64,000 nucleotides of DNA from Sphaerodactylus townsendi (Eukaryota). This document shows, in pieces, positions 1-64,000 of the stretch. Within the stretch, counting starts at the first letter, position 1. Every line of letters starts with the position of its first letter. A program made the translations under genes and the position numbers. The notes beneath the pieces are model-generated. The model was not told the origin of the DNA, searched no databases, and was given only the letters and a program-made list of their open reading frames with translations. The stretch spans positions 81,096,001 through 81,160,000 of the forward strand of contig NC_059429.1 of assembly GCF_021028975.2 (NCBI RefSeq). Reading direction: 5' to 3'.

Positions 1-269
1 CGACCATTTCTCAGGCAGTGGCCATTGTCATCCAGATAGCGATACTCAGGCTTCAGAAAAGGTATAACTAGCAGTTATACATTCCAATGTGGGACTGGAG
101 GATTTGCCCAGCCATTCCTATAGGCACCCCAGTACAGACTCAGGAGATGGCATCCATCTTAGTCTGTATTGCCAAGGCACCTTCAGGGAAGACGTGTATA
201 ATGCTGCTTCCCAAAAGCAGGCTGCCATGTTCTACCACAGGTCTGTCTGGTAATGTGTATGTATAGATG

Positions 270-321
270 CACATGCGCACGCACGCACGCACACACACAC
301 ATACATACACACACATATACA
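270..321. repeat. (CGCA)n/(CA)n compound microsatellite
   Basis: Direct reading. Confidence 0.9.
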
Positions 322-1032
322 TTTTTAAGTGGGGCAGGATGCAAGAAGCAGCATTTGCCTCAAACTCCATTAACTTGGCCAGTCACATAAGTGCAGAGAT
401 CCATTCTTAGTGGGAGGATCAACAACTCCTCCTCTCCCTGATACTCTCAGACAGACCAGTCACTGGCAGAGGGCAGGGAAATGGGGATACTACTGCATTC
501 AGTAGCAGAAAGAAATAACAATATGCTCAGTTCAGGTTTCTAATTAGTGTTGCTAACTTTTTGTCAGAAGCCCTCTAATTTGAGTTCTAAAATCCATTAA
601 AAAGGGGCGGATTCTTTTAAATGAGGGAGAACTGAACTTTCAACTGATTACAATATTAGGCTTATTTAACCTTTCAGCTTTCAAAACAAAATCTATTGTT
701 TATAGCGTACTGGAACTTTGGGATTTCCTCCTCAGGGAGATTGGTCTGTCTCCCTTTATTGGTATCTTGCACCAGTGGAATGTTTTGTTTTGTTTGACAT
801 ACCCCCAATAACAGTTATTGGCCCTCTTCCCTGATTCTGTTTTTAGATGTTCATTGAATTATTTTATAATTTTAACATTGTTTTTAATTGTCTAATATTT
901 CAATGTTTTCATATTTACCCCCTTGGAGACCCTAACTGGTTAGAAAGATGGCACTTAAAAGTTTTAAATAAATAAATAACAAACTAGATTCTCACATCAG
1001 ATATAGATGGTTTTTGAGAGAAATATATGCAT

Positions 1033-1322
1033 TGTATTGTCAAAGGCTTTCACGGCCGGATTCAACTGGTTGTGGTGGGTTTTCTGGGCTGTGTGGCCGT
1101 GGTCCAGTGGATCTTGTTCCTAACGTTTCGCCTGCATCTGTGGATACCCGAGGACATGACAATTTATACCCCACTAAAACATTCCCGTCTCACTGGACAG
1201 AGTGTGTAACAGACTTCCCTCTGTGATACACCTCAGAAGATGCCAGCCACAGATGCAGGCGAAATGTTAGGAACAAGATCCACTGGGCCCCGGCCACACA
1301 GCCCGGAAAACCCATCACAATC
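1033..1322 (-). mobile_element. Penelope-like element remnant with inverted pseudo-LTRs
   Basis: Same tail (tgtattgtcaaaggctttcacggccgg), inverted arms ~1070-1143 / 1246-1320, TSD aaata(t/c)atgcat. The hammerhead at 1231-1272 has a mutated core (CAGAAGA). Confidence 0.82.
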
Positions 1323-3132
1323 AAATACATGCATGTTTTCCCCCTCACTGACAGAGAGTACACTGGGAAACAAGGAGGCCCCGCAAATCAGCTTTCAGTT
1401 CCCTGGCCATGGTAAAATAAAGTCTGGCATGCCAGGAACGGTTCTGCTTACAGTGTCAAGTAATTTCACAGAACAGACAAAATATGTCAGCAGGCTTTTA
1501 AGCTAATGGTGGGGTTCAGAGCACACAATATTGATGATATTGGCATTTAATATGATACAGAGCTTTCCCCCAGTTCTTTTAAAACTGCTGAGAAGCATCT
1601 ATCATGACTGAGTTTTGTGGGATGGGTCACTTTCTGGCAGAAGTTCAGAAGATGCTCCTCAGAAATGGGATTAAGATGCCACTGGACCTACATGCTCACC
1701 TCAAATGACTACTTCTTGGAAATAAGGGGAATTATACCATAATATTGGATGTTAACTTAAACCAGATGTTATGAGGAAGAGACATGAGGTGGTAGCAGTT
1801 CCATATCTTTGACAGGTCTCCTGAGCTCAAAACAGCATTTGTAGTGCCAAAAGAGATTTTTTTCCCCTCAGGTTATTTGGCTGAGGTCGTGGAAGTAGTT
1901 GTCTTTCCATATAAAATAGGAGTTACATGACTTTGGAGTGCTTTTCAGTGCCACACAACTATGAATCTATGAAAAGTTCATTTATATTAAGATAGGCTTC
2001 CAGCTTGATAATATCTGGCTGATGGCCTGTAACTCTGTGGGAACCTATTCTGCTTTCATTGATCGCTTTGCATTGCTGCCTTGTAATTTCACAATACAAA
2101 AAGGTCTTTGGCCTTTAAATTCCTTGCAAATTCTGAGCAGTTCCATTAGCTTACTGTGGAATTGAATCAGGTGCCAGGATCACGGAGCAAATCTCAGCCG
2201 CTCAACCACTCCCCTCTCTCCCCTTTTGATTGGTATTCTTTCTTTCATTCCCCAGCTCTCACTTCCTCCACAGACCAAGCAGAGCACCGTCAAATTGATT
2301 TCTCTTTCATAATTTCTTCCTTGGCTATGCTGTTTTCCCAAGAGATGAATGAGCATCTCTACAGGAGCATCTAGGAGGCAAATGATTATGGTAACACAAT
2401 CCCTCAACATATGGATCCAGGTAGGGCTCAGAGTGACTTGTCTAAAGTCATATTATGCGCTTGCAAAAATCGAGGAATTCAAATTTCTTGCTTTTCTTTT
2501 ATTAGTTTTTCCTTTCTCAGATTCTTTCCCTTCCCTTTTTCTCTTTACTTTTGTCTCTCCTTTCCTCCTTCAGTTCCCCCTCCTAATTCTCTATCCTCTT
2601 TCCCCAGCCAATTCTTTGCTTATACCTGAGGCTTATTGATTCTGCCATATAAAATGTTGCTATTTATGGATGCTTCTTTAGGACAACAACTTTCATCTCA
2701 TTTGTTACATTCATGAAAAACAAAGCTTATTTGATGCAATCCGCTGGCTCCAGAGAATAGCTCAGTAGAATTCTCCCATGCAGCCTTTGGCCTTACACCT
2801 CTTATATCTCTGCCTTTCTGCATCAAATACCCATCCCCTCAACCCTTAGCCTAAACCTTTGCACTTTTCACATATTCAGTCCTGAGAAAACTGCAAGAAA
2901 ACAGCTTAGAGATTATGGTCTTACCTCTGGCTTTGGAAAATAATATGCTGCGCTACTCTCTGTTTTAAATGCTGCAACACATTATTTACTATATCAATTA
3001 CTGAGAAATCTAGTCAAATATTGAGAGTTCCAATATGGCAGAAAGCACTTCCAAATCTCTTCCAGGTTTACAGATACATACACTTTGCAAGCTTTTATTA
3101 TGGAAGCTGATGGTAGTCAGACTCTTGGTAGC

Positions 3133-3295
3133 TAGGGTTGCCTGATGAATAGAGAAAAAAATGTCCTGTCCATTTAACAGAGGCTTAATAGGATGTTGTT
3201 TACCCCAACCCAATCTTTTCTAATCTTGGGGGCTCTTAAAAGGAGAGCCACCTGCAGCTGTAATAAAAATTAAGTGCCTCTACCTTTAAAAAACA
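3133..3295 (-). mobile_element. Same MITE family, degraded copy
   Basis: tagggttgcc..tgtcctgtccatttaacagaggcttaataggatgttgttta is the reverse complement of the family's 3' arm. Confidence 0.5.
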
Positions 3296-3899
3296 GCCTC
3301 TCAGGGTCTTACGGGGTAGGTGGGCAAACTTAAGTGCTGTGTGCAAATGTGCCAAAGCATTTTTGCTTTTAAAAAGGGATGTAGCTGGCAATTCTGAATT
3401 GATTGTGAAAAAAGCTGATCTCCACCCTGCACCACCCCCCCCCCCGCTTTTTTAGGAGTGGTATTTGCCAGCTTCTGCTTAAAGGCAGGCACTGTTTTTG
3501 TCAGCTAAAAGCCAGAAATTACAGATAAAGTATTTTTCAGCATATTTTTGGGTTCAGCTTTATTGAATGTACACTTCTAAAGAGCTACATGAAAAATTTG
3601 GTATTTCTATGAGATTAACAGTATTAACTCAGCATCCTCATTGTGATGACATCCAGATACCAGGTCTAGAAACTAATGACTTAAATTTCACACTCAACAA
3701 ACTTTTGTCCTCCCATACCTTTACTATTATTATTCTTGTATATATAATTGAGGACTTTCTAATTTTTAGTGAGTGCAATACCTGGATTCAGGTGCCACCT
3801 TGCATTCCTTTGACCTCTTACAAGAGGATTATAGGCTTGAAAGGAGCACATGGCAGGCTTTATGAAAATAACTAAGAAACAGGTCTACTTCATTGGTAT

Positions 3900-4838
3900 G
3901 GTGGATTTCACACAGCATAATAATTATGGGTTCCATCTGTTAATTTTGAATTCAGGTCCTTTTATTCCGTTTTTGTCCTTTGCATGGGTGCCCATTTTCC
4001 ATGAAGGAATTACATTTAGTTCGGGGGGGAGGGATCCTTTTTCTTTCTACCCCTTTGCATGAACCTGCTTTTTTTCATTGCAAACATAGGTACTCAGACA
4101 CAAACATCCCATTTTTCCTGCATTCTGAGTGGCTGTCACATCACCACAGCCCCACTTTCACCTGTTCTCGCCCTCTGCTAAGGAAACACTTCTGATTGGT
4201 TTAAAATCTAAACTACAGCAACCCCGGGGGCCCAAGCACCCCCCCCCATTTCTCCAGCATGGAAAAAACGTTTAGGGCATTAAAACCATGACACGTGTAA
4301 ACATGAAGCATGCAACCCCCACTCCTTGATGTTGCGATGTACAAATTAATAAAATCTACCCAAAAAGGGAGCAAAGCAATATGTCCCATCCACATCCAAA
4401 GATGTGCATCTGCCTAGCTACCTGCTTTGAGCACCCAAAGAATAAAAAAGAAAAGGAATGGGGCCATTACTCACAATGTGACTCCGTTCCTGTGCACATT
4501 TGGGTGAAATGGTGTTCACAGTCACTGCCATGGGGAGAAAACGTGCTTGGGGGCTGTTTTGGAAATGGTGGGCTATCACATTGGCTGGCAGCTCAACAGA
4601 AACAAAACTGACATGACGTAAGGCGGGAGAATGGGCCCGTGCTGTTTGCTTGGGAGCAGGTTCAACCTGGGTTTTTGCAGAAACATTGCAATTTTGGCGA
4701 TTTTTGAAAAAACCAGATTGAAGGAAATATAATGGACCAATGCTGGTTTGAAAAAAAAGGGACCTATATGAAGTTCTTCCCCAAACCAGGATATTTCCCT
4801 TTGTGAACCTGTTATAGTTCTACCGTGCAGAATCCACC
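3900..4838. mobile_element. Harbinger-like non-autonomous element
   Basis: TIR ggtggatttcacac / gtgcagaatccacc; interior resembles 55390-55760 and 8400-8560. No clear TSD. Confidence 0.65.
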
Positions 4839-5402
4839 AAAGTATAGCTTGATTGTTTCTTTGTTTTCCTTTATTCCATCTCTCTCCATATTACAATAAC
4901 AAAGCTTACTGAAGAGCTGAAGTCTGAGAAACATATCAGTTACAAAGAAGCCTTCTTGTTTAATTCAGACATATAAAACAGAAAGACTGAATTTTTTACA
5001 TTTTCAACAGCAAGAGCACTCAAACCTTCACAACATAGAACACATAGAAAACTTTTAACCATTTCATCAGGAACAGAACCCAAACCTTTATAACATAGAG
5101 CTTTCCCTTTTTAAACTGATTCCTGGCCTAACCAGCAGATCTTCTCCAGGCAAAATCCACCAATTCCCATCAGTTGGCCAGCAATTAAATTGCCAAACCC
5201 CTCCTTTTTCCCCCCGCTTCAGCTTTCCAACCTATTGTCTGAAAGTGTTTGGCTGAGATTTCTGGAGGGTGGGAACTTGAAACAGTCTGTCACACTCAGA
5301 AATTCCTAGAAAACTGTTCACATCTGTGCTAGTGGCCTAGCACACTTCCAGTAGAAGCTATAGTAAGTGGTAGTAGTAGAAGACACTTACCTTATGCAAA
5401 AA

Positions 5403-5421
5403 TGCCAGTAGAGGGCAGCAA
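5403..5421 (+). promoter_or_regulatory. CTCF binding motif
   Basis: tgCCAGTAGAGGGCAGCaa matches the CCASYAGRKGGCRS consensus, in apparently unique DNA. Confidence 0.6.
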
Positions 5422-7149
5422 AGTTTCACCCTCTCCAAGTAAGGACAGCCTTGCTGGCTGGCTTCTTGTTTATGGCTCAGTGACTTTTAAAATACTTCTG
5501 TTTACCTCAGATTGTCCCAAGTTAGCTACCTTCTCAGAAGTCTATTTTGGATCAATTCTGTGAGACCACTTGTTTACTGATAAACAGAGACTAATTGATG
5601 AAGCAGGGACATGTATTTTTAAAAAAATTAAATGCCCAGGGTCAATGCAATAGATGCTCCATTTTTATCAATATATGCTTGCTTAAAATCATCTTGAGTA
5701 TTTGTATTTGGCGAACCTAGACTGATAATTTGTTACTGGAAATTTCTCTCAACTGACATTGCCATTACCAGAAATATGGATCCTACATGACGTTCTGCTG
5801 AAATCTCAAGCAATGAAAACTCCTAAGGTCTACCACGATATCTGATTGCATGTATTATTCCTGTTTTGTCTTTTGCTAGCCTCAAGAAAATTGTTTTCCC
5901 TGACTAAACACATTCATATCAAGATGTAACTCTTATACCACCTTGTATTGCTGGCAAAGGTTAAATTAAAACCTCAGTCTCCAGATCAACAATGCCATTT
6001 CAAACACATTTCGTTAAAAGGTATATGCATGTTTACTTTGTGGGCATAACAAGTCAGGGCTGTATGTTTTGCACTTTTGATCATTCACAAAATCTTTCTG
6101 TAGTAAAGTATTTGCAATCTGGACCCAAATATTGAGCTCACTAGGCAAATCTGGCAAGGGTAAAATAGAGAGACAAGTGAAACAGCCTCCCTTTATCACA
6201 TACAGTAAAGATCATGGATGAGAAACAAGGAAAGGAGAAGGAGTGCAAAATATATATATGCAGAACATTTCCATCCAATTTGAAAAATTCAGAAAACAAT
6301 CACAATTTAGAAAGTTGGAGGGTCCAATTTGTGGGCAAACTATGATCTGGACAGAGGGGCAATTGAGAACCCTGACTCAGGTTAAGAATTTAGTCAGATA
6401 GATTTCATTGATTTCTACTGGAAACACACTTCTTGCTGTACTTCCCCCTCCCCCCTCCAAGGTGGGATGAATTTTTCAGAGACTGTACCCCTCACCCAAG
6501 AAAGTATCCCAGCCAAAATCCAGAAAGACAGGAAAAACATCTTCATTCAAAATGTTACTTATAGAACAGGCATGAAAAAGTATGAACTGGTATGTTAATA
6601 TGCCTTTCTCTCTGTCTCTGGGATACTCAGTGGGGAGTATTAAAAATATATATAGTGTAGCTGAGTGGAGCCAAACCTGATACCCTTCCTTCCTGTGTCT
6701 GATATTTTCAGCATTTCCCCCCGCAGCCTGATTCTTTCAAGTCAAGATTAAAAAAACAAAATCTTCAAGCAGTATGTATTTTGGTTTCACTTAAAAGAGA
6801 CTTCACCTCACCACTGTTCCGTTTACATAAAAAGGGAAGTTCTGACTGACTTTTTCCCTTAGCAACAGAACAGGGGAGGGGACATGAATATTATCTGCAA
6901 TGGGCAAGAGATGTAGAGGCTTAGGGCTCTTTCACGAAATTGTAGGCATTGAAAGATCTCAGATGCTGACCCAGCAGTTCTTTTGTAAATAGAAAGATGA
7001 TCTGAGCCTTTGTCAGCAGTGATTTCTCATATCTTCTGAGGTTTGCTGTGTGCATGTGCCTTCTTTTGGCAGTGGATAAAGCCTTCGCCTCTTGCTTCTG
7101 CCTTCCAAGTCTGTTTTTGGACGGGCATACTGAATACCCCTGACCTGGA

Positions 7150-7530
7150 AAGCCCAGGTTGGTCTGATCTCATAAGATCTCAGAAGCTAAGCCAGTATTT
7201 AGATGGGCTAGTATTTAGATGGGCAACCTCCGAGGGTCATAATGTGGAGCCAGGCAAACCACCTTTGAATACCTCTTGTTTTGAAAACTGTAATTCAGCT
7301 ATGTGCCTTGATGGCAGCATACAAAATCCAAATACTGAATATTGGGATGTGAAATAGCGAAGTATAGCTTGATCTTCTCAGATCTCAGAAGCTAAGTAGG
7401 GTCAGCACTTGGATGGGAGACCACCAAAGGGCTTTGCAGAGGAAGGCAATGGCAAACTATCTCTGCTTAATCATTTGCCTGGAATTCCCCTGGGCTCTCC
7501 ATAAGTCTGCTGCAACTTGATGGCCCTTTA
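7150..7530 (+). mobile_element. Two adjacent 5S rRNA-derived SINEs with RTE/BovB-like tail
   Basis: gatctcagaagctaag..cttggatgggagaccacc (5S internal promoter region) followed by gaggaaggcaatggcaaac. Confidence 0.8.
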
Positions 7531-10120
7531 CACATACACACACTGAATATCATGAGGACTGTAGGTTAGGCACCTGCCTCTGCTGTCCTTTGTCCTTGTT
7601 TGCCTTTCAGCAAATAAAAGCACAGTGTTTTCTTCTGCATGGCATTCAGACAGCCTGGCGCTGCTTACATATTTTATGTGCAGGGAAGACAGCATCTCGG
7701 CACATCTGCACTGCAAAGACTCACATTTTCCAATACATGCCATATAGGCTGACTGGTAGGCTGACTGGTTGGCTGCCTTGATTTACAGAGAGTGTTAACA
7801 TAGGCTCTCCCCATCTTCCTAGCAAACTCAAAACTCCAGATAATGGAAAAGCTCAAATAGGACATTTTTATATATTGTCAGAAAATCATCCAGGGCTAAT
7901 GAAATAAGGCAACAATCAATCGAAAAATGGGAACAATGGGAACAATGAACACAAAAATGCCAGCTGGGATTATTGTGCTCTCAGTGGTCAATTGCTCACA
8001 GTAAACGTATAACAGGTTGCATTTGATATAAAGGAACCCATTTTCCTTTTCCCTGTTCACAGGGGTTCCATGCAGGCATCCTGCATGCTGGACTGCTTCA
8101 TCAGTGACACGTGTTTACTTCAGCCTGAAGTGACTGGAGCCTATGGAAACAATCTGGGGTGTTTCCATGCCTTTGCACTGAGATACTTCTCTTTTTTTAA
8201 AAAAATCCTGCAATACATGCATAGCTGTGCAGGCATACAGAAATGAATCCCCGCAGCCATGCCAAACATCCCACTATCCAATCAGCTGCAGCTGTGGAGC
8301 ATGCAGAATAAAAAAAGAAGGTGCTTCCCTGCATGGCAGGGCAATGCTGAATGTATTGCTGTAGCAGGCAGATTCTCTGTGACTGTGGACAGCATGGAGG
8401 AAGAGAGGAAAATAAAGCGCCTCCTGCCTGGCCGTTTATGTGGGAGCGGCTCCAACCTGGGATTTTTGCAACAGGATCGCTGGTTTAGTAATTTTTGAAA
8501 ATCCCAGGTTGAGAGAAATAAAATGGGGCAGGCTCATTTTGGGGATGGGACCTGTGATAAGTCCCCCCCCCAAAAACAGTTTGTTTTGTGTCTCCTTCAC
8601 CTGTCGTATTTGCCTACCAATGTGTCTCTGTCACGCCCATAACCACTGATTCCAAAATCATTGTCTCCCTTCATTTTTTCATTCTCTTCTGCCTGCCTCA
8701 AGAAACTGACACCAGACAGCAAAAAGCCATTGTTCGGGAAAATTTGGGTCCATGCCTAAATGTTCCAAATAATTTTGTTCAGGCTCAGAGAAGTTCTGAT
8801 ATTTATGAATGACCCTTATTTGGATCAATGTTAACACTGTTCATACAATCTTTCGGAGTCATATCCAGTAGCAGAGGTTTATAGGAAACAAAATTCTTCA
8901 TCATGGGTCTGTGTGTGGAAAAGATACATTTCTTCTGTACTTTTTCCATAGGTAGATGTTTATGGAATAGTTTTCAAATGCAAATCTGTGATCACAAAAT
9001 ATTTCACAATGAGTTGTTAAATTTGTTTACTATGGTGAAGTTTTAGAATGCCAACATTAAACACCTTGTAATACCTGCTTCTGTAATGAAGAAAGGAAAT
9101 TCAACCATATTCAGAGGGACCTATTCAGTTTTGTTGCATTGTGTTAGAAGTATGTACAGATGCTAATCTTATGTGACAGAGCATCTGCTTCTATCCTAAA
9201 TCGTTGTATAGTGACAAGAAATTAAGTCCAGGAGAATACCATTGTCATCTAGAGCTAGATGGTAGATTCAAATGAATGGAAAAGCCAGTGTTGAAATTTA
9301 ATCAGGGTGCTCAGCAACTAATGGAGCAATATTTGCATTGCTGCTCTCACTGCCACACACATCAAACTTGCTGAGATTGCAACTCTAACTTTGCTTGAAT
9401 TTTAAAAATTCCTATATTTAGCAATTATTGTTGTGGGTGTTGTTTTTGTTTTAGACTTGCCAACCTCCAGGTGGGGTCTGGAAATCTTCCAAAATTACAA
9501 CTGATCTCTTTTTTTCAGGTGGCAAATACATTTTTGGCTGCAACTTTGAAGGGACCTTCTCTGCTAAATTTCATGGATGTAGAAGAAAGTGTCTTCATTT
9601 GAGCAGCATTTTAATTCTTGCTTGCAAAGCAGGCAGAGGCACAGTTTAGTTGGGTTCAGGGAAGCATTTGGTGCCCAAATTAACATACATCAGCCCCAAC
9701 AGCTTTCATTTGGCAAACTGAAAAAGCAAGCAAAATTACAGAGGGACCAGAGGGAAGCTTGAACATCTCAATAAAGACAGGGTGTGCACAGAAGTCTGAG
9801 TGAGCACAGAGGCTTGCATTTGAGTGCCCCAAGGAAGAAAAGCAGAAACAGAGAAGACACCTTGTATTGAGCACCCTAAGAAAGACAGGCCAAATCACAG
9901 AGTTGGCACAAGGAGGAAAAGACACATAGCAAGAGTGAGTATTGAGAGATGTGTATTTTTCAGGCAGCAAGTGTGAGTGCTAAAAGGAAAAGTAACATAG
10001 GAATAATAGTATTGGTGAAGCAGGATAACAATTCTCTAACCAGGCTTGTTAGATTTCCCACCCTTTACTCCAGAGTCTGAGCTGAGCATATGGTGGAATG
10101 TAAGCACTATCCCTCAGCCC

Positions 10121-11191
10121 TGTTACTATCCCCTGTAGGTCAAGCAATGTTATTTTCTGACAAACTCCCACTCAAGGCACACTAAGTACTATAACACAGA
10201 AGCAGATTTCAAACAAAACAGAATGAAGTTTATTAACAGAGAGGAGATAGGAAAGGGAAATAACTTGGATGGAAGGAATGGATAAGGCATATCAGGCAGG
10301 AGGAATACACACAAAACAGTTTTGGCAAAGATTTTTGGTTTTTGGTTTTGGCAGAGGCTTATTTAGTTTCCTTGGCTTTCAGTTTTAGTTGCTTAGATGT
10401 TATAGAGATTTCCTTGATGGTAAAGTTACAGAACTTCATTTGATGGTACAGTTACAGAACTTACTGGTTTATGGATATTACACTGGGCTCTATCAGGCTT
10501 GGTGCTTCTCAGTACCCATTCTCAACCTTCACTTTAATAGAAAACCTTAAAATAAACACAAATCTGTCTTCAGAGACAAAACAAAGCAAAAGCTCCAATA
10601 CTCCAGACTAACTGGTCCCTTGAATTCTTCTTCCCTCACTCTGGAAGATTTATTCCCTCTCAGGTTTAAATATAGCTCCTGTGGAAAGACACTCTTCCAC
10701 CTTCAGCTTGGCCCTCAATAAACCCACCAACAGTTCTCTCAGTCTGGGTATTAATTTGCTTTCACTCACAGCCTAGGCTGTAACCAGTAGAACAAGTCAG
10801 ATCCACACTACTGCCTGAACTACCTCCTCACAGAGAAGATAAGTTATCACAGTAAAGGCACTCGGATGTTTACCCATACAGAACAAAATTCCCCCCTCAA
10901 AGGCCTTCAAATTGTTCTTGTCAGGGAGTTATCCTCTTTCTTCTCTGTGTCATACAGTTTCTAAACCAATCTGTGTGCAGGTTATCCTGTTCAATCAGGT
11001 GGCTTCCCTGTTCCTAAGGCCATTATTCCTCACTCTGAAATGTAAACACCCTAGCTCTGACAGACCTGCACTTTTTAAAATCACACTTTTTCCTCTGCAA
11101 TCCATCACAGACCCTAAGAGGTTTTCAAAGAACCGAATTAATGGGAAAGGATATGCTAGAACTAGCAGTAAAGATTAGAGGAAATCTTACA
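10121..11191 (-). mobile_element. Probable solo LTR
   Basis: TGT..TTACA termini and a minus-strand AATAAA near 10229; no TSD found. Confidence 0.45.
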
Positions 11192-11647
11192 CACTAGCAT
11201 ACTTGCAAGTAAATCACACCATAATATATCTATTCACACTAAAACACACTTTATGAAAAGATGGTTTGTGGAAACACAGATGTGGTAAATATCCATATTC
11301 CTGTGGGTGTGTAGGAAGGTGGTACATTCACCGTTGCATCTACTACTTAGCCATGTGAAAAGTGGTGGGGAAATGTCATCTTTTGATGGCTTTTTCATGC
11401 CCAAATTGGTCACATCAATCAGGTTTTAGGCATATCTCATCTCTGCTCTAAGAGATTTGTGGCTGATGCCTCATTATTCATAGCCTGCATGACTGAAAAG
11501 GTGTTAAATGTATGAATTCACCTGGAAAAAATCATTAGGAAAGTGAGTGTCAATATGGTTATGAAGAAAGACAAACAGGCCCCCAATAGCTAGATTGTAT
11601 CCCCAGGTAGAAAAAAAAAATTGAAACAGGATTATAGAGAAGGTAGT

Positions 11648-12490
11648 GGTGGATTCTGCACAACACAAATATAATGTCTTTCAAACATTATTAAAAAATG
11701 TTTTGGGAAAGAACTTTGCATACTCTCTTCCCCCAAACGAGTTCAGCCCCTTATATTTCTCCCCCAAGCCGGGCTGAAGATGATTCCTGTCTGCTGAGAG
11801 AAAACCAGCAGGCAGAAGGCCGTGAAAGCCTTTGACAATCCTTTGGCAATACAGAAAACACTTTATTTCTCCCACCCAAACCTCTTACTTTAGTTTTTCC
11901 TGCTTGTGCCTGCCATTTTGTGCGCTACAGCAGATTCTCTATCAAGATTCCCGACAGGAGTTTCCTCTGCTAGCAGCTCATCTGCGCATGATTTTTCTGT
12001 GAAATGTAGATGAATAAAGTTTGTTTTGCTTAGCGATCCTATGCACATGTAGTTTTTTCTTTTTTTCATTTTGAGGGGGATGTCTGTGAAGCAATGGCAA
12101 CACAAATATTTGCATATTGCAGCTTCTCTAATTGTGTCATCGTGGCTTTGCAGACATCCTCCTCAAAACAAAAAAGGGGGAAATTATGTTACACAGGATC
12201 ATTAGGCAAAACAAACTTTATTCATCTACTTTTTGCAGTAAAATCATGCACGGATGAGCTGCAAGCAGAGGAAACCTCCATGGGGAATCTTCACAAAGAA
12301 TCTGCAGCAGTACACAAAATTACAAGTGCCATTGTTAAACTGACAAGAGCTCCATGCAGCAGGTGGGAAAAATGATGTAGTTTTGGCTGGCAGCACTTGT
12401 GTTCTTCCATGCTGTGGGAATACAAAATGGTGAAACAGATCTTTTTATAATGTTCTAAAGACGCTATATTTCTGCTGTGCAGAATGCACC
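11648..12490. mobile_element. Harbinger-like foldback MITE
   Basis: TIR ggtggattctgcaca / tgtgcagaatgcacc, 3-bp TSD agt, internal ~200 bp inverted arms (~11905-12108 / 12130-12332). Confidence 0.8.
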
Positions 12491-15099
12491 AGTGATACCC
12501 TCAGTCCCCCTCCTTTTCTGCACTTTAGAACCAAACCACTTCTCAGCCTTTGTCTGATAATGGAGCACCCACTTTTTTTTTAACACTTGGCACTATTAAT
12601 GTAACTTGCTCTGTCAATGAACTCTTGTTAAACTGAATGGTTACCATAAATTATTGTACTCACCTCTTCCCTGTTGAAATAGGATTTTTTAATTACCTAC
12701 CCAAGGATTTGCAACAAAGGTGTCAAACAAAACCACAACTAAGATGCAGGCTTTGACTCTTCCTGGATTTTGGCTGGAGCCAGTTAGAGAGATGATTCTG
12801 CATTGTGGAGGACAGGCACATTACGGCGGGCATGCAGTGATGTCCCTCCTGCTGATGTATGTTCTGCCTTCACCTGCCTTCCCAGGAGTAGTTCTCATTA
12901 GTAATAATGAGTTTTGTGCTTTCCTGCTGGAGGGAGGATTTAACTTAGATCCTCCCAGCATGCAGCACAGACCTGAGTATCAAACTGCAGTAAAGTACAG
13001 AAGCCACCTGCTGGGATAGGGAAGGGTAGGGTTATAAACAACATAGCGGTAGAAAGGAATGGATATGCTTCCTGTTGTAATCCATGTCCATTAGCTGTTG
13101 ACTTATTAATTTCTTTCTTGTGGGGCAATAGTGGGAGCAGCTCACGAGTATCAACCAAGCCCCTATTCCAATCTGCAAGGACAGGATGATGGCAAAAATG
13201 TGAAGTCTCATTTATAGCTAGGCAGAATATTCTCAGTGACCTGCAAATCCCATGAATGTCATGAATACACTAGGGATGCAATTCAAATACAGAGTGCTCT
13301 TCAGCTGAGCAAACTTTTCCTTGTAAACTTTTGCAGCAGTTGCTACTGCTCTGTGATTTGGAAGCCTATGGGCCACTGTGTTCCCAGGGTTATTTAATTT
13401 GGGATTGGCTGATTAACTTTCATGTGTGCTGACCCACTCAGGAAAATGGAGTGTGAACCAGCTTCCATTTTTAGCAGGAAATGGGAAAATGAATTAACTG
13501 GTGGTGGTGTAGAGGAGGTAGTTTATTCAAGAGTGTGAAAGTAAGAAAAGGTTCAAGTACTTCTTGAAGAAATTTGCTACTCAAACTTGATTCATGAAAT
13601 TAGAAGCCATCTGTTCCAGATCCCTTCTTGATGCACACCATTGTCTTTGCATGCCTCTTATCTATTTTGCCCTGATAGTATTTGGAACTGCTGTGCTGGA
13701 GACCAGATCCCATTCCATGTGACATCATTCCAAGTGGGAAGGGCCCAGAAAGAGGCATCTAGGTAATGACTCAGGAAAAAAATGGAAAATGTGTAGTAGA
13801 TCACATTTACAGAAAACAGTAGATCCTTTTAATTTTCTTTCTAGGGAAAAGGTCTCTGGGTCTGATTGACAAACAAACCAGGGAGAAGCAAGACTAAGAG
13901 CCCTTCTATTTTTCCTTCGGCCCATGCAGGGGAGAGGCAGGAATTTTCAGGATCTTCTTAGCTGCTTTGTCAATTGTAGCGGTGATTTCATTCTCATTGG
14001 TGGCGGAAGCAAACTTATTCCTGAAGCAGGATCAGGACTGACGGATTCTTAGCAGGCATCTTTCTAAATGTCTTGAGAGTAACAGTTCTGTGCGTAAGAC
14101 TTCCCACTGTAAAGATGTTATGCCTGTTGGAACAGAGGACTTAACCTTACACACCGTGAGAAACACAGGAGGAATTATCAGGCTGGACAACAGAAATTGG
14201 CTGTTTGAATAAAACTCAGTAGGGGATCACAGAGGGATCAGGCATACAAGGTGTGTTCATAGCTCTGACAAGCATCTCCACACCTGGGAAAGTGGCACAC
14301 CCCCCCCCCCCAATTTGAAGACATCAATTTCACTCTTTACAAATGACTTAAGTGCTCTCTGCGGGAAATCAAATACCTCTGCCATCTACAGTGTCAGTCT
14401 GGTGCACTCCAGCCATTTGTTCCTTCGCAGGAACACAGCTACAGTTGGGAATATATGGGGAAGGATATGCTCTTATTTAATTCATAATATCTATAAATGT
14501 ATACATAGTGGTTTTCCAGTGGGAACCATGAAGGTTTCAGGACAGAAAGAAAGATAAACATTTATACATACACAGAGGAATTGAACACCTCATTTCTGAC
14601 GTACAGACACTGGCATCAAAAGTACTTATGTAACCTATGCAATCCCACAGGTCTTTCAAAGTACATTTATATTTTATATTAAAAAGCAACCTTGGTTTGA
14701 TCTAGTGTTTCTTCCTTTTCAATTTACAGCGCTGCTTATGTACCTGATTTGGTTTCACACATAGTGGAGCACACAGATTTTCTCTCCTTCCTTTATCTTC
14801 TGATTACATTCAATGGTTTGGTTCCTTAGGTGACTAATTATCATTTCCAAAAATGTCCATCATATCCCAGGGACTCTTTCTCATGAGGGTAGTGTATTCA
14901 CATACTTCAAGGTTGTTGTTTTTTTTAGTTCTAACAATTTCCAACCAGAGAAACCTCAGGTCAGGTTTTGCCTTGGATCCAGTGATGTGTGAAAGGAAAG
15001 GAAAATGTGCTTAGTACAGGCCTACTTGTGCAAGCAGTAGTGTAACAAGTGTAGCAACACACAGGGGTTGAATGTAATAGTTAATGAAATAACAATGGA

Positions 15100-15280
15100 T
15101 ATAGGGAGCAATCTGATCTTGTCAGATCTTGGAAACTAAGCAGAGTTGGTAACTTGAAAGGGTGACCTCCAAGGAAGACTCTGCACAGGAAAGCAATGGC
15201 AAACCACCTCTGCTGCTCACATGCCTTGAAAGCCCTTTGTTGCCATCACCATAAGTTGGCTGCAACTTGACAACGCTTTA
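15100..15280 (+). mobile_element. 5S rRNA-derived SINE
   Basis: ctgatcttgtcagatcttggaaactaagcag..gcaatggcaaaccacctctg. Confidence 0.8.
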
Positions 15281-16969
15281 CATACACAAGGTATGGAGCA
15301 AAGGAGATTACCATAGACAGTTCTTTGCTTTTGAAACTGTCTTGTGCTCTGTCTTTCATATGCAGCAAAGTTAGTGGAAAGACATTCATTATTGTTGAGT
15401 ACAAGTAGACAATGAGGAAGAAAGGTTGCATGAATACAGTATTTCCTGCCCTTCCTGTTGACACAGGGACTGTTGTGTGCATGGAAATAATTTATAGCAT
15501 CCAACTCTAATTTGATATATTTATTTTATATGGATGTTCTATATTAGTCCTACTCTCAGAAACAGGTCAGGTACTAAAAGTTACAAATAATACATTTGAC
15601 CATTGTTAGAAATTGCACTTTACCATGTGTCCTGCTTGTGCATACTTGTGCCAAGGCATGATACTCAAGAGTCAAGCTTTCTTTAATGACCAGAGCGGAC
15701 CAGAGCAATTAATAACTTCCAGTGCCCATGTTATTTGACAGCATGTCTGTATTCATTCCCCTAGTTGTGGCCCATATCTTTATCCTCTTTCATTTAGTAC
15801 CATTCAGAAGGTTTGCTTGGCAAAAGCCTCATCTAGCTTAATTAAACTGTTAAACTGTTACTCCAGATTCTTGCAGATTTCTTGCAGAAACCACCTCTGT
15901 AAACTCTGGTGGAAAATATCTCATAAAACCTAACTGGCCTCTCACTGGCCAATGTCTGGCCTCACTAATTCCCCACTCTAAGAGGGGCAGAGGCCCCAGC
16001 ATTTTGGGTAATGTGGGTTGCATGATGTCTTTCCATTATGTTGGCTAATTTCAGTCTTCCATTCCAATGGGCTTACTGTCTGTTTAAATATTTCTCTCCA
16101 AGCTCAATGCAAAATCTTTCCCTGCCACTTTTCTAATTTCAGCTGTCAGTCACCTTACATTTTTCATCTACTTTTGTGCTTTTAATTTTCTTCTAACTGG
16201 AATTCAAGCACAATCTTTTGCAGGGCATGTTTCTTGGGACTGAAGTGGACAGCACTGGTTTTTAAAGTCCATTTACCTTTGGTTCACCCTGATCATCCTA
16301 ATTTTTGTGTGTGTTCTTTCACCAACATACTTTCAGGGCTTTTAAGTAATAGTGATTTTTTAAACATCTATTTCCATTTAAATATCCTCAGTTTGCCATG
16401 TATAAAATATGCATATGTTTTCTCCCACCATTTGGTCCATTAATCATAAACCTCTCCAATCATAAACCATGACAGACTTTAGGCTTTTTAGCTATCTGAT
16501 GTTTGATGACTCTTTCATATAAAACTCTTTCTTGAATCATCTTTTTTTTTGTGCTGACTTGTGGTGACGAGTTTTCAAGGCATGGTGGTTTGCCATTGCC
16601 TGCCTCTCTGTCATGACTTTGGTATTCTTTGGAAGTCCCCCAGCCAAATCATTGCCAGGGGTGACTCTGCTTAGCTTATAAATAGCATTGTTTAAGGAAC
16701 CATTCCAACCCTCTGCTCATTACCCCAGTACACTGACCATTTCCTTGGCCTGTACCTAACACTGCCTGACATTGCTTTCCTCCCTGTACCTTATTTTTAA
16801 ATCATAACGACTACATTTCCATTAAAATCTTTTCATGGTATACTCTTCCTTTGATAGTGTTTGCTACTCACTGTTTTGATCAGATCTATTTATTAAAGCA
16901 TTCTAGGATACTTTTAGACTTGTTTCACTTGCAGAAACTTGAGATACTAGCAGCAAGCCCCTGCAGTGA

Positions 16970-17290
16970 GTTCTGAAGAGCCCTGCTGGATCAGATAAGT
17001 GGTCCATCTAATCCAGCACCCTGTCTTACACAGTGGCCAACCAGTTATTCTGGAGGGCCAACAACCAGGCATGGAATCTGAGGCTTTCCTCTGATGTTGC
17101 CTCTTGACACTGGTAGTCAAAGGTTTATTGCCTCTGAACATGGAGTTTAGTTACCATTGCTGGTAGTTACCTATCCTCCATGAATCTGTCCAGTTCCCTT
17201 TTAAGGCTGTCTATGCCTGTAGCCATCACTACATCCTCTGGTAGCAAATTCCACATTTTAACCACTCATTGTGCAAAGAAGTATTTCCTT
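16970..17290 (-). mobile_element. CR1 LINE 3' end
   Basis: Minus strand KYFFAQ*VVKMWNLLPEDVV-like C-terminus plus a 3' UTR (gccctgctggatcaga..ggtccatcta.tccagca). Confidence 0.75.
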
Positions 17291-17384
17291 TCACCATTGC
17301 CTGCCTCTGTGCATTGACTTTGGTATTCTTTGGAGGTCTCCCAGCCGAATCATTGCCAGGGGTGAGCCTACTCAGTTTATAAAG

Positions 17385-18330
17385 TCCATTTACCTTATTG
17401 TTTCTAATGGGAACTAATAGGAGATGGGGGCTACCTCTTTGAGGGTCCATAACTTTGACCCCCCTGAGCCAAACTTCACCAAACATGGTTGGTATCATCA
17501 GGTCAGTTTACGGATGATACCCTGAAAATTTGGTGACACTAGCTTTAAAAATGCACCACTGACAGGCACCCCAAGAAATTTGCCCAGATTCTCTACTTTG
17601 CAGTACCTTGGCTCCATTGTAACCAATGCGGAATTTCTGTAAGCAGGCTGCACATTTTTGAAGATAGAGGCACCAGATTTTCAAGGTGGATCCAGGAGGC
17701 CCTCCTGGTAATAGCATCCAGGCTTGGTGAACTTTGCTTCTGGGGGTTCAATTTTATGGGCCCCAAAAAGACTTATTTTGTTTCCCCGCTCCTGCACATG
17801 GAGCCTGCTGACTGAGTTCTCTCAGAACTCTCTCAACGCACTCCCTCCCACTTCCCCCAGAAGCAAAGTTCACCAAGACTGGATGGTGTTACCAGGAGGG
17901 CCTCCTGGAGCCACCTTGAAAGTCTGGTGCCTTGAAAAATGTGCAGCCTGCTAACACACTCAGAAATTCCCCATTGGCTACAATGGAGCCACTGCAGAGT
18001 CCAGAATCTGACAGGCTCTTCATCAAGTTCTATGATGGGAAAAAATAACTATTCCAACCATAGACTTCAATGGGGCTTGCTGTTATGCCCAGCTGGCTCT
18101 GTGGTAGAGGTTTCAATGGGGGCATGTTGGTGGGGGTCTTGCTCTGGGTAGGGGCACTTATTTCCTGCAGGACTGCCTGGTGTGAGTCTCCTGAAAGGAA
18201 CCAGCCAACTTTGCTAAAGTTTGCTTTGGAGGGGCAAATGCTGTGGGCACCCAGCTGAGGGTGAGCCTGATGCCCACATTATTTGCCCCTCCCAAACAAA
18301 CTTTAGCAAATTTCCAGGTCTAATTAACAT
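17385..18330. repeat. Fragments of the interspersed module also found inside the hAT element (44480-45180), partly inverted
   Basis: gggtccataactt..ccaaact..cctgaaaatttggtg..ctagctttaaaaatgc shared; inverted duplicate 17640-17740 / 17865-17950. Confidence 0.65.
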
Positions 18331-18404
18331 GAACTGGAAAAATACTGATAATTGGGGTGCTGTGTAGTTTCCGGGCTGTATGGCCGTGTTCTCGCAGCAT
18401 TCTC

Positions 18405-18447
18405 TCCTGACGTTTCGCCTGCATCTGTGGCTGGCATCTTCAGAGGA
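18405..18447 (-). ncRNA. Identical hammerhead motif on the opposite strand
   Basis: Exact reverse complement of 18636-18678. Confidence 0.8.
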
Positions 18448-18635
18448 TCTGATAGTAGGAATGGAAAGCAAGTGGAGTATATATACTGTGAGGTCAAAAG
18501 GTGAGGCAATTTCATTGTTACTCCCATGCTACAGACTTCTTTGTGACTCACATACCAGGCTACTCTATTCAGAGGGCCTCACCTTTTGATCTCACACTAT
18601 ATATACTCCACTTGCTTTCCATTCCTACTATCAGA

Positions 18636-18678
18636 TCCTCTGAAGATGCCAGCCACAGATGCAGGCGAAACGTCAGGA
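18636..18678 (+). ncRNA. Minimal type I hammerhead ribozyme motif (PLE-associated)
   Basis: tcct-CTGAAGA-t-gccagc(cacagat)gcaggc-GAAAC-GTC-agga: stem I tcct/agga, intact core, stem II, and a minimal helix III. Confidence 0.8.
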
Positions 18679-18784
18679 GAGAATGCTGCTAGAACACGGC
18701 CATACAGCCCGGAAACCACACAGCACCCCTGTGATTCCGGCCGTGAAAGCCTTCGACAATACATTATACTGATAATTGTTTTTG

Positions 18785-19270
18785 CCCATCTCTACATTAC
18801 AGCACTCACCTCCAGTTCCAAATCCTTTATGAGCAAATTCAATAGTACTGATCCTTGTGGGATTCCACTACTTACTTACTTCCACTGTGAAAACTCTCCA
18901 TTTATTTCAACTTTTTGCTTCCTGTCATTTAACAACTTGTAATCCATAAGAGATACTGTCCTCTTATCCCAAGCCTGCAAAATTTACTCAGGAGTCTCTG
19001 GTGACGTTCCTTGTAAAAAGCCTTTTGAAAATCTAAGTACATAATGTCTTCTGGGTCACCCTTATCTACCTGCTTATTTACTTTTTCAAAGAACTTCAAA
19101 AGGGTGGTGAAGCAAGACTTTCCTTTGCGGAAACTATGCTGACTTTCCTCAGCAGACTCTGTTCCTCTATGTGCCTAATAATTCTATCTTTAATTTATAT
19201 TAATTTGCCTGGGATAGGTATTAGGTTGACTTAGCTTGTAAATTCCTATTCCCCTTTGGACTCCTTTTAA
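18785..19270 (-). pseudogene. CR1 LINE ORF2 reverse-transcriptase fragment
   Basis: Minus strand reads ..SQHSFRKGKSC..VDKGDPEDIMYLDFQKAF.., with stops and frameshifts. Confidence 0.85.
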
Positions 19271-20554
19271 AAAAACTGATATTACTCTAGAATTAATTCC
19301 CCACTCTATTGTCATGGTTGTCATAATGAAGAACATAACTGACTTAATCTGCACTGCAATGTTTTTTTTCCAGACAAACTTATTTACAAGACTGGTCACT
19401 GTGTTGAAATCCTCTGAAAATGTCAACATGTAAAAACATGTTGTGCAAATGGACTCTGAGGACTTGTAGCCAAGTGCTGCCAATAAGGGCTGAATGAGTT
19501 GTGAACCAGCATGCACATTAGCATCTTCAGTACCTTTAGGAAAGGAAAGCTATGACTTAGTAGAAAGAAAAAAGGAGCAAGAATGATCATGAATTGGAGG
19601 AGGGGGCCTTGAGCCAGAGTTTAAACAGAACTAAACAATCAACATGGTTATTACAACAATAGTAGGGGGTTTTCAGGCTAAGCTTATGACCATAAGAATT
19701 GCCTTCTGAATCAGAATTCTTTCTTGTGCCAAATGCTCCAGAAATCACAGAACGTGATGAACATTTCAACTGATGACTCCTCATCTCTGGAGTTTTCAGG
19801 TGGACCAAGTAAGGTGGTAAAGCTTGAGGCAAATGAAACAGCTTCTTTTTCAACCAATTCTTCCTTTCCCTTTTAGGCCAATCAGCCACAGTGTATAACC
19901 GGGATTTCACTTCTGTCTCTTCTTCAGCAAACTGCCTTATACACCACGTACCTCAATTCATATTATGGAATCAAGCCAGTTGGATTTTAGCAATTTAAAT
20001 CATACAAAGAGTGCAATAAAAATCATCAGTCACATTAAAGAATCGACCACAGAATACCGGCTGCCAAGCAATCAGGGTGAATTTAAGCAAGATGCAAAAG
20101 TCTTCGGCTGGCAGAAGCTTCAGGGCTCATTTATCATTTAGCTCTGAGTACACTGCAGTGAATCTTTTCTGAAGGCCCTTACCTAACCAATTGGCTCCTT
20201 CCTCTAATTCACTGATTTTGTTCCACTTCATAAATTCCGGGATTCATGTCCCTGAGGCATCTGGTTGTGTCAGAGGGCACATCAACTTGTGATCTTAACT
20301 TCTTGCCTTCCATTTCATGAAATCTTTTATTTCTCTCCTGACACTTATAGTGCTGTGTTGGCATTACCCATTTTCTCTGGTGGACACTGCTGCACATGCA
20401 GCTGTTAACTCCCAATTATTGCTTATTATTTAAATGATACTCAGCTCCCCAGTGACTCCTTCCCCTGCCTTCACACCATATAGCAAAACTGATACTCCTT
20501 GTGCTCAGAATTGCTCCACAGAAAGCAAACCCACTGCTCCATATAAACTCTCTA

Positions 20555-20691
20555 TCTAGCTCAGTGGGGTATAATGCCAGAGTCCACCCTCCAAGGCAGC
20601 CATTTTGTCCAGGGGAACTGATCTCAGTAGTCTGGAGATCAGTTGTAATTCTGGGAGATCTCTGGATCCCACCTAGAGGTTGGCAATCCTA
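20555..20691. mobile_element. hAT-type MITE fragment; partial reverse copy at 9452-9508
   Basis: gagatcagttgtaatt..gaggttggcaatccta terminus. Confidence 0.6.
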
Positions 20692-21539
20692 TATAAAAGA
20701 AATACCAGTCCTATACTGTCCTTCACATTTGAGATCTCACACTTATAGCCCCATCCAAACCCACAGGTGGCAGGCCGCAACACTGATGCAGTACCACCCT
20801 GCTACCCCCAAAAGGGCTTTTTGATGGGATGAGGAGCAGGGAAAATCCCTGAGTCCTCACTGCTGAAAAGCCCCATAGGGCTGAATGGATTATGCTGCCA
20901 AAAGGCAGGTGTAAGTCCATGAGCTGGTTGCTGTGCTACTGGCCTTTAAACCTGGTCGGGAGCTGACTAAAGTTGGCTCCACTACTGGGAATGCCCTGCC
21001 CCCTCCCTCAATGGCATTCCAGCAGGATTCCAGTGCAGCTCCTCCACAGACCAAACTTCCAGTTTCTGTGGTGGTGAAGCTGTGGGCAGCAGACTGCTGG
21101 TGAGTCTGGCCCTCCACTGGGGTAAGTGTCCCAGGGAGGGCAAACATGCTGGTGCGAGGGCGTACCACTCCCACTATTCCTTTTGCCCCCTTTTGATGGG
21201 CTTTTATCTTGTTAATTTTAATTGACAGAATTAATTGGCAGAATGAAGACTCAGATGATATTGATCAAAGTATTATATAAACATACCAACCATGAGGCCA
21301 TGAACAGGTTGTTGATGGTCTGACTCTATGGTGCTACTTTACAATTCTGAGTCAAATAAGAAGAGGGGGAATAGGCCTACTATAAACTTCTACTAAGCCA
21401 TTAAGTTTACAACCATCATAAAACATCCTTCCTAAACATACACTTCAAAATGAATAAAGTTCTTTGCTTTGCTGCCCATTGCAATTGGCCAGTCCTAAGA
21501 TCTGAGGTCACTGAGGTGATAGATTCTTGGTGACACTTT

Positions 21540-22256
21540 GGCCGTTTCCGCACGGCCAAAAGCAGCGACGCGATGGCGATAATGCCAGTTCGCCCAGACG
21601 TGATAATGAAAAAAAGCTGCTCACACAGACAGGCGGAGCTGCGGGCGTCCGCAGCCCCGCAGAAATGTGACGGTTCGCACTCGAAGCGCCATGAGCCGGG
21701 CGCCTCAGCCGCATCGCTATGCTCGCGCACTGAAGCGAAGTGCAGGCCCGACCGTCATGCCTCCACGCGAGTGCGCGAAGGGACAACGGCGTGTAGCTGC
21801 CCTGATGTCCATGCCCGTCCCCCATGTTTTCAGTGCTGCCTCCCCTCCCAGCTGCTACTGTCAGTCCCGAGTGCATGGAGTCTGGGAAAGGTAGCTTGGC
21901 CAAGTGCAGGGAAAGGCACCAGGGACAAACGGAAATTAATGTGCGGGGAAGCAGGTGACCCAGTTTGTCAGCCTCTGGCAGATGCGCTTTCATTTTGAAG
22001 ACGGCTCCCTTGCGGTGCCATTCCGCACGAAAAGGAAGCGGCTGACAAGGCTACAGGGGGGGGAAAAGAGTGGTTTAAAGCCGTTTTCTGAATACTGAAT
22101 CGGCGTCTTTCACATGTTTAAGCGTTTTCTCTCGCGAAGCGGTCACCTCCCTCCGACCTGCATGGCGTACAAGGAATCTCGCTATGCTATGGCGGTTCTG
22201 CTTTTTTACCGTTTTCTAACGGCGTCTATATTTCGCTTCGATGCAAGGAACGGGCC
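21540..22256. mobile_element. CpG-rich (young) Harbinger-like non-autonomous element
   Basis: TIR ggccgtttccgcac / tgcaaggaacgggcc, with a sharp CpG-rich boundary against the flanks. Confidence 0.7.
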
Positions 22257-22310
22257 TTGTAATGAAGCAGAATTTTTACCAGGTGAGCTCTGTGGGAGGA
22301 CAGAAAGCAC

Positions 22311-23183
22311 TGTATCCTATGTCTGGATTTTGATGCAAGTAGAAGGGTTCTGCCTGGGCAAGTTCTCCTTTCTCACCTTAGTATGCATAGCAGCCAGCTA
22401 CACCTTTCCTGAAGCCTCAAGTATTACTATTTGGGTTATAATAGTCATAGCCCTAGAAAACAACCACAGCCCTGGAAACTGCACACCTGTCCTTTACCTC
22501 ACAAAAGATATGCAAATACCAGACAGATGAAATACAATCAGTTTTCCTGCATTCTATTCTTTCCTCGCTTAATCCTACCACATCCTTCCTGCCCAACTAC
22601 TGGGAACAACTCAACCTCACTCTGAATTGGAATACGCTGGAGTATTTAATCAACTCCAATCTAAAACTAATCAAAAGCTGGATGCTGCCTGGCTTTGTCA
22701 TTGTCAGCAGGTCATTGTCCACTGCATTGTTCTCTCCTGAGAACCCAAACTTTTCTTTGTGTGGGAAGACTGTCTCTCTTAACGCAGACAGAGGTTCAGA
22801 ATTTCCTATATCTAGCCCTCCCCAACCAGGGCTCTCACCTTTGGAACTTGTGCCACCTTTGGTCTTTCCCTTCTGGACCAGGGTAATTATCACCTTTACC
22901 CAATTACCTATACTATTCCAACCTTATCCTTCGTCTCTTTCTAAATCCTAAGCTTCTTAAAAAAATTGTGCGTTTTTACACTTGTATGTGTAAGTTTATT
23001 ATTTTACTTTCCCAATAAAACTGTGTAAACTCTCAATTTTGGTCTTCGGTGGTTACCTAGGAAGGAAGACCCCTGTAAACCATGGTGGGAAAGATCCAAG
23101 TTACCCCACTTTTGAAGTGCAAGGTTTGTCCCCTGCTTATTCCCCAAACTAAAGGGAATAGACCATGTCCAATTTGGGTAACA
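22311..23183 (+). mobile_element. Solo LTR
   Basis: tgtatcc..gggtaaca termini, 5-bp TSD agcac/agaac (one mismatch), TATA-like at 22807, AATAAA at 23014. Confidence 0.65.
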
Positions 23184-23659
23184 AGAACTATATTTCTGAC
23201 ACCATGGAAGAAGATACCATAAACTGTTACTTTAGAGGGTTACTTCACACACATTTCCCTGCACACAAAAAATAAATATTAGGGCAACCATCAAACATGA
23301 TAGCTCATGTCTGATTTTCTTCTGTAATCATGTACATCATTGCTGGGAATATGTCATCTGTGGTGATTAAACTATATATGATGAACTAGATCCCCTGCCC
23401 AGCTTTTACTTTCCCTTTGAGAGAGAAAAGTACAGCAGCTGGGGGGAATTTGATAATGAAAACAGTCTTGGAGAAAGATTAAATACCACTTTCCCTGCCA
23501 CTGCTGTGAGGAAATTTGCAGTCTTCCCACTCCTTCCTTCATTTCAGTTTTTTTTAAATGATAAATCCAGCCATGATTTCCTACATAAGATGTTGCTTGA
23601 TCCCAAACAGCACAGTCCTAAACAGAGTTACAATATATTTTTTATTCATGTATGTGCTT

Positions 23660-23860
23660 ATTTCATTTATACCCTGACTTTCTCCTTAGTGGAACCCAAA
23701 GCAACTAACATAGTCCTCTTCTTCTCCATTTCATCTTTACAACTCTGGGACATATGTTGGACTGAGAACATGTTCCTAGCCAAGGTCACCCAGCAAGCTT
23801 CCAAGGCAGTGTGGAGATCTAAACCTGGCTGTCCCAGATCTTCATCTGACACACAAGTAC
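23660..23860 (-). mobile_element. MIR/Squam3-like SINE, degraded
   Basis: ctagccaaggtcacccagcaagcttcc core; similar copies at 24540-24725(+), 52545-52660(-), 53120-53340(-), 53680-53795(+). Confidence 0.65.
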
Positions 23861-25689
23861 TAGACTTATGCTGATGAAAGCATGCAGCTTCCAAGCCAAA
23901 CTTCAGGTATCTATATCTTTCCCCCTTTCTGCCAAGAGTCAGAAAAAAGATAGGTGGCTGATAATTAAATACCTCTCCCCTTTGCCTCTCCTTCTGACTA
24001 CCAAGTTTGAATACAAATCATCACACAGCGTTACCATATGCTGACTGTGACTATTCCATATTTGTAGTTAGAAGCTATGAAAGTACTTTTTTCTCAAAGC
24101 TTTTATGACAGCCAGAGGAGACATGATTGAGGATCTCCAGCTTGCTGACAAGGAAACATTGTGTGTTTGCTCCAAGTACATGGTGTTTGCTTATAGATTA
24201 ACTCTAAAGACTGGCTGCTTGCTCTCCAATGTTCATTTTCCATATCTCTAAAAAAACAAACAAACCCCACACCAGATATTACTAGAACACAATTGGCTTC
24301 CAATACTTACTCTACACAGGTAGGGCTCCCCTGAAACTTGTTGCTGCTTAAGTAGAGAAGCTGTGAGACAGCATGTTGTTTGTCTTCACATCTATTATTA
24401 CAATATTGCTTGGATGAAATCGTTGAGTTATTTCTTGCTCTTTCCCCTGATTTATTTAGTTTGCAAACAGAAGTTTAAACCTCTTTCACTCAGGTATATT
24501 AGATTACTTGGGAGTGATTTTCCTGTTTTGAAGTGTAAAGTAGGGGTAACAGTACTGGATTCAGCTCTAGGAGACTTGAGTTCAAATCCTCACATTGATA
24601 TTAAGCACATAGGAACATCTCAGGCTGGTCACACTTTCAGCCTAACTTATCTCAAAGATTATTGGAAGGAGAAAATGAGTGAAGGGAAGCCACGAATGCT
24701 GCTCTGAACTCCTAGAAGGAATGGCAGAATTTTACACAGACACACACCTCATTGGATATTAAAGGAACAATCCTAAGCTAGTTTACTTAGAAGTAAGGTC
24801 CATTATATTTAATGGAGCCTACAAGAAACACAAGTATTTAAGATTACAGCCTACCATTCAGGAAAAGTCAATTCAGGGAAAGTTTTGAGCAAAAAGTTTT
24901 AGCATACTTTTCATATATTTTAGTTAAATTTCCTGTCCTAATCACTTTGAAGTGTAATGAGCTACTGAGGTGATTTGCAACACTATATTATAAAATTGAA
25001 CCTCAACTCCAGCATATTAACAGCAAAATAATATCAAACCAGTATATACATGATGGCTTGTGGCTATATTGTATTTCCAAATATTCCCACATAATGCGTA
25101 AGGGGAATATTGAGAAGAAGATCAGATGCTAGTATTTATGGATCTGATTTTTTCAAGGAAGAAGCACATAAAGAACCCTTGTTTGAGGGGAAGGGAAGGA
25201 CCTCCCAAATGAAATATTTGACAAGTTTTGAGATAAGAAAATAATTCCAAAAAAGCATGTTGAATCTGGAGTCTGCTCAAGTGTGACAATTGTCACTTTG
25301 AATCTGCATGGCTCCAAGAAGAGTCCAGCTAGCTTGCATTTGTGTTTATTGAAAGCTATCTGTGCAAGATATGGCAGCACTGCATGACAGCTTGTTTACA
25401 CAGCAGCTTTGCCTAGAGGCACCCACATTACACCGCATGCGAGGGTGCAAAGAAGCATGCAAGGAACTGAATGTGGGTCTTGATGTACTGTATTCAACAG
25501 CTTCAGAATGCACGGCTGATTGGAGTCCAAGGCATTAGTCAAGCCCAGATGAATGGATAACTCTGTCTTGAGGAAACAGTTGCTCAAGGAGAAATTTTGC
25601 TTCTCCAAATTCCCTGTTTCTACAATTATACTCACACAATTATTTTTACAATAACAATGCAGGCTATTTCTCTTTACTCTGATCTGGAT

Positions 25690-25885
25690 TGCCCAGATTA
25701 GTCTGATTGTGTCAGCTCTTAGAAGCTAGGCAGGGTCAGCCTTGGATGTACTTGGATGAGAGACCACTAAGGAATACCAGGATCACTTTGCAAAGGAAGG
25801 CAATGACAAACCACATCTGTTAGTCTCTTATCTTGAGAACCCAACTGGGTTGCCATAATTCAGCTGCACTTGATGGCCTTTTACA
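25690..25885 (+). mobile_element. 5S rRNA-derived SINE
   Basis: agaagctaggcagggtcagccttggatgtacttggatgagagacc..ggaaggcaatg. Further copies at 16560-16680(-), 17292-17375(-), 30280-30445(-), 45490-45612(+), 52190-52545(-), 58490-58690(-). Confidence 0.8.
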
Positions 25886-26032
25886 CTACGTTTCTATTCA
25901 GATAAGGGCAGCCATAAAACAGCCTTTTCCCATTTCATTTGTTACTTTGGCAAGGTGTCACAGAAGAGACAAGCCACCGAAGAATGAAGGTTGGATGAGT
26001 CTTTCCCAGAGATAATCTTCTGCAACTGAAAC

Positions 26033-26395
26033 TAGCACTTCCAGCAGGCCTGCACATTAATACCGTATCCCTTTAGTAGAGTCTTAATGTGTGGAAATGG
26101 GTAGCTGAAGCTTTCATGACATGCAAGTAAATAATATCACCTGATAAAAAGCGCACCCGGACTCACCCGGCGCGCCATTGTGGCAGGGGAGGATTGAGCG
26201 GCTGCTCTCCTTCCCCTTATGCCTCAGAAGGGTGAGTGGTCGTAGCTTGACGGTTAGGAACCATCATGTGCTGACAAGGGGCGGGACGAGGACTATATAA
26301 GAAGCGAGTGCCTGGCTCGGCAAACCATTAAACAACATCCCATTAAACTTCTATAAAACATAAGACGTTTGTTCTCAAGATAGTTGGCAACACCA
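26033..26395 (+). mobile_element. Same MITE family, interrupted by the Ngaro-like 5' fragment
   Basis: cttaatgtgtggaaatgggtagctgaagctttc..atcacctg..catcccattaa..gttggcaac. Confidence 0.7.
26149..26328 (+). mobile_element. 5'-terminal (promoter) fragment of a related Ngaro-type element
   Basis: aaaaagcgcacccggactcacccggcgcgccattgtggcagggg aligns with 35470 aaaaagcagcaaccgaatcaacgggtgcagccattgctgctgggg. Has a GC box at 26278 and TATATAA at 26294, is flanked by taaa/taaa, and interrupts a MITE. Confidence 0.7.
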
Positions 26396-27067
26396 CCTGA
26401 GACATACACTAAATGACCTCTAACCTGAAACATTTGCATGTTCAGTTTGCCATGGGACAGGGGTGTGTTTCAGCCACTATCAGAGAGGTATGACATCCCA
26501 TGTCAACCACCTTTTGGCTTTGTTTATGCTTTGAATCCTGTTATTGACAGGCATCACTGATTAATAGGGCTGCTACCTGATTAAATGAGTCTAAGTTTAC
26601 TAAGCCATCAATCATTTGAAGAAAGAAAGCATGCTTTCTTTGTTTGCAGATGATGTATGTACGGGTCACCAGAGGCACTCTCTTAAAAGTGGCCTTTCTG
26701 TTTGAGGGAGAAAAAAGAACACCTGTTCTAAGGCAGCACTGCCCATCTGCAGAAAACATGTTGCTTGATTAATCAGGGAGCGTTTTTTGTCAATCAAGAG
26801 ATTTTGAAAAAAATCTAATCAATCAACTAAATATTGTATCATCGATGATTGTCACCATGCAAACATGGTGACTATTTGTTATCATGCAAATCCACAATGA
26901 TTGTCATAATAGCAGACCACTTTGTGTATCTTATTTTTGCTACACACTGGTGTTGCTGATAATACCTATCACTCAGCATTAAACAGCTTTCATGGATAGA
27001 TACCACCAGACAATCCTTTTCTTTAGAATCAAGAAAAAGAAGCTTTTCAGATGTACTTCCATGTACA

Positions 27068-27225
27068 TAAGGATGCCAACAGTCTAAAGGGAAAATGCCT
27101 TTCCTCTTGAACAGGAGCTTAATGTGTGGAAATGGAATTCTGAAGCTTTTCAGGGCACAGAAGAAAATGACATCACCTGGTAAATAAAACCCATTAAGGG
27201 ACAGGACAGTTTTTTGACAACCCTT
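27068..27225 (+). mobile_element. Same MITE family, uninterrupted copy
   Basis: taaggatgccaac..cttaatgtgtggaaatgg..ctgaagctttt..catcacctggtaaa..cccattaagggacaggac..ttgacaaccct. Confidence 0.7.
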
Positions 27226-27689
27226 GTTTAGACAACCCTTGTCTTTCTATAACCAGAATTTATGTTTTACTTTTTTAAAACACATCTTACTTCTGTCTAA
27301 GCATTTTTGTGTTTGCCTTGAATTATTCAAAAGCTCTGACCTACTGCTATTTAATTATTTTTCTCTTAAAATACTTTTGACTCAATCAAATCAGTATTAC
27401 GGTTAGAAAATACTTATCATTTTTGTTCATTGTGTGAAGAGTTTGTGGGTACTTATTGGATGTTATAGTCTTGGCAGAGTTTGACAACAAGTATCAGGAT
27501 AATTTGACTCTCCCATTACTATTACTTCTCCCATTACTATTACTTCTCTCTTTTCTACTTCTCTCTCATCAGAAAGGCATCATCCAACTCATCAAGCTGG
27601 CTTGGGTGTCTGTAACAGACACCCTCGATGAGATCACTGCCATTTATCTCCCCCCTAATTTTTACCCAGATGCTCTCAACCTGACTTCC

Positions 27690-27965
27690 AGGATTTAAGT
27701 CCTGGATCTGCTCACAAGTGTAATCATCCCTGATATATAATGCTATTCCTCTTCTTTTCCTAGTTGGTCTGTTTATCTGAAATAGGTTATATTCCTCAAT
27801 TATTGCATTCCAATCATGAGACTCATCCCATCAGGTTTCAGTGATGTCTATTAAATTATATTTGCTTTGCTGTGTTAAGAGTTCAAGTTTGTCTTGTTTA
27901 TTTCCATGCTGTGTGCATTAGTGTAGAGACATCCAAGACCATTGTTTATCCCCTCTGGCTGCTTA
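27690..27965 (-). pseudogene. CR1 LINE endonuclease N-terminus fragment
   Basis: CLYTNAHSM..NKQDKLEL..ITET*WDESHDW..GIALYI. Confidence 0.85.
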
Positions 27966-28062
27966 TTTAAGGTTTTTTCCATTCCACTTTTGGGTTCTTG
28001 AACTATTTGCTCAGTTCTCTCTAAAACCTTCGGGCTATTATCCGTTAGAGTATTTGGCAATA

Positions 28063-28532
28063 TGTGTTAAGTGTTTGTAGGAGCAATGTCAGTTGCACCA
28101 TTGGGTTTAATTGTAAGTTAATCCTGGGCAGCTGGTTAATAAGAGTGACCTTTACCAACTGTTTACTAGTGTTGTAGCTTCTACACACACTCTCTATCCC
28201 TCTCCTCTATTCATATGCATGTTTGTGTGTGTGTTTCTCTCTCTGTGATGCTGTTGCTGCACATGCTGCCTGCTATCTCCTATTTGCAGTGTTGCTGTGT
28301 TGTTATGATGTGCTATCTGCTATGACATGCTTTGTATGCATGTAAGTCTGGTGTTTTTTACTTGCCGCTGCTTGAGCACTTATGTTTTGACTTCTTCTGT
28401 TGTAAGTATGTTTTTTATGTAGCCTGCATTATTTTTAAACACTATAAAGAAATAACTGTCTTAAGCAACTCTGCTGTGCATATTTTTTGCTCTGGTAGAA
28501 GCTGAGTGGCTTCAGCTTCAGTCCTTCTATCA
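28063..28532 (+). mobile_element. LTR-like insertion splitting the CR1 copy
   Basis: TG..CA ends and TG-rich interior; lies between the colinear CR1 ORF1 and ORF2 pieces. TSD unclear. Confidence 0.4.
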
Positions 28533-28559
28533 TTATCTCTAGCACTTGATGAACTTCTG

Positions 28560-28812
28560 CCCACTTGGATATTGCCTCCCTCCCCCACATAACTCAGTTT
28601 AAAGTCCTCCTGATCAGGTTTGCTGGCTTCCTAGCAAAAATGTTCTTACTTACAGCTATGAGGTGCGACCCATCCCTTGCCAGTAGTCCATCTTCATGGA
28701 ACTGTAGACCATGGTCCAAGAAGCCAAAACGTTCCTGGTGGCACCACTTGAGAAGCCAGTTGTTCACCTCCAGTACTCTTTTTTCCCTCCCTGGGTCATG
28801 TCCCCTGGATAG
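28560..28812 (-). pseudogene. CR1 LINE ORF1 (esterase) C-terminus fragment
   Basis: Minus strand VNNWLLKWCHQERFGFLDHG..LLARDGSHL..LIRRTLN*; colinear with the endonuclease fragment. Confidence 0.85.
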
Positions 28813-29377
28813 CTCAAGGGCTTAGGATGAAGGCTATGAGGTTTTATTGTTAGGTTCTGTGGGGCAGATTGTGAGCAAAACTCCAACAGCTTGCTGGCCC
28901 CATCAGCTCTCAAAGATCAATATGTTTTTGCCTGCTGCTAAGATGCAGTGTGTCACTGTCAGAAAGTACCTAAATTATCTGAACAGCGCTAAGAGGTAAT
29001 ACCAATTCTCTTTCCCACAGAAACCTGTTAGTTGCTTTTATCCTTGTTTGTTCAGTGGAGGAGAAACCTTCCTATCTTTTTCTCAAGAGGATGATGCTTC
29101 AAAGAAGAAAACTCTTTTTTGAGGGGTGTGTGTGTTACTTTTCCTTGTCAATTTCTTGGTCACATTTTTCTCCTTTGATGAAGTTTGCCAACCCTGAAAA
29201 AATGAGCGTGATTGGATCACTGTGCTAAATGAATCAGTGGGTGCTGACAAAGTGAGAAAACAGCCAGGCATTTACCTCAAGAGGATGACCTACATCTTCA
29301 TACAAATACTCTGCGGGTGCAGATGGAAGACAGCAAAGAGCCCCTTGGACTTTTGACACAGAGTTTAGGGGAGTATC

Positions 29378-30029
29378 ATGAGGGGGCGCCTTTCGAGACC
29401 ACATTCAGCCCGTGTTGCGCCAGCTGCATTGGCTCCCCGTGGAATTCCGAATCATCTTCAAGGTGTGGGTTTTGACCTTTAAGGCCTTACGCGGCCTGGG
29501 ACCCTTGTACCTTGGGGACCGCATTACCCCATATGTCCCTACTCGGCCTCTGCGCTCAGCAGAGGCCAATTTGCTGGTGGTTCCCGGCCCCTCAATGATG
29601 TGGCTGGCCTCCACGCAGACCAGGGCCTTCACAGGAACATTCTTCCTCCAGCTGTCCAGGCCCTGCGGGATCTTGGTGAATTCCGCAGGGCCTGCAAGAC
29701 TGAGTTGGCTTTGGAGTGACCAGCCGCTGAGTGTGGTGCCCCCTTTCTGCTCTTTTACATCTGGGTAATCCTCCTATGGAGGGGTCCAGCCGTTCCCCCC
29801 TTTTTTGGGGGAGGGTTTTTTAAATGGGTTTACCAGATGCCTTTTATCGTATTAACCACTGTTTTAAATGGAATTTTAGTAAGTTTTAATGATTATTTAA
29901 ATGGAGGGAGCCTATGTAATTTGTTGTTGTGTATTTGTATGGTTTGCTCCTTTAATCTAGTTATTGTGGTGATTATATTTGGTTACACTACCCGGAACCC
30001 CTTAGGGATATAGGGTAGGTATGCAAAAA

Positions 30030-30092
<63 letters not shown>
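29378..30092 (+). mobile_element. L2-clade LINE 3' fragment with (AAAT)n tail
   Basis: HIQPVLRQLHWLPVEFRIIFKV..TFKALRGLGP.YL..RPLRS; (aaat)n at 30027-30092. Confidence 0.9.
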
Positions 30093-30479
30093 AATTAAAA
30101 AAAAGTATTTAGAGACCATTTCCAAGAATATGTTACACAAAATACAAACACATGCTGGCATTTTCTTTGTCTACAAATTGTCATGCAAGCTTCATTCTTG
30201 TTCTTTCTTCATTCTGTGTTATAAGTATCTGCGAGCAGAGCCTAACACTGTCAAGTTAGTATCAGAATGTGTGTGCCAAGTGCAGCCAAGTTATAGCTGA
30301 TTTATGGCAACACCTGGTGGAGATTCTAAAGCAAGTGATTAAGGAGAGATGGTTTTCCATTACCTTCCTCTGCAGAGTCTTTCTTGGAGGTCTCCCTTCC
30401 TAGTTCTGACCTTGAGTAACTTCCAGGATCTGATGAGATCGGGCTATATTATATCCTCTTACACCCCTAATATCAAAAC

Positions 30480-31651
30480 TGGGGTGTGAAAAAAATATTT
30501 TTTCAGATTTGGATATATTGGACCCAAAATATTGTTATTTCCAAAATTCCTGAATTCCAGTAGTGAAATTTGTACACACACACACACACACGGAATCTGA
30601 AATTTTTGGTCCATTATTCCTTGTGTGGACATTTTCTAGGTGGCTGGGAGGGCTGTGTTTGAAGATACAGGCACCAAAATTGCAGTGGAGCTGTTGGTGC
30701 CTGTCCTTTAAATAACATACACATTTTAAGGAGATTGGACCAAGTCACCCAGTTCTGTGGGCCCCTGAACAGGATGTCCCCACCTAAAACAGAAGAAAGG
30801 AGAAAAAACCCTCCAAGCTGCTTCCAGGCAAAAGCCATGTCTTCAAGCAGTAATCACTGGTCACATCATGCCTCCCATGGAAGAACCAAAAGAATCACTC
30901 AAGAACCCAGTAACACCCAGTGTAACAGAAAGCCAATCTGTCAAGTGAAACAGAACTAGAATCAACCCGGAGAATCTCTACAGTGGAAATTCCAGGTGGG
31001 AGGGCAAGCAGAACAGAACCAATGGCAATGTGCAGAATGCTCATCAGAACCCAGAACCACGGAGAAGTACAAGCACAACAAAATTAATATAAAACCAGAG
31101 AATCTCTGCAGTGAAAACTGAAGGTGGGACTGCACTTTTGCACATCCAGCAGAACCAATTGCAGTGTACTAATTCTCAGCAGAACCCAGTGCCAGTCTGG
31201 CAGTGCAAGCTCAACAGATCTACTGTGCATCCAGAAAAATCACAGATGGTAGAACAAATCTAAGCTGGTGGTTGCAATGTACATAATGTCCAGCAGAACC
31301 CAGTGCCACAGTGGCAGGGCAAGCTCAACATGACTAATATCAAACCAGAGAAGAACAAATCCAAACTCTGAGCAATAAACAAAATGGTAAAAACCTGGAA
31401 GGGAACACAAAGCAATTCATCTAAAGAAAAAAACCCTCTTGAAACTGTCTGACAAAGAAACCTGAAACTGACAGAGGCAGCCTGGCAAGCCCACAGCATT
31501 TTCCCAAGATATAAAACCAAAGAGAAGAAAAGAAGAGAAGAATAAATACTCCACATAACCTTGATAATACTTTTCAATCTTCCTGGTAAATCCCAAATAT
31601 TTCTGGAATTTTAAGGACTATTTGTTCAGTTTCCTGAATATACCCAAGCTA
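30480..31651. mobile_element. Degraded non-autonomous hAT-like element with an internal tandem array (~30960-31340)
   Basis: Decayed ccgaa-type subterminal motifs, module shared with 44480-45180 (gcaccaaaatt.., gggccc), repeated cagcagaacccagtgcca. No TSD seen. Confidence 0.5.
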
Positions 31652-32861
31652 GGTACACCAGTAGATCAGATATGATGGAGGCCCAAGGTGATGTGGAGGA
31701 ATTTGCTGAAGACTTACAATGAAGAAATACGGAGAGATACTCTAAAGAGAAATTATGGATGAAATACAAGCAGTAAGCATTAATGGCTCAAAATCTAAAG
31801 GTCTGTGCTACCTTGTTGATAGTCAGGAACTGAAGTCTCTGTGAGGCACTGCCTCTTGTCATAATCACTCCTTCCCTCTGTATCCAGGCCACTGATCTTT
31901 CTCCATGGCTCTTATCCCTTCTTTGACTATCCATGTCATGTGAAATGTGACTTGTACCTCCAAAAAGTTCAATCATCTTTCTAATTCAGTGATTTTCATC
32001 TTTGTCTGGTAGGACTCTTATGTCTTTAACAGTTGGATAACAGACAGAAATAAAGCGGGTCAAACTGTGTCTCTCTGAGATAAGAACAGCTGAAGCTGCT
32101 GAATTTTTGCCACTCGGGCAAAGAAGACCTCAAGAAAGAGAAGGTGAACCTTACTCTCATATACCTTCATGGGTTTGTTCAGGGTTCAGCTGCTTGCATT
32201 CCCTTAGTTTTTTCCCCCTCAGTCTTACCCACATGTCAGTCAGGGATACTATTTAGGTGGAGTGAATGGGAAGGGTTACCCCTCATTGATTTAAGACCAC
32301 ATGTGATTTATTCTTCCAGAGCACCTATATCTCTGGATGTTCATGGGTTCCTCCGCACAGCGACTACACACATTTCACAGATTTAGCTATAGCCACAATG
32401 AGCGGCAGGAAATTTCTCAAAATGTCTCTTTGATTTATAGCTCTAGTTTATTCTCCAGGAGGCCGGCAAGTTGCCCTTAGCACATGAAACCTCAGAGGGA
32501 TAAATAATTTAACAGGTGGTTAAATATTCTTTAAGGTCTAGAGAACACCAGCAGGGGCACAGATTTTAGGGTGAAGATGAAATTACAAATTGAGCACAAG
32601 AAAAAAGGATGGGTGAGGGAAGCTACAGAAAGAACTGACATCACTTTCCAGTCCTGGCAATTTGACACCCGCTGTCCAGCTTGTTTAATTTGTACAGTAA
32701 GGCAAAAGTGGCACTGAAATCAGCTTCCATAAGTGGGGTGACCAGGTAAAAGCAGGCACAAAACAAGAGATACGACAGAAACCAGAATCCAAAAAAGGCA
32801 GATTGTCCTGTACTGCAAGAAAAGAGATCAAGGCTGAAGGAGAACTGCACAGGCCTAAGTA

Positions 32862-32862
32862 G

Positions 32863-32925
<63 letters not shown>
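32862..32925. repeat. (GCCT)n microsatellite
   Basis: Perfect tetranucleotide run. Confidence 0.97.
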
Positions 32926-32991
32926 TTACTCACTACCCTTTGCTGCGGTCTCAGGGCAAGTTACAATTTTTTTTAAAGCCTTGAGATCCAT

Positions 32992-33144
32992 GGACCCCTT
33001 CCGTACATGCAGAATAATGCAGATTCAATCCACTTTCACAATTGTTTGAAAGTGGATCTTGCTATTCCGCACAGCAAAATCCATCTTCAAAGTGCATTGA
33101 AAGTGGATTGAAAGTGTATTATTCTGCATGTGTGGAAGGAAGCT
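32992..33144. mobile_element. ~150 bp palindromic Harbinger-like MITE
   Basis: ccttccgtacatgcagaataat / attattctgcatgtgtggaagg; homologous to 51603-51743. Confidence 0.8.
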
Positions 33145-34129
33145 CAGCTGTAGGCAAAATTCCTAGAAGTGGGTGTTTCCCCAATGTTGGACATTTATAT
33201 TGGAAAGCTATGATAGAATGAGAAGCAATTGAGGACTGAGGAAAACCTCATAAAGGTGAGCTAAATATAAAGGCAACTCTTCCATTTACCATACTGTTTA
33301 GGAGGGATATCTCTAGGTACTGACTCTTGGAACTTTTTGTACAAGGCAGTAATTAAATCCATTATGCTTTCAATAGTATCTCTATCAGGATAGAAAGACC
33401 TTGGATGGAGGTGGGGGGGGGGGCTGTCAAGTCACAGCTGACTTATGGCGATTCTATACCCAAGGGAAAGGATAATGAGAGCTACTCCATTTGTAGCACT
33501 GTGTGGACAACTGCTTTTTGGAACTTGTGGGTAGTATGGTAGAGCAGTCCGGCCCTGAGTCAGAAAAGGTTGAGATAAAAACCATATCTCAACACAAAAT
33601 GATCAGTAATGTATTATTCTAGAATCTAAATCATGTAACTTGTATATTATTCCAATTTGTGTATATAATAAAATCTTTTTAATTCAATTCTATGTCTCCA
33701 TTTCTGTATGTACAGCCCAAAATATTTGTTCCTCTATATATGTGAACTCAATCACACACACTATATATATGAACTCAATAACATAAAACATATTACAGAG
33801 CAGTATATCTTTTTCTATATGATAATCATACAACTAGTGTCGATTAAAACAATGCAGTCATAGGTTTCCATCATATGCAAAATACATTAAGGTTTCACAA
33901 CTTATGACGCGTGCTACGAGGCTCCTGGTTATTTTCCTATTTCATGCCAGATGATACTGCTGACAGAATCTTCAACCAACTCATAATGTATTGAATCTTC
34001 TGTGTTGCCAGTATCATGTGGCAGATTTCATATTCACTGAGGAAGGATGATTGATGAAATACTGATTATTCATACAAATGAACAAGACGCAGCTGGAGTG
34101 CAGGAGTTCTTATCCGAGGAAGTGTCTCT

Positions 34130-34390
34130 TCTGGACATGTGGAGAGAAGTGCAGAGTGGTAAGCTGCAGTACTGGAGTCAAAGCTCTACTCACAACCTGA
34201 GTTCTATCCTGGCAGGTAGCTGGGTCAAGGTTGACTCTACCTTCCATTCTTCTGAGGTCAGTAAAAAAAGTATTCAGCTTGCTGGGCATAAAGGGCAGGT
34301 GACTGTGGAAGGCAATTGCAAGCCTCCGTGTAAATATAGTCTGCCTAATAAACATTGTGATGTGATGTCACCCTGGTACTAGAACCAGAG
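34130..34390 (+). mobile_element. Sauria SINE-like element
   Basis: caaggttgactctaccttccattcttctgaggtcagtaaaa core with ggaaggcaat tail. Confidence 0.7.
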
Positions 34391-35580
34391 AGTACCTTTA
34401 CCTTTAAATTAATAACAAATATAGATGAACATGGGAAGCAGATAAAAGATAGATTGGTGAATGACTGAGGAGGTGAGAATGAGGTAGGAAAAGAAGAGAG
34501 GATAAAGGGAAATAATATGGGGAAGGGGGTACACTGGAAAGTCCTTGCTCCCTACCATGCAACTGGGCCTGGCTCATAACTGGGTCATATTTTTCCAGGT
34601 AGTTGGTTCCGGAGCAGTTAAAGATAAGTTGGCTGTTGGGGGGCGGGGGGAGTGGGAAGGAGAGAAAGAACAGAGAACAGGCTATGGGGGTTTTCAGAAA
34701 AGAGAAAGGAAATAGTGGAGCAGGAAAAAAATGAGATATCCCCCACAAGTCCTTGCAAGTCCCTGCTTGTGTGTGTGTGGATGAATATGGAAAAGAAAGA
34801 AGAAAGGATGATAGTGAAAAATCCTTGGTTTGAAGTCAAAGGTAGGGCTCCTTTTTGGCGGATGTGATCGGGAACACAGCACAGCTGCCAAGAGATTAAG
34901 CTGTTACATGTTACTGTTGTTCAAGTACCAGCCCTCCAATCACACAAAGCCACCCCTAGACCACATTTCACTGCCTGTTGCATTCTGTTCCATCACCCCT
35001 TCCTTTATAAGTTGCCAAGCACAGTTGAAGGAGCTGACATTTCCAGCCTGGCTAACAGGAAGACAGGATGATTTTTCTTATGGTGTCTTTTTGACATGCT
35101 AACGTTGCTGAGGCACACACTCATGAATCCCAGGATTGGAAGGTGAGCAAATAACCTTTTCAAAAGAAGGCAGCGCTGCTCAGAGATACAGCTGTGGGTG
35201 CTAGACCTTGCAGGATTTTAATGAAGACACTCAGGAGATGGGTGAGGAGGGGAGCAAGTCATTGTGAAAAAGCTGAGGGTGTCATGGATTTCAGCTGTCT
35301 TTACATGCTGAAAAAACCCTGAGACAGGTGCATTTGTGTATATTGTGGGATTCTAAGAAGTAAGAGGGGAAATAGTTCCCTGTGACCATGAAAAATATTT
35401 TGCTTGGTGTGGGATAGAGTTGCTAAACACCTGAAGGAAAAACCTTGCCCCTAGAGGCTTATGTGTAGAAAAAAGCAGCAACCGAATCAACGGGTGCAGC
35501 CATTGCTGCTGGGGTGAGCTAAGGAGGCAAAATAAGTCTGCAAAGCATACCCGGACGGCATGCTGCAGGAGGGTGCAATG

Positions 35581-35624
35581 ATTGGCTCCGGGCCGGTAAA
35601 GGCGGGAGGAGCCTGAGTATAAAA
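35581..35624 (+). promoter_or_regulatory. Pol II promoter of the Ngaro-type element
   Basis: ATTGG (inverted CCAAT) 35581, GGCGGG 35601 and TATAAAA 35618, in canonical order and spacing upstream of ORF1. Confidence 0.7.
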
Positions 35625-35902
35625 GGGGCACCATACCCAGAGCTCATCCTTCTTGGCGGCGAGACTCAGAAAGGCGTGGTGCACGGAGACCGAGTCAAGC
35701 GTAAGGCCAAGAAGGAGCCTGACAGGGTATTTGCAGCTTGGTTTTCCCCCTCTTTTACTTAAGTCAACCCTCACTCTAGCTTTCTGCTTAAGCCCTCTCC
35801 TTCTTGCTCATTCCTTCACCCTAACACTTAACCTTTCCTTTCTTTCTCTGCACCCCCACTCTTCCTTCCAGCTGCCTACCCAGTTGAGGGGCTTTGGTTG
35901 CG

Positions 35903-37414
35903 ATGCCTCCAAAACGCTCCAAGAGCAAGGAGTCCCCTGGGAGGGAGCAATTCCCTTCGGGTAGGGCGAGGGCCCTCCTGAATAGGGTCCGAGCCTAGAC
36001 GGGCCCCGGGGCCGGCGGGGATGACCCGGTGGTTGGGTGTATCGGTGCAGCTGCCCGAGCAGCTGCAGCTGCAACCCTGGGCCTATCCCCGATAGGTCGG
36101 GGACGGGGAGTGGGCGCCGCGGGGCAACTCTCCTCAACCGGGAGGGGGCTCGGCTGCGGCGCGGCAGGGGAGGCCTCCACGGCGGCGGAGCCTCCTCTGG
36201 GCCCGGACGCGCACCCTCTTTCTTCGGGTGCAGTGTCGACGGCGGACCAGGCGCCTAGCTCTAGCCTGGTAAAGAGCCTGGCAGACACGCTGCTTCATCT
36301 TTCTCAGGCCCTTAGTGGGTCTTCTGGGAGCCTTGGGGCCCCTGTCGAGTCTGAGGACCTGGCACCATCAACGTCGGCGGCCGCCGGTGCGAGGGAAGCG
36401 GGCCCTTTGGAGCAGCCGGTTCAAGAATTCCAGCTCTCTCCTCCCGGAAGTGCTTTGACATCTGTCAATGCGTCAGTGGGCCCATCCGAGAGGGAAGGAC
36501 GGAGAAGGAAGCACTCGTCGCGGCATTCCCGTTCGTCTCACTGGTCTCCCAGCTCGTCTTCGTCCAGTGAGTCGATCAAGGACGACGAGATGCAGGCCAG
36601 CGGGGAGTATTGGTATCAAGGGGAGAAGGTACCCGCTTTGCCCTCTTGGTTAGCCAAGCGCAGGCGCCTTCGGGGACCAGAGGCACCATCTACTGGCTCA
36701 GCCTCTGATGACAATGGGAACCCTCCCGGGTCCCACCTGCCTAGGAAGCTGCGGGAGCGGGCCTTGGACGGGTATTACATGGACATATTTAAATGCTTGC
36801 GGCGGGAGGACGAGCAAGGTTTGTCCGGGGGCAAGGCCGACAGGAAAAAGAAAGACCCCCTGGCGGCAGAACGCAACTTTGATAACTGGTTGCAAGGTTT
36901 CAGCGAGTATTTAGCTTTAATAGCGGCCGCTTACCCTTTGTGGGCCTGACACCTGGTAACTCACATGTCGCACGTTTTGCAGGCCCGATCCTTAGCCGGG
37001 GAGGCCGCGGCCATAGCATACGATGAGGCAATTAGAAAGAACGCCTCGCATAAAAGCCGCTTCCGCTGGGACCTTATTCATGACCAAATGTGGATGGTAG
37101 TAGTCCAGCCGGCCATGAGAGGGGCTCACGACCCCGCTGTCAATGACAGACCCCCTAAGGGCCCTTCAGCAGGAAAAGGGACAGGAAAAGGGACAGGAAA
37201 AGGGATGTGCTGGGAGTTTAACAGGGGCTCTTGCCAACGAGCCAGGTGTAAGTATGAACACGTTTGCTCGAACTGCTCTGCAAATCACAGCAGGGTGAAT
37301 TGCCCAAAACCAGCAGGTCGCCCTTCTTTTCGGCAGGCCCGGTTCCCTGGCGCCGGGCACCCACAAAAGGACGCTGGCAGCCAGGGCGGCGGGGCCGCCT
37401 CCCAAAAGCACTGA
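35903..37414 (+). pseudogene. Gag-like ORF1 of the Ngaro-type element, interrupted by two in-frame stops
   Basis: ATG at 35903 (MPPKRSK..) is in frame with track ORFs 36029-36949 and 36965-37414, with stops TAG 35996-35998 and TGA 36947-36949. C-terminal CWEFNRGSCQRARCKYEH (CCCH finger) is followed by CSNCSANHSRVNC (CCHC-like knuckle). Confidence 0.85.
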
Positions 37415-37427
37415 CACCCCAGCCCCT

Positions 37428-39032
37428 TTGAGGACTTTGGCCCCCACCCCAGTGCGGCTCCGGGTGTTGCAGGACTGGCTGCAGCTCTACCCTGACAGAC
37501 CCGCGGCAGAATTTTGGGAAAAGGGTTTCTCCTCTGGTTTTAGAATCCCTTACCAGGGGCACAGGAGGGCCTATCATGCGAATAATTTGAAGTCCGTCCT
37601 AGAGCACCCTGATGTGGTGGCTGACAAGCTCCACAAGGAGGTGGGGGCGGGCAGGATTGCGGGCCCCTTCATCCAGCCACCATTAGCCAATCTGAGGATG
37701 TCTCCCATCGGGGTCGTTCCTAAGAAGGCCCCAGGGGAATTCCGCCTCATACAACATCTCTCCCACCCCCGGGGTGATTCCGTAAATGATTTTATTGACC
37801 CGGAGACATGCTCAGTAAAGTATGCCACCCTGGACGAGGCCGTCAGCCTGATTAGGCAGGCCGGCCCGGGTGCCTTACTGGCAAAATGCGACATTCAGTC
37901 CACCTTCCGGCTCCTGCCCATCTCCCCTCTGGACTTCGAGTTGCCGGGCATCCACTTTCAGGGGCGATGGTATGTAGACAAAGCAATGCCCATGGGTTGC
38001 TACATAGCCTGTGCTGCCTTCGAGGCGTTCAGCTCATTCTTGGAATGGGCTTTCACGCAGAGGGTTCCCTCGGGGTTAGTCACGCACTATCTGGACGATT
38101 TCCTCTTCGTGGGCAGGCAGGGCACTGAGGAGTGCGAGACTGCGCTGAGAGCTTTTCAAGCCTTGGCAGAGGAGTTGGGGGTCCCCCTGGCCCCCAACAA
38201 AACCGAGGGCCCAGTCGCTGTTCTCAATTATCTGGGCATACAGCTGGACACAGTCCGGGGCACCTCCTCCCTTCCTCAAGAAAAACTGCTCGCATTAGCC
38301 GATCTTATTCATTCAGTCCTGCCGTTAAGGAACTGCAGAGTGCGGCTGGTGCAGTCCTTACTGGGTCACCTTAATTTTGCCTGCAGGGTGGTGGCACCCG
38401 GCAGGGCCTTTTGCTCCCGGCTGGCCAGGTCATTGTCCGGGTGCAGGTCCCCCCAGCACCACGTCAGAGTCACCAGAGGCCTGAAAGAAGACTTGAGGGT
38501 TTGGCAAACCTTCCTCTCTGGTTTTAATGGCATCTCTATATGGCAATCATCGCTGGAACCCGGCCTGGAACTACAGGTGCATTCTGATGCCTCCGGGGTT
38601 CACGGCTTTGGTGTCTATTTCCAAGGGCAATGGTCTTGGGGCCTATGGCCCGCAGCCTGGCACACGATGGGAATCACCAGGGACCTCACCTTTCTGGAAT
38701 TATTCCCTATATTGGTGGCGTTTCACATCTGGTACGGTTACTGGCAGGATAAGCGGGTGCTCTTCTGGTGCGATAACCAGGCGGTGGTGCGGGTAGTGAA
38801 CCGGCAATCTTGTAAATCCGCACGGGTGATGCGGTTGGTGCGCAACCTCGTTCTCACTTGCTTAACTCACAATATTTCCTTTAAAGCCGCTTTCGTTCCA
38901 GGTTTGAATAACGAAATCGCTGACGCCTTATCTCGCCAGCAGGTGGACCGCTTCAGGCGCCTGGCCCCCGGGGCAGAGCTGTTCCCAGCAAATGTGCCGG
39001 CGGCCTTGTGGAACCTTGGCAGCGGACCGTAA
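37428..39032 (+). CDS. Reverse transcriptase / RNase H (DIRS/Ngaro-type pol)
   Basis: 534 aa open frame. RT motifs VVPKK..FRLIQHLS, KCDI, MPMG, HYLDDF, YLGI; RNase H motifs SDAS, FLEL, CDN, N.IADALSR. The track start is TTG, so the true start is unclear; the frame overlaps the end of ORF1. Confidence 0.95.
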   Translation: MRTLAPTPVRLRVLQDWLQLYPDRPAAEFWEKGFSSGFRIPYQGHRRAYHANNLKSVLEHPDVVADKLHKEVGAGRIAGPFIQPPLANLRMSPIGVVPKKAPGEFRLIQHLSHPRGDSVNDFIDPETCSVKYATLDEAVSLIRQAGPGALLAKCDIQSTFRLLPISPLDFELPGIHFQGRWYVDKAMPMGCYIACAAFEAFSSFLEWAFTQRVPSGLVTHYLDDFLFVGRQGTEECETALRAFQALAEELGVPLAPNKTEGPVAVLNYLGIQLDTVRGTSSLPQEKLLALADLIHSVLPLRNCRVRLVQSLLGHLNFACRVVAPGRAFCSRLARSLSGCRSPQHHVRVTRGLKEDLRVWQTFLSGFNGISIWQSSLEPGLELQVHSDASGVHGFGVYFQGQWSWGLWPAAWHTMGITRDLTFLELFPILVAFHIWYGYWQDKRVLFWCDNQAVVRVVNRQSCKSARVMRLVRNLVLTCLTHNISFKAAFVPGLNNEIADALSRQQVDRFRRLAPGAELFPANVPAALWNLGSGP

Positions 39033-39922
39033 TCACAGGTGTTTTGAATTCGTTAGCCCCGGCCCCGCGTAGACAATTCGACGAGGCCGTGCACTTCCAG
39101 AGCTATGCAGCAGCCGCGGGGCGCTCAGTCCACAGCGGGGTGGACACAGGACTGTTACTTGAGTACTTGGTGCACCTTCACGGTCAGGGGACACCCCCCC
39201 AGTCCATGGGGGTCCAGCTGGCAGGGATAGCGTTTTATTGCAGGCTTTCAGGTTTCCTGGATGTGACCAAGGCGTTTGTGGTTTGCCGGCTCTTGGCTGG
39301 TTGGCGTCGGGCAGGCCCCAGCCAGAGAGATTTAAGGCGCCCCATTACGAGGGAGGTGCTCCAGGCAGTCACAGGCACACTGCGGCAGGTTTGCGCTTCG
39401 CGCTACGAGCGTCTGCTCTTCGCTGCAGCATTCCACGTGGCACATCACGGGGCTTTCCGGCCGGGGGAGCTGGTTGCCCTCTCCAGGGAGCGGCTATCGG
39501 GCAAGGTCTTACAAATCCAGCACCTAGTACTGTCGGGGGATGGGGTTTATGCATGGCTGACCCATTCCAAGACAGATCAGGAGGGCCACGGCCCTTGGGT
39601 CACGATGCCGGCCCTACCGGGCGACGTGACTTGCCCCCTTGCCTCGTTAACTGCATGGCTCCCCCGTAGGCCTCGGCAAGGGGGGATGCTCCTGGTCCAC
39701 GAGGACGGTTCCCCCCTCACCAGGTTTCAGATGCTTGCCGTGCTTAGGGCATGCTTGGCGCGGTCGGGCTTGCCAGCCACTGAGTTTGGCCTTCACTCCT
39801 TCCGGATAGGGGCTGCCATGTCCGCAGCACAGGAAGGCAGGGCCCACAATGAGATACATACCCTAGGCAGGTGGCGCTCAGATGCTTTCCGGGCTTACAT
39901 ACGCCCTCACCTCTCTTGTTAA
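39008..39922 (+). CDS. Tyrosine recombinase (phage-integrase family)
   Basis: Catalytic set present: GAFRPGEL (R), SKTDQ (K), HSFRIGAA (HxxR), LGRWRSDAFRAY (W, Y). Confidence 0.95.
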   Translation: MEPWQRTVITGVLNSLAPAPRRQFDEAVHFQSYAAAAGRSVHSGVDTGLLLEYLVHLHGQGTPPQSMGVQLAGIAFYCRLSGFLDVTKAFVVCRLLAGWRRAGPSQRDLRRPITREVLQAVTGTLRQVCASRYERLLFAAAFHVAHHGAFRPGELVALSRERLSGKVLQIQHLVLSGDGVYAWLTHSKTDQEGHGPWVTMPALPGDVTCPLASLTAWLPRRPRQGGMLLVHEDGSPLTRFQMLAVLRACLARSGLPATEFGLHSFRIGAAMSAAQEGRAHNEIHTLGRWRSDAFRAYIRPHLSC

Positions 39923-39934
39923 TTCCTTTACAGT

Positions 39935-40540
39935 GACTCCAGGGACGCCCAGACTGTTGTTCGACAGGTGTGGGTCGTGGGGCACAGCATCGTCAACCGT
40001 GCTGGAGACTATGCCTGCTCGTCCGAGTGGGGCCGGCATCTCGGCTTGGAAGCATACCTGAGCATCACCTGGATGGGTCAGGGCAGCATGAGGTGGGCTG
40101 ACCTGGAATACACCATATTTAACTATGTTTTCCACCTAACTGCTCCAGACATTCTGGTCATCCACTTGGGCAAAAATGACCTTCCGGCAATGTCGGGCCT
40201 CGATCTGATGTGGGCTGTTGATGTCACTCTGAAGAGCCTGCAGAGGCATCTGCTGGACACGGTTCTTGTGTGGTCAGGGCTTTTGCAGAGGATTCTGTGG
40301 AGGGGTGCTGAGAAGCCCCACCGGGTGGACAGGGCCCGCCGCAAAGTGGACAAGGCGGCCGCCAAACTGGTGCTCTCTCTAGGGGGAGCGGTGGCAGATC
40401 ACTCGGAGATCTCCCACGACATCCACGATTTGTACAGATCGGACGGTGTCCATCTTACCGATTGGGGGATGGATCTGTGGCTACAGTCCATCCGGCACAC
40501 CCTTCTCCAAGTGGTGCGGAATTGGCAGGCTCAGGCTTGA
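39935..40540 (+). CDS. SGNH/GDSL-like hydrolase ORF
   Basis: Blocks VWVVGHS, LVIHLGKNDL (GxND) and SDGVHL (DxxH). A hydrolase ORF after the YR is a known trait of some animal Ngaro elements. No ATG upstream of the catalytic Ser. Confidence 0.9.
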   Translation, partial: DSRDAQTVVRQVWVVGHSIVNRAGDYACSSEWGRHLGLEAYLSITWMGQGSMRWADLEYTIFNYVFHLTAPDILVIHLGKNDLPAMSGLDLMWAVDVTLKSLQRHLLDTVLVWSGLLQRILWRGAEKPHRVDRARRKVDKAAAKLVLSLGGAVADHSEISHDIHDLYRSDGVHLTDWGMDLWLQSIRHTLLQVVRNWQAQA

Positions 40541-40675
40541 GAAGCTTGGGCGGGAGCTGCAAGAGGGGCAGCTTGTGGCGGGTTGGCAACGGGAGTCGCA
40601 ACATCTGGGGAGAAAACGAGCCATCCGGCAGGTTCTCCCAGGCTTGTGCCCTGCGGAAGGGCCGGGGTGTGTGGT

Positions 40676-40848
40676 GGGCCGGCTGGCAGGCCGGTAGGCT
40701 TGGCCGTTGCCTGACACCCCAGGGAGTGGGGTGGGTCGGGCCGGCTGGCAGGCCGGCAGGCTTAGCCAGTGCCCGACACCCCAGCAAGCTTGGGGAGGAT
40801 GGCGGGCTGGTAGGCGGTCATGGGCTTAGCCGGTGCCCGCCTCCTCAG
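40676..40848 (+). repeat. Three degenerate ~62 bp tandem repeats in the Ngaro 3' non-coding region
   Basis: gggccggctggcaggccgg(t/c)aggctt(g/a)gcc..tgcc(t/c)gacaccccag at 40676 and 40738, with a looser third copy at ~40801. Confidence 0.8.
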
Positions 40849-41001
40849 CAGGAGCAGGAAGGGTTGAAGCTGGAGTGTTACCTCCGGGGCTCCCCTTCCC
40901 GCTGGTGGCCCCAATGGAGATTGGGGATCGATTGATGTTGCGACCCGTTTGCTGCCCTAGCTTCTCTGTATATAGTTATTGTATATATTTGCATTTATAT
41001 T

Positions 41002-41007
41002 AATAAA
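41002..41007 (+). terminator. Polyadenylation signal of the Ngaro-type element
   Basis: AATAAA after an AT-rich tract, followed by GT-rich gtcgtagttgtgtcttt, ~85 bp from the element's right end. Confidence 0.65.
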
Positions 41008-42394
41008 TTGGGCTGCGGCCCAATCCATTTTTCCAAGCCTGTCGTAGTTGTGTCTTTATTTTGGCGGAGAAGGGTCTCACCATCTGCACGCAATGGGCAG
41101 CTGAAGCCTTTCATGACACAGAGGCAAGAGCAACACCATGACCCTCAGACATGCACAACAAAACACCCAGTTAAACATCTAGTAAAGAAGCAGGGCATGT
41201 TTTCTTCTGGTTGTTGACAACCATAGATAAGGGCATAGTAAGAGGGAAATAGGAAACATTTAGTGGAAACGTTTTCTGGATCCAATCTCATCTTTACTTG
41301 CTTATTAAACTTATTTTAGGACTTGAAATACATTTTAAAAATTTGATAGTGCATAACATTATACAATTTTGTTTATTATTGAAATTAAAAATATCCTGTA
41401 GTTTTGTTCAAACAAAATTACAAATGTGAAACGCACTAGAGAAAGTTTCAAACTGATGCATTCTCTGCTACCTGAGCTCAGATATCTTAGTTTACACCTA
41501 AAATGTTCTTCTTAAATAATTTCCCACCAAATAATAGAGGTTTTGTAATTGTTCTTCAGTAAGGCAGGCCAATAAGCTGCTAGTTTGGATGGAGCAGAGT
41601 GTCTATGTCACACCTCTTTAAGAAGTTAAAAGGTTGGTTATGGGTTGGTTGGTTATATCAAGAGAACAGCAGATTCAAGTTAGAAATGCTAAAGCAATTC
41701 CCAGTTTTATCTGGTTGACTTGAACCTTGGTGAGGAGAATCATATTTCTGCCCAAAAAGTAGCAGGGATAGTTTTGCTCCCACCCTTCTTAAAGAACTGG
41801 AGATGCCACACGCTGGGGTGGGGGAAAAGGAAGGGCTGCTGTGCTGTACTCTGTACAACCAACAAGAGAATGAGGTAGGGTTGGCGGTTCGGCCCCTCCC
41901 GAACGGCAAATCAGGCCGAGATCAGTCAGTTCGGAGGGGGTCGGAGGGCCGAGGAGCCGAGCCTGCCCCCTCCTCACTCTAAACTAACCGGCGCTGGGTT
42001 CTTCCCTCTCGGTGCCAGCTTAAGCCCGAGCCAGTTTCTGGGGAAAATAAAAATTTAACTCCTTCTGGCCCAGTCTTCTCCTCTGGCAAGTTTCTTGGGA
42101 CGAAATGAGCTTCCAAGTAAGCTTTGGGACGAAAGCAGCTTCGCAAGTAAAAAAACAAAACAACAACCCTACCGCAGTTTACCGCCCCCCCCACCCCACT
42201 CCCCGCAGTTTACAAGCACCCACCCCCACTCCAGCCTTCATTTCCCACCCAACTCCGCCGCCAAAACCCCAAGACTTCGAATCCCCATGCCGCCTTCTGG
42301 CAAGTGGCGTGGACGAAAGGGGCTTCAAACTACAAAAAATAAAACTCACAGAATGGTCCCCACAAAGCTTCCACCCAAAGAGACTCCCACTTAC

Positions 42395-43605
42395 CCACAG
42401 TGTCACTGGGCTTTCCCCACTTAGCCCGTAGTTTCTCCCGCCGGGCTACTTGAGGAGAGAGTAGCTGCTCCTCCTCCTCCTCATACACGCAGGGCTGCCA
42501 CAGCGCAGCCGCCTGCTGCTGCCGCTGGGCCTTTCCCCCCCACTTAGCCGCAAGCTCCCCGGGCGCTACTTGAGGAGAGTAGCGCCGGGTTCCTCCTTCC
42601 TCCTCATGGCAGGGCAGCCACAATGGAAGTCGCTCTCGCTGCCGCTGGGCCTTTCCCCGTTTACCGGTAGCGAAGCCCCGCCGGCTACTTGAGGAGAGTA
42701 GCTGGGTTCCTCCTCCTCCCAAGACGCAGGCTGCTGACAGCGCAGTCACCTTACCGCTGCCGCTGGGCTTCCTTTCCCCACTTACCGGGTGAAGCTCCCG
42801 TGCTATTTGGAGGAGAGTAGCTGGGTTCCTCCTCCCTCACCTGCAGGGACGGCCAGCCAGCCGCGAAGTCAGCTTCCACCGCTGCCGCTGGGCCTTTCCA
42901 CTTCACCGTGAACTCTGCTACTTCTTGAGGAGAGTAGCGCAATTCCTCCTCCCTCCTTCGACGGCAGGGCGGCTACAGCCGCCAGTGCCGCCTTGCCGCT
43001 GTCGCTGGGCCTTTCTCTACTTAATCGCGAAGCCCCTCGCCGCTACTTGAGGAGAGTAGCCGTGGGTTCCTCCTCCTCATCGCGTAGGGCGTGCTACCAA
43101 AGAAAGTCAGCCCACCGGCTGCCGCTGGGCCTTCCCTCACTTTAACATCAGAAGCCCTCTCTGCGGCTACCTTGAGAAGAGTAGCTGGTCTCCTCCTTCC
43201 GACGCAGGGCGCTACAAAGAGCCAGCCCTACCGCTGCCGCTGGGTTTTCCCTTTACTCATCTTTACCGTAACCCCGCGGCTACTTTGGAGGGAGAGTAGC
43301 GCCGTTCTCCCTCTCCTCTATCGGGTAGGGCGCTACAAAGCAGTCAGCTTCCGCCACCGCGTCGCTGGGCCTTTCCCCACTTGTCAGTAAGCTCCCGCTA
43401 CTTGAGGAGAGTAGCTGGTTCCTCCTCCATCCCTAATGCAGGGCGTGCCACAGTACTGGAAGCCGCGTCAGCTGTCAAGGCCTTTCCCCATCTTTATCGT
43501 AGTGCTCCCGCCGCCACTTGAGGAGAGTAAAGCGGGCAATTCCTCCTCCTCCTCAATGCACGGTAGCGGCCACAGCGCAGTCGCCTTCCACCGCCGTCGC
43601 TTTCG
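42395..43605. repeat. ~120 bp GC-rich tandem array (~10 units) inside the hAT element
   Basis: Recurring gccgctgggcctttcccc..gctacttgaggagagtagc..ttcctcctcc..gcagggc at ~119-120 bp period. Confidence 0.9.
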
Positions 43606-43994
43606 TCGCCCCTCAGCTACAGCGGGCATCTCAGGCTTTTCTGAACGGCTTTGACGACTTCGCGACAGAGCTGGTCAGTGGACGCTTCGACGCTAAGGGC
43701 TGATGCCGCTGGAGAGCAGCGCCAGCGGCATAGGGGATGGAAGGGAGTGGGGAAAAGCTCCATTGTCCACAGGCTTCTCCACTCCAGTGAAGCGCAGGAC
43801 AGCACAGTAAGGCTGGAAGAAAAAAAGTGCTGGGGAAAAAAAGAAACAAAAGCAGAGAATCCACATCCCCAATGTTAGAAATGTGGCAAAACAACACTTT
43901 AACTGAAAAAAATCAACTACTTTTAACTGAACAACTAACTAAAAAACTTTAATAAATTTATGTGGTGAATTCCACCTGCCTGGGAGAGTTTCTT

Positions 43995-44460
43995 TACCAC
44001 AGTGCCCGCGAAAACATGGTTAAAAGCATGGATCCTCAAGGATCCGCGATGGTTTTTTCACTTGGTCACCCAAGCAAAATCACCACCACCAACATGGCAC
44101 AAGTCCTTAGACATTACGTCTGAACAAAGTAGTCACACATCCCATGCTTCATGGGCTCCAACAGTGCCCCAAAACATGGTTAAAAGCTATGGATCCTCAA
44201 GCGATCCACATGGTTTTTTTCTACCTATCACCCAAAATCACCACCACATCATGGCACAAGTCCTTAGGCACATGTTCGCACAAAGCAGTCACACATCCCA
44301 CGCTTCATGGCCCAACAGTGCCCCAAAAACATGATCAAAAAAAGAATGGATCCTCACCGACTTACCGATTTTTTCCTTGGTCACCCCAAAAATCAATACT
44401 GTAAACATCACACAGTAGCACAAAAAATCTGTTTAAAAAAGCAAGGTTCCTCAAGGATCC
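43995..44460. repeat. ~150 bp tandem array (~3 units) inside the hAT element
   Basis: acagtgccc..aaaacatggttaaaagc..ggatcctcaag..catggcacaagtccttag repeated. Confidence 0.8.
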
Positions 44461-45615
44461 TTAACTCGTCATCCAAACTGCACTGAAACCTAGGGGGTAT
44501 GATCATGAAAGTCTCCCAGATGATGATACTCCTGAAATTTTGGTGTCTCTAGCTTTAAAAAATGTATTGTCGAAGGCTTTAAAAAAATGGTTTTCCATGC
44601 TTTTCATCCCCCCTCCTCGACATTAAGGTGATAATGGACCACCTGTTTGTGGGTCCATAACTTGGGCCCCCCCTTGAACCAAACTGCAATCTCAAACATG
44701 GGGTGTAAGTGATCAGAATAGCGTCTGGGAGACACCCTTCTGAAAGTTTGGTGATGATACCTTTAAAAATGCGCCTCTGCAGGCACCCCAGGAATTCCCC
44801 CCATTGAAAGCAATTGAAAAATCTCACTGCAAACCACGGTGAATCTCAGGGCGTAATCTCTCAGGTTGAGGTGGGGCGCATTTTTTAGTAGTATCAGCAT
44901 TTAATTAGAATAATACTGTTTTGATTATGCATCTGCTTATATTAGTGGAATAGGGGCCTATATGTTGATCCTCAAAGATAGCCCCTATATTCCATTGGCT
45001 TCCCCATTGACAACAATGGAATATGTGGGCTATTCTTTGAGAGGGTCCATAACTTCTGGGCCCCTGACCCAAACTGCAATCTCAAAACCTGGGGTGCATA
45101 ATCAGAACAGTATTCCTGAAGATACCCTGAAATTTTCATGGCGCCAATATCTTCAAAAAATGCGCCCCTGCAGGCCAAAACAGGGAAAAACAGCAAAAAA
45201 ATAAAACGAACCCGAGAATCTCGGAAATTCGGGTGTATCCGAGCCTGGCAGGCTCAGATATGGGGGGATCCGACCCCATACATCCGAACTGGACCCGAAT
45301 CCGAACCGGGGCCGAATTTTTTTCCCATTTACCAACCCTAGAATGAGGCACTTTTAAAAGCTCTACTCATTTGTAGCTACTCATCTCCATCCTTCCCTCC
45401 TTGTGGCAGCAATGCAGGATTAGATGGTCACCTCAAGACCATGCAAGATTTTTTGGGTTCCTATCTGCCTGGCTCCCCAGCTTGGATTTTCCAGGCTAGC
45501 CTGATCTCATCAACTCTAAGCTGATAAGCTGGTGTGGTCTTGGTTAGTATTGAGATGGGAGACCACCAAGGAAGTCCAGCATAACTATACAAGGGCAGCC
45601 AATGGCAGACAACTA

Positions 45616-45940
45616 CGCAGCAGTGGCGTAGGAGGTTAAGAGCTTGTGTATCTAATCTGGAGGAACCGAGTTTGATTCCCAGCTCTGCCGCCTGAGTTGT
45701 GGAGGCTTATCTGGGGAATTCAGATTAGCCTGTACACTCCCACACATGCCAGCTGGGTGACCTTGGGCTAGTCACAGCTTCTCGGAGCTTTCTCAGCCCC
45801 ACCTACCTCACAGGGTGTTTGTTGTGAGGGGGGAAGGGCAAGGAGATTGTAAGCCCCTTTGAGTCTCCTGCAGGAGAGAAAGGGGGGATATAAATCCAAA
45901 CTCCTCCTCCTCCTCCTCTTGTTGTTGTTGTTGTTGTTGT
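45616..45940 (+). mobile_element. tRNA-derived SINE (Squam3-like), inserted in a 5S-derived SINE
   Basis: Box A tggcgtaggagg, box B gtttgattcc, core ctgggtgaccttgggctagtcac, L2-type tail ending tataaat followed by (ctc)n(gtt)n. Confidence 0.85.
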
Positions 45941-47939
45941 CTGGGAACCCCGCAAGGCTGTTATGTGTGACTTAATACTCGTTCCACTTTCTGACTGGCT
46001 AGTATAATGGACCTTAATTTTGCCTATTTCACATTTGTTGTGGTAGGACAATGTTGTCTGTCTATCTGTCTATCACAGACTAATTCTGAGCAGCTGGTAT
46101 GGCGAAACTGAAGTTGGCAGGATTTATGAGGGCAGGTGCTTATTGTTAAATTAGATTGGAAAAAACCCTGTGTCATTCACAGATTAGGAGAGACACTAAA
46201 AACAGCCACTGATTTTTGCATTGTGCTGGGAGGGGGTCTAATGTCTTCTTGTGCTTAAACATTTGCACTGGTAATGTTTGCACTGTTCAGTGTGGTCAGA
46301 CACAGTTCCTATTGTAATTAATATGCCCTAGTGTAACCCATATATTTGTCTGCTCTTGCAGCCCCTCCATTTATTTTTGTACAAGGACTCTAGTACTGCC
46401 AAATCTTCCTTTTCCAAGAGTAATCTTGGACCCTCCCTTCCCACGAGGTTTAATAGAAACAACTTACCAAGATATTTACTTTATTTACATTATTTATAGT
46501 CTGCCTTTCTCACAGGGACTCCATGGGGATTATATATAGATATGTAAAATAGTCATAAAGATTTTAGGCATGTGCAACACACGTCTTTCTTTTCACTGAG
46601 TAACCTGGAGTAGCAATGAAACTGCAAGGCTTTGAAAAGGTGATGGTATATTCATTTGGTCAGAAGCGCTAAAACACATCTTAAAGACTTTGGTTTCAGC
46701 ACTGAAGAATAAGTGAAGAAGCTGATTAATAAGTCACGTTTGCAATGAAGATATTTTGAAAAACCCATGATTGCCACTTCCAATAAATAAGGAGCAGATA
46801 CATACATGCAGCTTCCACCTTGGTCCATCATGTTGCCTTAGATTTAAGGAGGACCTTTTTGTAGGCAATTTTATCTGCATCTCCTCAACAGAAATATCAC
46901 TGTTCCTTCTCTTGACAGGCAATATGAATGACCTTTTCAATTTAACATACTGTTAACTAGTTGGGTAGACACCAGAACAAATAAAGCCTATTCTATTATG
47001 TAGGGGAACAACAATTAAATAGTGGGTAAGTTTTATTGGCATTCTGTGTGGTTCGACTCCAGCCTTGGCAGCACCCCAGGTAGTTAAACATTTAAGAGAG
47101 AGACGCAAGGCGGGGGTCGGGGGAGAGAACAGCACTTAAAAGACTGTGGTCACTTATGCCAGTGCTGCTGAAGACAGCACAGACTTCACCCACTACTGGT
47201 GCCATTAAGACTGGACTTCAGACTCATTTCAGGTCTCACATACAGGCTGTAGATGTCAAGACCTGTTAAATACAATGGGACTTACTTCTGAGTACATATG
47301 CATCAAATCAGGTTACACTGTGGAGATGTATGAAGTGAAAGAAGACTGCTGAACATTCATTCTGTGTTTCACATTTGACATATCCATCTGGATCATCAAG
47401 TCAGCTAATGGTGCCATTGTTCATAGCTGGTTTCGGATCTGAGTTCAAGTTCTCCTGGGCTAAGGCCAGCATTCTATTTGCTACGCTTGGCCCTCCAGCT
47501 GGTATCTTTTCATGCTTGGAATAAGCAGTAACTTTCCTGATGAGGGACAAAGCTGTGCTGCACCATTTCAGACAGACATTGCTTGGTTTCTTTTATTCTG
47601 TGGATTTCTTTTTACACAGATAGAACACACCTAGCAAACTCTGGCCTATAAAACCCTGCTTATATAATTGTGCCCACACAATCTTGTCTATAGAAAAGAA
47701 AGGCTTGAAAAAGTATGTGGAAAAAAACCCTGTGAAGACAAAGGCAAGTATGTGGTCTCTATCCCAACTGTACCTGGGACAGAGATTATAAGCACTGCTC
47801 ATGATGTTTAGATTTTAGCCCCACCACAGACACAGACAGAATGCTAGTGGGGTCACAAAGTGTGGAGGGCTCAGCTGGCAATCATTTTTATGTTTGGCTC
47901 CTCCTCTATATCACTATATTCAGGTCACTTCAGGAAGGC

Positions 47940-48830
47940 CCTTGGTTACCCATTGCCAAACTCTGGACCCAGATCAAACTCTGGACCCAGATGCACCCAA
48001 CTGCTAAATGACTCATTTGACTCAGACCTAAGGTCGAATCCCCACTACTGTCTTAGCCAGGTTTCAGAACACAAATTAACCAGGTTTGAGGGATGACCTC
48101 CCCATTGCTTGCTTGGCAGATTCCGCTCCTGGTGCTCGTTCTCCCCGTTAATCCGCGTTCTGGCAAGACCTGGTTGCAAGTGGCATAGACCCCATTAACA
48201 CGGCTCAGAGCTGATCCGAGGGGAGGGATGAGGGTTGAAACCCTGACTCATTTCCCGCCCTGGAGTGTGAAGCAGAATTCGGGCGACCAATCAGCGCTGC
48301 GATGCGTGCGCAGCCTTTCCTTGGTTTCATTTCCGCTTTTGCAATCGGCCAGCAGAAGGGGATGCAAATGTTAAACAGTCAAATGTGTAACTTTGAATCG
48401 TTAATAGTTTACACAGGTAACAATTAACTGTTTGCACAGTTAAACAGTTAAACGTTAAACGTTTACACACTGTTTTTTTTAATCACACCCCTACAATGTA
48501 CATTTCTGCAGTGAGAAAAGGTCCTGCCCCATCAAGGCATGCCAGTCAATCAGGGGAGACTGGCAAAGCGAGCTCGCCTGGTAGTGGGGATTGCTAAGAG
48601 TTCTGCAACCGGGTGTGTCTGCTGTGTGCTCGCTGCAATGGGGAGGGAGAAACTCCGATGAAGAGGACATGGTTTCACAACGAACAGGTTTGGATCTGCG
48701 TGCAAATTTCAAGTGGGGATTCGACCTTGGATGGCTTTGTAGATTTAAAGTGGGACAGGCTCAAAAAGGCATATTAAACAATCTTAACACTGGATCAGTG
48801 AGTTTAGGCTAGCAGGGTGGGAAAGTAGGT
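47940..48830. mobile_element. Foldback non-autonomous DNA element, family unassigned
   Basis: Inverted match aaggtcgaatccccact (48030) / agtggggattcgacctt (48712); CpG-rich core and gttaaac/gtttac repeats. Confidence 0.5.
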
Positions 48831-51074
48831 TACCTAATTAGGGTAGCATATGGACCTAAGAAGATGCAGCTCAGGAGAATACTACTATGAATGTTTTACG
48901 TATGTGCAGAGAAAGGTTAAAACTTTGGTTGCCTAAAAGATACCTCTTGGGTGTTTCTAAGAGTTATAGAACAATATACTCCAGGGACTTAAAAGAGGTC
49001 TGGGGGATCCAGGCATGGAAAGCATAGTTCCAACTTTCCCCAATTGTGCTTAATCTAAGGATAATTTTTAAGCAGTTTAAAAAGAAGCTGTAACTTTCCA
49101 CCAAAAGGAGAAAATCTTATCCCTTCACCTACCTCCTATCTTTTTGCTTCAATTAGGAGCCCTTTTCCCAGCAGTCCAATTTAATACTTTTGCCATACTA
49201 GGCAACCCACTGCATGTCTCTGGACCACTCCTTCCATACCTCATTGTTTATGAAACCCTATAGACATTGAACTCTCTCTTATTCTGACATGCATCCCGTA
49301 TTCTGTGGAGAATGTGACTAATGAGAAAATAAAATAATACATAAAATGGACTTTTAGCTAGAAAGTTTTAACTATGAATCAACCCCAAACTTTCTGCTTC
49401 TCAGCAAAAACAACACCCCCCCAAAAAAACCCTATCATGTGTGAGACTCATATCTTCTGAGAGACTGCATTTAAGTTAATAATGGAGGCATGCCTGGTTC
49501 TTACCACTCTAGGCTATTGTTCAGACAATCATGAATAGCTCTATCCCCCCCCCCCCACAGCTGCATAACACTATATTTATGACCTTACTTGGTGTCATTT
49601 CCAAGTATTAGCCCAAGTAGAGGTCACATCTGGCAATGACAAAGTGTCCCCAGCATGTGGGGAGTAATGGGAGGACTGTGCCCAGCCTGCGGGAGAAAAT
49701 CCTGCAACCATTTTTATTACTGATGCCCTTGATGAATGAATAATGAATAATTTTACTGTTGGCTTTTGCATTATGAAGTATTCATTGAGTTCAAGCTTCC
49801 TGGGGTAATTAACTACAGCATCAACCGCCAGTAATCTGGCCCAGAGGCAATTCATCTTCTGCACTTCATTAGCAGGACCTGTGTTGCTTTGATAAATTAA
49901 TGACAAACATACCAACGCAAACACAAGCCTCTGTCATGCTGTTCTGACCTCAGCAACTCAACCCTAGAGAAGATAGCAGAGCAATCTAGTAAGGAATGCA
50001 ATGTGCATGAACCTGATCTTTCCAATTAGGAGCTGAGAAAATCTTTACCGGTGCAGGCATTATGAAGGATGAGGGAAAGAATTTCAGAGAGGAAGAGAGT
50101 TTAGCCTGGGCGTTGTAGCTTTCTTAAAAATTCGACTTCCTGCTATTTGAAACCATTGTTAGTCAACATGACCATGAATGCAGGCTAAAGACCCACAATG
50201 ACAATGTAGTACGTGTGTGTATGCATATAAGTAGGTTGTTTTACCCATTATAGAGGTTTTGCAATTGGCATGGCTGAAAATTATCCAAATAGCTCTGGGA
50301 ACCATTCATATCAATGGTCATCTCCACATTTTGTTTATTTGTGTGTATGCTTTCTAGTTAGAAATTTGTGCTCTGCCTTTTATTTATTTAGTGTCCACTT
50401 TTCAGGAGTCACTTTGCCACTGAAAGGCCCCCAAATAACATAACACAAATAACAATTAAAAATGTAAACACTGCAATAAAAGCAACCAATTCAATAAAAT
50501 CCCCATGAAAGCACAATAAAAAACTGTCTTGCTGAAAGCAGAACTTCAAATTTAAATCATCTCAGCATTCTTCTTGTATCAACATGCAGGAGAAGCAAAT
50601 TTTTGCTCACTTGCAAATGTATGTGCTCTTTCTTTGCAACTAGGCTGTTTAAACATTGAACATACCTTGCTTGAAATGCCTGTTTTCTCTCATGTTGCAC
50701 ACCCTGCAATACTGAGATGTAGTTTGTGCTATAAGACAATTTTTGAATGGGTTTGCATGTACACATTTGGTGGTATTCAGTATGACTTTGTTGTTTGCGA
50801 CAACAAAGGACAAATATAACAGATGCCAAACATATCCAAGAGAGCAATGTGGTCTCCTTCCTGAGTTAATTACGATATAAGGGCAAAAACTCATCTCCTG
50901 AATCCTAACACATCATCATCATCATCAAATCCATCATGCTAAGTAGTATATCAGGCAACAAATGCTCTCCAGCATTTCTAGTCTTGGGAGAGTGTTTCAG
51001 CCTTTTTCTGTGCAAATCCTAACACATCTGTAAGCAAATATCCAATCATTGTTTTTGAGTTAAACAGGACATCA

Positions 51075-51238
51075 GAAGAAGAAGAGTTTGGATTTATACC
51101 CCACCTTTCTCTCTTTTAAGGAGACTCAGGGTGGTTTACAAGCTCCTTTCCCTTTCTCTTCCCACAACAGACACCTTGTGGGGTAGGTGAGGTTGAGAGA
51201 GTTCTGAAGAACTGTGACTAGCCAAAGGTCACCCAGCA
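51075..51238 (-). mobile_element. Squam3-like SINE 3' part
   Basis: Reverse complement of ~45750-45905. Confidence 0.8.
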
Positions 51239-51602
51239 CAAATATCAGCACAAATATTATATCTTTCATAGACTGTACATCTAAATATGGGATAATTACA
51301 CACAAACTGTATAACATGTGTATACAATGAGCTACAAAACCAACAATGAGAAGTGGAAAAGCTAAACTGCTGAAAAATATAGATACTGCAATAACTACAA
51401 CAGCAGCAGCAGCGAACTGTCTTACTTTTAGAGGCTGGGACAGCTAAACTCGGGTTCAAAGAGGGTTTCCATGTAGAGACAAATTGTGTGTTCTGAAGAT
51501 TCTGTTTATTAAAGGGCTGGATTTTATATACGCTAATAGTAATGCTCTGAGTACAAAATGAACAAAAAGCCATGCATCTGTCTGAAGCAGCTATCTGACC
51601 AA

Positions 51603-51743
51603 GGCCCCTTCCGCACACGCAAAATAATGCGTTTTCAAACCACTTTCACAACTGTTTGCAAGTGGATTTTGCTATTCCGCACAGCTTCAAAGAGCACTGA
51701 AAGCAGTTTAAAAGTGCATTATTCTGCATGTGCGGAATGAGCC
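51603..51743. mobile_element. ~140 bp palindromic Harbinger-like MITE
   Basis: TIR ggccccttccgcaca / tgtgcggaatgagcc, TSD caa. Confidence 0.85.
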
Positions 51744-52262
51744 CAAGATGGCCTGCTTGTTTACGCTGCTCCTTATCTGAGCTCAGCTATGCACTACAAT
51801 TCTAGGCACAGCTGACTAGGAATTGGCCTGTCACAGAATGAAAGAGGGCAAATAATGGGCTAACATGGCATGCAGTGAAGATTCACTATTGCTTCCTCCT
51901 TGCCATACAAAGGTCTTCCATGTGTACATCCACTGCGTTAATATTTGCTCGTTTGGAACCTGAATTATTGCCTGCAGTATAGAAATCATTCGCAAAAGAC
52001 CAGCCCCCATTATCCCAAGGAAGATGTAATTGCTTGCATATGTATGCCATCCAACATCTTGTCCTGTATGTAAACATTCCTGATGCTTCCCCATCTCCAA
52101 ATGGATCATAACCCATTCCTGACCCCAAAGGCACTCAACAAGGACACCAAGATAGAGTTAACACTATACTCACCTCATGTTGTATGCAAGGTAATCAAGT
52201 CACATCTGACTTATGACAACCCCATAGGGTTTTCATGGCAAGAGACTAACAGAGGTGTGGGG

Positions 52263-52430
52263 CAGTGGCATAGCGCCAAGGGGACAGGGTGGGGCGCGAT
52301 GCACTGGGCGCGCACTGGTGCAGAGGCATTTCCAGGGCATTCTGGGGGTATTCCGGGGCAGGGTGTGGGCGTGGCAGGGGTGCAGGACGCAGGCATGCCC
52401 CGGGCACAGTTCCCCCTCGTTCTGCCCCTG
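52263..52430. mobile_element. GC-rich hAT-like MITE
   Basis: cagtggcatag / ttctgcccctg termini and an abrupt GC-rich insertion; TSD imperfect. Confidence 0.6.
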
Positions 52431-53797
52431 GTAAAGGGTTCCAAGTCAAGAGACATTTGGAGGTTGTTTGCTATTGCCTGCCTTTGTGTAATAACCCTGG
52501 TATTCTTCAGAGGTCTCCCACCCAAATACAAGCCAGGGTCAGGGTTGAGAGTGTGTCACTGGCCAGCAAACCTCCATGGTGTGAATGGGGATTTGAACCT
52601 GGGTTTTCCAGGTCCTAGTGACCTAGTCTAACACTTTAACCACTGTGCCACATTGGCTGTCCCCATCAGCCTGCTATTAAAAAGATAGGATTTTTTTCCC
52701 TCTTCAAGGGAGTTGGCAACCCTGCTCTGGTCTTCCCTTAAATCTTTAGGCTAAAATTTATGCTGCTACAAGGCAGTTCCATGTAGGAAAATGAGCAAAA
52801 TATCACATGTGGTTGGAACTGTATATACTGTTTTTCTTTTTACTCTTCAAATACACAAGATCATATTTAATGTCTATGTGATGAAGGAAGTCTTGAATGA
52901 CACTCAAGGGTCCACAGGAGAGGTTCCAGTTTTCCCTACCTGAAATAATCCCAAAAGCCATTATTTGCCCTGCTGGGAAAAACTTATTAGATACAGACCC
53001 TCCACGCAGGCATGCACAGCAGAACACAGCACTGGCAAAGTAGGTCAGTGCTTCCAAAAGGCTGCACTAGTGATCTGAGACTCTATCTACATGGCTACCT
53101 CAGCAGAGCACTTAGCAGCATTCACTTATTTATTTATATACCACCCTTCTCTCTCCTATGGAGACCAAAGGCAGCTTACATCATTTTCCTGACCTCTATA
53201 TTATGATCAGAACAATCTTCTGATGTAGGTTAGGCTGACAGTGTGTGACTTGCCCAAGGGCACCCAGTAAACTTCTGTGGCAGACTGGACATTTGAATCT
53301 GTCTCTCTCAGATCCTAGTTTAACCATTATACCATGCTGGATCTCTCCATGAGTCCCCACTGACTGGACAGGGCCTCATGCCTGCTGTTATTGAAGTTCT
53401 TTCCATCCTTTAATTCATAAAGGGTAGAAATTTGATCTTTAGGCTCTGAACCTTCTCCTCTGTGAGCCCTATCAGCTTGTCAAAAGTGTAATTATTCATA
53501 GAAAATGGATGGATAAGCTACTATAAAACTGTAGTTATTCATTAACAGTTCATGGAGGTTGACATAATTCTATTATCAAAGAGCTTTGGAATATATAATA
53601 TGTATAGTTAAAGAAAAAGTATGTAAATAACATATTGGGGTGTCATTTTGAACTTTTGACCCCCTACAAAAATGTAGATCTGGCCCTAAGACTTGGATTG
53701 GGAAGACTGGGTTTCAGATCTCCACTGAGCTATACAAAGTCATTTGGGTCTTTTACACTCTCAGCTAAACTTATGTGCTAAGCTGTTGTGAGATGAA

Positions 53798-55767
53798 GGC
53801 CGTTTCTGCACGGCACAATTATACCAGGTTACAATCGGTATCTTACAATCTGGGTCTATTTTATCCCGGTTTCACCTTTCACATGGGCCGAATTCCCACC
53901 GGGAAATTCAATCTAGATCATGGGTAGGGAACCTGCGGCTCTCCAGATGTTCAGGAACTACAATTCCCATCAGCCTCTGTCAGCATGGCCAATTGGCCAT
54001 GCTGGTAGGGGCTGATGGGAATTGTAGTTCCTGAACATCTGGAGAGCCGCAGGTTCCCTACCCCTGATCTAGATCAAACCAAGTTTGAAAATGAATGGCA
54101 CCTTTTCATCAAGGTTTCAACCTCCCCACTGCAGCATGTTTCTAATGAAGACATTCTAGGCCTATCTCGGATTCAAGAAATGTGATAATCCCCACTACCA
54201 CGCTTGGTTGTTGTGCCATGTTTTGGAGCGGGACCTTTTTTTTTCTCCTGCAAAAACATGCTCACGTTATGACATCATCACATCTCCCCCTGCCCAAGTT
54301 TCTGGTTGGTTATCATTCTCTCTTGCTCTCGAGAGAACAGCACCATGCACACTGATTGGTTGTAAGACATTTGCATCATGCTCCACAGCAGGACATTTGA
54401 ACCAGGATTAGACCCCCAGTCCTCCCTTCCAAACTGGATTAAAGACATGTTTTTTGAAAAAGTAGTACTTTCAAGCAGGTTCGGCAAAGACACGGGATAA
54501 AGGGGAGAATGAGCGCTAGAACTGGTATGAATCTTTGGCCCTTTCCCCACTTACCCTTTTCCGAGGGTTGCTGCACGCAATTCCCAGCGCTAGCAGCACT
54601 CCTGGCTGGCGCAAGCCCTGGAACGTCCCCACGACCCTTCACGCTTCTGTGCTTGGGGCCATCAAAAGGGCCATCGTGGCTTCCTTTGAAAGAGAGAGCC
54701 GCCAGGAATGCCTTATGCGCTGAGGGAGTGCGACTGAGAAGCAGCGTCGGCCGGGTGGGCTGTGCTGCTGCCGCCCTCTCTGTGTAAAGGAGTGCTTGAG
54801 GGACCTCGCCAGCTTACTCTCCCTCGGTGTAGCACGGGGCTTAAGGTAAGTGGGGAAAGGGCCTTTGTTCATCGATGAGGCAGTGGGGAGTTCTTCCTGA
54901 ATCCTTAATATTTCGCGTGAGTATCATGCGATTAATTGACTGTGGGGAATTGGCCATGGCTGCCCATTTCTGTGAAGGAATCGAGGGATGACCAGGAAAC
55001 ACTCCAGTTTGTTTTGCACAAACCAGGGTCTTTTGTATTTACACCACAAGCATATCTGTGCATATGCAAACATCCCTGGCATCCTGCATTCTGATTGGCT
55101 GTTGTTTGGGGCAGCAGCAGGGGAAAATGAAGCCCCCCCTTTTCCAGTTCTGGATAGTGCCGGCCTCAACAAAAAAACAATAGGGCACAGCATCACATCA
55201 TATTCCCACTCATATTCTCATATTTTTTGTGGAAAAAATAAGAGACTCCTCCCTGCCCCAGTGATATGCCCACTAACATTCAGCCCAAAGTGCACATCTC
55301 CCTAGCTATGCGTTCTGAGCAACCAGTACATGTACAGAAAAGAAAACGGGAACATTTTGGCACTCTACTCCTGATTAATCCAGGAGTGGCACTTGGTTGA
55401 TACCATGAGCAGAAAACGTGCTTGGGGGAACATTTCAGGAAGGGCGGGCTGCAACAGTTCAGCAGAGTTGAAAACTGACATGACGTCAGGTGTGGAGATT
55501 GGGAGTGGGGGTGGGGGGTGGATTGGGAAGATCAGGCAGCTGGGCAGGAAAAATAAACCAGTTCTGCTCCCATGGTGTTTGCACAATAGCGGGTTCACCA
55601 TGGGATTTTTGATAAGAATTGTCAAGCTGGTGATTTTTGAAAATCCTGGGATGAGGGAAATATAGTAGGACAAACCTGCTTTACGACCGAGAACCATGCA
55701 AACCTCTTTGCAAACAGGGATATTTCCCTTGCTCAACCTGAGATATTTGGACCGTGCAGAAATGACT
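53798..55767. mobile_element. Harbinger-like non-autonomous element (~2 kb)
   Basis: TIR ggccgtttctgcacgg / ccgtgcagaaatgact, TSD gaa. Confidence 0.8.
53919..54066. mobile_element. 148 bp hAT (Charlie/URR1-like) palindromic MITE nested in the Harbinger-like element
   Basis: Almost perfect palindrome ca(t/g)gggtagggaacctgcggctctccagatgttcaggaactacaattcccatcagcc; 8-bp TSD atctagat. Confidence 0.92.
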
Positions 55768-56853
55768 GAAACAGAGAAGATGAGAGCCAAGTATGGCACC
55801 CTGAGCATTTTAGAGGGAGGACAGGATAAGCGTCTAGAGAGGTAATAATTAAACATGTATTCTAATTTGTAGCCATTGATGCTTGTAGGCACAGTTCTAT
55901 TACTTTTTCTCATCTATATAAGGTGTTTAAAATTTACTGTGTGTTCTGTGATCATTGTGTTTGCTTCAACAGTTGTTCTGCAAACTGGATTACTATTCTT
56001 TCTGTTTTGCAGAGGGCAGGTTGATAAGAATGACTGAAGAAATACAGAAGGATCGAGAAGGAAAAATATAAGTGCTGCACATGGAGAACAGGGTTATCCT
56101 CCTTATTAAGCATTTGCTGTATGTGCTGAGAATAACTTGGCCAGATCCCGCTGTGCTGCTATCTTTCCCCCTCAAGTTTACAGGGGGAGCATCAAAGGTT
56201 GTCTCTTGATTTATTTATATATCAGCAAAGCTTTACCTTTACCTTACAACCTCTCTCTCTCCTTACAATTCAGATCGTTTATCTGTCCACTCTATCAAGG
56301 GGATTGTGTTGAAGGATCCTTTCACAGAGGCATGGGACTAGAAGGGCAGCTTTTATTCCTCTGCTGTTATCTTGAAACACGAACCATGGAATCCTAAGTC
56401 CCTCTAATACTGAACACCATTTGACTGATATGCAACCTGGAAACTAGTGGAATGGGATTGTATACCCACAGCCTACCAGGTGTTTAAAAGAGATTAGTTG
56501 GCCTGGGTTGCTTTGATGTTTCTGTTACTTGAACCAGAATAATGAGGCTGGTGTAGAGGAGGTACCCAGGGCCATAATAGCAAGGGTACCTATTTGGAGT
56601 CTGGATATTCCAGGCTCCTTCCCTGAATTTTCAACTATAAAATAATCTCTAGCCTTTTTGAATGGTGGATGCAGTAAGGAAAACAACTATAATAGTATTC
56701 TACTCAACCATATAGTAGGAATTAAGCCTTCTCTGACTTCCCAGTGTTCTTGTGCCTGGTAAATACATTGGAATAACTAAGATGCACCAGGACTTTGTAG
56801 TGATGTTTGCTTGTTCATGTGTAATACAATAGAAATATCTTTTAAAGCACATT

Positions 56854-58476
56854 GGTCCGTTCCACACAGCCTAAATAAGATGTCCTGTGGATGCTAAGGT
56901 GTCCTGGGAAAACACTCTGCACAGCTTTCTTCCCAAACCATTTTCAAAATCCTTATTTTAGCTCAAGGCATCTTTTTTGGAAAATGCTTCAAAGTGCACC
57001 TTTCCCTCCTAAGCCACTTGCAAGATGTCTCCTGCCTGGCTGTGTGGAATGCAGAGTTCAGGAGGCGTCTTATTTTCCCCACCCAATTGTTTTGCCCTCT
57101 GGTCAGTTTCACCCTCAGCTTGCGCCCAACATTTTGTGTGCCACTGAAGGGATTCTACCTGCTTCCATTTGCTGAATGTTGCTCCCGGATGTTTGTTCTG
57201 CAGGCTCTGATCCTGGAAATCTTTTCAGCCTGAAAAGTACATAGTTGTACTCAGCTGGTCCTGCCAATTCTGGCAATATATAGTTTTTCTATTTTAAAAA
57301 AAATTTCCGATGAGCTATTTCCGTAGCCACGCAAACACAAATATGAGAAACTTAGCTGCTTGAAAGACCCATCTACCTCCCATTGAGAAGAACTAGGGCA
57401 TTTTCCCCAAGGACAAAATATCCTGGGATAAGGGGGTGAAACATTTCGGTTTGGGCATGGCTTCCGCATGGCTTCTGGGCCTAACTTGGGGCCGCCCTGT
57501 GAGATTTCCCTTATTCAGCAGCTTTAAAAAAATGATGAAATTGGTGGTTCTTTTGAAAAAGCCTGCGCCACTCCTGCTTCTCTGCAAACACCACAGGAGA
57601 CCGGCAGGTTTGTTTTTCCAGCTTCGCCGCCTGCTCTACCTGCCCCTTAGCTGCAGCCAATCACAACATCAGAAAATTGGAATCTACATAAACTACGTAA
57701 ATGACGTAAACGTAAATGTTCTTGTGGAAAATGAAAATAAACTGGGGGCTTGTGCATAATTCACTGAAGTTCTTCCTCCTGGCCTGTACACACTGACAGG
57801 CAGCCGTGCAAAGGGAGAAACCGGGATAAAAACACCCTGGAATATATGATCTTGGGTCTATCCCAGGATATTTTGTCCGTGGGGAAAATGCATAGGTTGA
57901 CCTGCCCTCTACAGACCAGTTGGATTTTTTTTCTTACTGCACAGAAAAAAAGTTGTTCCGTGGAGGGCAGGTCAATCCAATACTTCTCAGTGGGAGACAG
58001 ATGGGTCTTCCAAGCAGATAAGATTCTCATTTTTGTGTCTGCATAGCTACGGAGATAGCTCATTGAAACATTTTTTAAAAAAGGAAAACTATACATTGCC
58101 TGAATCAACAGGACCAGCTGAATACAACTATGTACTTTGGGGGCTGAGAAGACACCCAGGACTGGAATCTGCAGAGCAAACGTCATTGGGCTACCTTCAG
58201 CAAATGGTGTCAGGCAGAATCCCTTCAGAATCCCTTCATGCACACTACATATTGGGTGGAAACTGAGGTTGAAATTGACCAGAGAACAAAATAATCAGGT
58301 GGAGGCTGTTCAGAAAGCATACCAGAAAGCATACTCAGAAATCAGAAAGCATACCAGAAATCACCTCTTATTAAGACGTCCTCTGGATAACGTCTTATTT
58401 TGGGTGTGTAGACGTCCCACAGAGGTCTTTTTAAGACGTCCCACAGAGGTCTTTTTTGTACTGTGCAGAACAGGCC
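56854..58476. mobile_element. Harbinger-like foldback element (1.6 kb)
   Basis: TIR ggtccgttccacacag / ctgtgcagaacaggcc, TSD att, long inverted arms ~57080-57430 / 57855-58300. Confidence 0.82.
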
Positions 58477-59299
58477 ATTGTGTGTGTAAATTACCATTGA
58501 GTGGCAGCTCACTTATGGTGACTCCTTATGGGGTTTTCAAGGCAAGAGACCAACAGAGGTGGTTTGCCATTGCCTTCCTCCACATAGCAACCCAGGCATT
58601 CTTTGTGCTCTCCCATCCAAATACTGATCAGGGCTGAATCCACTTAGCTGCCAAGATATGGTGATAGCCTGGGCCATCCAGGTCAGGGTTAAAACACATT
58701 GGACTACCTGCATTTAGACTCTATTTTCCACTGACTTTCCCTATCTATAATTTCCCCTTAGGCCCTCTCACTGAGACATTTCTGGACGCAGTCATTGAAG
58801 AAGGATTCCTCAAAATAAGTGGGACCTGGGATTTGCTATTCATGGGCATCTATGGCAGAGGCCAAAAATAGATGAGTAGTTCTGAAGAGATAAACCTGCA
58901 TCTGAAGTATACCATTTTAGACTGGTGGCAGGGGTTCACATGACAAGGCTCCCTCTTACAAGAAAATTTCCCTCCCCATGGAAAATTAAATGAAAGGGAA
59001 AATCAATGTATGAAAGTGTGAATGCCCGATTATTTATCTCTTGCTATAAATCTGACAGTGTGCATATTCTCAGCCAAGACTGCAGGAATGTACCGTGCCC
59101 TCTCAGCCCTGCCCCACCTAAATCACCTTCTCCTGGCCCAAATGTACATTTAATATCTATTATAGTCAGCATTCATCAAGCATAATGCATTGAAGCCTCA
59201 ATAATGCATGAAACGTAACCCACAAAACCAAGGCGTGGGAGAATGTGTGATAAAGATTTCTATTTAATCTGACTCTATATATGCACACATACCAGTGAC

Positions 59300-60355
59300 A
59301 GATGGTTTATGTATTCATTTTATTTATGTAATTTATAGTCTGCCTTTCTCATAAAGACCCAAGTAGGATTACTCAATGTAAATCAATGCATTCAACAGAA
59401 TAAGCCATCTGATAAACTGAGTAATAAGACTAGGATTACAAAAATCTGAAAACAAACCAGAAGTATCAGACATATGTTGGCAATGCCAAAAGGTAGAATT
59501 ACATATGTGGGTAACAATGTACTGAGAACAAAATAATACCTGCACATAACTTTATGCTGTACATAGTAGTGTAGCACTCAGACCGGTTCCATTTATTAAA
59601 TCACCTTCTGGAATCATTGCATCTTAACATAGTTCTATTGCCTTTATAAAAATGCTTTCCTGAACAATTCTGTTTTATATAGTTTGAGAATGTCAGTACT
59701 GTGGAGCCTTCCTCACCTAATCAGGCAGACCATTCCATAAGGTGGGAGCCACAGCAGACAATTAAACTGTATGAGTTTAATCTCACCTATTTGCAGGGCG
59801 GGACCTGCAGAAGGCCCTTCTCGGATAAGCAAAGTTGTCATGGTGAGGAATAATGGGGGAAGTGGTTCTGCATTTCAGTTTGTTTCTTGGCACAATTCAA
59901 GGTCTTGGTCTTGAACTTCAAAGTCCTCTTTGGTTTGAGACCAACATACTCGAAGGACTGCCTAATCCCTTATGAATTCACCTGAACATTATGGTAATCT
60001 TTGGAGGTCCTGCTTCAGGTACACCCAAAATCTGAAATCAGGTGAGTGGCAAACCAGGAAAGGGACTTCCCAGTGATGGCATCAAAATCATATCTCCTCA
60101 GGGAGATTTGTCTGTCCTCTTCTGGTGCTGTCTTTCTACAGCAGATGGAGGCTTTTTTGTTTCTTTTGGTATTCCCTTCATGATTCCTCCTTCCTAATCA
60201 ATGTTTTGTATATTTTAACTATTTTGTATGTATTTCAACTCTTTTAAAATTATTTTAACAATATATGTTTGGGAGGGGGGGTTGATTTTAATGGTTTTAC
60301 CTTGTATGTTTTAAATTGTTAGCTGCCTTGGTGGTTCTTGTGAAAGCAGAAAAGG
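59300..60355. mobile_element. Two degraded L2-type LINE 3' fragments, head-to-head (59300-59870 minus, 59890-60355 plus)
   Basis: QFKVLVLNFKVLFGLRP.Y-like remnant and typical tails. A related tail lies at ~700-980. Confidence 0.65.
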
Positions 60356-60859
60356 CAGAGGTGGGATGCAGCCGGTTCGCACCGGTTCGATAGAACCGGT
60401 TGTTGGCGATTGTCTTCATAGTTCAGGAACCGGTTGTTGGGCCGATTAACTTCAACCTCCTTTGATCAATCTTCCTCAGATTCCGCAACCTGCCTGCTTA
60501 ACGATTAATCCCCAACTTCAACCGGACCCTACAGCAAGTCTGGTGCCGAATGATTAATCCCTCCACTCCATTACAGATTCCACCCCGCTTTGTTAAAGGT
60601 CTCTAACCCTTTGTGGCATGGGGATGGGGAGTGCAGACCTTGGCCAGCGTTTGGTTCTGTATGGGGACCCGCTTCCGCAGGGCATTAAGATAATATCCGG
60701 CGTCACCGGTCTGGTCGGTCATTGATCAACGCCAGCTGGCAGGCAGGAGGTAAAGACAAACGGCCCAGCCCAGGGAAATCGGGAACCCGCCGTTCATGAG
60801 CCCAGTTTGCCCGCTCTGTGAGGTCTGCACGTCCCTTCCCGAAACCAGCGAAACGAGGT

Positions 60860-62400
60860 GTCGGCGTCGGCGAGCGAGCAAGAGAGAGCGCGGGGAGCCG
60901 AACAAGCGGGCCGGACGGGCGTCGCAGGCGCCAGCCCAGCCGGCTGGCAGCGGAGTGGGGTGAGCCGAAACAGCCGGCAGGCCAATCGTCGGGCAAGCAG
61001 TCAGGCGGCCGGGTGGCAGGCAAGGAGTGGGCCGGCAAGGCAAGCAGGCGTCGGCCGGCGCGAGTCGACGGCGCGCGCAGGCAAGTGGGCCGGGCAAGCA
61101 GCCGGGGCAAGGGCAAGCAGGCAAGCAGGCTGGCGCGAGCCGCGCGAGTACGGGCAAGCAGGCCGGCCGGGCGCGAGCGGGCGCGAGCCAAAGGCAAGCA
61201 GGTGTCGGCCGGCAAGTGAGCCAGCGCTGCCGGCCGGCAAGTGAGGGGCCAGCCGAGGCTGGCAACTGAGCCGGGCGCCGCGCTAAGGCGCCCCGGGCGC
61301 GGAGTGGCCGGGCGCGAGGGCTGCCTGGTGAGGGCCGGCAACTGAGCCGGCCGGCGCAGGCAAGTGGGCCGGCAAGCGAGCCGGGCAAGGCAAGCAGGTG
61401 CCGGCCGGCAAGCGAGCCGGGCGAGCGGGCGCCGCGCTGCCGGCCGGGCGCGAGCAGGCCAAGAGCCGGGGCGCGCAGGTGTCGGCTGCGCGCGAGCCGG
61501 GGCAAGGCGGCCGGGCAAGTGAGGGGCGAGCGTTTGAGGGGCCGGGCACCGGCCGGGCGCGCAGGCCGGGCCGGGCAAGGAGCCGGGAAGGCAAGCAGGT
61601 GGCTGGCTGGCAAGGAAGGCAGGAACGGGTGGAAGAGGTGAGGTGGAAGGCATGGAAGGAAAAAAAAAAAAAAAAAAGGAAATGGAAGGTGAAAATAAGG
61701 AAGGTGTGGTGGAAGGTGAAGGGTGGAAGGTGGAAATGGAAAAGGGAGGTGGAGTGGTGGAAGGGTGGTAGGTATGGTGGTGGAAAGGTGTGGTATGGTG
61801 AAAGGGGTGGCAGTGGTGGTGGTGGGGGAAGGCATCGAATCCATATGAGTCATATAGTCGATCCATGATAATACGATCGGTGTCGATAAGCCGGATACGA
61901 TACAACTGAGTCGGTACGCTATGTCGGTCGGCATATGTCGGCATGAGTCGGTCGGCGTATGTTTACGCGCTATGGTGTCGACAAGTGAGCTGGCATACGC
62001 TATGTCGGCCATGAGCGCTATGCCGATCGGGCGTCGAAATGCGCTATATGACGGTACAAGTGAGTCAAGGTAAGTCGGTCAAGCAAGTGAGGCAGCTATG
62101 TCGGCAAGCGAGTCGGCGCGCAGGTAAGCCGGCAAGCGAGCCGGCGCTTTGGTATGCGCTATGTCGCCATAAAGTGAGCCGGGCGCGCTATGCGTCGTAC
62201 GGGCGCTGAGCCGTACGGGCAAAGGCAAGCAGGTGAGCCGGACGGGCAAGTGAGCCGGGGCAAGCGCGCGGTAAGCTGGCAAGTGAGCGGGGCAAGGCGC
62301 TAAGGTGTCGGTATATGGACGGTATATGCGCTAAGGTAAGGGTGGGCAAGGAGTTACGGCAAGCGCGCTATGTTGGTGGTCGGCAAGCGAGGGCGAAAGC
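60860..62400. repeat. GC-rich low-complexity array (ggcaag / gccgg / gcgctatgtcgg) with a purine-rich block at 61620-61830
   Basis: Short motifs repeated irregularly. Confidence 0.8.
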
Positions 62401-62479
62401 GTTTAGGATGGGGGCTATGGGGCGCGTCGGTTAGTAAAGGGCAAGTGGATGGCGAAGCCGAAAGCAACAATTTTGAGTA

Positions 62480-63250
62480 AAAGAATTGACTTCCAGCCGG
62501 TTGCTGGCGAGATACCGTTGCCTGCACGGCGGTAAAGATGGGTCTGGCGGTTCGGCCCATTAATAATCGAGAGCACCGCACAAGCAGCGTAATGGCAGGA
62601 CGAAGATCGCCACACCGGGCCCGTCGCTGGGGATACCGCCCTGACTTTGGTATGGGGTAAAGATGGGCTGTAGTGGATCGGCCTGGCTGACCGCCGATAC
62701 CAGTTACGGGCGGCAGGAGGTAAAAGTTTAGCACCCGCCGGTCGGCGATGCGCCTGCTCTTGGTGGTGAAGATGGGGGACGGTGTGGTCGAGTTCCGGTC
62801 GGCCGCCGAGAGCACCACCTACAACTGGTGATGGGCAGGAGGTAAAGCTCACGGCAACGCAAGCCTGGCCGCCTTATGCTTCCGCTTCTGCAGGGCGTAT
62901 GAAGATGGGGATCGCACTGCCTGGTCGGGCCGCCGACAGCACCCACCCGCAAGCAGTGGGCTGGCAGGAGGTAAAGCTCACGCATCTGGCCGGGCCGCTG
63001 GTGGATGTACTTCGATTCTGCAGGCTGGCTAAGATGGCGCAAGCGGTGGATCGGAAGCCCTGTATCGCTTCCCGCAGTGGCTGGCGAAGATTGTCCGGCG
63101 TTCGCCCCTGGCCGGTTAAAGCCACCGGCAAGCAGCGGGCGTGGGTGGTAAAGTCACGCTGTTTCGGTCGGGCCGCTGATGGATAACGCCTGCTCGCAGG
63201 CTAAGATGGCCCATGGTTCGCCATGGAGCCGCAGAACAGTGGCGAAGAGC
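62480..63250. repeat. Degenerate ~125 bp tandem array
   Basis: ggcaggaggtaaag..aagatgggg..ggtcgggccgccga recurs (62711, 62834, 62963). Confidence 0.65.
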
Positions 63251-63359
63251 CGCAGCGTCAAGCGAGCCACGGGTTCCTACTCCCCGTTTTAGTAGGGATG
63301 CAGGAACACCACGAAATACCCAGCCTGTTCTCCTGGCTATTAAAGTAAGTAACTCCTTT

Positions 63360-63810
63360 GTTAAAACGTTCTACCCTTGTGGCATGGGATGGGGAGGGCA
63401 GAATTTGGCCAGTGTTTATTTCTGTGGCAAATCTTCTATCCTGGTGGCATGGGGATGGGAGAGGCAGAATTTGGCCTGCGTTTGCTTTCTGTGGGCAAAT
63501 CTTTCTACCCTGGGTGGTATTCGGGATGGGAGTGGCGAATTTGGCCAGTGCTTGGTTTCTGTGGGCAAATCTTTCTACCCTGGCGGCATGGGAATGGAGA
63601 GTGCAGAATGGCCAGTTTGGTTTCTGTGGGCAATCTACCCTGGTGGCATGGGAATGGAGAGAATTTGGCCAGTGCTTGGTTTCTGTGGCAAATCTTCTAC
63701 CCTGGTGGCATGGGGATGGGGAGAGGAGTTTTGCTCGCGTTTGGCCCGGCTTTGCAAAACTGTCTACCCAGGTGGCATTGGGGTGGAGTGGGGAGATTTT
63801 GCCCAGTGCC
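63360..63810. repeat. ~60-65 bp minisatellite, ~7 units
   Basis: aaatcttctaccctggtggcatggggatggg..gaatttggccagtgcttggtttctgtgggc. One further copy lies near the other end of the element at ~60595-60660. Confidence 0.9.
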
Positions 63811-63976
63811 CCTGCTGCAGACCCTGCTCTGGAAATCCCTTCCCCAGAACGCAGACCATGCCCCGCCATGTTGTAAAGTTCAATCTCTGCTCCGGCTTAC
63901 ACTAATGCCGACTGTTTGGAATCCCACCACCATCGGGAACCTGTTACAAATTTTGAATCCCACCACTGAGAAAAGG

Positions 63977-64000
63977 CAGAGGTGGATGCAGCTGTTCGCA
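63977..64000. mobile_element. Start of a second, tandem copy of the same hAT-like element
   Basis: cagaggtggatgcagctgttcgca matches 60356 cagaggtgggatgcagccggttcgca and begins directly after the TSD. Confidence 0.8.

Follow-up and report, generated by a model that had tools for sequence, protein, structure and literature searches.

Relation of the locus to described Ngaro and DIRS1-like elements

Vertebrate Ngaro elements with an SGNH ORF, such as DrNgaro of zebrafish and DIRS-53_XT and DIRS-54_XT of Xenopus, are GC-rich, carry gag-like, reverse transcriptase/RNase H (RT/RH), tyrosine recombinase (YR) and hydrolase genes in this order, and have no methyltransferase domain (PMC9210276). Ngaros may also be nested in other mobile DNA, as in Cafeteria burkhardae, where types 1 and 2a target endogenous virophages (EMALEs). 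Of dozens of copies there, 82-91% lie in an EMALE, the preference tracks ORF1, and isolated repeat units are scattered through the genome (PMC8547959). In DIRS-1 of Dictyostelium and in DIRS1-like elements, integration by the YR involves a 2-3-nt overlap between junction and target and leaves no duplication, and DIRS-1 tends to occur in repeated DNA (PMC7192593, PMC3266345). A short-overlap model of integration has been published for DIRS-like elements (PMC3266345, PMC7192593, PMC9210276).

The window analyzed here, a stretch of 64,000 nucleotides from Sphaerodactylus townsendi (contig NC_059429.1, positions 81,096,001 to 81,160,000), resembles each of these systems in part. It contains an element with the gene order and GC richness of the vertebrate SGNH Ngaros, although without their split direct repeats, and an isolated terminal unit, both nested in a repeat as in Cafeteria; however, only two events are involved, and the target is a short dead repeat rather than an EMALE. 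Integration without target duplication and with a short overlap is held in common with the DIRS1-like elements, whereas their inverted terminal repeats, internal complementary region and methyltransferase domain are not, and their usual NTT/TTT junction is replaced in the window by AA on the sense strand.

A complete Ngaro-type element in A-ORFs-B form

The larger insertion (35472-41091, plus strand) is 5.6 kb long, starts with AAAGCAGCAACC and ends with ...CTGCACGC. All five of its ORFs were collinear in tblastn with those of relatives bearing split direct repeats (SDRs), with matches at the same positions in all relatives for the gag-like ORF1 (36029-36949) and for ORF2 (36965-37414), which has a weak CCCH zinc-finger match; neither ORF (36029-37414) matched a Pfam family at threshold. 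The RT/RH ORF (37428-39032) matched Pfam RVT_1 (E 6.7e-10), and among the best 120 of 1088 matches listed its best relative was a protein of A. sagrei with 63% identity, the others being uncharacterized or RNase H-named proteins, mostly from squamates and amphibians. The YR ORF (39008-39922) had no direct Pfam match and was identified by end-to-end alignment with relatives that match PF00589; the residues R151, K188, H263, R266, W289 and Y297 were invariant in all seven sequences, that of the window included. In addition, an SGNH/GDSL hydrolase ORF (39968-40540) was recognized by Pfam Lipase_GDSL_2, at an E of 7e-4 that falls below the curated cut-off, and by tblastn matches to all relatives (E 1e-24 to 1e-34). 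No methyltransferase domain was found by Pfam in the ORFs of the element.

The element thus has the RT/RH ORF, the YR with its catalytic residues in place of a DDE integrase, the SGNH ORF and the lack of a methyltransferase expected of a Ngaro, a YR retrotransposon of the order DIRS, but not the split direct repeats of the A1-[ORFs]-B1A2B2 arrangement: no repeat links its 5' 400 nt to its 3' 800 nt. Its 3' end could be aligned with the A. sagrei relative as far as ...CACGC followed by AA. Since copies without A2B2 (L005 and L012) exist in SDR-bearing families, the window element is read as the A-ORFs-B form. On its ORF content and collinearity, it is classed as a complete Ngaro-type YR retroelement copy, with open RT, recombinase and hydrolase frames, the recombinase ORF being intact.

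A solo A unit from a different Ngaro family

The smaller insertion (26148-26329, plus strand) is a GC-rich piece of 182 bp that starts with AAAGCGCACCC and bears promoter motifs, namely a GC box and, ~30 nt before its end, a TATA box. Its CpG observed/expected ratio (o/e) was 0.77, compared with 0.61 in the full element and 0.12-0.17 in the flanks. No resemblance between the piece and the element was found by blastn at a threshold as loose as E 10, and the global identity of the two A units (47%, 83 matched columns) lay within the range of interior controls (43-85 columns). However, the two inserts share a 45-nt terminal match, which begins at their left boundaries and scores 34 against 21 +/- 3 in shuffles (z ~3.8; reached by 2 of 500 shuffles and by none of 82 interior controls); both termini read AAAGC(A)GCA.CC ... 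GCCATTG at the same offset, and the GC and TATA boxes stand at matching distances. Furthermore, its length falls among the A repeats of the lizard relatives (161-223 bp); that of Xenopus measures 236 bp (PMC9210276). The terminal match, the shared promoter layout and the A-repeat size together argue for kinship with the element, and the piece is best classified, from these features, as a solo 'A'-type promoter unit of a Ngaro family other than that of the full element.

In its clean ends and its short, promoter-bearing terminal unit standing alone, this unit is like solo LTRs and the 'isolated AB repeats' of Ngaros, but it consists of A only, with no recognizable B part, so that recombination between A1 and A2 or between junctions offers no simple account of it. 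The piece has no second copy in the window, where tblastx, terminal motifs and a profile built from both A units recovered no other Ngaro pieces. A match to TGCACGCAA at 54572 was rejected as a Ngaro piece, as the small element around it, bounded by perfect inverted ends of 19 nt, is unrelated. Two GC-rich blocks (41.8-43.8 kb and 60.7-63.9 kb) had no Pfam matches.

The MITE-like repeat and the two insertion sites

Both insertions lie in members of one repeat family, which is short (~180 bp), non-coding and multicopy, as MITEs are. The nhmmer search detected three full copies and one or two partial ones in the 64 kb, the full and half copies being as follows: copy A (26033-26398, plus strand; also aligned by MAFFT), split by the 182-bp unit into 26033-26147 and 26330-26398; copy B, split by the element into a left part (35411-35471, plus strand, E 5.4e-10) and a right part (41092-41226, plus strand, E 1e-29); an uninterrupted copy, whose limits were refined from the predicted 27068-27225 to 27067-27243 (plus strand, E 1e-43); and a half copy comprising one arm (3131-3202, minus strand), which matches the profile on both strands (E 1.8e-7 minus, 0.0048 plus). 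A weak partial copy was also detected at 52663-52725. The full copies cover 557 bp, or 692 bp with the two partial ones, in agreement with the earlier estimate of less than 1 kb of the window. Relative to the window as it was before the insertions (58.2 kb), the family makes up 1.0-1.2% of the length and 1.4% of the AAA/TTT sites. Both of the two Ngaro-related insertions thus lie in a family with 1.0-1.4% of the sites, an observation that taken by itself counts against coincidence.

The inverted-repeat arms match each other weakly (minus-strand profile matches, E 0.004-0.01), no target-site duplication was recognizable around the repeat, and hairpin or cruciform folding of the copies does not exceed that of shuffles (z from +0.9 to -1.2). 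The profile was absent from ~257 kb of three other lizard genomes (154 kb, 65 kb more). In blastn, only 46-71 bp of the copies could be aligned, at 79-85% identity. Because of this divergence of ~20% and of the CpG contrast between inserts (0.61 and 0.77) and flanks (0.12-0.17), the MITE-like copies are evidently old and much older than both insertions.

The original prediction, that the full element splits one copy after gtgtaga and the small fragment another copy at a different place, was borne out at both sites. To the left of the element the flank stops with ...gtgtaga at 35469, and to its right the repeat continues with aatgggcagctg at 41092; the joined flanks align across the joint with the intact copy and copy A (nhmmer E 5e-10 left, 1e-29 right). 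The joint of the 182-bp unit reads ...cacctgat(aaaa) at 26145-26149 and then aaacaacatcc at 26330, with both flanks recovered by that profile (E 7e-32 and 1.5e-14). Projected on the intact copy, the sites fall at ~27130/31 and 27181/82, i.e., 51 bp apart, slightly more than the 45-50 bp first proposed. Relative to the repeat, the two inserts are oriented alike, and each lies in its central part, ~10 nt or less from the inner end of an arm.

AA is present at either end of each insert, at 35470-35471 and 41092-41093 for the element, where each copy is assignable to neither element nor target specifically, and at 26146-26147 and 26330-26331 for the 182-bp unit. With the empty site taken from the family consensus, both joints have the form flank-AA-element-AA-flank with no target-site duplication, and the rebuilt targets read gtgtaga-AA-tggg (family consensus ggAAAtgg) and cacctgat-AA-acaacatcc. 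The sites have only AA in common, so that neither a recognized sequence nor a fixed position in the target was found, given their spacing. The circle junction was also tested for a longer, att-like homology to the target. This was rejected, as no extended likeness was present and the real site fell at the 74th percentile when all AAA sites were ranked.

The AA rule in squamate relatives

The joints were compared with those of ten clean insertions from four related families in three lizard genomes (six copies from Hemicordylus, three from Podarcis and one from A. sagrei). The relatives from Hemicordylus, Podarcis and A. sagrei carry A1-ORFs-B1A2B2 repeats, and AA is common to the internal B1-A2 junction and both host joints; the exceptions are the left joints of L006 (AG) and L013 (AT). 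Two further A. sagrei copies (L009 and L010), whose ends could not be fixed, were excluded from the joint table, and the closest relative found, L001 of A. sagrei, is truncated at its 5' end and provides only a 3' joint; it is inserted in a 91-bp satellite. Moreover, two of the six Hemicordylus copies (L005 and L012) are repeat-less and end exactly at the B end, and such A-ORFs-B copies are a regular form of these squamate Ngaro families.

The comparator flanks are mutually unrelated, and their overlap with the circle junction is AA alone (AG and AT once each). An all-against-all blastn of the 12 rebuilt targets recovered the window pair (E 3e-8) and otherwise a single marginal 18-nt match (E 0.008), with no target-target matches among the ten comparators, and the ten insertions of the four families thus revealed no target preference. 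In total, twelve insertions (ten comparators and two in the window) from four squamate genomes display the AA overlap without duplication.

A circular intermediate and strand exchange are inferred here from the published DIRS/Ngaro model. A closed element, with its 3' end meeting its 5' end, would be joined by the recombinase to the chromosome across the two-base AA overlap, and integration of this kind would yield no target duplication. If no sequence longer than AA is read, any AA would be a possible site. The window is best explained by two separate, fairly recent Ngaro-type integrations into two old, diverged copies of one MITE-like repeat.

Coincidence or targeting

The original prediction held two hits in one small family to be unexpected by chance. 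This stands nominally, as the chance of both insertions falling in the family is ~1-2 x 10^-4 and that of the second given the first ~1-1.5%, values that were calculated post hoc. Small insertions are easiest to see where they interrupt repeats with nearby copies, which, together with the post hoc choice, weakens the nominal 1-1.5%. Recognizable dispersed repeats occupy 8.7% of the window, and if small insertions are noticed only inside repeats, the chance of hitting the same family rises to ~8-14%. Moreover, the indirect evidence leans against recognition of the MITE by the recombinase because the positions differ, only AA is common, the junction and target show no extended likeness, the copies are old and the ten comparators have just an AA overlap and unrelated flanks. 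Since the joints need only AA, a preference for the MITE-like repeat is unproven and coincidence is more likely; the favored, though by no means secure, explanation is coincidence plus ascertainment, probably not MITE recognition.

A real regional preference, with Ngaro integration biased to the MITE-like family or its central segment, appears doubtful. Rather than reading the target base by base, such a bias would depend on DNA structure, on chromatin or nucleosome state, or on the gag-like ORF1 protein acting as a tether, a role proposed for it in the Cafeteria Ngaros. The nominal chance of 1-1.5% (or 2 x 10^-4 for both hits) and the same orientation of two inserts that flank the central segment between the arms are consistent with such a bias, and precedents exist in the Cafeteria type-1 Ngaros, 91% of which lie in EMALEs in an apparently ORF1-dependent manner (PMC8547959), and in the insertion of DIRS-1 into DIRS-1 copies and centromeres (PMC7192593); the nearest relative (L001) is located in a satellite. 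However, the insertions belong to two diverged families, with 47% identity between their A units; a common preference would need to have persisted in both, and none was seen in the 10 insertions of four other squamate families. The MITE-like copies, ~20% diverged, fold no better than shuffles, the sites lie 51 bp apart, and the sample amounts to two events noticed after the fact. The more specific proposal, that vertebrate Ngaro integration is non-random beyond AA and that DNA structure, chromatin or ORF1 tethering directs at least two diverged lineages in this genome to the central segment of a single foldback-type MITE family, is correspondingly unlikely; if true, it would parallel in a vertebrate the preference of Cafeteria Ngaros for virophages.

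It is quite improbable that the 180-bp piece is not Ngaro-derived but another GC-rich insert or a long repeat variant, which would leave a single Ngaro hit and no coincidence to explain: the blastn blank to E 10, the control-range global identity of 47%, the lack of a second copy in the window and a solo A without B that simple recombination schemes do not predict all fit this reading, but its best local match starts from the left boundary of both inserts (z ~3.8), its GC- and TATA-box distances match, its length is that of an A repeat, its joints follow the AA rule, and its CpG o/e of 0.77 is that of young foreign DNA in a depleted background.

Implications

What is established is the AA rule, the regular A-ORFs-B form and a clean solo 'A' unit, which are useful for annotating such elements; repeat finders that rely on SDRs will miss A-ORFs-B copies and solo units. 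To our knowledge, site choice by DIRS/Ngaro recombinases in animals has not been studied experimentally. If these recombinases were shown to prefer a dead multicopy repeat, this would be a natural vertebrate example of a 'safe-harbour' strategy and would offer a handle on the recombinase.

Two insertions in one MITE-like repeat family

The original prediction held that two Ngaro-related insertions had landed in one small MITE family, which the recombinase might prefer as a safe-harbour target. Two search profiles were used, one of the ~180-bp repeat, built from the intact copy and two rejoined copies, and one of two short A units (A and B being the split direct repeats of Ngaro elements, laid out in full as A1-ORFs-B1A2B2, with the promoter in A). 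The repeat profile recovered the intact copy (27067-27243, E 1e-43), the halves of copy A (26033-26158 and 26304-26398; E 7e-32 and 1.5e-14), split by the 182-bp piece (26148-26329), and the halves of copy B (35411-35471 and 41092-41226; E 5e-10 and 1e-29), split by the 5.6-kb Ngaro-type YR retroelement (35472-41091), together with a half copy matching on both strands (3131-3202) and a weak match (52663-52725). This search of the window bore out the predicted joints of both inserts with the repeat, the uninterrupted copy and the family's extent of under 1 kb.

Between the repeat copies, blastn aligned just 46-71 bp at 79-85% identity, indicating an old family. Opposite-strand matches of the profile to its own copies (E 0.004-0.01), with the half copy matching both strands, fit a repeat with decayed inverted arms of ~55-70 bp, and "MITE" appears reasonable as a name for this putative MITE-like repeat. 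Folding above the shuffled-sequence level was seen in no repeat copy, and the profile was not found in about 257 kb of sequence from three further lizard genomes (a search of 154 kb, plus 65 kb of Anolis sagrei). Projected onto the uninterrupted copy, the insertions fall at 27130 and 27181, a spacing of 51 bp. Each is no more than ~10 nt from where the left (CTTAATG) or right (CATTAAG) arm ends internally; together they bracket a central segment, an arrangement noticed post hoc.

Chance, ascertainment and target preference

Both Ngaro-related insertions of the window (2/2) lie in a family making up 1.0-1.2% of its bases and 1.4% of its AAA/TTT sites, and the nominal chance of the second insertion falling in the same family as the first is 1-1.5%. 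Repeats with other copies close by occupy 8.7% of the window, and since a 180-bp insert is noticed most easily inside such a repeat, the conditional chance is roughly 8-14%. Considering this ascertainment, the post hoc discovery and the evidence for and against targeting, chance combined with ascertainment probably accounts for both insertions sharing one family, a real regional preference of Ngaro integration for the repeat is unlikely, and a non-Ngaro origin of the piece is more doubtful still.

A preference would accord with the low nominal chance, although the coincidence was itself found post hoc. The two insertions have identical orientation and each is close to the inner end of an arm of the repeat, yet their sites differ, with AA alone in common, and the repeat was already old and non-folding at the time of insertion. 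The nearest relative of the element (A. sagrei locus L001) sits inside a 91-bp satellite, and Cafeteria Ngaros favour another mobile element; against this, the inserts belong to two diverged families, and in four related families ten insertions showed mutually dissimilar flanks. The likeness of the circle junction to the real site was at the 74th percentile among AAA sites of the window, no better than others. When 12 rebuilt targets were compared, the window pair matched (E 3e-8), and otherwise there was one marginal 18-nt match (E 0.008). The balance thus leans against targeting of the MITE by the Ngaro recombinase.

Joining rule

Joints were compared in ten comparator insertions whose ends could both be fixed from internal repeats, from Hemicordylus capensis (L002-L005, L012 and L013), Podarcis (L006-L008) and A. 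sagrei (L011). The internal B1|A2 junction read ...X-AA-Y... in every comparator family, and the host joints were flank-AA-Y... on the left and ...X-AA-flank on the right, with exceptions at the left joint in L006 (AG) and L013 (AT), like the recombination over a short overlap without target duplication published for DIRS-like elements (PMC3266345, PMC7192593, PMC9210276). Both window inserts conform to this AA rule to the base: the element is joined as gtgtaga-AA-[AAAGCAGC ... CACGC]-AA-tggg, its rebuilt empty site gtgtagaaatggg agreeing with the ggAAAtgg of the repeat family, and the piece as cacctgat-AA-[AAAGCGCACC ... AACCATT]-AA-acaacatcc.

Origin of the 182-bp piece

That the piece is not Ngaro would suit the absence of blastn similarity to the element and a global identity of 47%, within the control range, but the top local alignment opens at the left edge of each insert (AAAGC(A)GCA.CC ... 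GCCATTG), GC and TATA boxes lie at matching distances in both, and 182 bp is the size of an A repeat. The local score was 34 versus 21 +/- 3 in shuffles, and was reached by 2/500 shuffles and 0/82 interior controls. The Hemicordylus A repeat likewise carries promoter boxes (CCAAT and GC). The CpG o/e of the piece is 0.77 versus 0.12-0.17 in its surroundings, and the piece is therefore young foreign DNA. On these sequence features, it is very probably a solo A unit from another Ngaro family.

The A-repeat terminus resembles the B-repeat terminus in Podarcis (CCTCG..CA; L006:5185-5200 and L006:12720-12740) and in Hemicordylus (A ..GAGCA vs B ..GTGCA; L002:6040-6050 and L002:12585-12598), and the beginning of A in Podarcis, AGACTC, has a near-copy after A1, AGACTG. 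Junction-like sites may therefore flank the A unit on both sides, a possible explanation for a solo A.

Elsewhere in the window, a small GC-rich element of ~326 bp (54538-54863) has perfect 19-nt inverted ends (GGCCCTTTCCCCACTTACC) and was rejected as Ngaro kin despite containing TGCACGCAA. The Ngaro terminal motif was not found in a ~190-bp GC-rich block (52240-52430), which appears to split a SINE-like repeat.

Coding content and form of the element

Dispersed repeats of the window are shared with A. sagrei at 83-88% identity, marking it as squamate DNA. Its AT-rich, CpG-depleted sequence surrounds a GC-rich block (59% GC, 35470-41091) with five collinear ORFs: a gag-like ORF1, a small ORF2, an RT/RH ORF (Pfam RVT_1, E 6.7e-10), a 304-aa recombinase ORF and an SGNH/GDSL hydrolase ORF, the same gene order as in vertebrate Ngaro elements (PMC9210276). 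The 304-aa ORF gave no match in a direct Pfam search; it aligned over its full length to relatives' recombinase ORFs matching PF00589 and retains all the invariant catalytic residues (R, K, HxxR, W and Y). Among the best 120 of 1088 matches in the protein collection, the nearest RT was an A. sagrei protein with just 63% identity. In NCBI gene models of L002:6821-11308, recombinase (460 aa) and hydrolase (363 aa) are separate spliced products with a common start position.

At L001 (1-6908 and 13766-19213), the closest relative of the element lies within a satellite array of >130 units; a poly-G stretch replaces element sequence at its 5' end, and across the insertion the satellite unit has lost ~50 bp. 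The 3' end of the window element could be aligned to this locus, with a polyadenylation signal, a TTGGCGG block and terminal ...CACGC, then AA in both. Its 3' non-coding region holds three tandem ~62-bp units, 79-81% alike (40664-40850).

Split direct repeats were searched for in the element and none was found; they are present in the relatives from Hemicordylus (A 177 bp, B 447 bp), Podarcis (A about 220 bp, B 294-366 bp) and A. sagrei L011 (A 161 bp, B 401 bp). A2B2 is missing from two of the six near-identical Hemicordylus copies (L005:5869-11771 and L012:5871-11771), which terminate exactly at the B1 end, adjoined by unrelated host DNA, indicating that the repeat-less A-ORFs-B arrangement is a regular variant. 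The window element is best read, from its sequence, as this form. Useful by-products of the analysis are the AA rule, the solo A unit and the A-ORFs-B form; copies of this last, repeat-less kind would escape tools that depend on split direct repeats.

Follow-up and report, generated by a model that had tools for sequence, protein, structure and literature searches.

How would a Ngaro-type retrotransposon that carries no second copy of its promoter end rebuild its termini, and did this copy ever have one to lose? The question is posed by a 5.6-kb repeat at 35470-41091 of the window (the whole stretch of 64,000 nucleotides of Sphaerodactylus townsendi DNA analysed here), which holds gag, RT/RNase H, tyrosine recombinase (YR) and SGNH frames. 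The original prediction took it for a young squamate element whose A2 repeat was missing because of B1/B2 recombination or a collapsed assembly, or whose family regenerates its ends differently. The reading that we favour, and hold to be reasonably probable, is that the element, of the form A1-[gag, RT/RH, YR, SGNH]-B, has decayed and belongs to a family with standard Ngaro ends, and that it lost A2, any spacer and one B through B1/B2 recombination after insertion.

Gene content, class and age

The coding part of the element comprises the following features.

35903-37414, + strand: gag-like ORF whose C terminus has a CCCH/CCHC-type zinc finger; interrupted by stops at 35996 and 36947
37299-39032, + strand: RT/RNase H ORF, 577 aa, open; Pfam RVT_1 E 7.8e-10; no methyltransferase domain downstream
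38924-39922, + strand: YR ORF, 332 aa, open; catalytic residues kept
39923-40540, + strand: SGNH hydrolase-like ORF, 205 aa, open; GHS, G, N and DxxH blocks

Pfam searches and alignments bear out the prediction that the RT/RH, YR and SGNH frames are open with their catalytic motifs present, and that gag is interrupted twice. The RT motif YLDD, the four acidic residues of RNase H and the R-K-H-R-W-Y set of YR are invariant or nearly so across the alignments. The best RT homologue, from Anolis sagrei, is 63% identical, and YR, itself without a Pfam match, is 46% identical to squamate proteins carrying PF00589. The SGNH ORF matches Lipase_GDSL_2 at E 9e-4, under Pfam's cutoff, with the motif blocks present; because no ATG precedes its first block and an acceptor-like AG ends at 39933, it is likely to be spliced, and the CAG-TG step at this acceptor is retained in the loose ends of sister copies. 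The gag stop at 36947 lies within a conserved block (nine proteins compared, seven aligned), at a position where five aligned proteins have a residue, one has a gap and one is printed only at the other stop, 35996.

With gag, RT/RNase H and a YR downstream of RT, the gene content is Ngaro-like, and the SGNH hydrolase ORF follows YR as it does in amphibian Ngaro-like members in the available part of PMC9210276; the hydrolase is an already known feature without novelty. The methyltransferase that follows RNase H in DIRS1-like and PAT-like elements is missing: Dam (PF05869), named as its detector in the accessible text of PMC3783388, gave no match at E up to 0.1, and the RT/RH ORF ends about 30 aa past the last RNase H motif. 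The inverted terminal repeats and internal complementary region of DIRS1-like elements are likewise missing from 35470-41091. In a quick RT tree with midpoint root and no DIRS1 outgroup, the element is placed with squamate and amphibian homologues, inside a clade of squamates (99); families in which SGNH comes first form a separate clade (100). The label ‘squamate’ stands as a statement about protein likeness only.

CpG retention was also borne out, at an observed/expected ratio of 0.61 in the element against 0.19 (1-35469), 0.11 (41092-41870) and 0.27 (43700-60000), most flanking DNA lying at 0.19-0.27; two other blocks of the window have high ratios as well (0.73 and 0.89). To call the insertion young was nevertheless an overstatement. 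Both flank junctions are present in a second organism, with flanks differing at 9 of 1230 bases, and long sister contigs diverge by 8-14%. Of 63 near-invariant columns, YR deviates at 7, compared with 0-10 (median 1.5) in 16 homologues, and it lacks a Met at the position where its homologues start. In a hand-picked set of listed differences, only 9 of 30 stand in a CpG-decay context. The element is the longest tip of the squamate clade (0.65) in the quick tree. Its presence in two organisms, its private letters, the two gag stops and the long tip together indicate that the copy has had time to decay.

Ends of the element and the missing second repeats

The non-coding features of the element are listed below.

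35469..35680, + strand: A repeat (A1), promoter end; right border approximate, 35635-35680
35701..35871, + strand: intron predicted in the 5' UTR from a motif scan (GTAAG resembling a donor, a pyrimidine tract, AG); prediction only
40576..40581, + strand: TGGCGG, predicted to mark where repeat B starts
40577..41091, + strand: single B-type terminal segment; start predicted (about 40577), end shown
41092..41093, + strand: AA at the right junction, predicted core of recombination; the left junction has a matching run of A

Public contigs of unique flank verify both ends, the left one terminating at 35498 in runs X1 and X3 and the right one beginning at 41069. The summed X1 depth, about 60000 at 35590, has dropped to 82 at position 35682, which marks the approximate right border of A1. 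A motif scan of A1 found a reverse CCAAT (35581), a GC box (35601) and a TATA box (35618). The predicted signals TATAAAA at 35618 and AATAAA at 41002 are exact matches in the sequence, and the predicted RNA spans about 35645-41025.

At the 3' end, the position of TGGCGG predicts the start of B, which would contain 62-bp tandem repeats (40677-40850), the AATAAA and a GU-rich tract (41040-41062). Since the poly(A) signal and the GU tract fall inside the predicted B, intact members would need read-through in B1. A long-range stem within B (about 40580-40606 with 40933-40958; window p 0.025, z -4.46) is kept as a local fold only, to which the tandem repeats contribute in part; as a general feature it was rejected, since p was 0.05 or less in just 4 of 26 related tails, one of these four being mis-assigned. 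The 5' end pairs weakly with 40933-40955 (p 0.028 post hoc; p 0.88 against the whole 3' UTR), less strongly than the stem inside B (-26.5 versus -35.5 kcal/mol), and a role of this pairing as a poly(A) mask is unproven at that post hoc value. No internal complementary pairing was found for the 3' end, and Rfam gave no match at E up to 1.

The absence of a second promoter end, which had been predicted, is upheld on both strands throughout the window. Neither the 5' nor the 3' end has a second copy detectable by blastn (word 7, E up to 10), local alignments for end repeats are no better than shuffles (p 0.07-0.83), and no cryptic short copies of A2 or B1, internal complement or terminal inverted match exceed shuffles. 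The copy at 35470-41091 lacks the split direct repeats A1-B1-A2-B2, and for this reason it is classed as a reduced derivative and not as an intact Ngaro element.

End repeats in sister copies and distant relatives

The family is present in high copy number, with copies mostly 90-95% alike in public contigs. In one sister contig, 41088 is followed by two letters and then by 35470, and in run X3 this junction of B end to A start has a depth of 241.8 against 28.5-32.8 in the flanks; at about 8 times flank depth it is likely to be genomic and not episomal. Of a standard B1-A2-B2 end, the B-to-A joint was seen in at least one of four runs and no A-to-B joint was found, both among the matches listed (best 15 of 45, best 12 of 45), and an A-to-B joint with a spacer of more than 40 nt would be undetectable in this contig-junction search. 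A is not visibly twice as abundant as the interior, on depths that do not here measure copy number. Continuity from the ORFs into the right flank appears in no contig among those listed.

The layout A1-ORFs-B1-A2-spacer-B2 is found in relatives that share the gene order. Two of them, L082 and L083 (gag/RT/YR/SGNH, RT 45-46%), have A twice, the start of B twice (95.6-100%) and a 1.2-kb spacer from A2 to B2, and in L077, L088 and L009, likewise, A is left by two paths and B is entered by two, forks that plain tandem A-ORFs-B units would not yield. These relatives are distant marine contigs, seemingly short-read assemblies, that start and end inside the repeat. Of 44 related loci, 13 carry TGGC[GA]G no more than 160 nt from their last stop, where 3.2 would be expected; all 13 are among the 22 loci scored SGNH-last, against none of the 22 YR-last. 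In L082, L083, L077 and L009, but not in L088, TGGCGG lies across the point where B1 and B2 branch, and at 35470-41091 the motif occupies the matching place. In the relatives a C-rich tract directly follows A2, and the spacer ahead of B2 measures 0.2-1.3 kb. The idea that the motif at the B1 start pairs with this tract to give a self-priming signal was rejected: none of 5 loci reached significance (p 0.07-0.83), and cognate partners were not preferred. Searches of viral contigs found no relative, and literature searches nothing relevant to the TGGCGG motif and spacer.

Competing explanations

The sister copies with an end-to-start junction and the distant relatives with the same genes and doubled repeats make ordinary loss in a single copy, and not a new copying mode, the likely cause of the gap. 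Of the two branches of the original prediction, removal of A2 is accordingly the better supported, by these two lines and by published repeat loss. Removal would be only apparent if the locus truly read B1-A2-(spacer)-B2 and the assembler had passed from the ORFs through one B into the flank. The B end is indeed a graph branch point, with a unique contig starting at 41069, and metagenome contigs of L058 and L059, families that also show B-A, contain ORF-B-flank paths. We consider such a collapse quite unlikely, however: the window has no N, the assembly resolved this repeat of 5.6 kb, private letters included, as well as a neighbouring array of 119 bp, private changes should let B1 and B2 be told apart, and a locus-specific interior contig (36310-36664) has no differences and flank-like X1 depth (67.7 versus 69-74). 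The copy might also have been born short, from a circular cDNA with two identical B-to-A junctions that the recombinase resolved into A-ORFs-B and A-B circles, the first of which inserted. Precise ends at the AA core would fit this, as would recombination at a short junction core, the accepted insertion model for the DIRS order in the available part of PMC7192593, and relatives L074 and L075 have flank-A-ORFs-B-flank contigs, although these may be assembly paths. The literature searched yielded no published case and we regard this origin as unlikely, while noting that loss before insertion and recombination after it are indistinguishable in the present data.

A family that is natively A-ORFs-B, in which read-through out of B into the following A, on head-to-tail tandems or circles, rebuilds the ends, is the other branch of the prediction, and we judge it very unlikely. 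The B-to-A junction is equally expected from tandem copies, the A-to-B joint is absent among the matches listed, and some contigs of three marine SGNH-first families (L052, L058, L076) contain B-A-ORF runs. Yet there is no positive evidence for such regeneration in the family, and no tandem neighbour lies beside the element. Split repeats occur in same-layout relatives and Xenopus homologues, and the SGNH-first families belong to their separate clade. Among the latter, L057 continues from A2 into the same C-rich tract with which the spacer begins in other relatives, and the L076 ‘tandem’ was discarded as evidence, its copies being identical over 3638 bp like a single graph edge used twice.

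Under the favoured reading of post-insertion loss, intact members would likely end A1-ORFs-B1-A2-(spacer)-B2. If they follow the standard model of published Ngaro elements, transcription would run from A1 into B2, reverse transcription would restore the two ends from the inner B1-A2 copy in the form of a circle, which the recombinase would insert at a short A core; the copy at 35470-41091 would then have undergone B1/B2 recombination. Its predicted RNA contains no inner template, so the copy would be a dead end in cis, with gag broken too, and it is likely unable to rebuild its own ends.

Discussion

The closest known parallels are the Xenopus families named DIRS-53_XT and DIRS-54_XT which, in the available part of PMC9210276, share the order gag, RT/RH, YR, SGNH, lack a methyltransferase and include repeat-loss copies. 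In that text, split repeats of hydrolase-bearing Xenopus Ngaro copies are often completely or partly lost, and the DIRS-54_XT consensus is without repeats whereas copies 5 and 10 have them. Unlike these families, the element described here has neither A2 nor a second B and its RT falls in the squamate clade; the Xenopus RT homologues are 49% identical and not tied to the two named families. The Xenopus hydrolase-bearing families have an A of 236 bp and a B of 152 bp (same source), compared with a predicted B of about 515 bp with 62-bp tandem repeats here. The Ngaro types 1-4 of Cafeteria burkhardae also have gag, RT/RH and YR, and repeat-recombination products (solo AB) are reported for them, but their intact form is A1-[ORFs]-B1A2B2 and the accessible text of PMC8547959 describes neither a hydrolase nor an A-ORFs-B product. 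DIRS1-like elements share RT/RH, YR and a short junction core at both ends and differ in their inverted terminal repeats, internal complementary region and methyltransferase (PMC7192593, PMC3783388 and PMC4157794, available parts), none of which was found in 35470-41091. In the kinetoplastid VIPER and TATE elements, split repeats missing from the Repbase consensus are present in individual copies and TATE copies occur in tandem, but the gene order is gag-YR-RT, the hosts are different and the excerpts of PMC6681497 report no hydrolase. Annotations of many lizards and of one snake already include RT proteins related to ours; we found no paper devoted to squamate Ngaro in the literature outside subscription journals and Repbase.

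A more far-reaching proposal would be that a squamate hydrolase-bearing YR lineage dropped the inner A2/B2, rebuilds its ends by read-through over head-to-tail B-to-A junctions and yields single A-ORFs-B insertions as its normal product. We think this a long shot; if true, head-to-tail read-through would be a third scheme of end regeneration, in addition to split direct repeats and to inverted repeats that have an internal complement. On the best reading, the locus matters little in itself: it adds a further copy without repeats to those of a Ngaro-type family with a hydrolase. As a by-product, the comparison points to markers of Ngaro ends, namely TGGCGG at the start of B1, a C-rich tract after A2 and a spacer of 0.2-1.3 kb, which could help to define the repeats and to test the replication model.

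Coding content, host and age of the element

The element at window positions 35470-41091 (+ strand) has a GC content of 0.59 and a CpG o/e of 0.61, against 0.19 upstream and 0.27 at 43700-60000, and carries four frames, including a tyrosine recombinase (YR).

Features of the element
35701-35871, +, predicted 5' UTR intron (sequence prediction)
35903-37414, +, gag, from an ORF scan, with stops at 35996 and 36947
37299-39032, +, reverse transcriptase (RT)/RNase H, open frame, Pfam RVT_1
38924-39922, +, YR, assigned from 46% identity to squamate proteins with PF00589
39920-39933, +, acceptor-like site preceding the ATG-less SGNH frame
39923-40540, +, SGNH-like frame, ATG-less, weak Pfam Lipase_GDSL_2

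Pfam searches of the ORFs returned RVT_1, a weak CCCH finger and the weak Lipase_GDSL_2 match, and nothing for a Dam methyltransferase. The catalytic residues of RT/RNase H and YR are retained in alignments with homologues. The original observation of a gag with two nonsense codons, of RT/RH, YR and SGNH frames with catalytic motifs, and of CpG retention was borne out. The TATA (35618) and AATAAA (41002) that delimit the predicted RNA, which omits both termini, are exact. Judged from sequence, the predicted intron and the acceptor-like site suggest spliced expression.

The closest RT homologues are found in Anolis, Eublepharis, Podarcis and other squamates (best 63%), followed by amphibians (about 49%). 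The RT falls inside a squamate clade with support of 99, as the longest tip there, in a midpoint-rooted quick tree of 39 rows with no DIRS1 outgroup, for which the careful search was unfinished. At near-invariant columns it differs in 6 of 156, which is unremarkable (0-18 in 30 homologues, median 4); the YR differs in 7 of 63, where the median for 16 homologues is 1.5 and two of them differ in more. The insertion had been called young: it is fairly recent, yet decayed, the YR changes included.

Sister copies and the missing second repeats

No second copy of the promoter end exists on either strand of the 64-kb window, as originally noted; the 3' end is likewise single, and no further pieces of the element were found in the window. 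Nearby, 41876-45340 is bounded by short inverted ends and flanked by a target duplication of 8 bp (41868-41875/45341-45348); inside it are 156-bp repeats and, at about 42437-43600, an array of 119-bp tandem units. Presumably it is a non-autonomous hAT-type DNA transposon. In a GC- and CpG-rich block at 60600-64000 (o/e 0.89) the strand skew is strong; the block holds short degenerate repeats, others of 70 bp at 63369-63720, and long frames with no Pfam match.

Four of the eight listed sequencing runs (X1, X3, X4, X5), all in the form of contigs, were aligned to the window. The family is multi-copy, with thousands of aligned records, most less than 95% alike: in X1 (n=5365), 770 are at least 99% alike, 1346 at 95-99%, 1985 at 90-95% and 1264 below 90%, and long sister contigs diverge from the window copy by 8-14%. 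Unique contigs coming in from the left flank break off inside the element at 35498 (X1, X3) or 35496 (X4), and those on the right begin at 41069 and 41068, so both flank junctions are real. Both are present in two organisms, between which the flanks show 9 differences over 1230 bases; X5 gave no junction contig among the matches listed.

The end-to-start junction foretold for circles was found in an X3 DNA contig, where two letters separate 41088 from 35470 (depth 241.8, flanks 28.5-32.8), in one of the four runs among the matches listed. A depth in DNA equivalent to about 8 loci makes it likely genomic, either the inner B1|A2 junction expected of standard copies (A1-ORFs-B1-A2-spacer-B2, A and B being split direct repeats) or tandems. 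No A-end-to-B joint appears among the matches listed for the four runs (15/45 and 12/45 rows), which a spacer in intact copies would explain. Summed X1 depth is about 60000 at 35590 and down to 82 at 35682, so the shared A segment would span about 35470-35680. Contig depth, which is not readable as copy number, gives no sign of a doubled A.

TGGCGG lies at 40576, 35 nt past the SGNH stop, which places the predicted B at about 40577-41091. It also occurs at 35654, just past the predicted start site, and at 41062, 30 nt before the 3' end; the five occurrences in the element (0.9 per kb, 0.1 outside) are partly a GC effect. A long-range stem, 40580-40606/40933-40958, closes around the 62-bp tandem repeats in the 3' segment; its duplex, with arms picked post hoc, has an energy of -35.5 kcal/mol (0/500 shuffles). 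The stem is not general, being found in 4 of 26 relatives.

Split repeats in relatives

Relatives (L-numbered loci) were fetched by RT alignment: 79 metagenome loci, out of 522 confirmed stretches, plus 11 from genome bins, seemingly host contigs; most are too short to reveal ends. L080-L090 are Ngaro-type animal retroelements on contigs within bacterial or archaeal bins, likely through host contamination. Two loci with the window's gene order, L082 and L083, have A twice and the start of B twice, with A2 and B2 separated by 1.2 kb of unique spacer, and L077, L088 and L009 fork in the same way. L077 and L009, which have gag, RT and repeat forks and no recombinase match, are likely internally deleted, non-autonomous forms. 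Counting against this evidence, the relatives are distant (RT 33-46%), on contigs ending inside the repeats.

C-rich tracts after A2
L082 6186-7443, tract, then spacer before B2
L083 5570-6782, tract, then spacer before B2
L077 5332-5921, tract, then spacer before B2
L088 6958-7170, tract, then spacer before B2
L009 162-762, tract, then spacer before B2
L021 5707, tract
L057 5529, tract

Seven of 11 second-A divergence points lead straight into a C-rich tract, with 12-14 C in 20 (background in those loci 0.2% or less); L086, L014, L052 and L076 have none. The unique spacer measures 0.2-1.3 kb where the contig reaches B2. No such tract lies within 900 bases past the 3' end of the window copy. 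TGGC[GA]G stands at the B1/B2 fork of L082, L083, L077 and L009. Scored over 44 loci, it falls no more than 160 nt from the final stop in 13 (3.2 expected): 13/22 SGNH-last and 0/22 YR-last loci. This count is not fully independent, as the pattern was picked with L082, L083 and the window copy already in view and some of the loci come from a shared source. On these sequence comparisons, TGGCGG is the putative mark of the B1 start in SGNH-last elements. Its pairing with the C-rich tract is not significant, and we found neither described in the Ngaro/DIRS-type literature searched.

In a marine clade, separate in the RT tree (100* on four rows; L056-L059, L047/L049/L051/L052, L074-L076, L050), the SGNH ORF lies before gag, not after the recombinase. 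Three of these SGNH-first families show B-A-ORF and ORF-B-flank paths, which also count against split repeats; but their clade is a separate one, one of them has a C tract after A2 (L057), and the lone apparent tandem shows no letter difference along 3638 bp.

Origin of the window copy

The interpretation originally offered for the missing repeats is partly supported: its ordinary branch, removal of A2 by B1/B2 recombination or by assembly collapse, gains from the B|A junction in sister DNA and the split repeats in same-order relatives. We think it probable that two B copies, each about 500 bp long, recombined and so removed A2, any spacer and one B from the window copy. Loss before insertion, the recombinase resolving two B|A junctions in a circle, seems rather unlikely. 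Assembly collapse is unlikely, and a family natively without inner repeats is quite improbable.

Repeat loss has published precedents. Xenopus Ngaro-like families share all four ORFs with the window copy and have an A of 236 bp, a B of 152 bp and copies showing complete or partial repeat loss (PMC9210276); Cafeteria has solo AB products (PMC8547959), and the repeats of VIPER and TATE are absent from the consensus and found in copies (PMC6681497). The window copy has the coding features of Ngaro and lacks its split repeats, and it has the defining features of neither DIRS1 nor PAT; we therefore class it as a reduced derivative of a published kind, not an intact Ngaro.

Following the split-repeat scheme of the literature, intact members would likely be transcribed from A1 into B2, have both ends rebuilt on the inner B1-A2 copy, circularise and then be inserted by the YR at a short A core; AA is present at both junctions of the window copy. 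For DIRS-1, the circle has reportedly never been caught (PMC7192593). Intact members would have to read past the poly(A) signal in B1; pairing of the A start with B, a candidate mask for that signal, gave p 0.028 post hoc and was weaker than the stem within B (-26.5 against -35.5 kcal/mol). The window copy, whose predicted RNA lacks both termini, would not regenerate itself.

Follow-up and report, generated by a model that had tools for sequence, protein, structure and literature searches.

A predicted folded domain at a repeat boundary in the 3′ tail of hydrolase-bearing Ngaro retrotransposons, a candidate cis-acting replication structure

The 3′ non-coding tail of a hydrolase-bearing Ngaro retrotransposon in Sphaerodactylus townsendi is predicted to fold into a domain closed by a long-range stem, and this architecture is conserved across about half of the hydrolase-bearing relatives examined; the feature is real. 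A short G-rich motif lies at the foot of the stem and likely marks a site where strand copying starts, since distant relatives keep both stem and motif and begin their end repeat in the motif. Judged from its sequence, the fold is best read as a cis-acting replication structure of retroelements that is tied to a repeat boundary. The folded element is very probably functional, and it is rather likely that a replication event of one kind or another (plus-strand initiation, or minus-strand initiation or circle closure) takes place at the motif. Our preferred and more specific proposal, to which we assign a probability of roughly 40%, is that predicted fold and motif together act in cis to fix the start of plus-strand DNA, and hence the start of the terminal repeat B.

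The window, that is, the whole stretch of DNA analysed (64,000 nucleotides, positions 81,096,001 to 81,160,000 of NC_059429.1), contains a copy of this element with its ORFs on the plus strand, as identified by ORF, Pfam and homologue searches:

35500..41097, plus strand: copy of a Ngaro-type tyrosine-recombinase retrotransposon, layout A-ORFs-B (left end tentative, right end supported)
35618..35624, plus strand: TATA-like box of a putative promoter in A (sequence; function inferred)
35999..37414, plus strand: gag-like frame, two abutting ORFs in the same frame with an in-frame stop at 36947-36949
37299..39032, plus strand: reverse transcriptase (RT)/RNase H ORF, 577 aa (Pfam RVT_1, E 7.8e-10)
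38924..39922, plus strand: tyrosine recombinase (YR) ORF, 332 aa (88 homologues, best 44% identity)
39923..40540, plus strand: SGNH/GDSL hydrolase ORF (Pfam Lipase_GDSL_2, E 0.00089, below the gathering cutoff)
41002..41062, plus strand: putative poly(A) region with AATAAA at 41002-41007, a CTGCGGCC motif at 41013-41020 and a GT-rich tract at 41040-41062 (function inferred)

Gag, RT/RH, YR and an SGNH hydrolase after the YR are the gene set of hydrolase-bearing Ngaro elements, which the window element shares with the Ngaro-like superfamily of the order DIRS (the Xenopus DIRS-53_XT/DIRS-54_XT type), as far as the accessible part of PMC9210276 describes them. Pfam returned no match for the gag-like frame; its second half matches the frame upstream of the RT in many relatives, and no match to the gag of the window element was found in the N-terminal parts of 150 hydrolase homologues. 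The RNase H part of the 37299..39032 ORF was recognised by eye, Pfam having no match there. For the recombinase ORF, which has an invariant HSF.IG stretch, the top named matches are from lizards and frogs, and many of the homologues carry PF00589. The hydrolase ORF has 1380 relatives at E ≤ 0.001. Its first Met is residue 51 and its GHS motif residue 20; since no ATG precedes GHS and a branch-point/pyrimidine/AG-like stretch runs across 39915-39933 (with a splice-acceptor-like AG at 39932-39933), the hydrolase may be spliced into expression. A methyltransferase domain was not found among the five ORFs scanned with Pfam, and the lack of one, like the hydrolase after the YR, is a Ngaro-like feature according to PMC9210276. 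The class of CTGCGGCC motifs occurs in 4 of 14 hydrolase-type tails and in 5 of 88 others, tails below 250 nt having been dropped from this count.

The right end of the element is placed at about 41096-41098 from the starts of single-copy flank contigs (41069 in run X1, 41068 in run X5), if contigs break at 31-letter words, as we infer; contig depth is back to single-copy by 41140. The left end shows a 7-bp terminal inverted repeat and a 4-5 bp direct repeat and nothing more, its match score of 24 being equalled or exceeded by 10 other, partly overlapping, sequence windows, and the terminus at 35500 is accordingly tentative. Split direct repeats, which are shown by relatives in the superfamily and are present in the hydrolase-type relatives L152 and L153, are absent from the window copy: neither a second A (A2) nor a second B (B2) was found in 35500..41097, and the copy is probably truncated or recombined. 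Inside the element no significant complement of either end (ICR) was found, and a DIRS-like reading (ITR plus ICR) was rejected, the arms of the stem pairing with each other and not with the termini.

The predicted fold of the tail comprises an outer stem (P1), a local hairpin (P2), the junction motif and a long-range stem (P3) with its loop:

40539..40551, plus strand: 5′ strand of P1, pairing with 40954-40966 (13 nt, 92% complementary)
40554..40574, plus strand: P2, 7 bp (40554-40560/40568-40574) with a purine-rich 7-nt loop, pair probability 0.92-0.96
40575..40581, plus strand: conserved GTGGCGG junction motif; terminal repeat B probably has its 5′ limit at 40576/40577
40580..40605, plus strand: 5′ arm of P3, core 40595-40605; one-base deletion at 40600 in all four runs of family contigs
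40664..40851, plus strand: three ~62-nt GC-rich repeats, each foldable as a long bulged hairpin
40857-40863/40893-40899 and 40909-40915/40920-40926, plus strand: two further loop hairpins, pair probability 1.00 and 0.99 (predicted only)
40934..40957, plus strand: 3′ arm of P3, core 40934-40944; one-base deletion at 40938 in all four runs
40954..40966, plus strand: 3′ strand of P1, of which 40954-40957 is common to the foot of P3

A preliminary description of this DNA had proposed a stem between 40586-40605 and 40934-40952 with a perfect 11-bp core, and both held: the quoted letters stand at these positions, and the core (40595-40605/40934-40944) has predicted pair probabilities of 0.94-0.99 for 10 of its 11 pairs and 0.5 for the outermost. 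With bulges the core is predicted to extend to ~23 bp (P3, 40580-40605/40934-40957). An outer helix that the same description drew between gggcagc (40566-40572) and gctgccc (40951-40957) is wrong, with a pair probability of ~0 and a cost of 6.7 kcal/mol if forced; the gggcagc bases fall instead in P2. The outer stem P1 had escaped that reading; its first seven pairs have probability 1.0, the eighth 0.85 and the inner four ~0.36.

The three ~62 bp GC-rich repeats described in a ~330 nt loop are likewise present. Tandem Repeats Finder (TRF) reports a period of 62 with 2.8 copies and 79% matches at 40677-40850, within the 328 nt between the arms. The units are 52/63, 48/64 and 43/65 identical in pairwise comparison and fold singly at -34, -43 and -34 kcal/mol; when the whole domain is folded, units 1 and 2 may alternatively pair with one another. 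Beyond the domain, a pairing of 40523-40539 with 41034-41044 is predicted (probability 0.75-0.80), its register depending on the strand, and such a pairing of the end of the hydrolase ORF with the region past AATAAA could affect poly(A) use. Rfam 15 gave a single chance-level match (E 1.7) in 35300-44000 and nothing at the gathering score in L153, L006, L024 and L154. The folded tail domain is a conserved one that is absent from Rfam.

Taken alone, the stem of the window is only modestly unusual. A perfect inverted repeat of 11 bp with a loop of 250-480 nt turns up in 2 of 100 dinucleotide-shuffled versions of the 700-nt tail, and on a generic ungapped, G-U-tolerant helix-energy score the tail does no better than its own shuffles (z +0.9). 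Both figures speak for chance complementarity in a GC-rich, G-skewed tail, an explanation that is nevertheless extremely unlikely given the relatives described below, in which stem and motif occur together in 6 of 13 real tails versus 0 of 1300 shuffles, compensatory pairs separate L134 from L136, and matching deletions are found in the family of the window copy.

Relatives were taken from the best 80 of 567 metagenome loci, 51 genome-contig loci and further hydrolase loci from G002; these loci are probably eukaryotic DNA in those assemblies. Their hydrolases are 24-33% identical to that of the window. A stem was counted where a perfect inverted repeat of at least 11 bp with a loop of 250-480 nt lay after the last ORF, thresholds that were set after examples had been seen; tails below 560 nt or with N, the duplicates (L132=L083, L133=L082, L151=L081) and the weak matches L139-L150 were left out. 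Such a stem is found in 7 of 13 hydrolase-type tails (window included) versus 4 of 69 other Ngaro-like tails, in sets that include the best 80 of the 567 metagenome loci. With the window excluded the counts are 6/12 and 4/69 (Fisher p 0.0004, or 0.002 with L134 and L136 merged). Among the controls, the stem appears in 36 of 1300 shuffles, in coding sequence at 0/13 and 5/65, and in none of four elements with an upstream hydrolase. Stem plus a TGGC[GA]G motif no more than 30 nt upstream occurs in 6/13 hydrolase-type tails, 0/69 others and 0/1300 shuffles. The other six of the 13 hydrolase-type tails are without a stem of at least 11 bp.

Conservation of the stem in relatives and compensatory changes had been named in the preliminary description as points whose absence would refute its proposal. 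The stem does recur, with unrelated letters: hydrolases of stem-positive elements are only 27-49% identical in pairs, and their tails give no blastn match to one another except between L134 and L136 and for one short match of L057 with L136. The window tail itself has no blastn likeness to the metagenome loci (best 80 of 567). L134, L136 and L138 were fetched by hydrolase search after motif and stem had been noted, and all three have both. In five G002 loci the order stem, G-tract, hairpin, GTGGC(G/A)G, stem can be followed by eye; in the three whose tails are complete, a perfect stem of 13-17 bp comes right after the motif, with loops of 399-406 nt. The arms of L134 and L136 are near-identical islands amid poorly alignable DNA, and compensatory pairs distinguish the two loci, two of them in P3 and a third in P2; 64 of 500 shuffles match this covariation, so it is not significant alone, and slid controls are 28-46% paired.

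The same comparisons bear on a reading at the DNA level, by which GGCGG motifs and inverted arms would be double-stranded signals bound by the recombinase or by host factors. Plus and minus strands do fold about equally well (plus better in 5 of 7), and the motif recurs near the promoter and near the right end, as the preliminary description had remarked of TTGGCGG at 35653 and 41061. The positions are correct; the two copies are not notable by count, however, since the window holds 6 copies against 4.9 expected and 35 of 100 shuffles of the window reach 6. Moreover, the letters of the arms differ wholly between elements while pairing is kept, which is not what a sequence-specific site predicts, and the recombination junction sits at the other end of B. 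We regard this reading as very unlikely.

Broader definitions of the fold were less telling. The generic best ungapped helix reaches p ≤ 0.05 in 13 of 54 tails and in 11 of 54 coding controls (paired p 0.78), in sets from which, as for the junction caller, tails below 400 nt or with N had been dropped. A caller for three-way junctions, modelled on the window, L006, L024 and L012, accepted 4/8 hydrolase tails, 0/46 others, 5/54 coding controls and 10/272 shuffles. As a general definition the three-way junction was dropped, for hydrolase loci obtained later gave 0/1 and 0/3 new full tails; in the tails that failed, the outer stem is either closed locally or missing from the prediction. No relatives of the element were found in viral contigs, and hydrolase searches of 17 further contig sets added none that has a long tail.

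Within the family of the window copy, contigs of four runs (X1, X4, X5, X6; four organisms, three studies) were compared over 40440-41180. Two one-base deletions, at 40600 and at 40938, are both present in all four runs, unphased. The 5′ arm loses an A from an AA and the 3′ arm a T from a TT, and together the two losses keep the stem perfect. Their shares at the two positions are 21%/14% in X1, 35%/68% in X4, 19%/38% in X5 and 4%/2% in X6; these figures, like those for the loose ends below, rest on the rows listed (34 further indel rows and 421 further loose ends exist). No substitution within 40586-40605 or 40934-40952 is present among the 40 substitution rows listed (75 further rows exist). 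These matching deletions and the two P3 pairs of L134/L136 are changes of the kind looked for. T40574C is near fixed in all four runs and turns a G-U pair of P2 into G-C. More generally, the bases that predominate in the family at 40574, 40695, 40707 and 40768 restore pairs, or make them stronger, in P2 and in one of the folds open to the repeat units; for 40574 and 40768 this says little on selection, because CpG decay in the window copy would give the same.

The contigs also bear on where B starts. Among the loose ends listed, 12 contigs in X1 break before 40577 and 12 in X4 before 40576, and one X6 contig has 318 other letters ahead of 40577. Such ends would fit a B2 in other copies of the family, and the B of the window family probably starts at 40576/7; as the window copy is without B2, its boundary rests on these loose ends, which could stem from another subfamily. 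Summed contig depth also rises at 40515, ~20- to 25-fold in three runs and ~3-fold in X6, a step upstream of the proposed B start. It hints at many solo or non-autonomous ORF-less copies that keep the domain including P1 and P2. Isolated AB repeats are known in Cafeteria, according to the accessible part of PMC8547959.

The layout of complete relatives is A1-ORFs-B1-A2-X-B2, and identity between their repeat copies is sharply bounded at the start of B and at the end of A. The accessible part of PMC9210276 gives the repeats as A1-B1A2B2 and mentions no folded tail, B-start motif or spacer X. In L152 and L153 the identity between the B copies sets in within the motif, and in L083 just past it; in L057, B starts at TGGC within the loop, downstream of the 5′ arm. 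In 28 loci chosen from self-comparison of the fetched loci, GG stands within the first 4 nt of B in 21, for an expected share of ~0.2 (17 of 24 with four near-duplicates dropped, p 1e-7). The bases past GG vary freely among elements. That the tail holds a cis-acting structure for the RT had been suggested in the preliminary description, and the fact that B starts in the stem-foot motif supports this indirectly; the outer helix and the TTGGCGG copies that accompanied the suggestion do not.

In 23 of 28 loci the sequences on either side of the boundary pair more strongly at B1 than at B2 (p 1.5e-5, a post hoc test); compared with random GG sites the effect is weak (p 0.027), and only in 5 of 28 does the real locus outdo its shuffles. 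A hairpin immediately ahead of the B start, sought with a narrow test, was present at 3/28 B1 and 2/28 B2 starts and at 23/697 controls, a negative outcome. A simple two-LTR circle with A2 next to B2 was rejected on two grounds: in 28/28 loci the 200 nt that precede B2 are not found in A1, and in all five loci with both A copies a unique spacer X lies between A2 and B2. X is 135-950 nt long in these five and exceeds 1 kb in L152 and L153. It may correspond to the SIRE exclusive internal region, of ~30 bp in the accessible part of PMC6681497. In all seven loci with a placeable A2 end, X starts with CCC and 3-4 C-runs (background 1%), which are quadruplex-like G-runs on the minus strand:

L056:6802, L064:6612, L067:6561, L079:6656 and L128:4153: X with its C-runs
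L152 and L153: C-runs just after A2

Fold-back pairing of these C-runs with the G motif at the B start was rejected, no letter-for-letter covariation being visible by eye. At the end of B1 in L091, L096, L106, L127 and L128, the B|A junction reads by eye as TTAA, a short spacer and a second TTAA-like arm, a palindromic recombinase-site pattern.

In LTR elements, the 5′ end of plus-strand strong-stop DNA is set by an RNase H cut. The sharp identity limits suggest that the segment from B start to A end is recopied in each cycle of Ngaro elements; it would be copied twice per cycle, like strong-stop DNA. With P1 and P2 on the upstream side of the boundary, B1 is the only place where the junction can form, and it is this, with the strong-stop parallel, that ranks plus-strand priming first. 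In the proposed mechanism, RT/RNase H would cut at the junction and leave a primer end at GG, P3 (wholly inside B) would with the hairpin array hold the site in shape and offer a binding platform for Gag or RT, and the C-runs past A2 would delimit the copied segment at its far side. The data are also compatible with events at this position other than plus-strand priming.

One such event is minus-strand initiation, in which RT at the B1 junction would make or capture a very short primer on GG and move it to the identical letters at the start of B2; another is circle closure, with the cDNA ends joined at the motif. Both account for the same B-boundary data, and initiation at X|B2 would agree with the need to rebuild B2 from its very first base. 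For DIRS-1 no primer is known, and a 3′ hairpin has been proposed, in the accessible part of PMC7192593. The free variation past GG nevertheless leaves no sign of a fixed primer-binding site, the C-runs that open X do not, by eye, track the B-start motif letter for letter, and the sharp A2|X boundary is left unexplained by these variants by themselves. We hold them to be unlikely.

Quite unlikely as the sole function is an element for RNA packaging, export, stability or poly(A) control, near which B would start only because both copies need the motif and all that follows it. Retroviral psi packaging signals are arrays of bulged hairpins bound by Gag, and the loops of L006 and L024, like that of the window, are filled with runs of bulged hairpins, as for binding of a protein in multiple copies. 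The 3′ arm lies ~50 nt ahead of AATAAA in the window, and the depth jump at 40515 suggests ORF-less copies that keep the domain, summed depth being a hint only. Such a role fails, however, to explain why B starts near GG in 21/28 elements, most of them without a long stem, or why C-runs are conserved at the A end, and it is compatible with the plus-strand explanation, so that both can hold.

Plus-strand priming at the motif invites comparison with known systems. In hepadnaviral epsilon, RT recognises a stem with a bulge or loop and an upper hairpin, and a short primer is made and then moved. The likeness to epsilon and to psi is one of architecture. As with the LTR polypurine tract, a primer end would fix the 5′ limit of a terminal repeat that is later duplicated; Ngaro differs in having no fixed purine tract, the conserved items being the fold and the GG motif, and in integrating by a tyrosine recombinase at the B|A junction. 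Hairpins that contain the polypurine tract, and pairing of repeat with repeat-adjacent sequence, are described for LTR retroelements in the accessible part of PMC3601003. The DIRS-1 hairpin (PMC7192593) and Tf1/chromovirus self-priming (PMC3601003), as presented in the accessible parts of these sources, likewise have the element's own RNA structure supply or position the primer. The former is local, 14 nt at the 3′ end of the RNA, and the latter a 5′ structure, whereas the tail considered here is a 300-400 nt domain with a long-range stem closing it at the start of B.

Doubtful as a whole scheme, if conceivable, is an LTR-like Ngaro replication run by structure instead of tRNA and polypurine tract. 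The junction with the GG motif would set the plus-strand start and thereby the B boundary, quadruplex-like G-runs of the minus strand at the start of X would stop the strand at the A end, and the B-A unit would be a cryptic LTR that the recombinase splits on integration. Hydrolase-bearing elements would have fused the junction to a folded domain of 300-400 nt for RNP recognition. The literature searched in full text, a scope outside which lie the original Ngaro papers and the Repbase reports, contains no description of the fold, the B-start motif or the C-runs at the A end, and no mechanism for priming in split-direct-repeat elements was found there. Priming of tyrosine-recombinase retrotransposons is stated to be unknown in the accessible part of PMC7192593, and the motif, its flanking stems and the A-end C-runs provide base-level addresses for it. 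In addition, the B-start motif gives a rule for locating repeat boundaries in Ngaro annotation.

Several minor observations concern the surroundings of the element. Positions 26075-26391 of the window resemble 41068-41221 and 35452-35514 and have a TATA-like stretch (scores 27-46, some near chance), possibly as an old related remnant or a preferred target. At 42401-43600, some ten diverged units of ~119 nt (60-80% identity) form a GC-rich array that has no relation to the Ngaro tail; 33000-33136 is a 64-nt inverted repeat, 78% complementary, with 9 nt between the arms; and 61001-64000 is a GC-rich block (55-67%) with strong GC skew. Among the relatives, L025, L037, L061 and L062 have a hydrolase-like frame upstream of the recombinase, in L025 and L037 upstream of gag, and in L025, L026 and L032 strong long-range helices are predicted in the 600 nt before the recombinase stop (z -5 to -6 versus shuffles).
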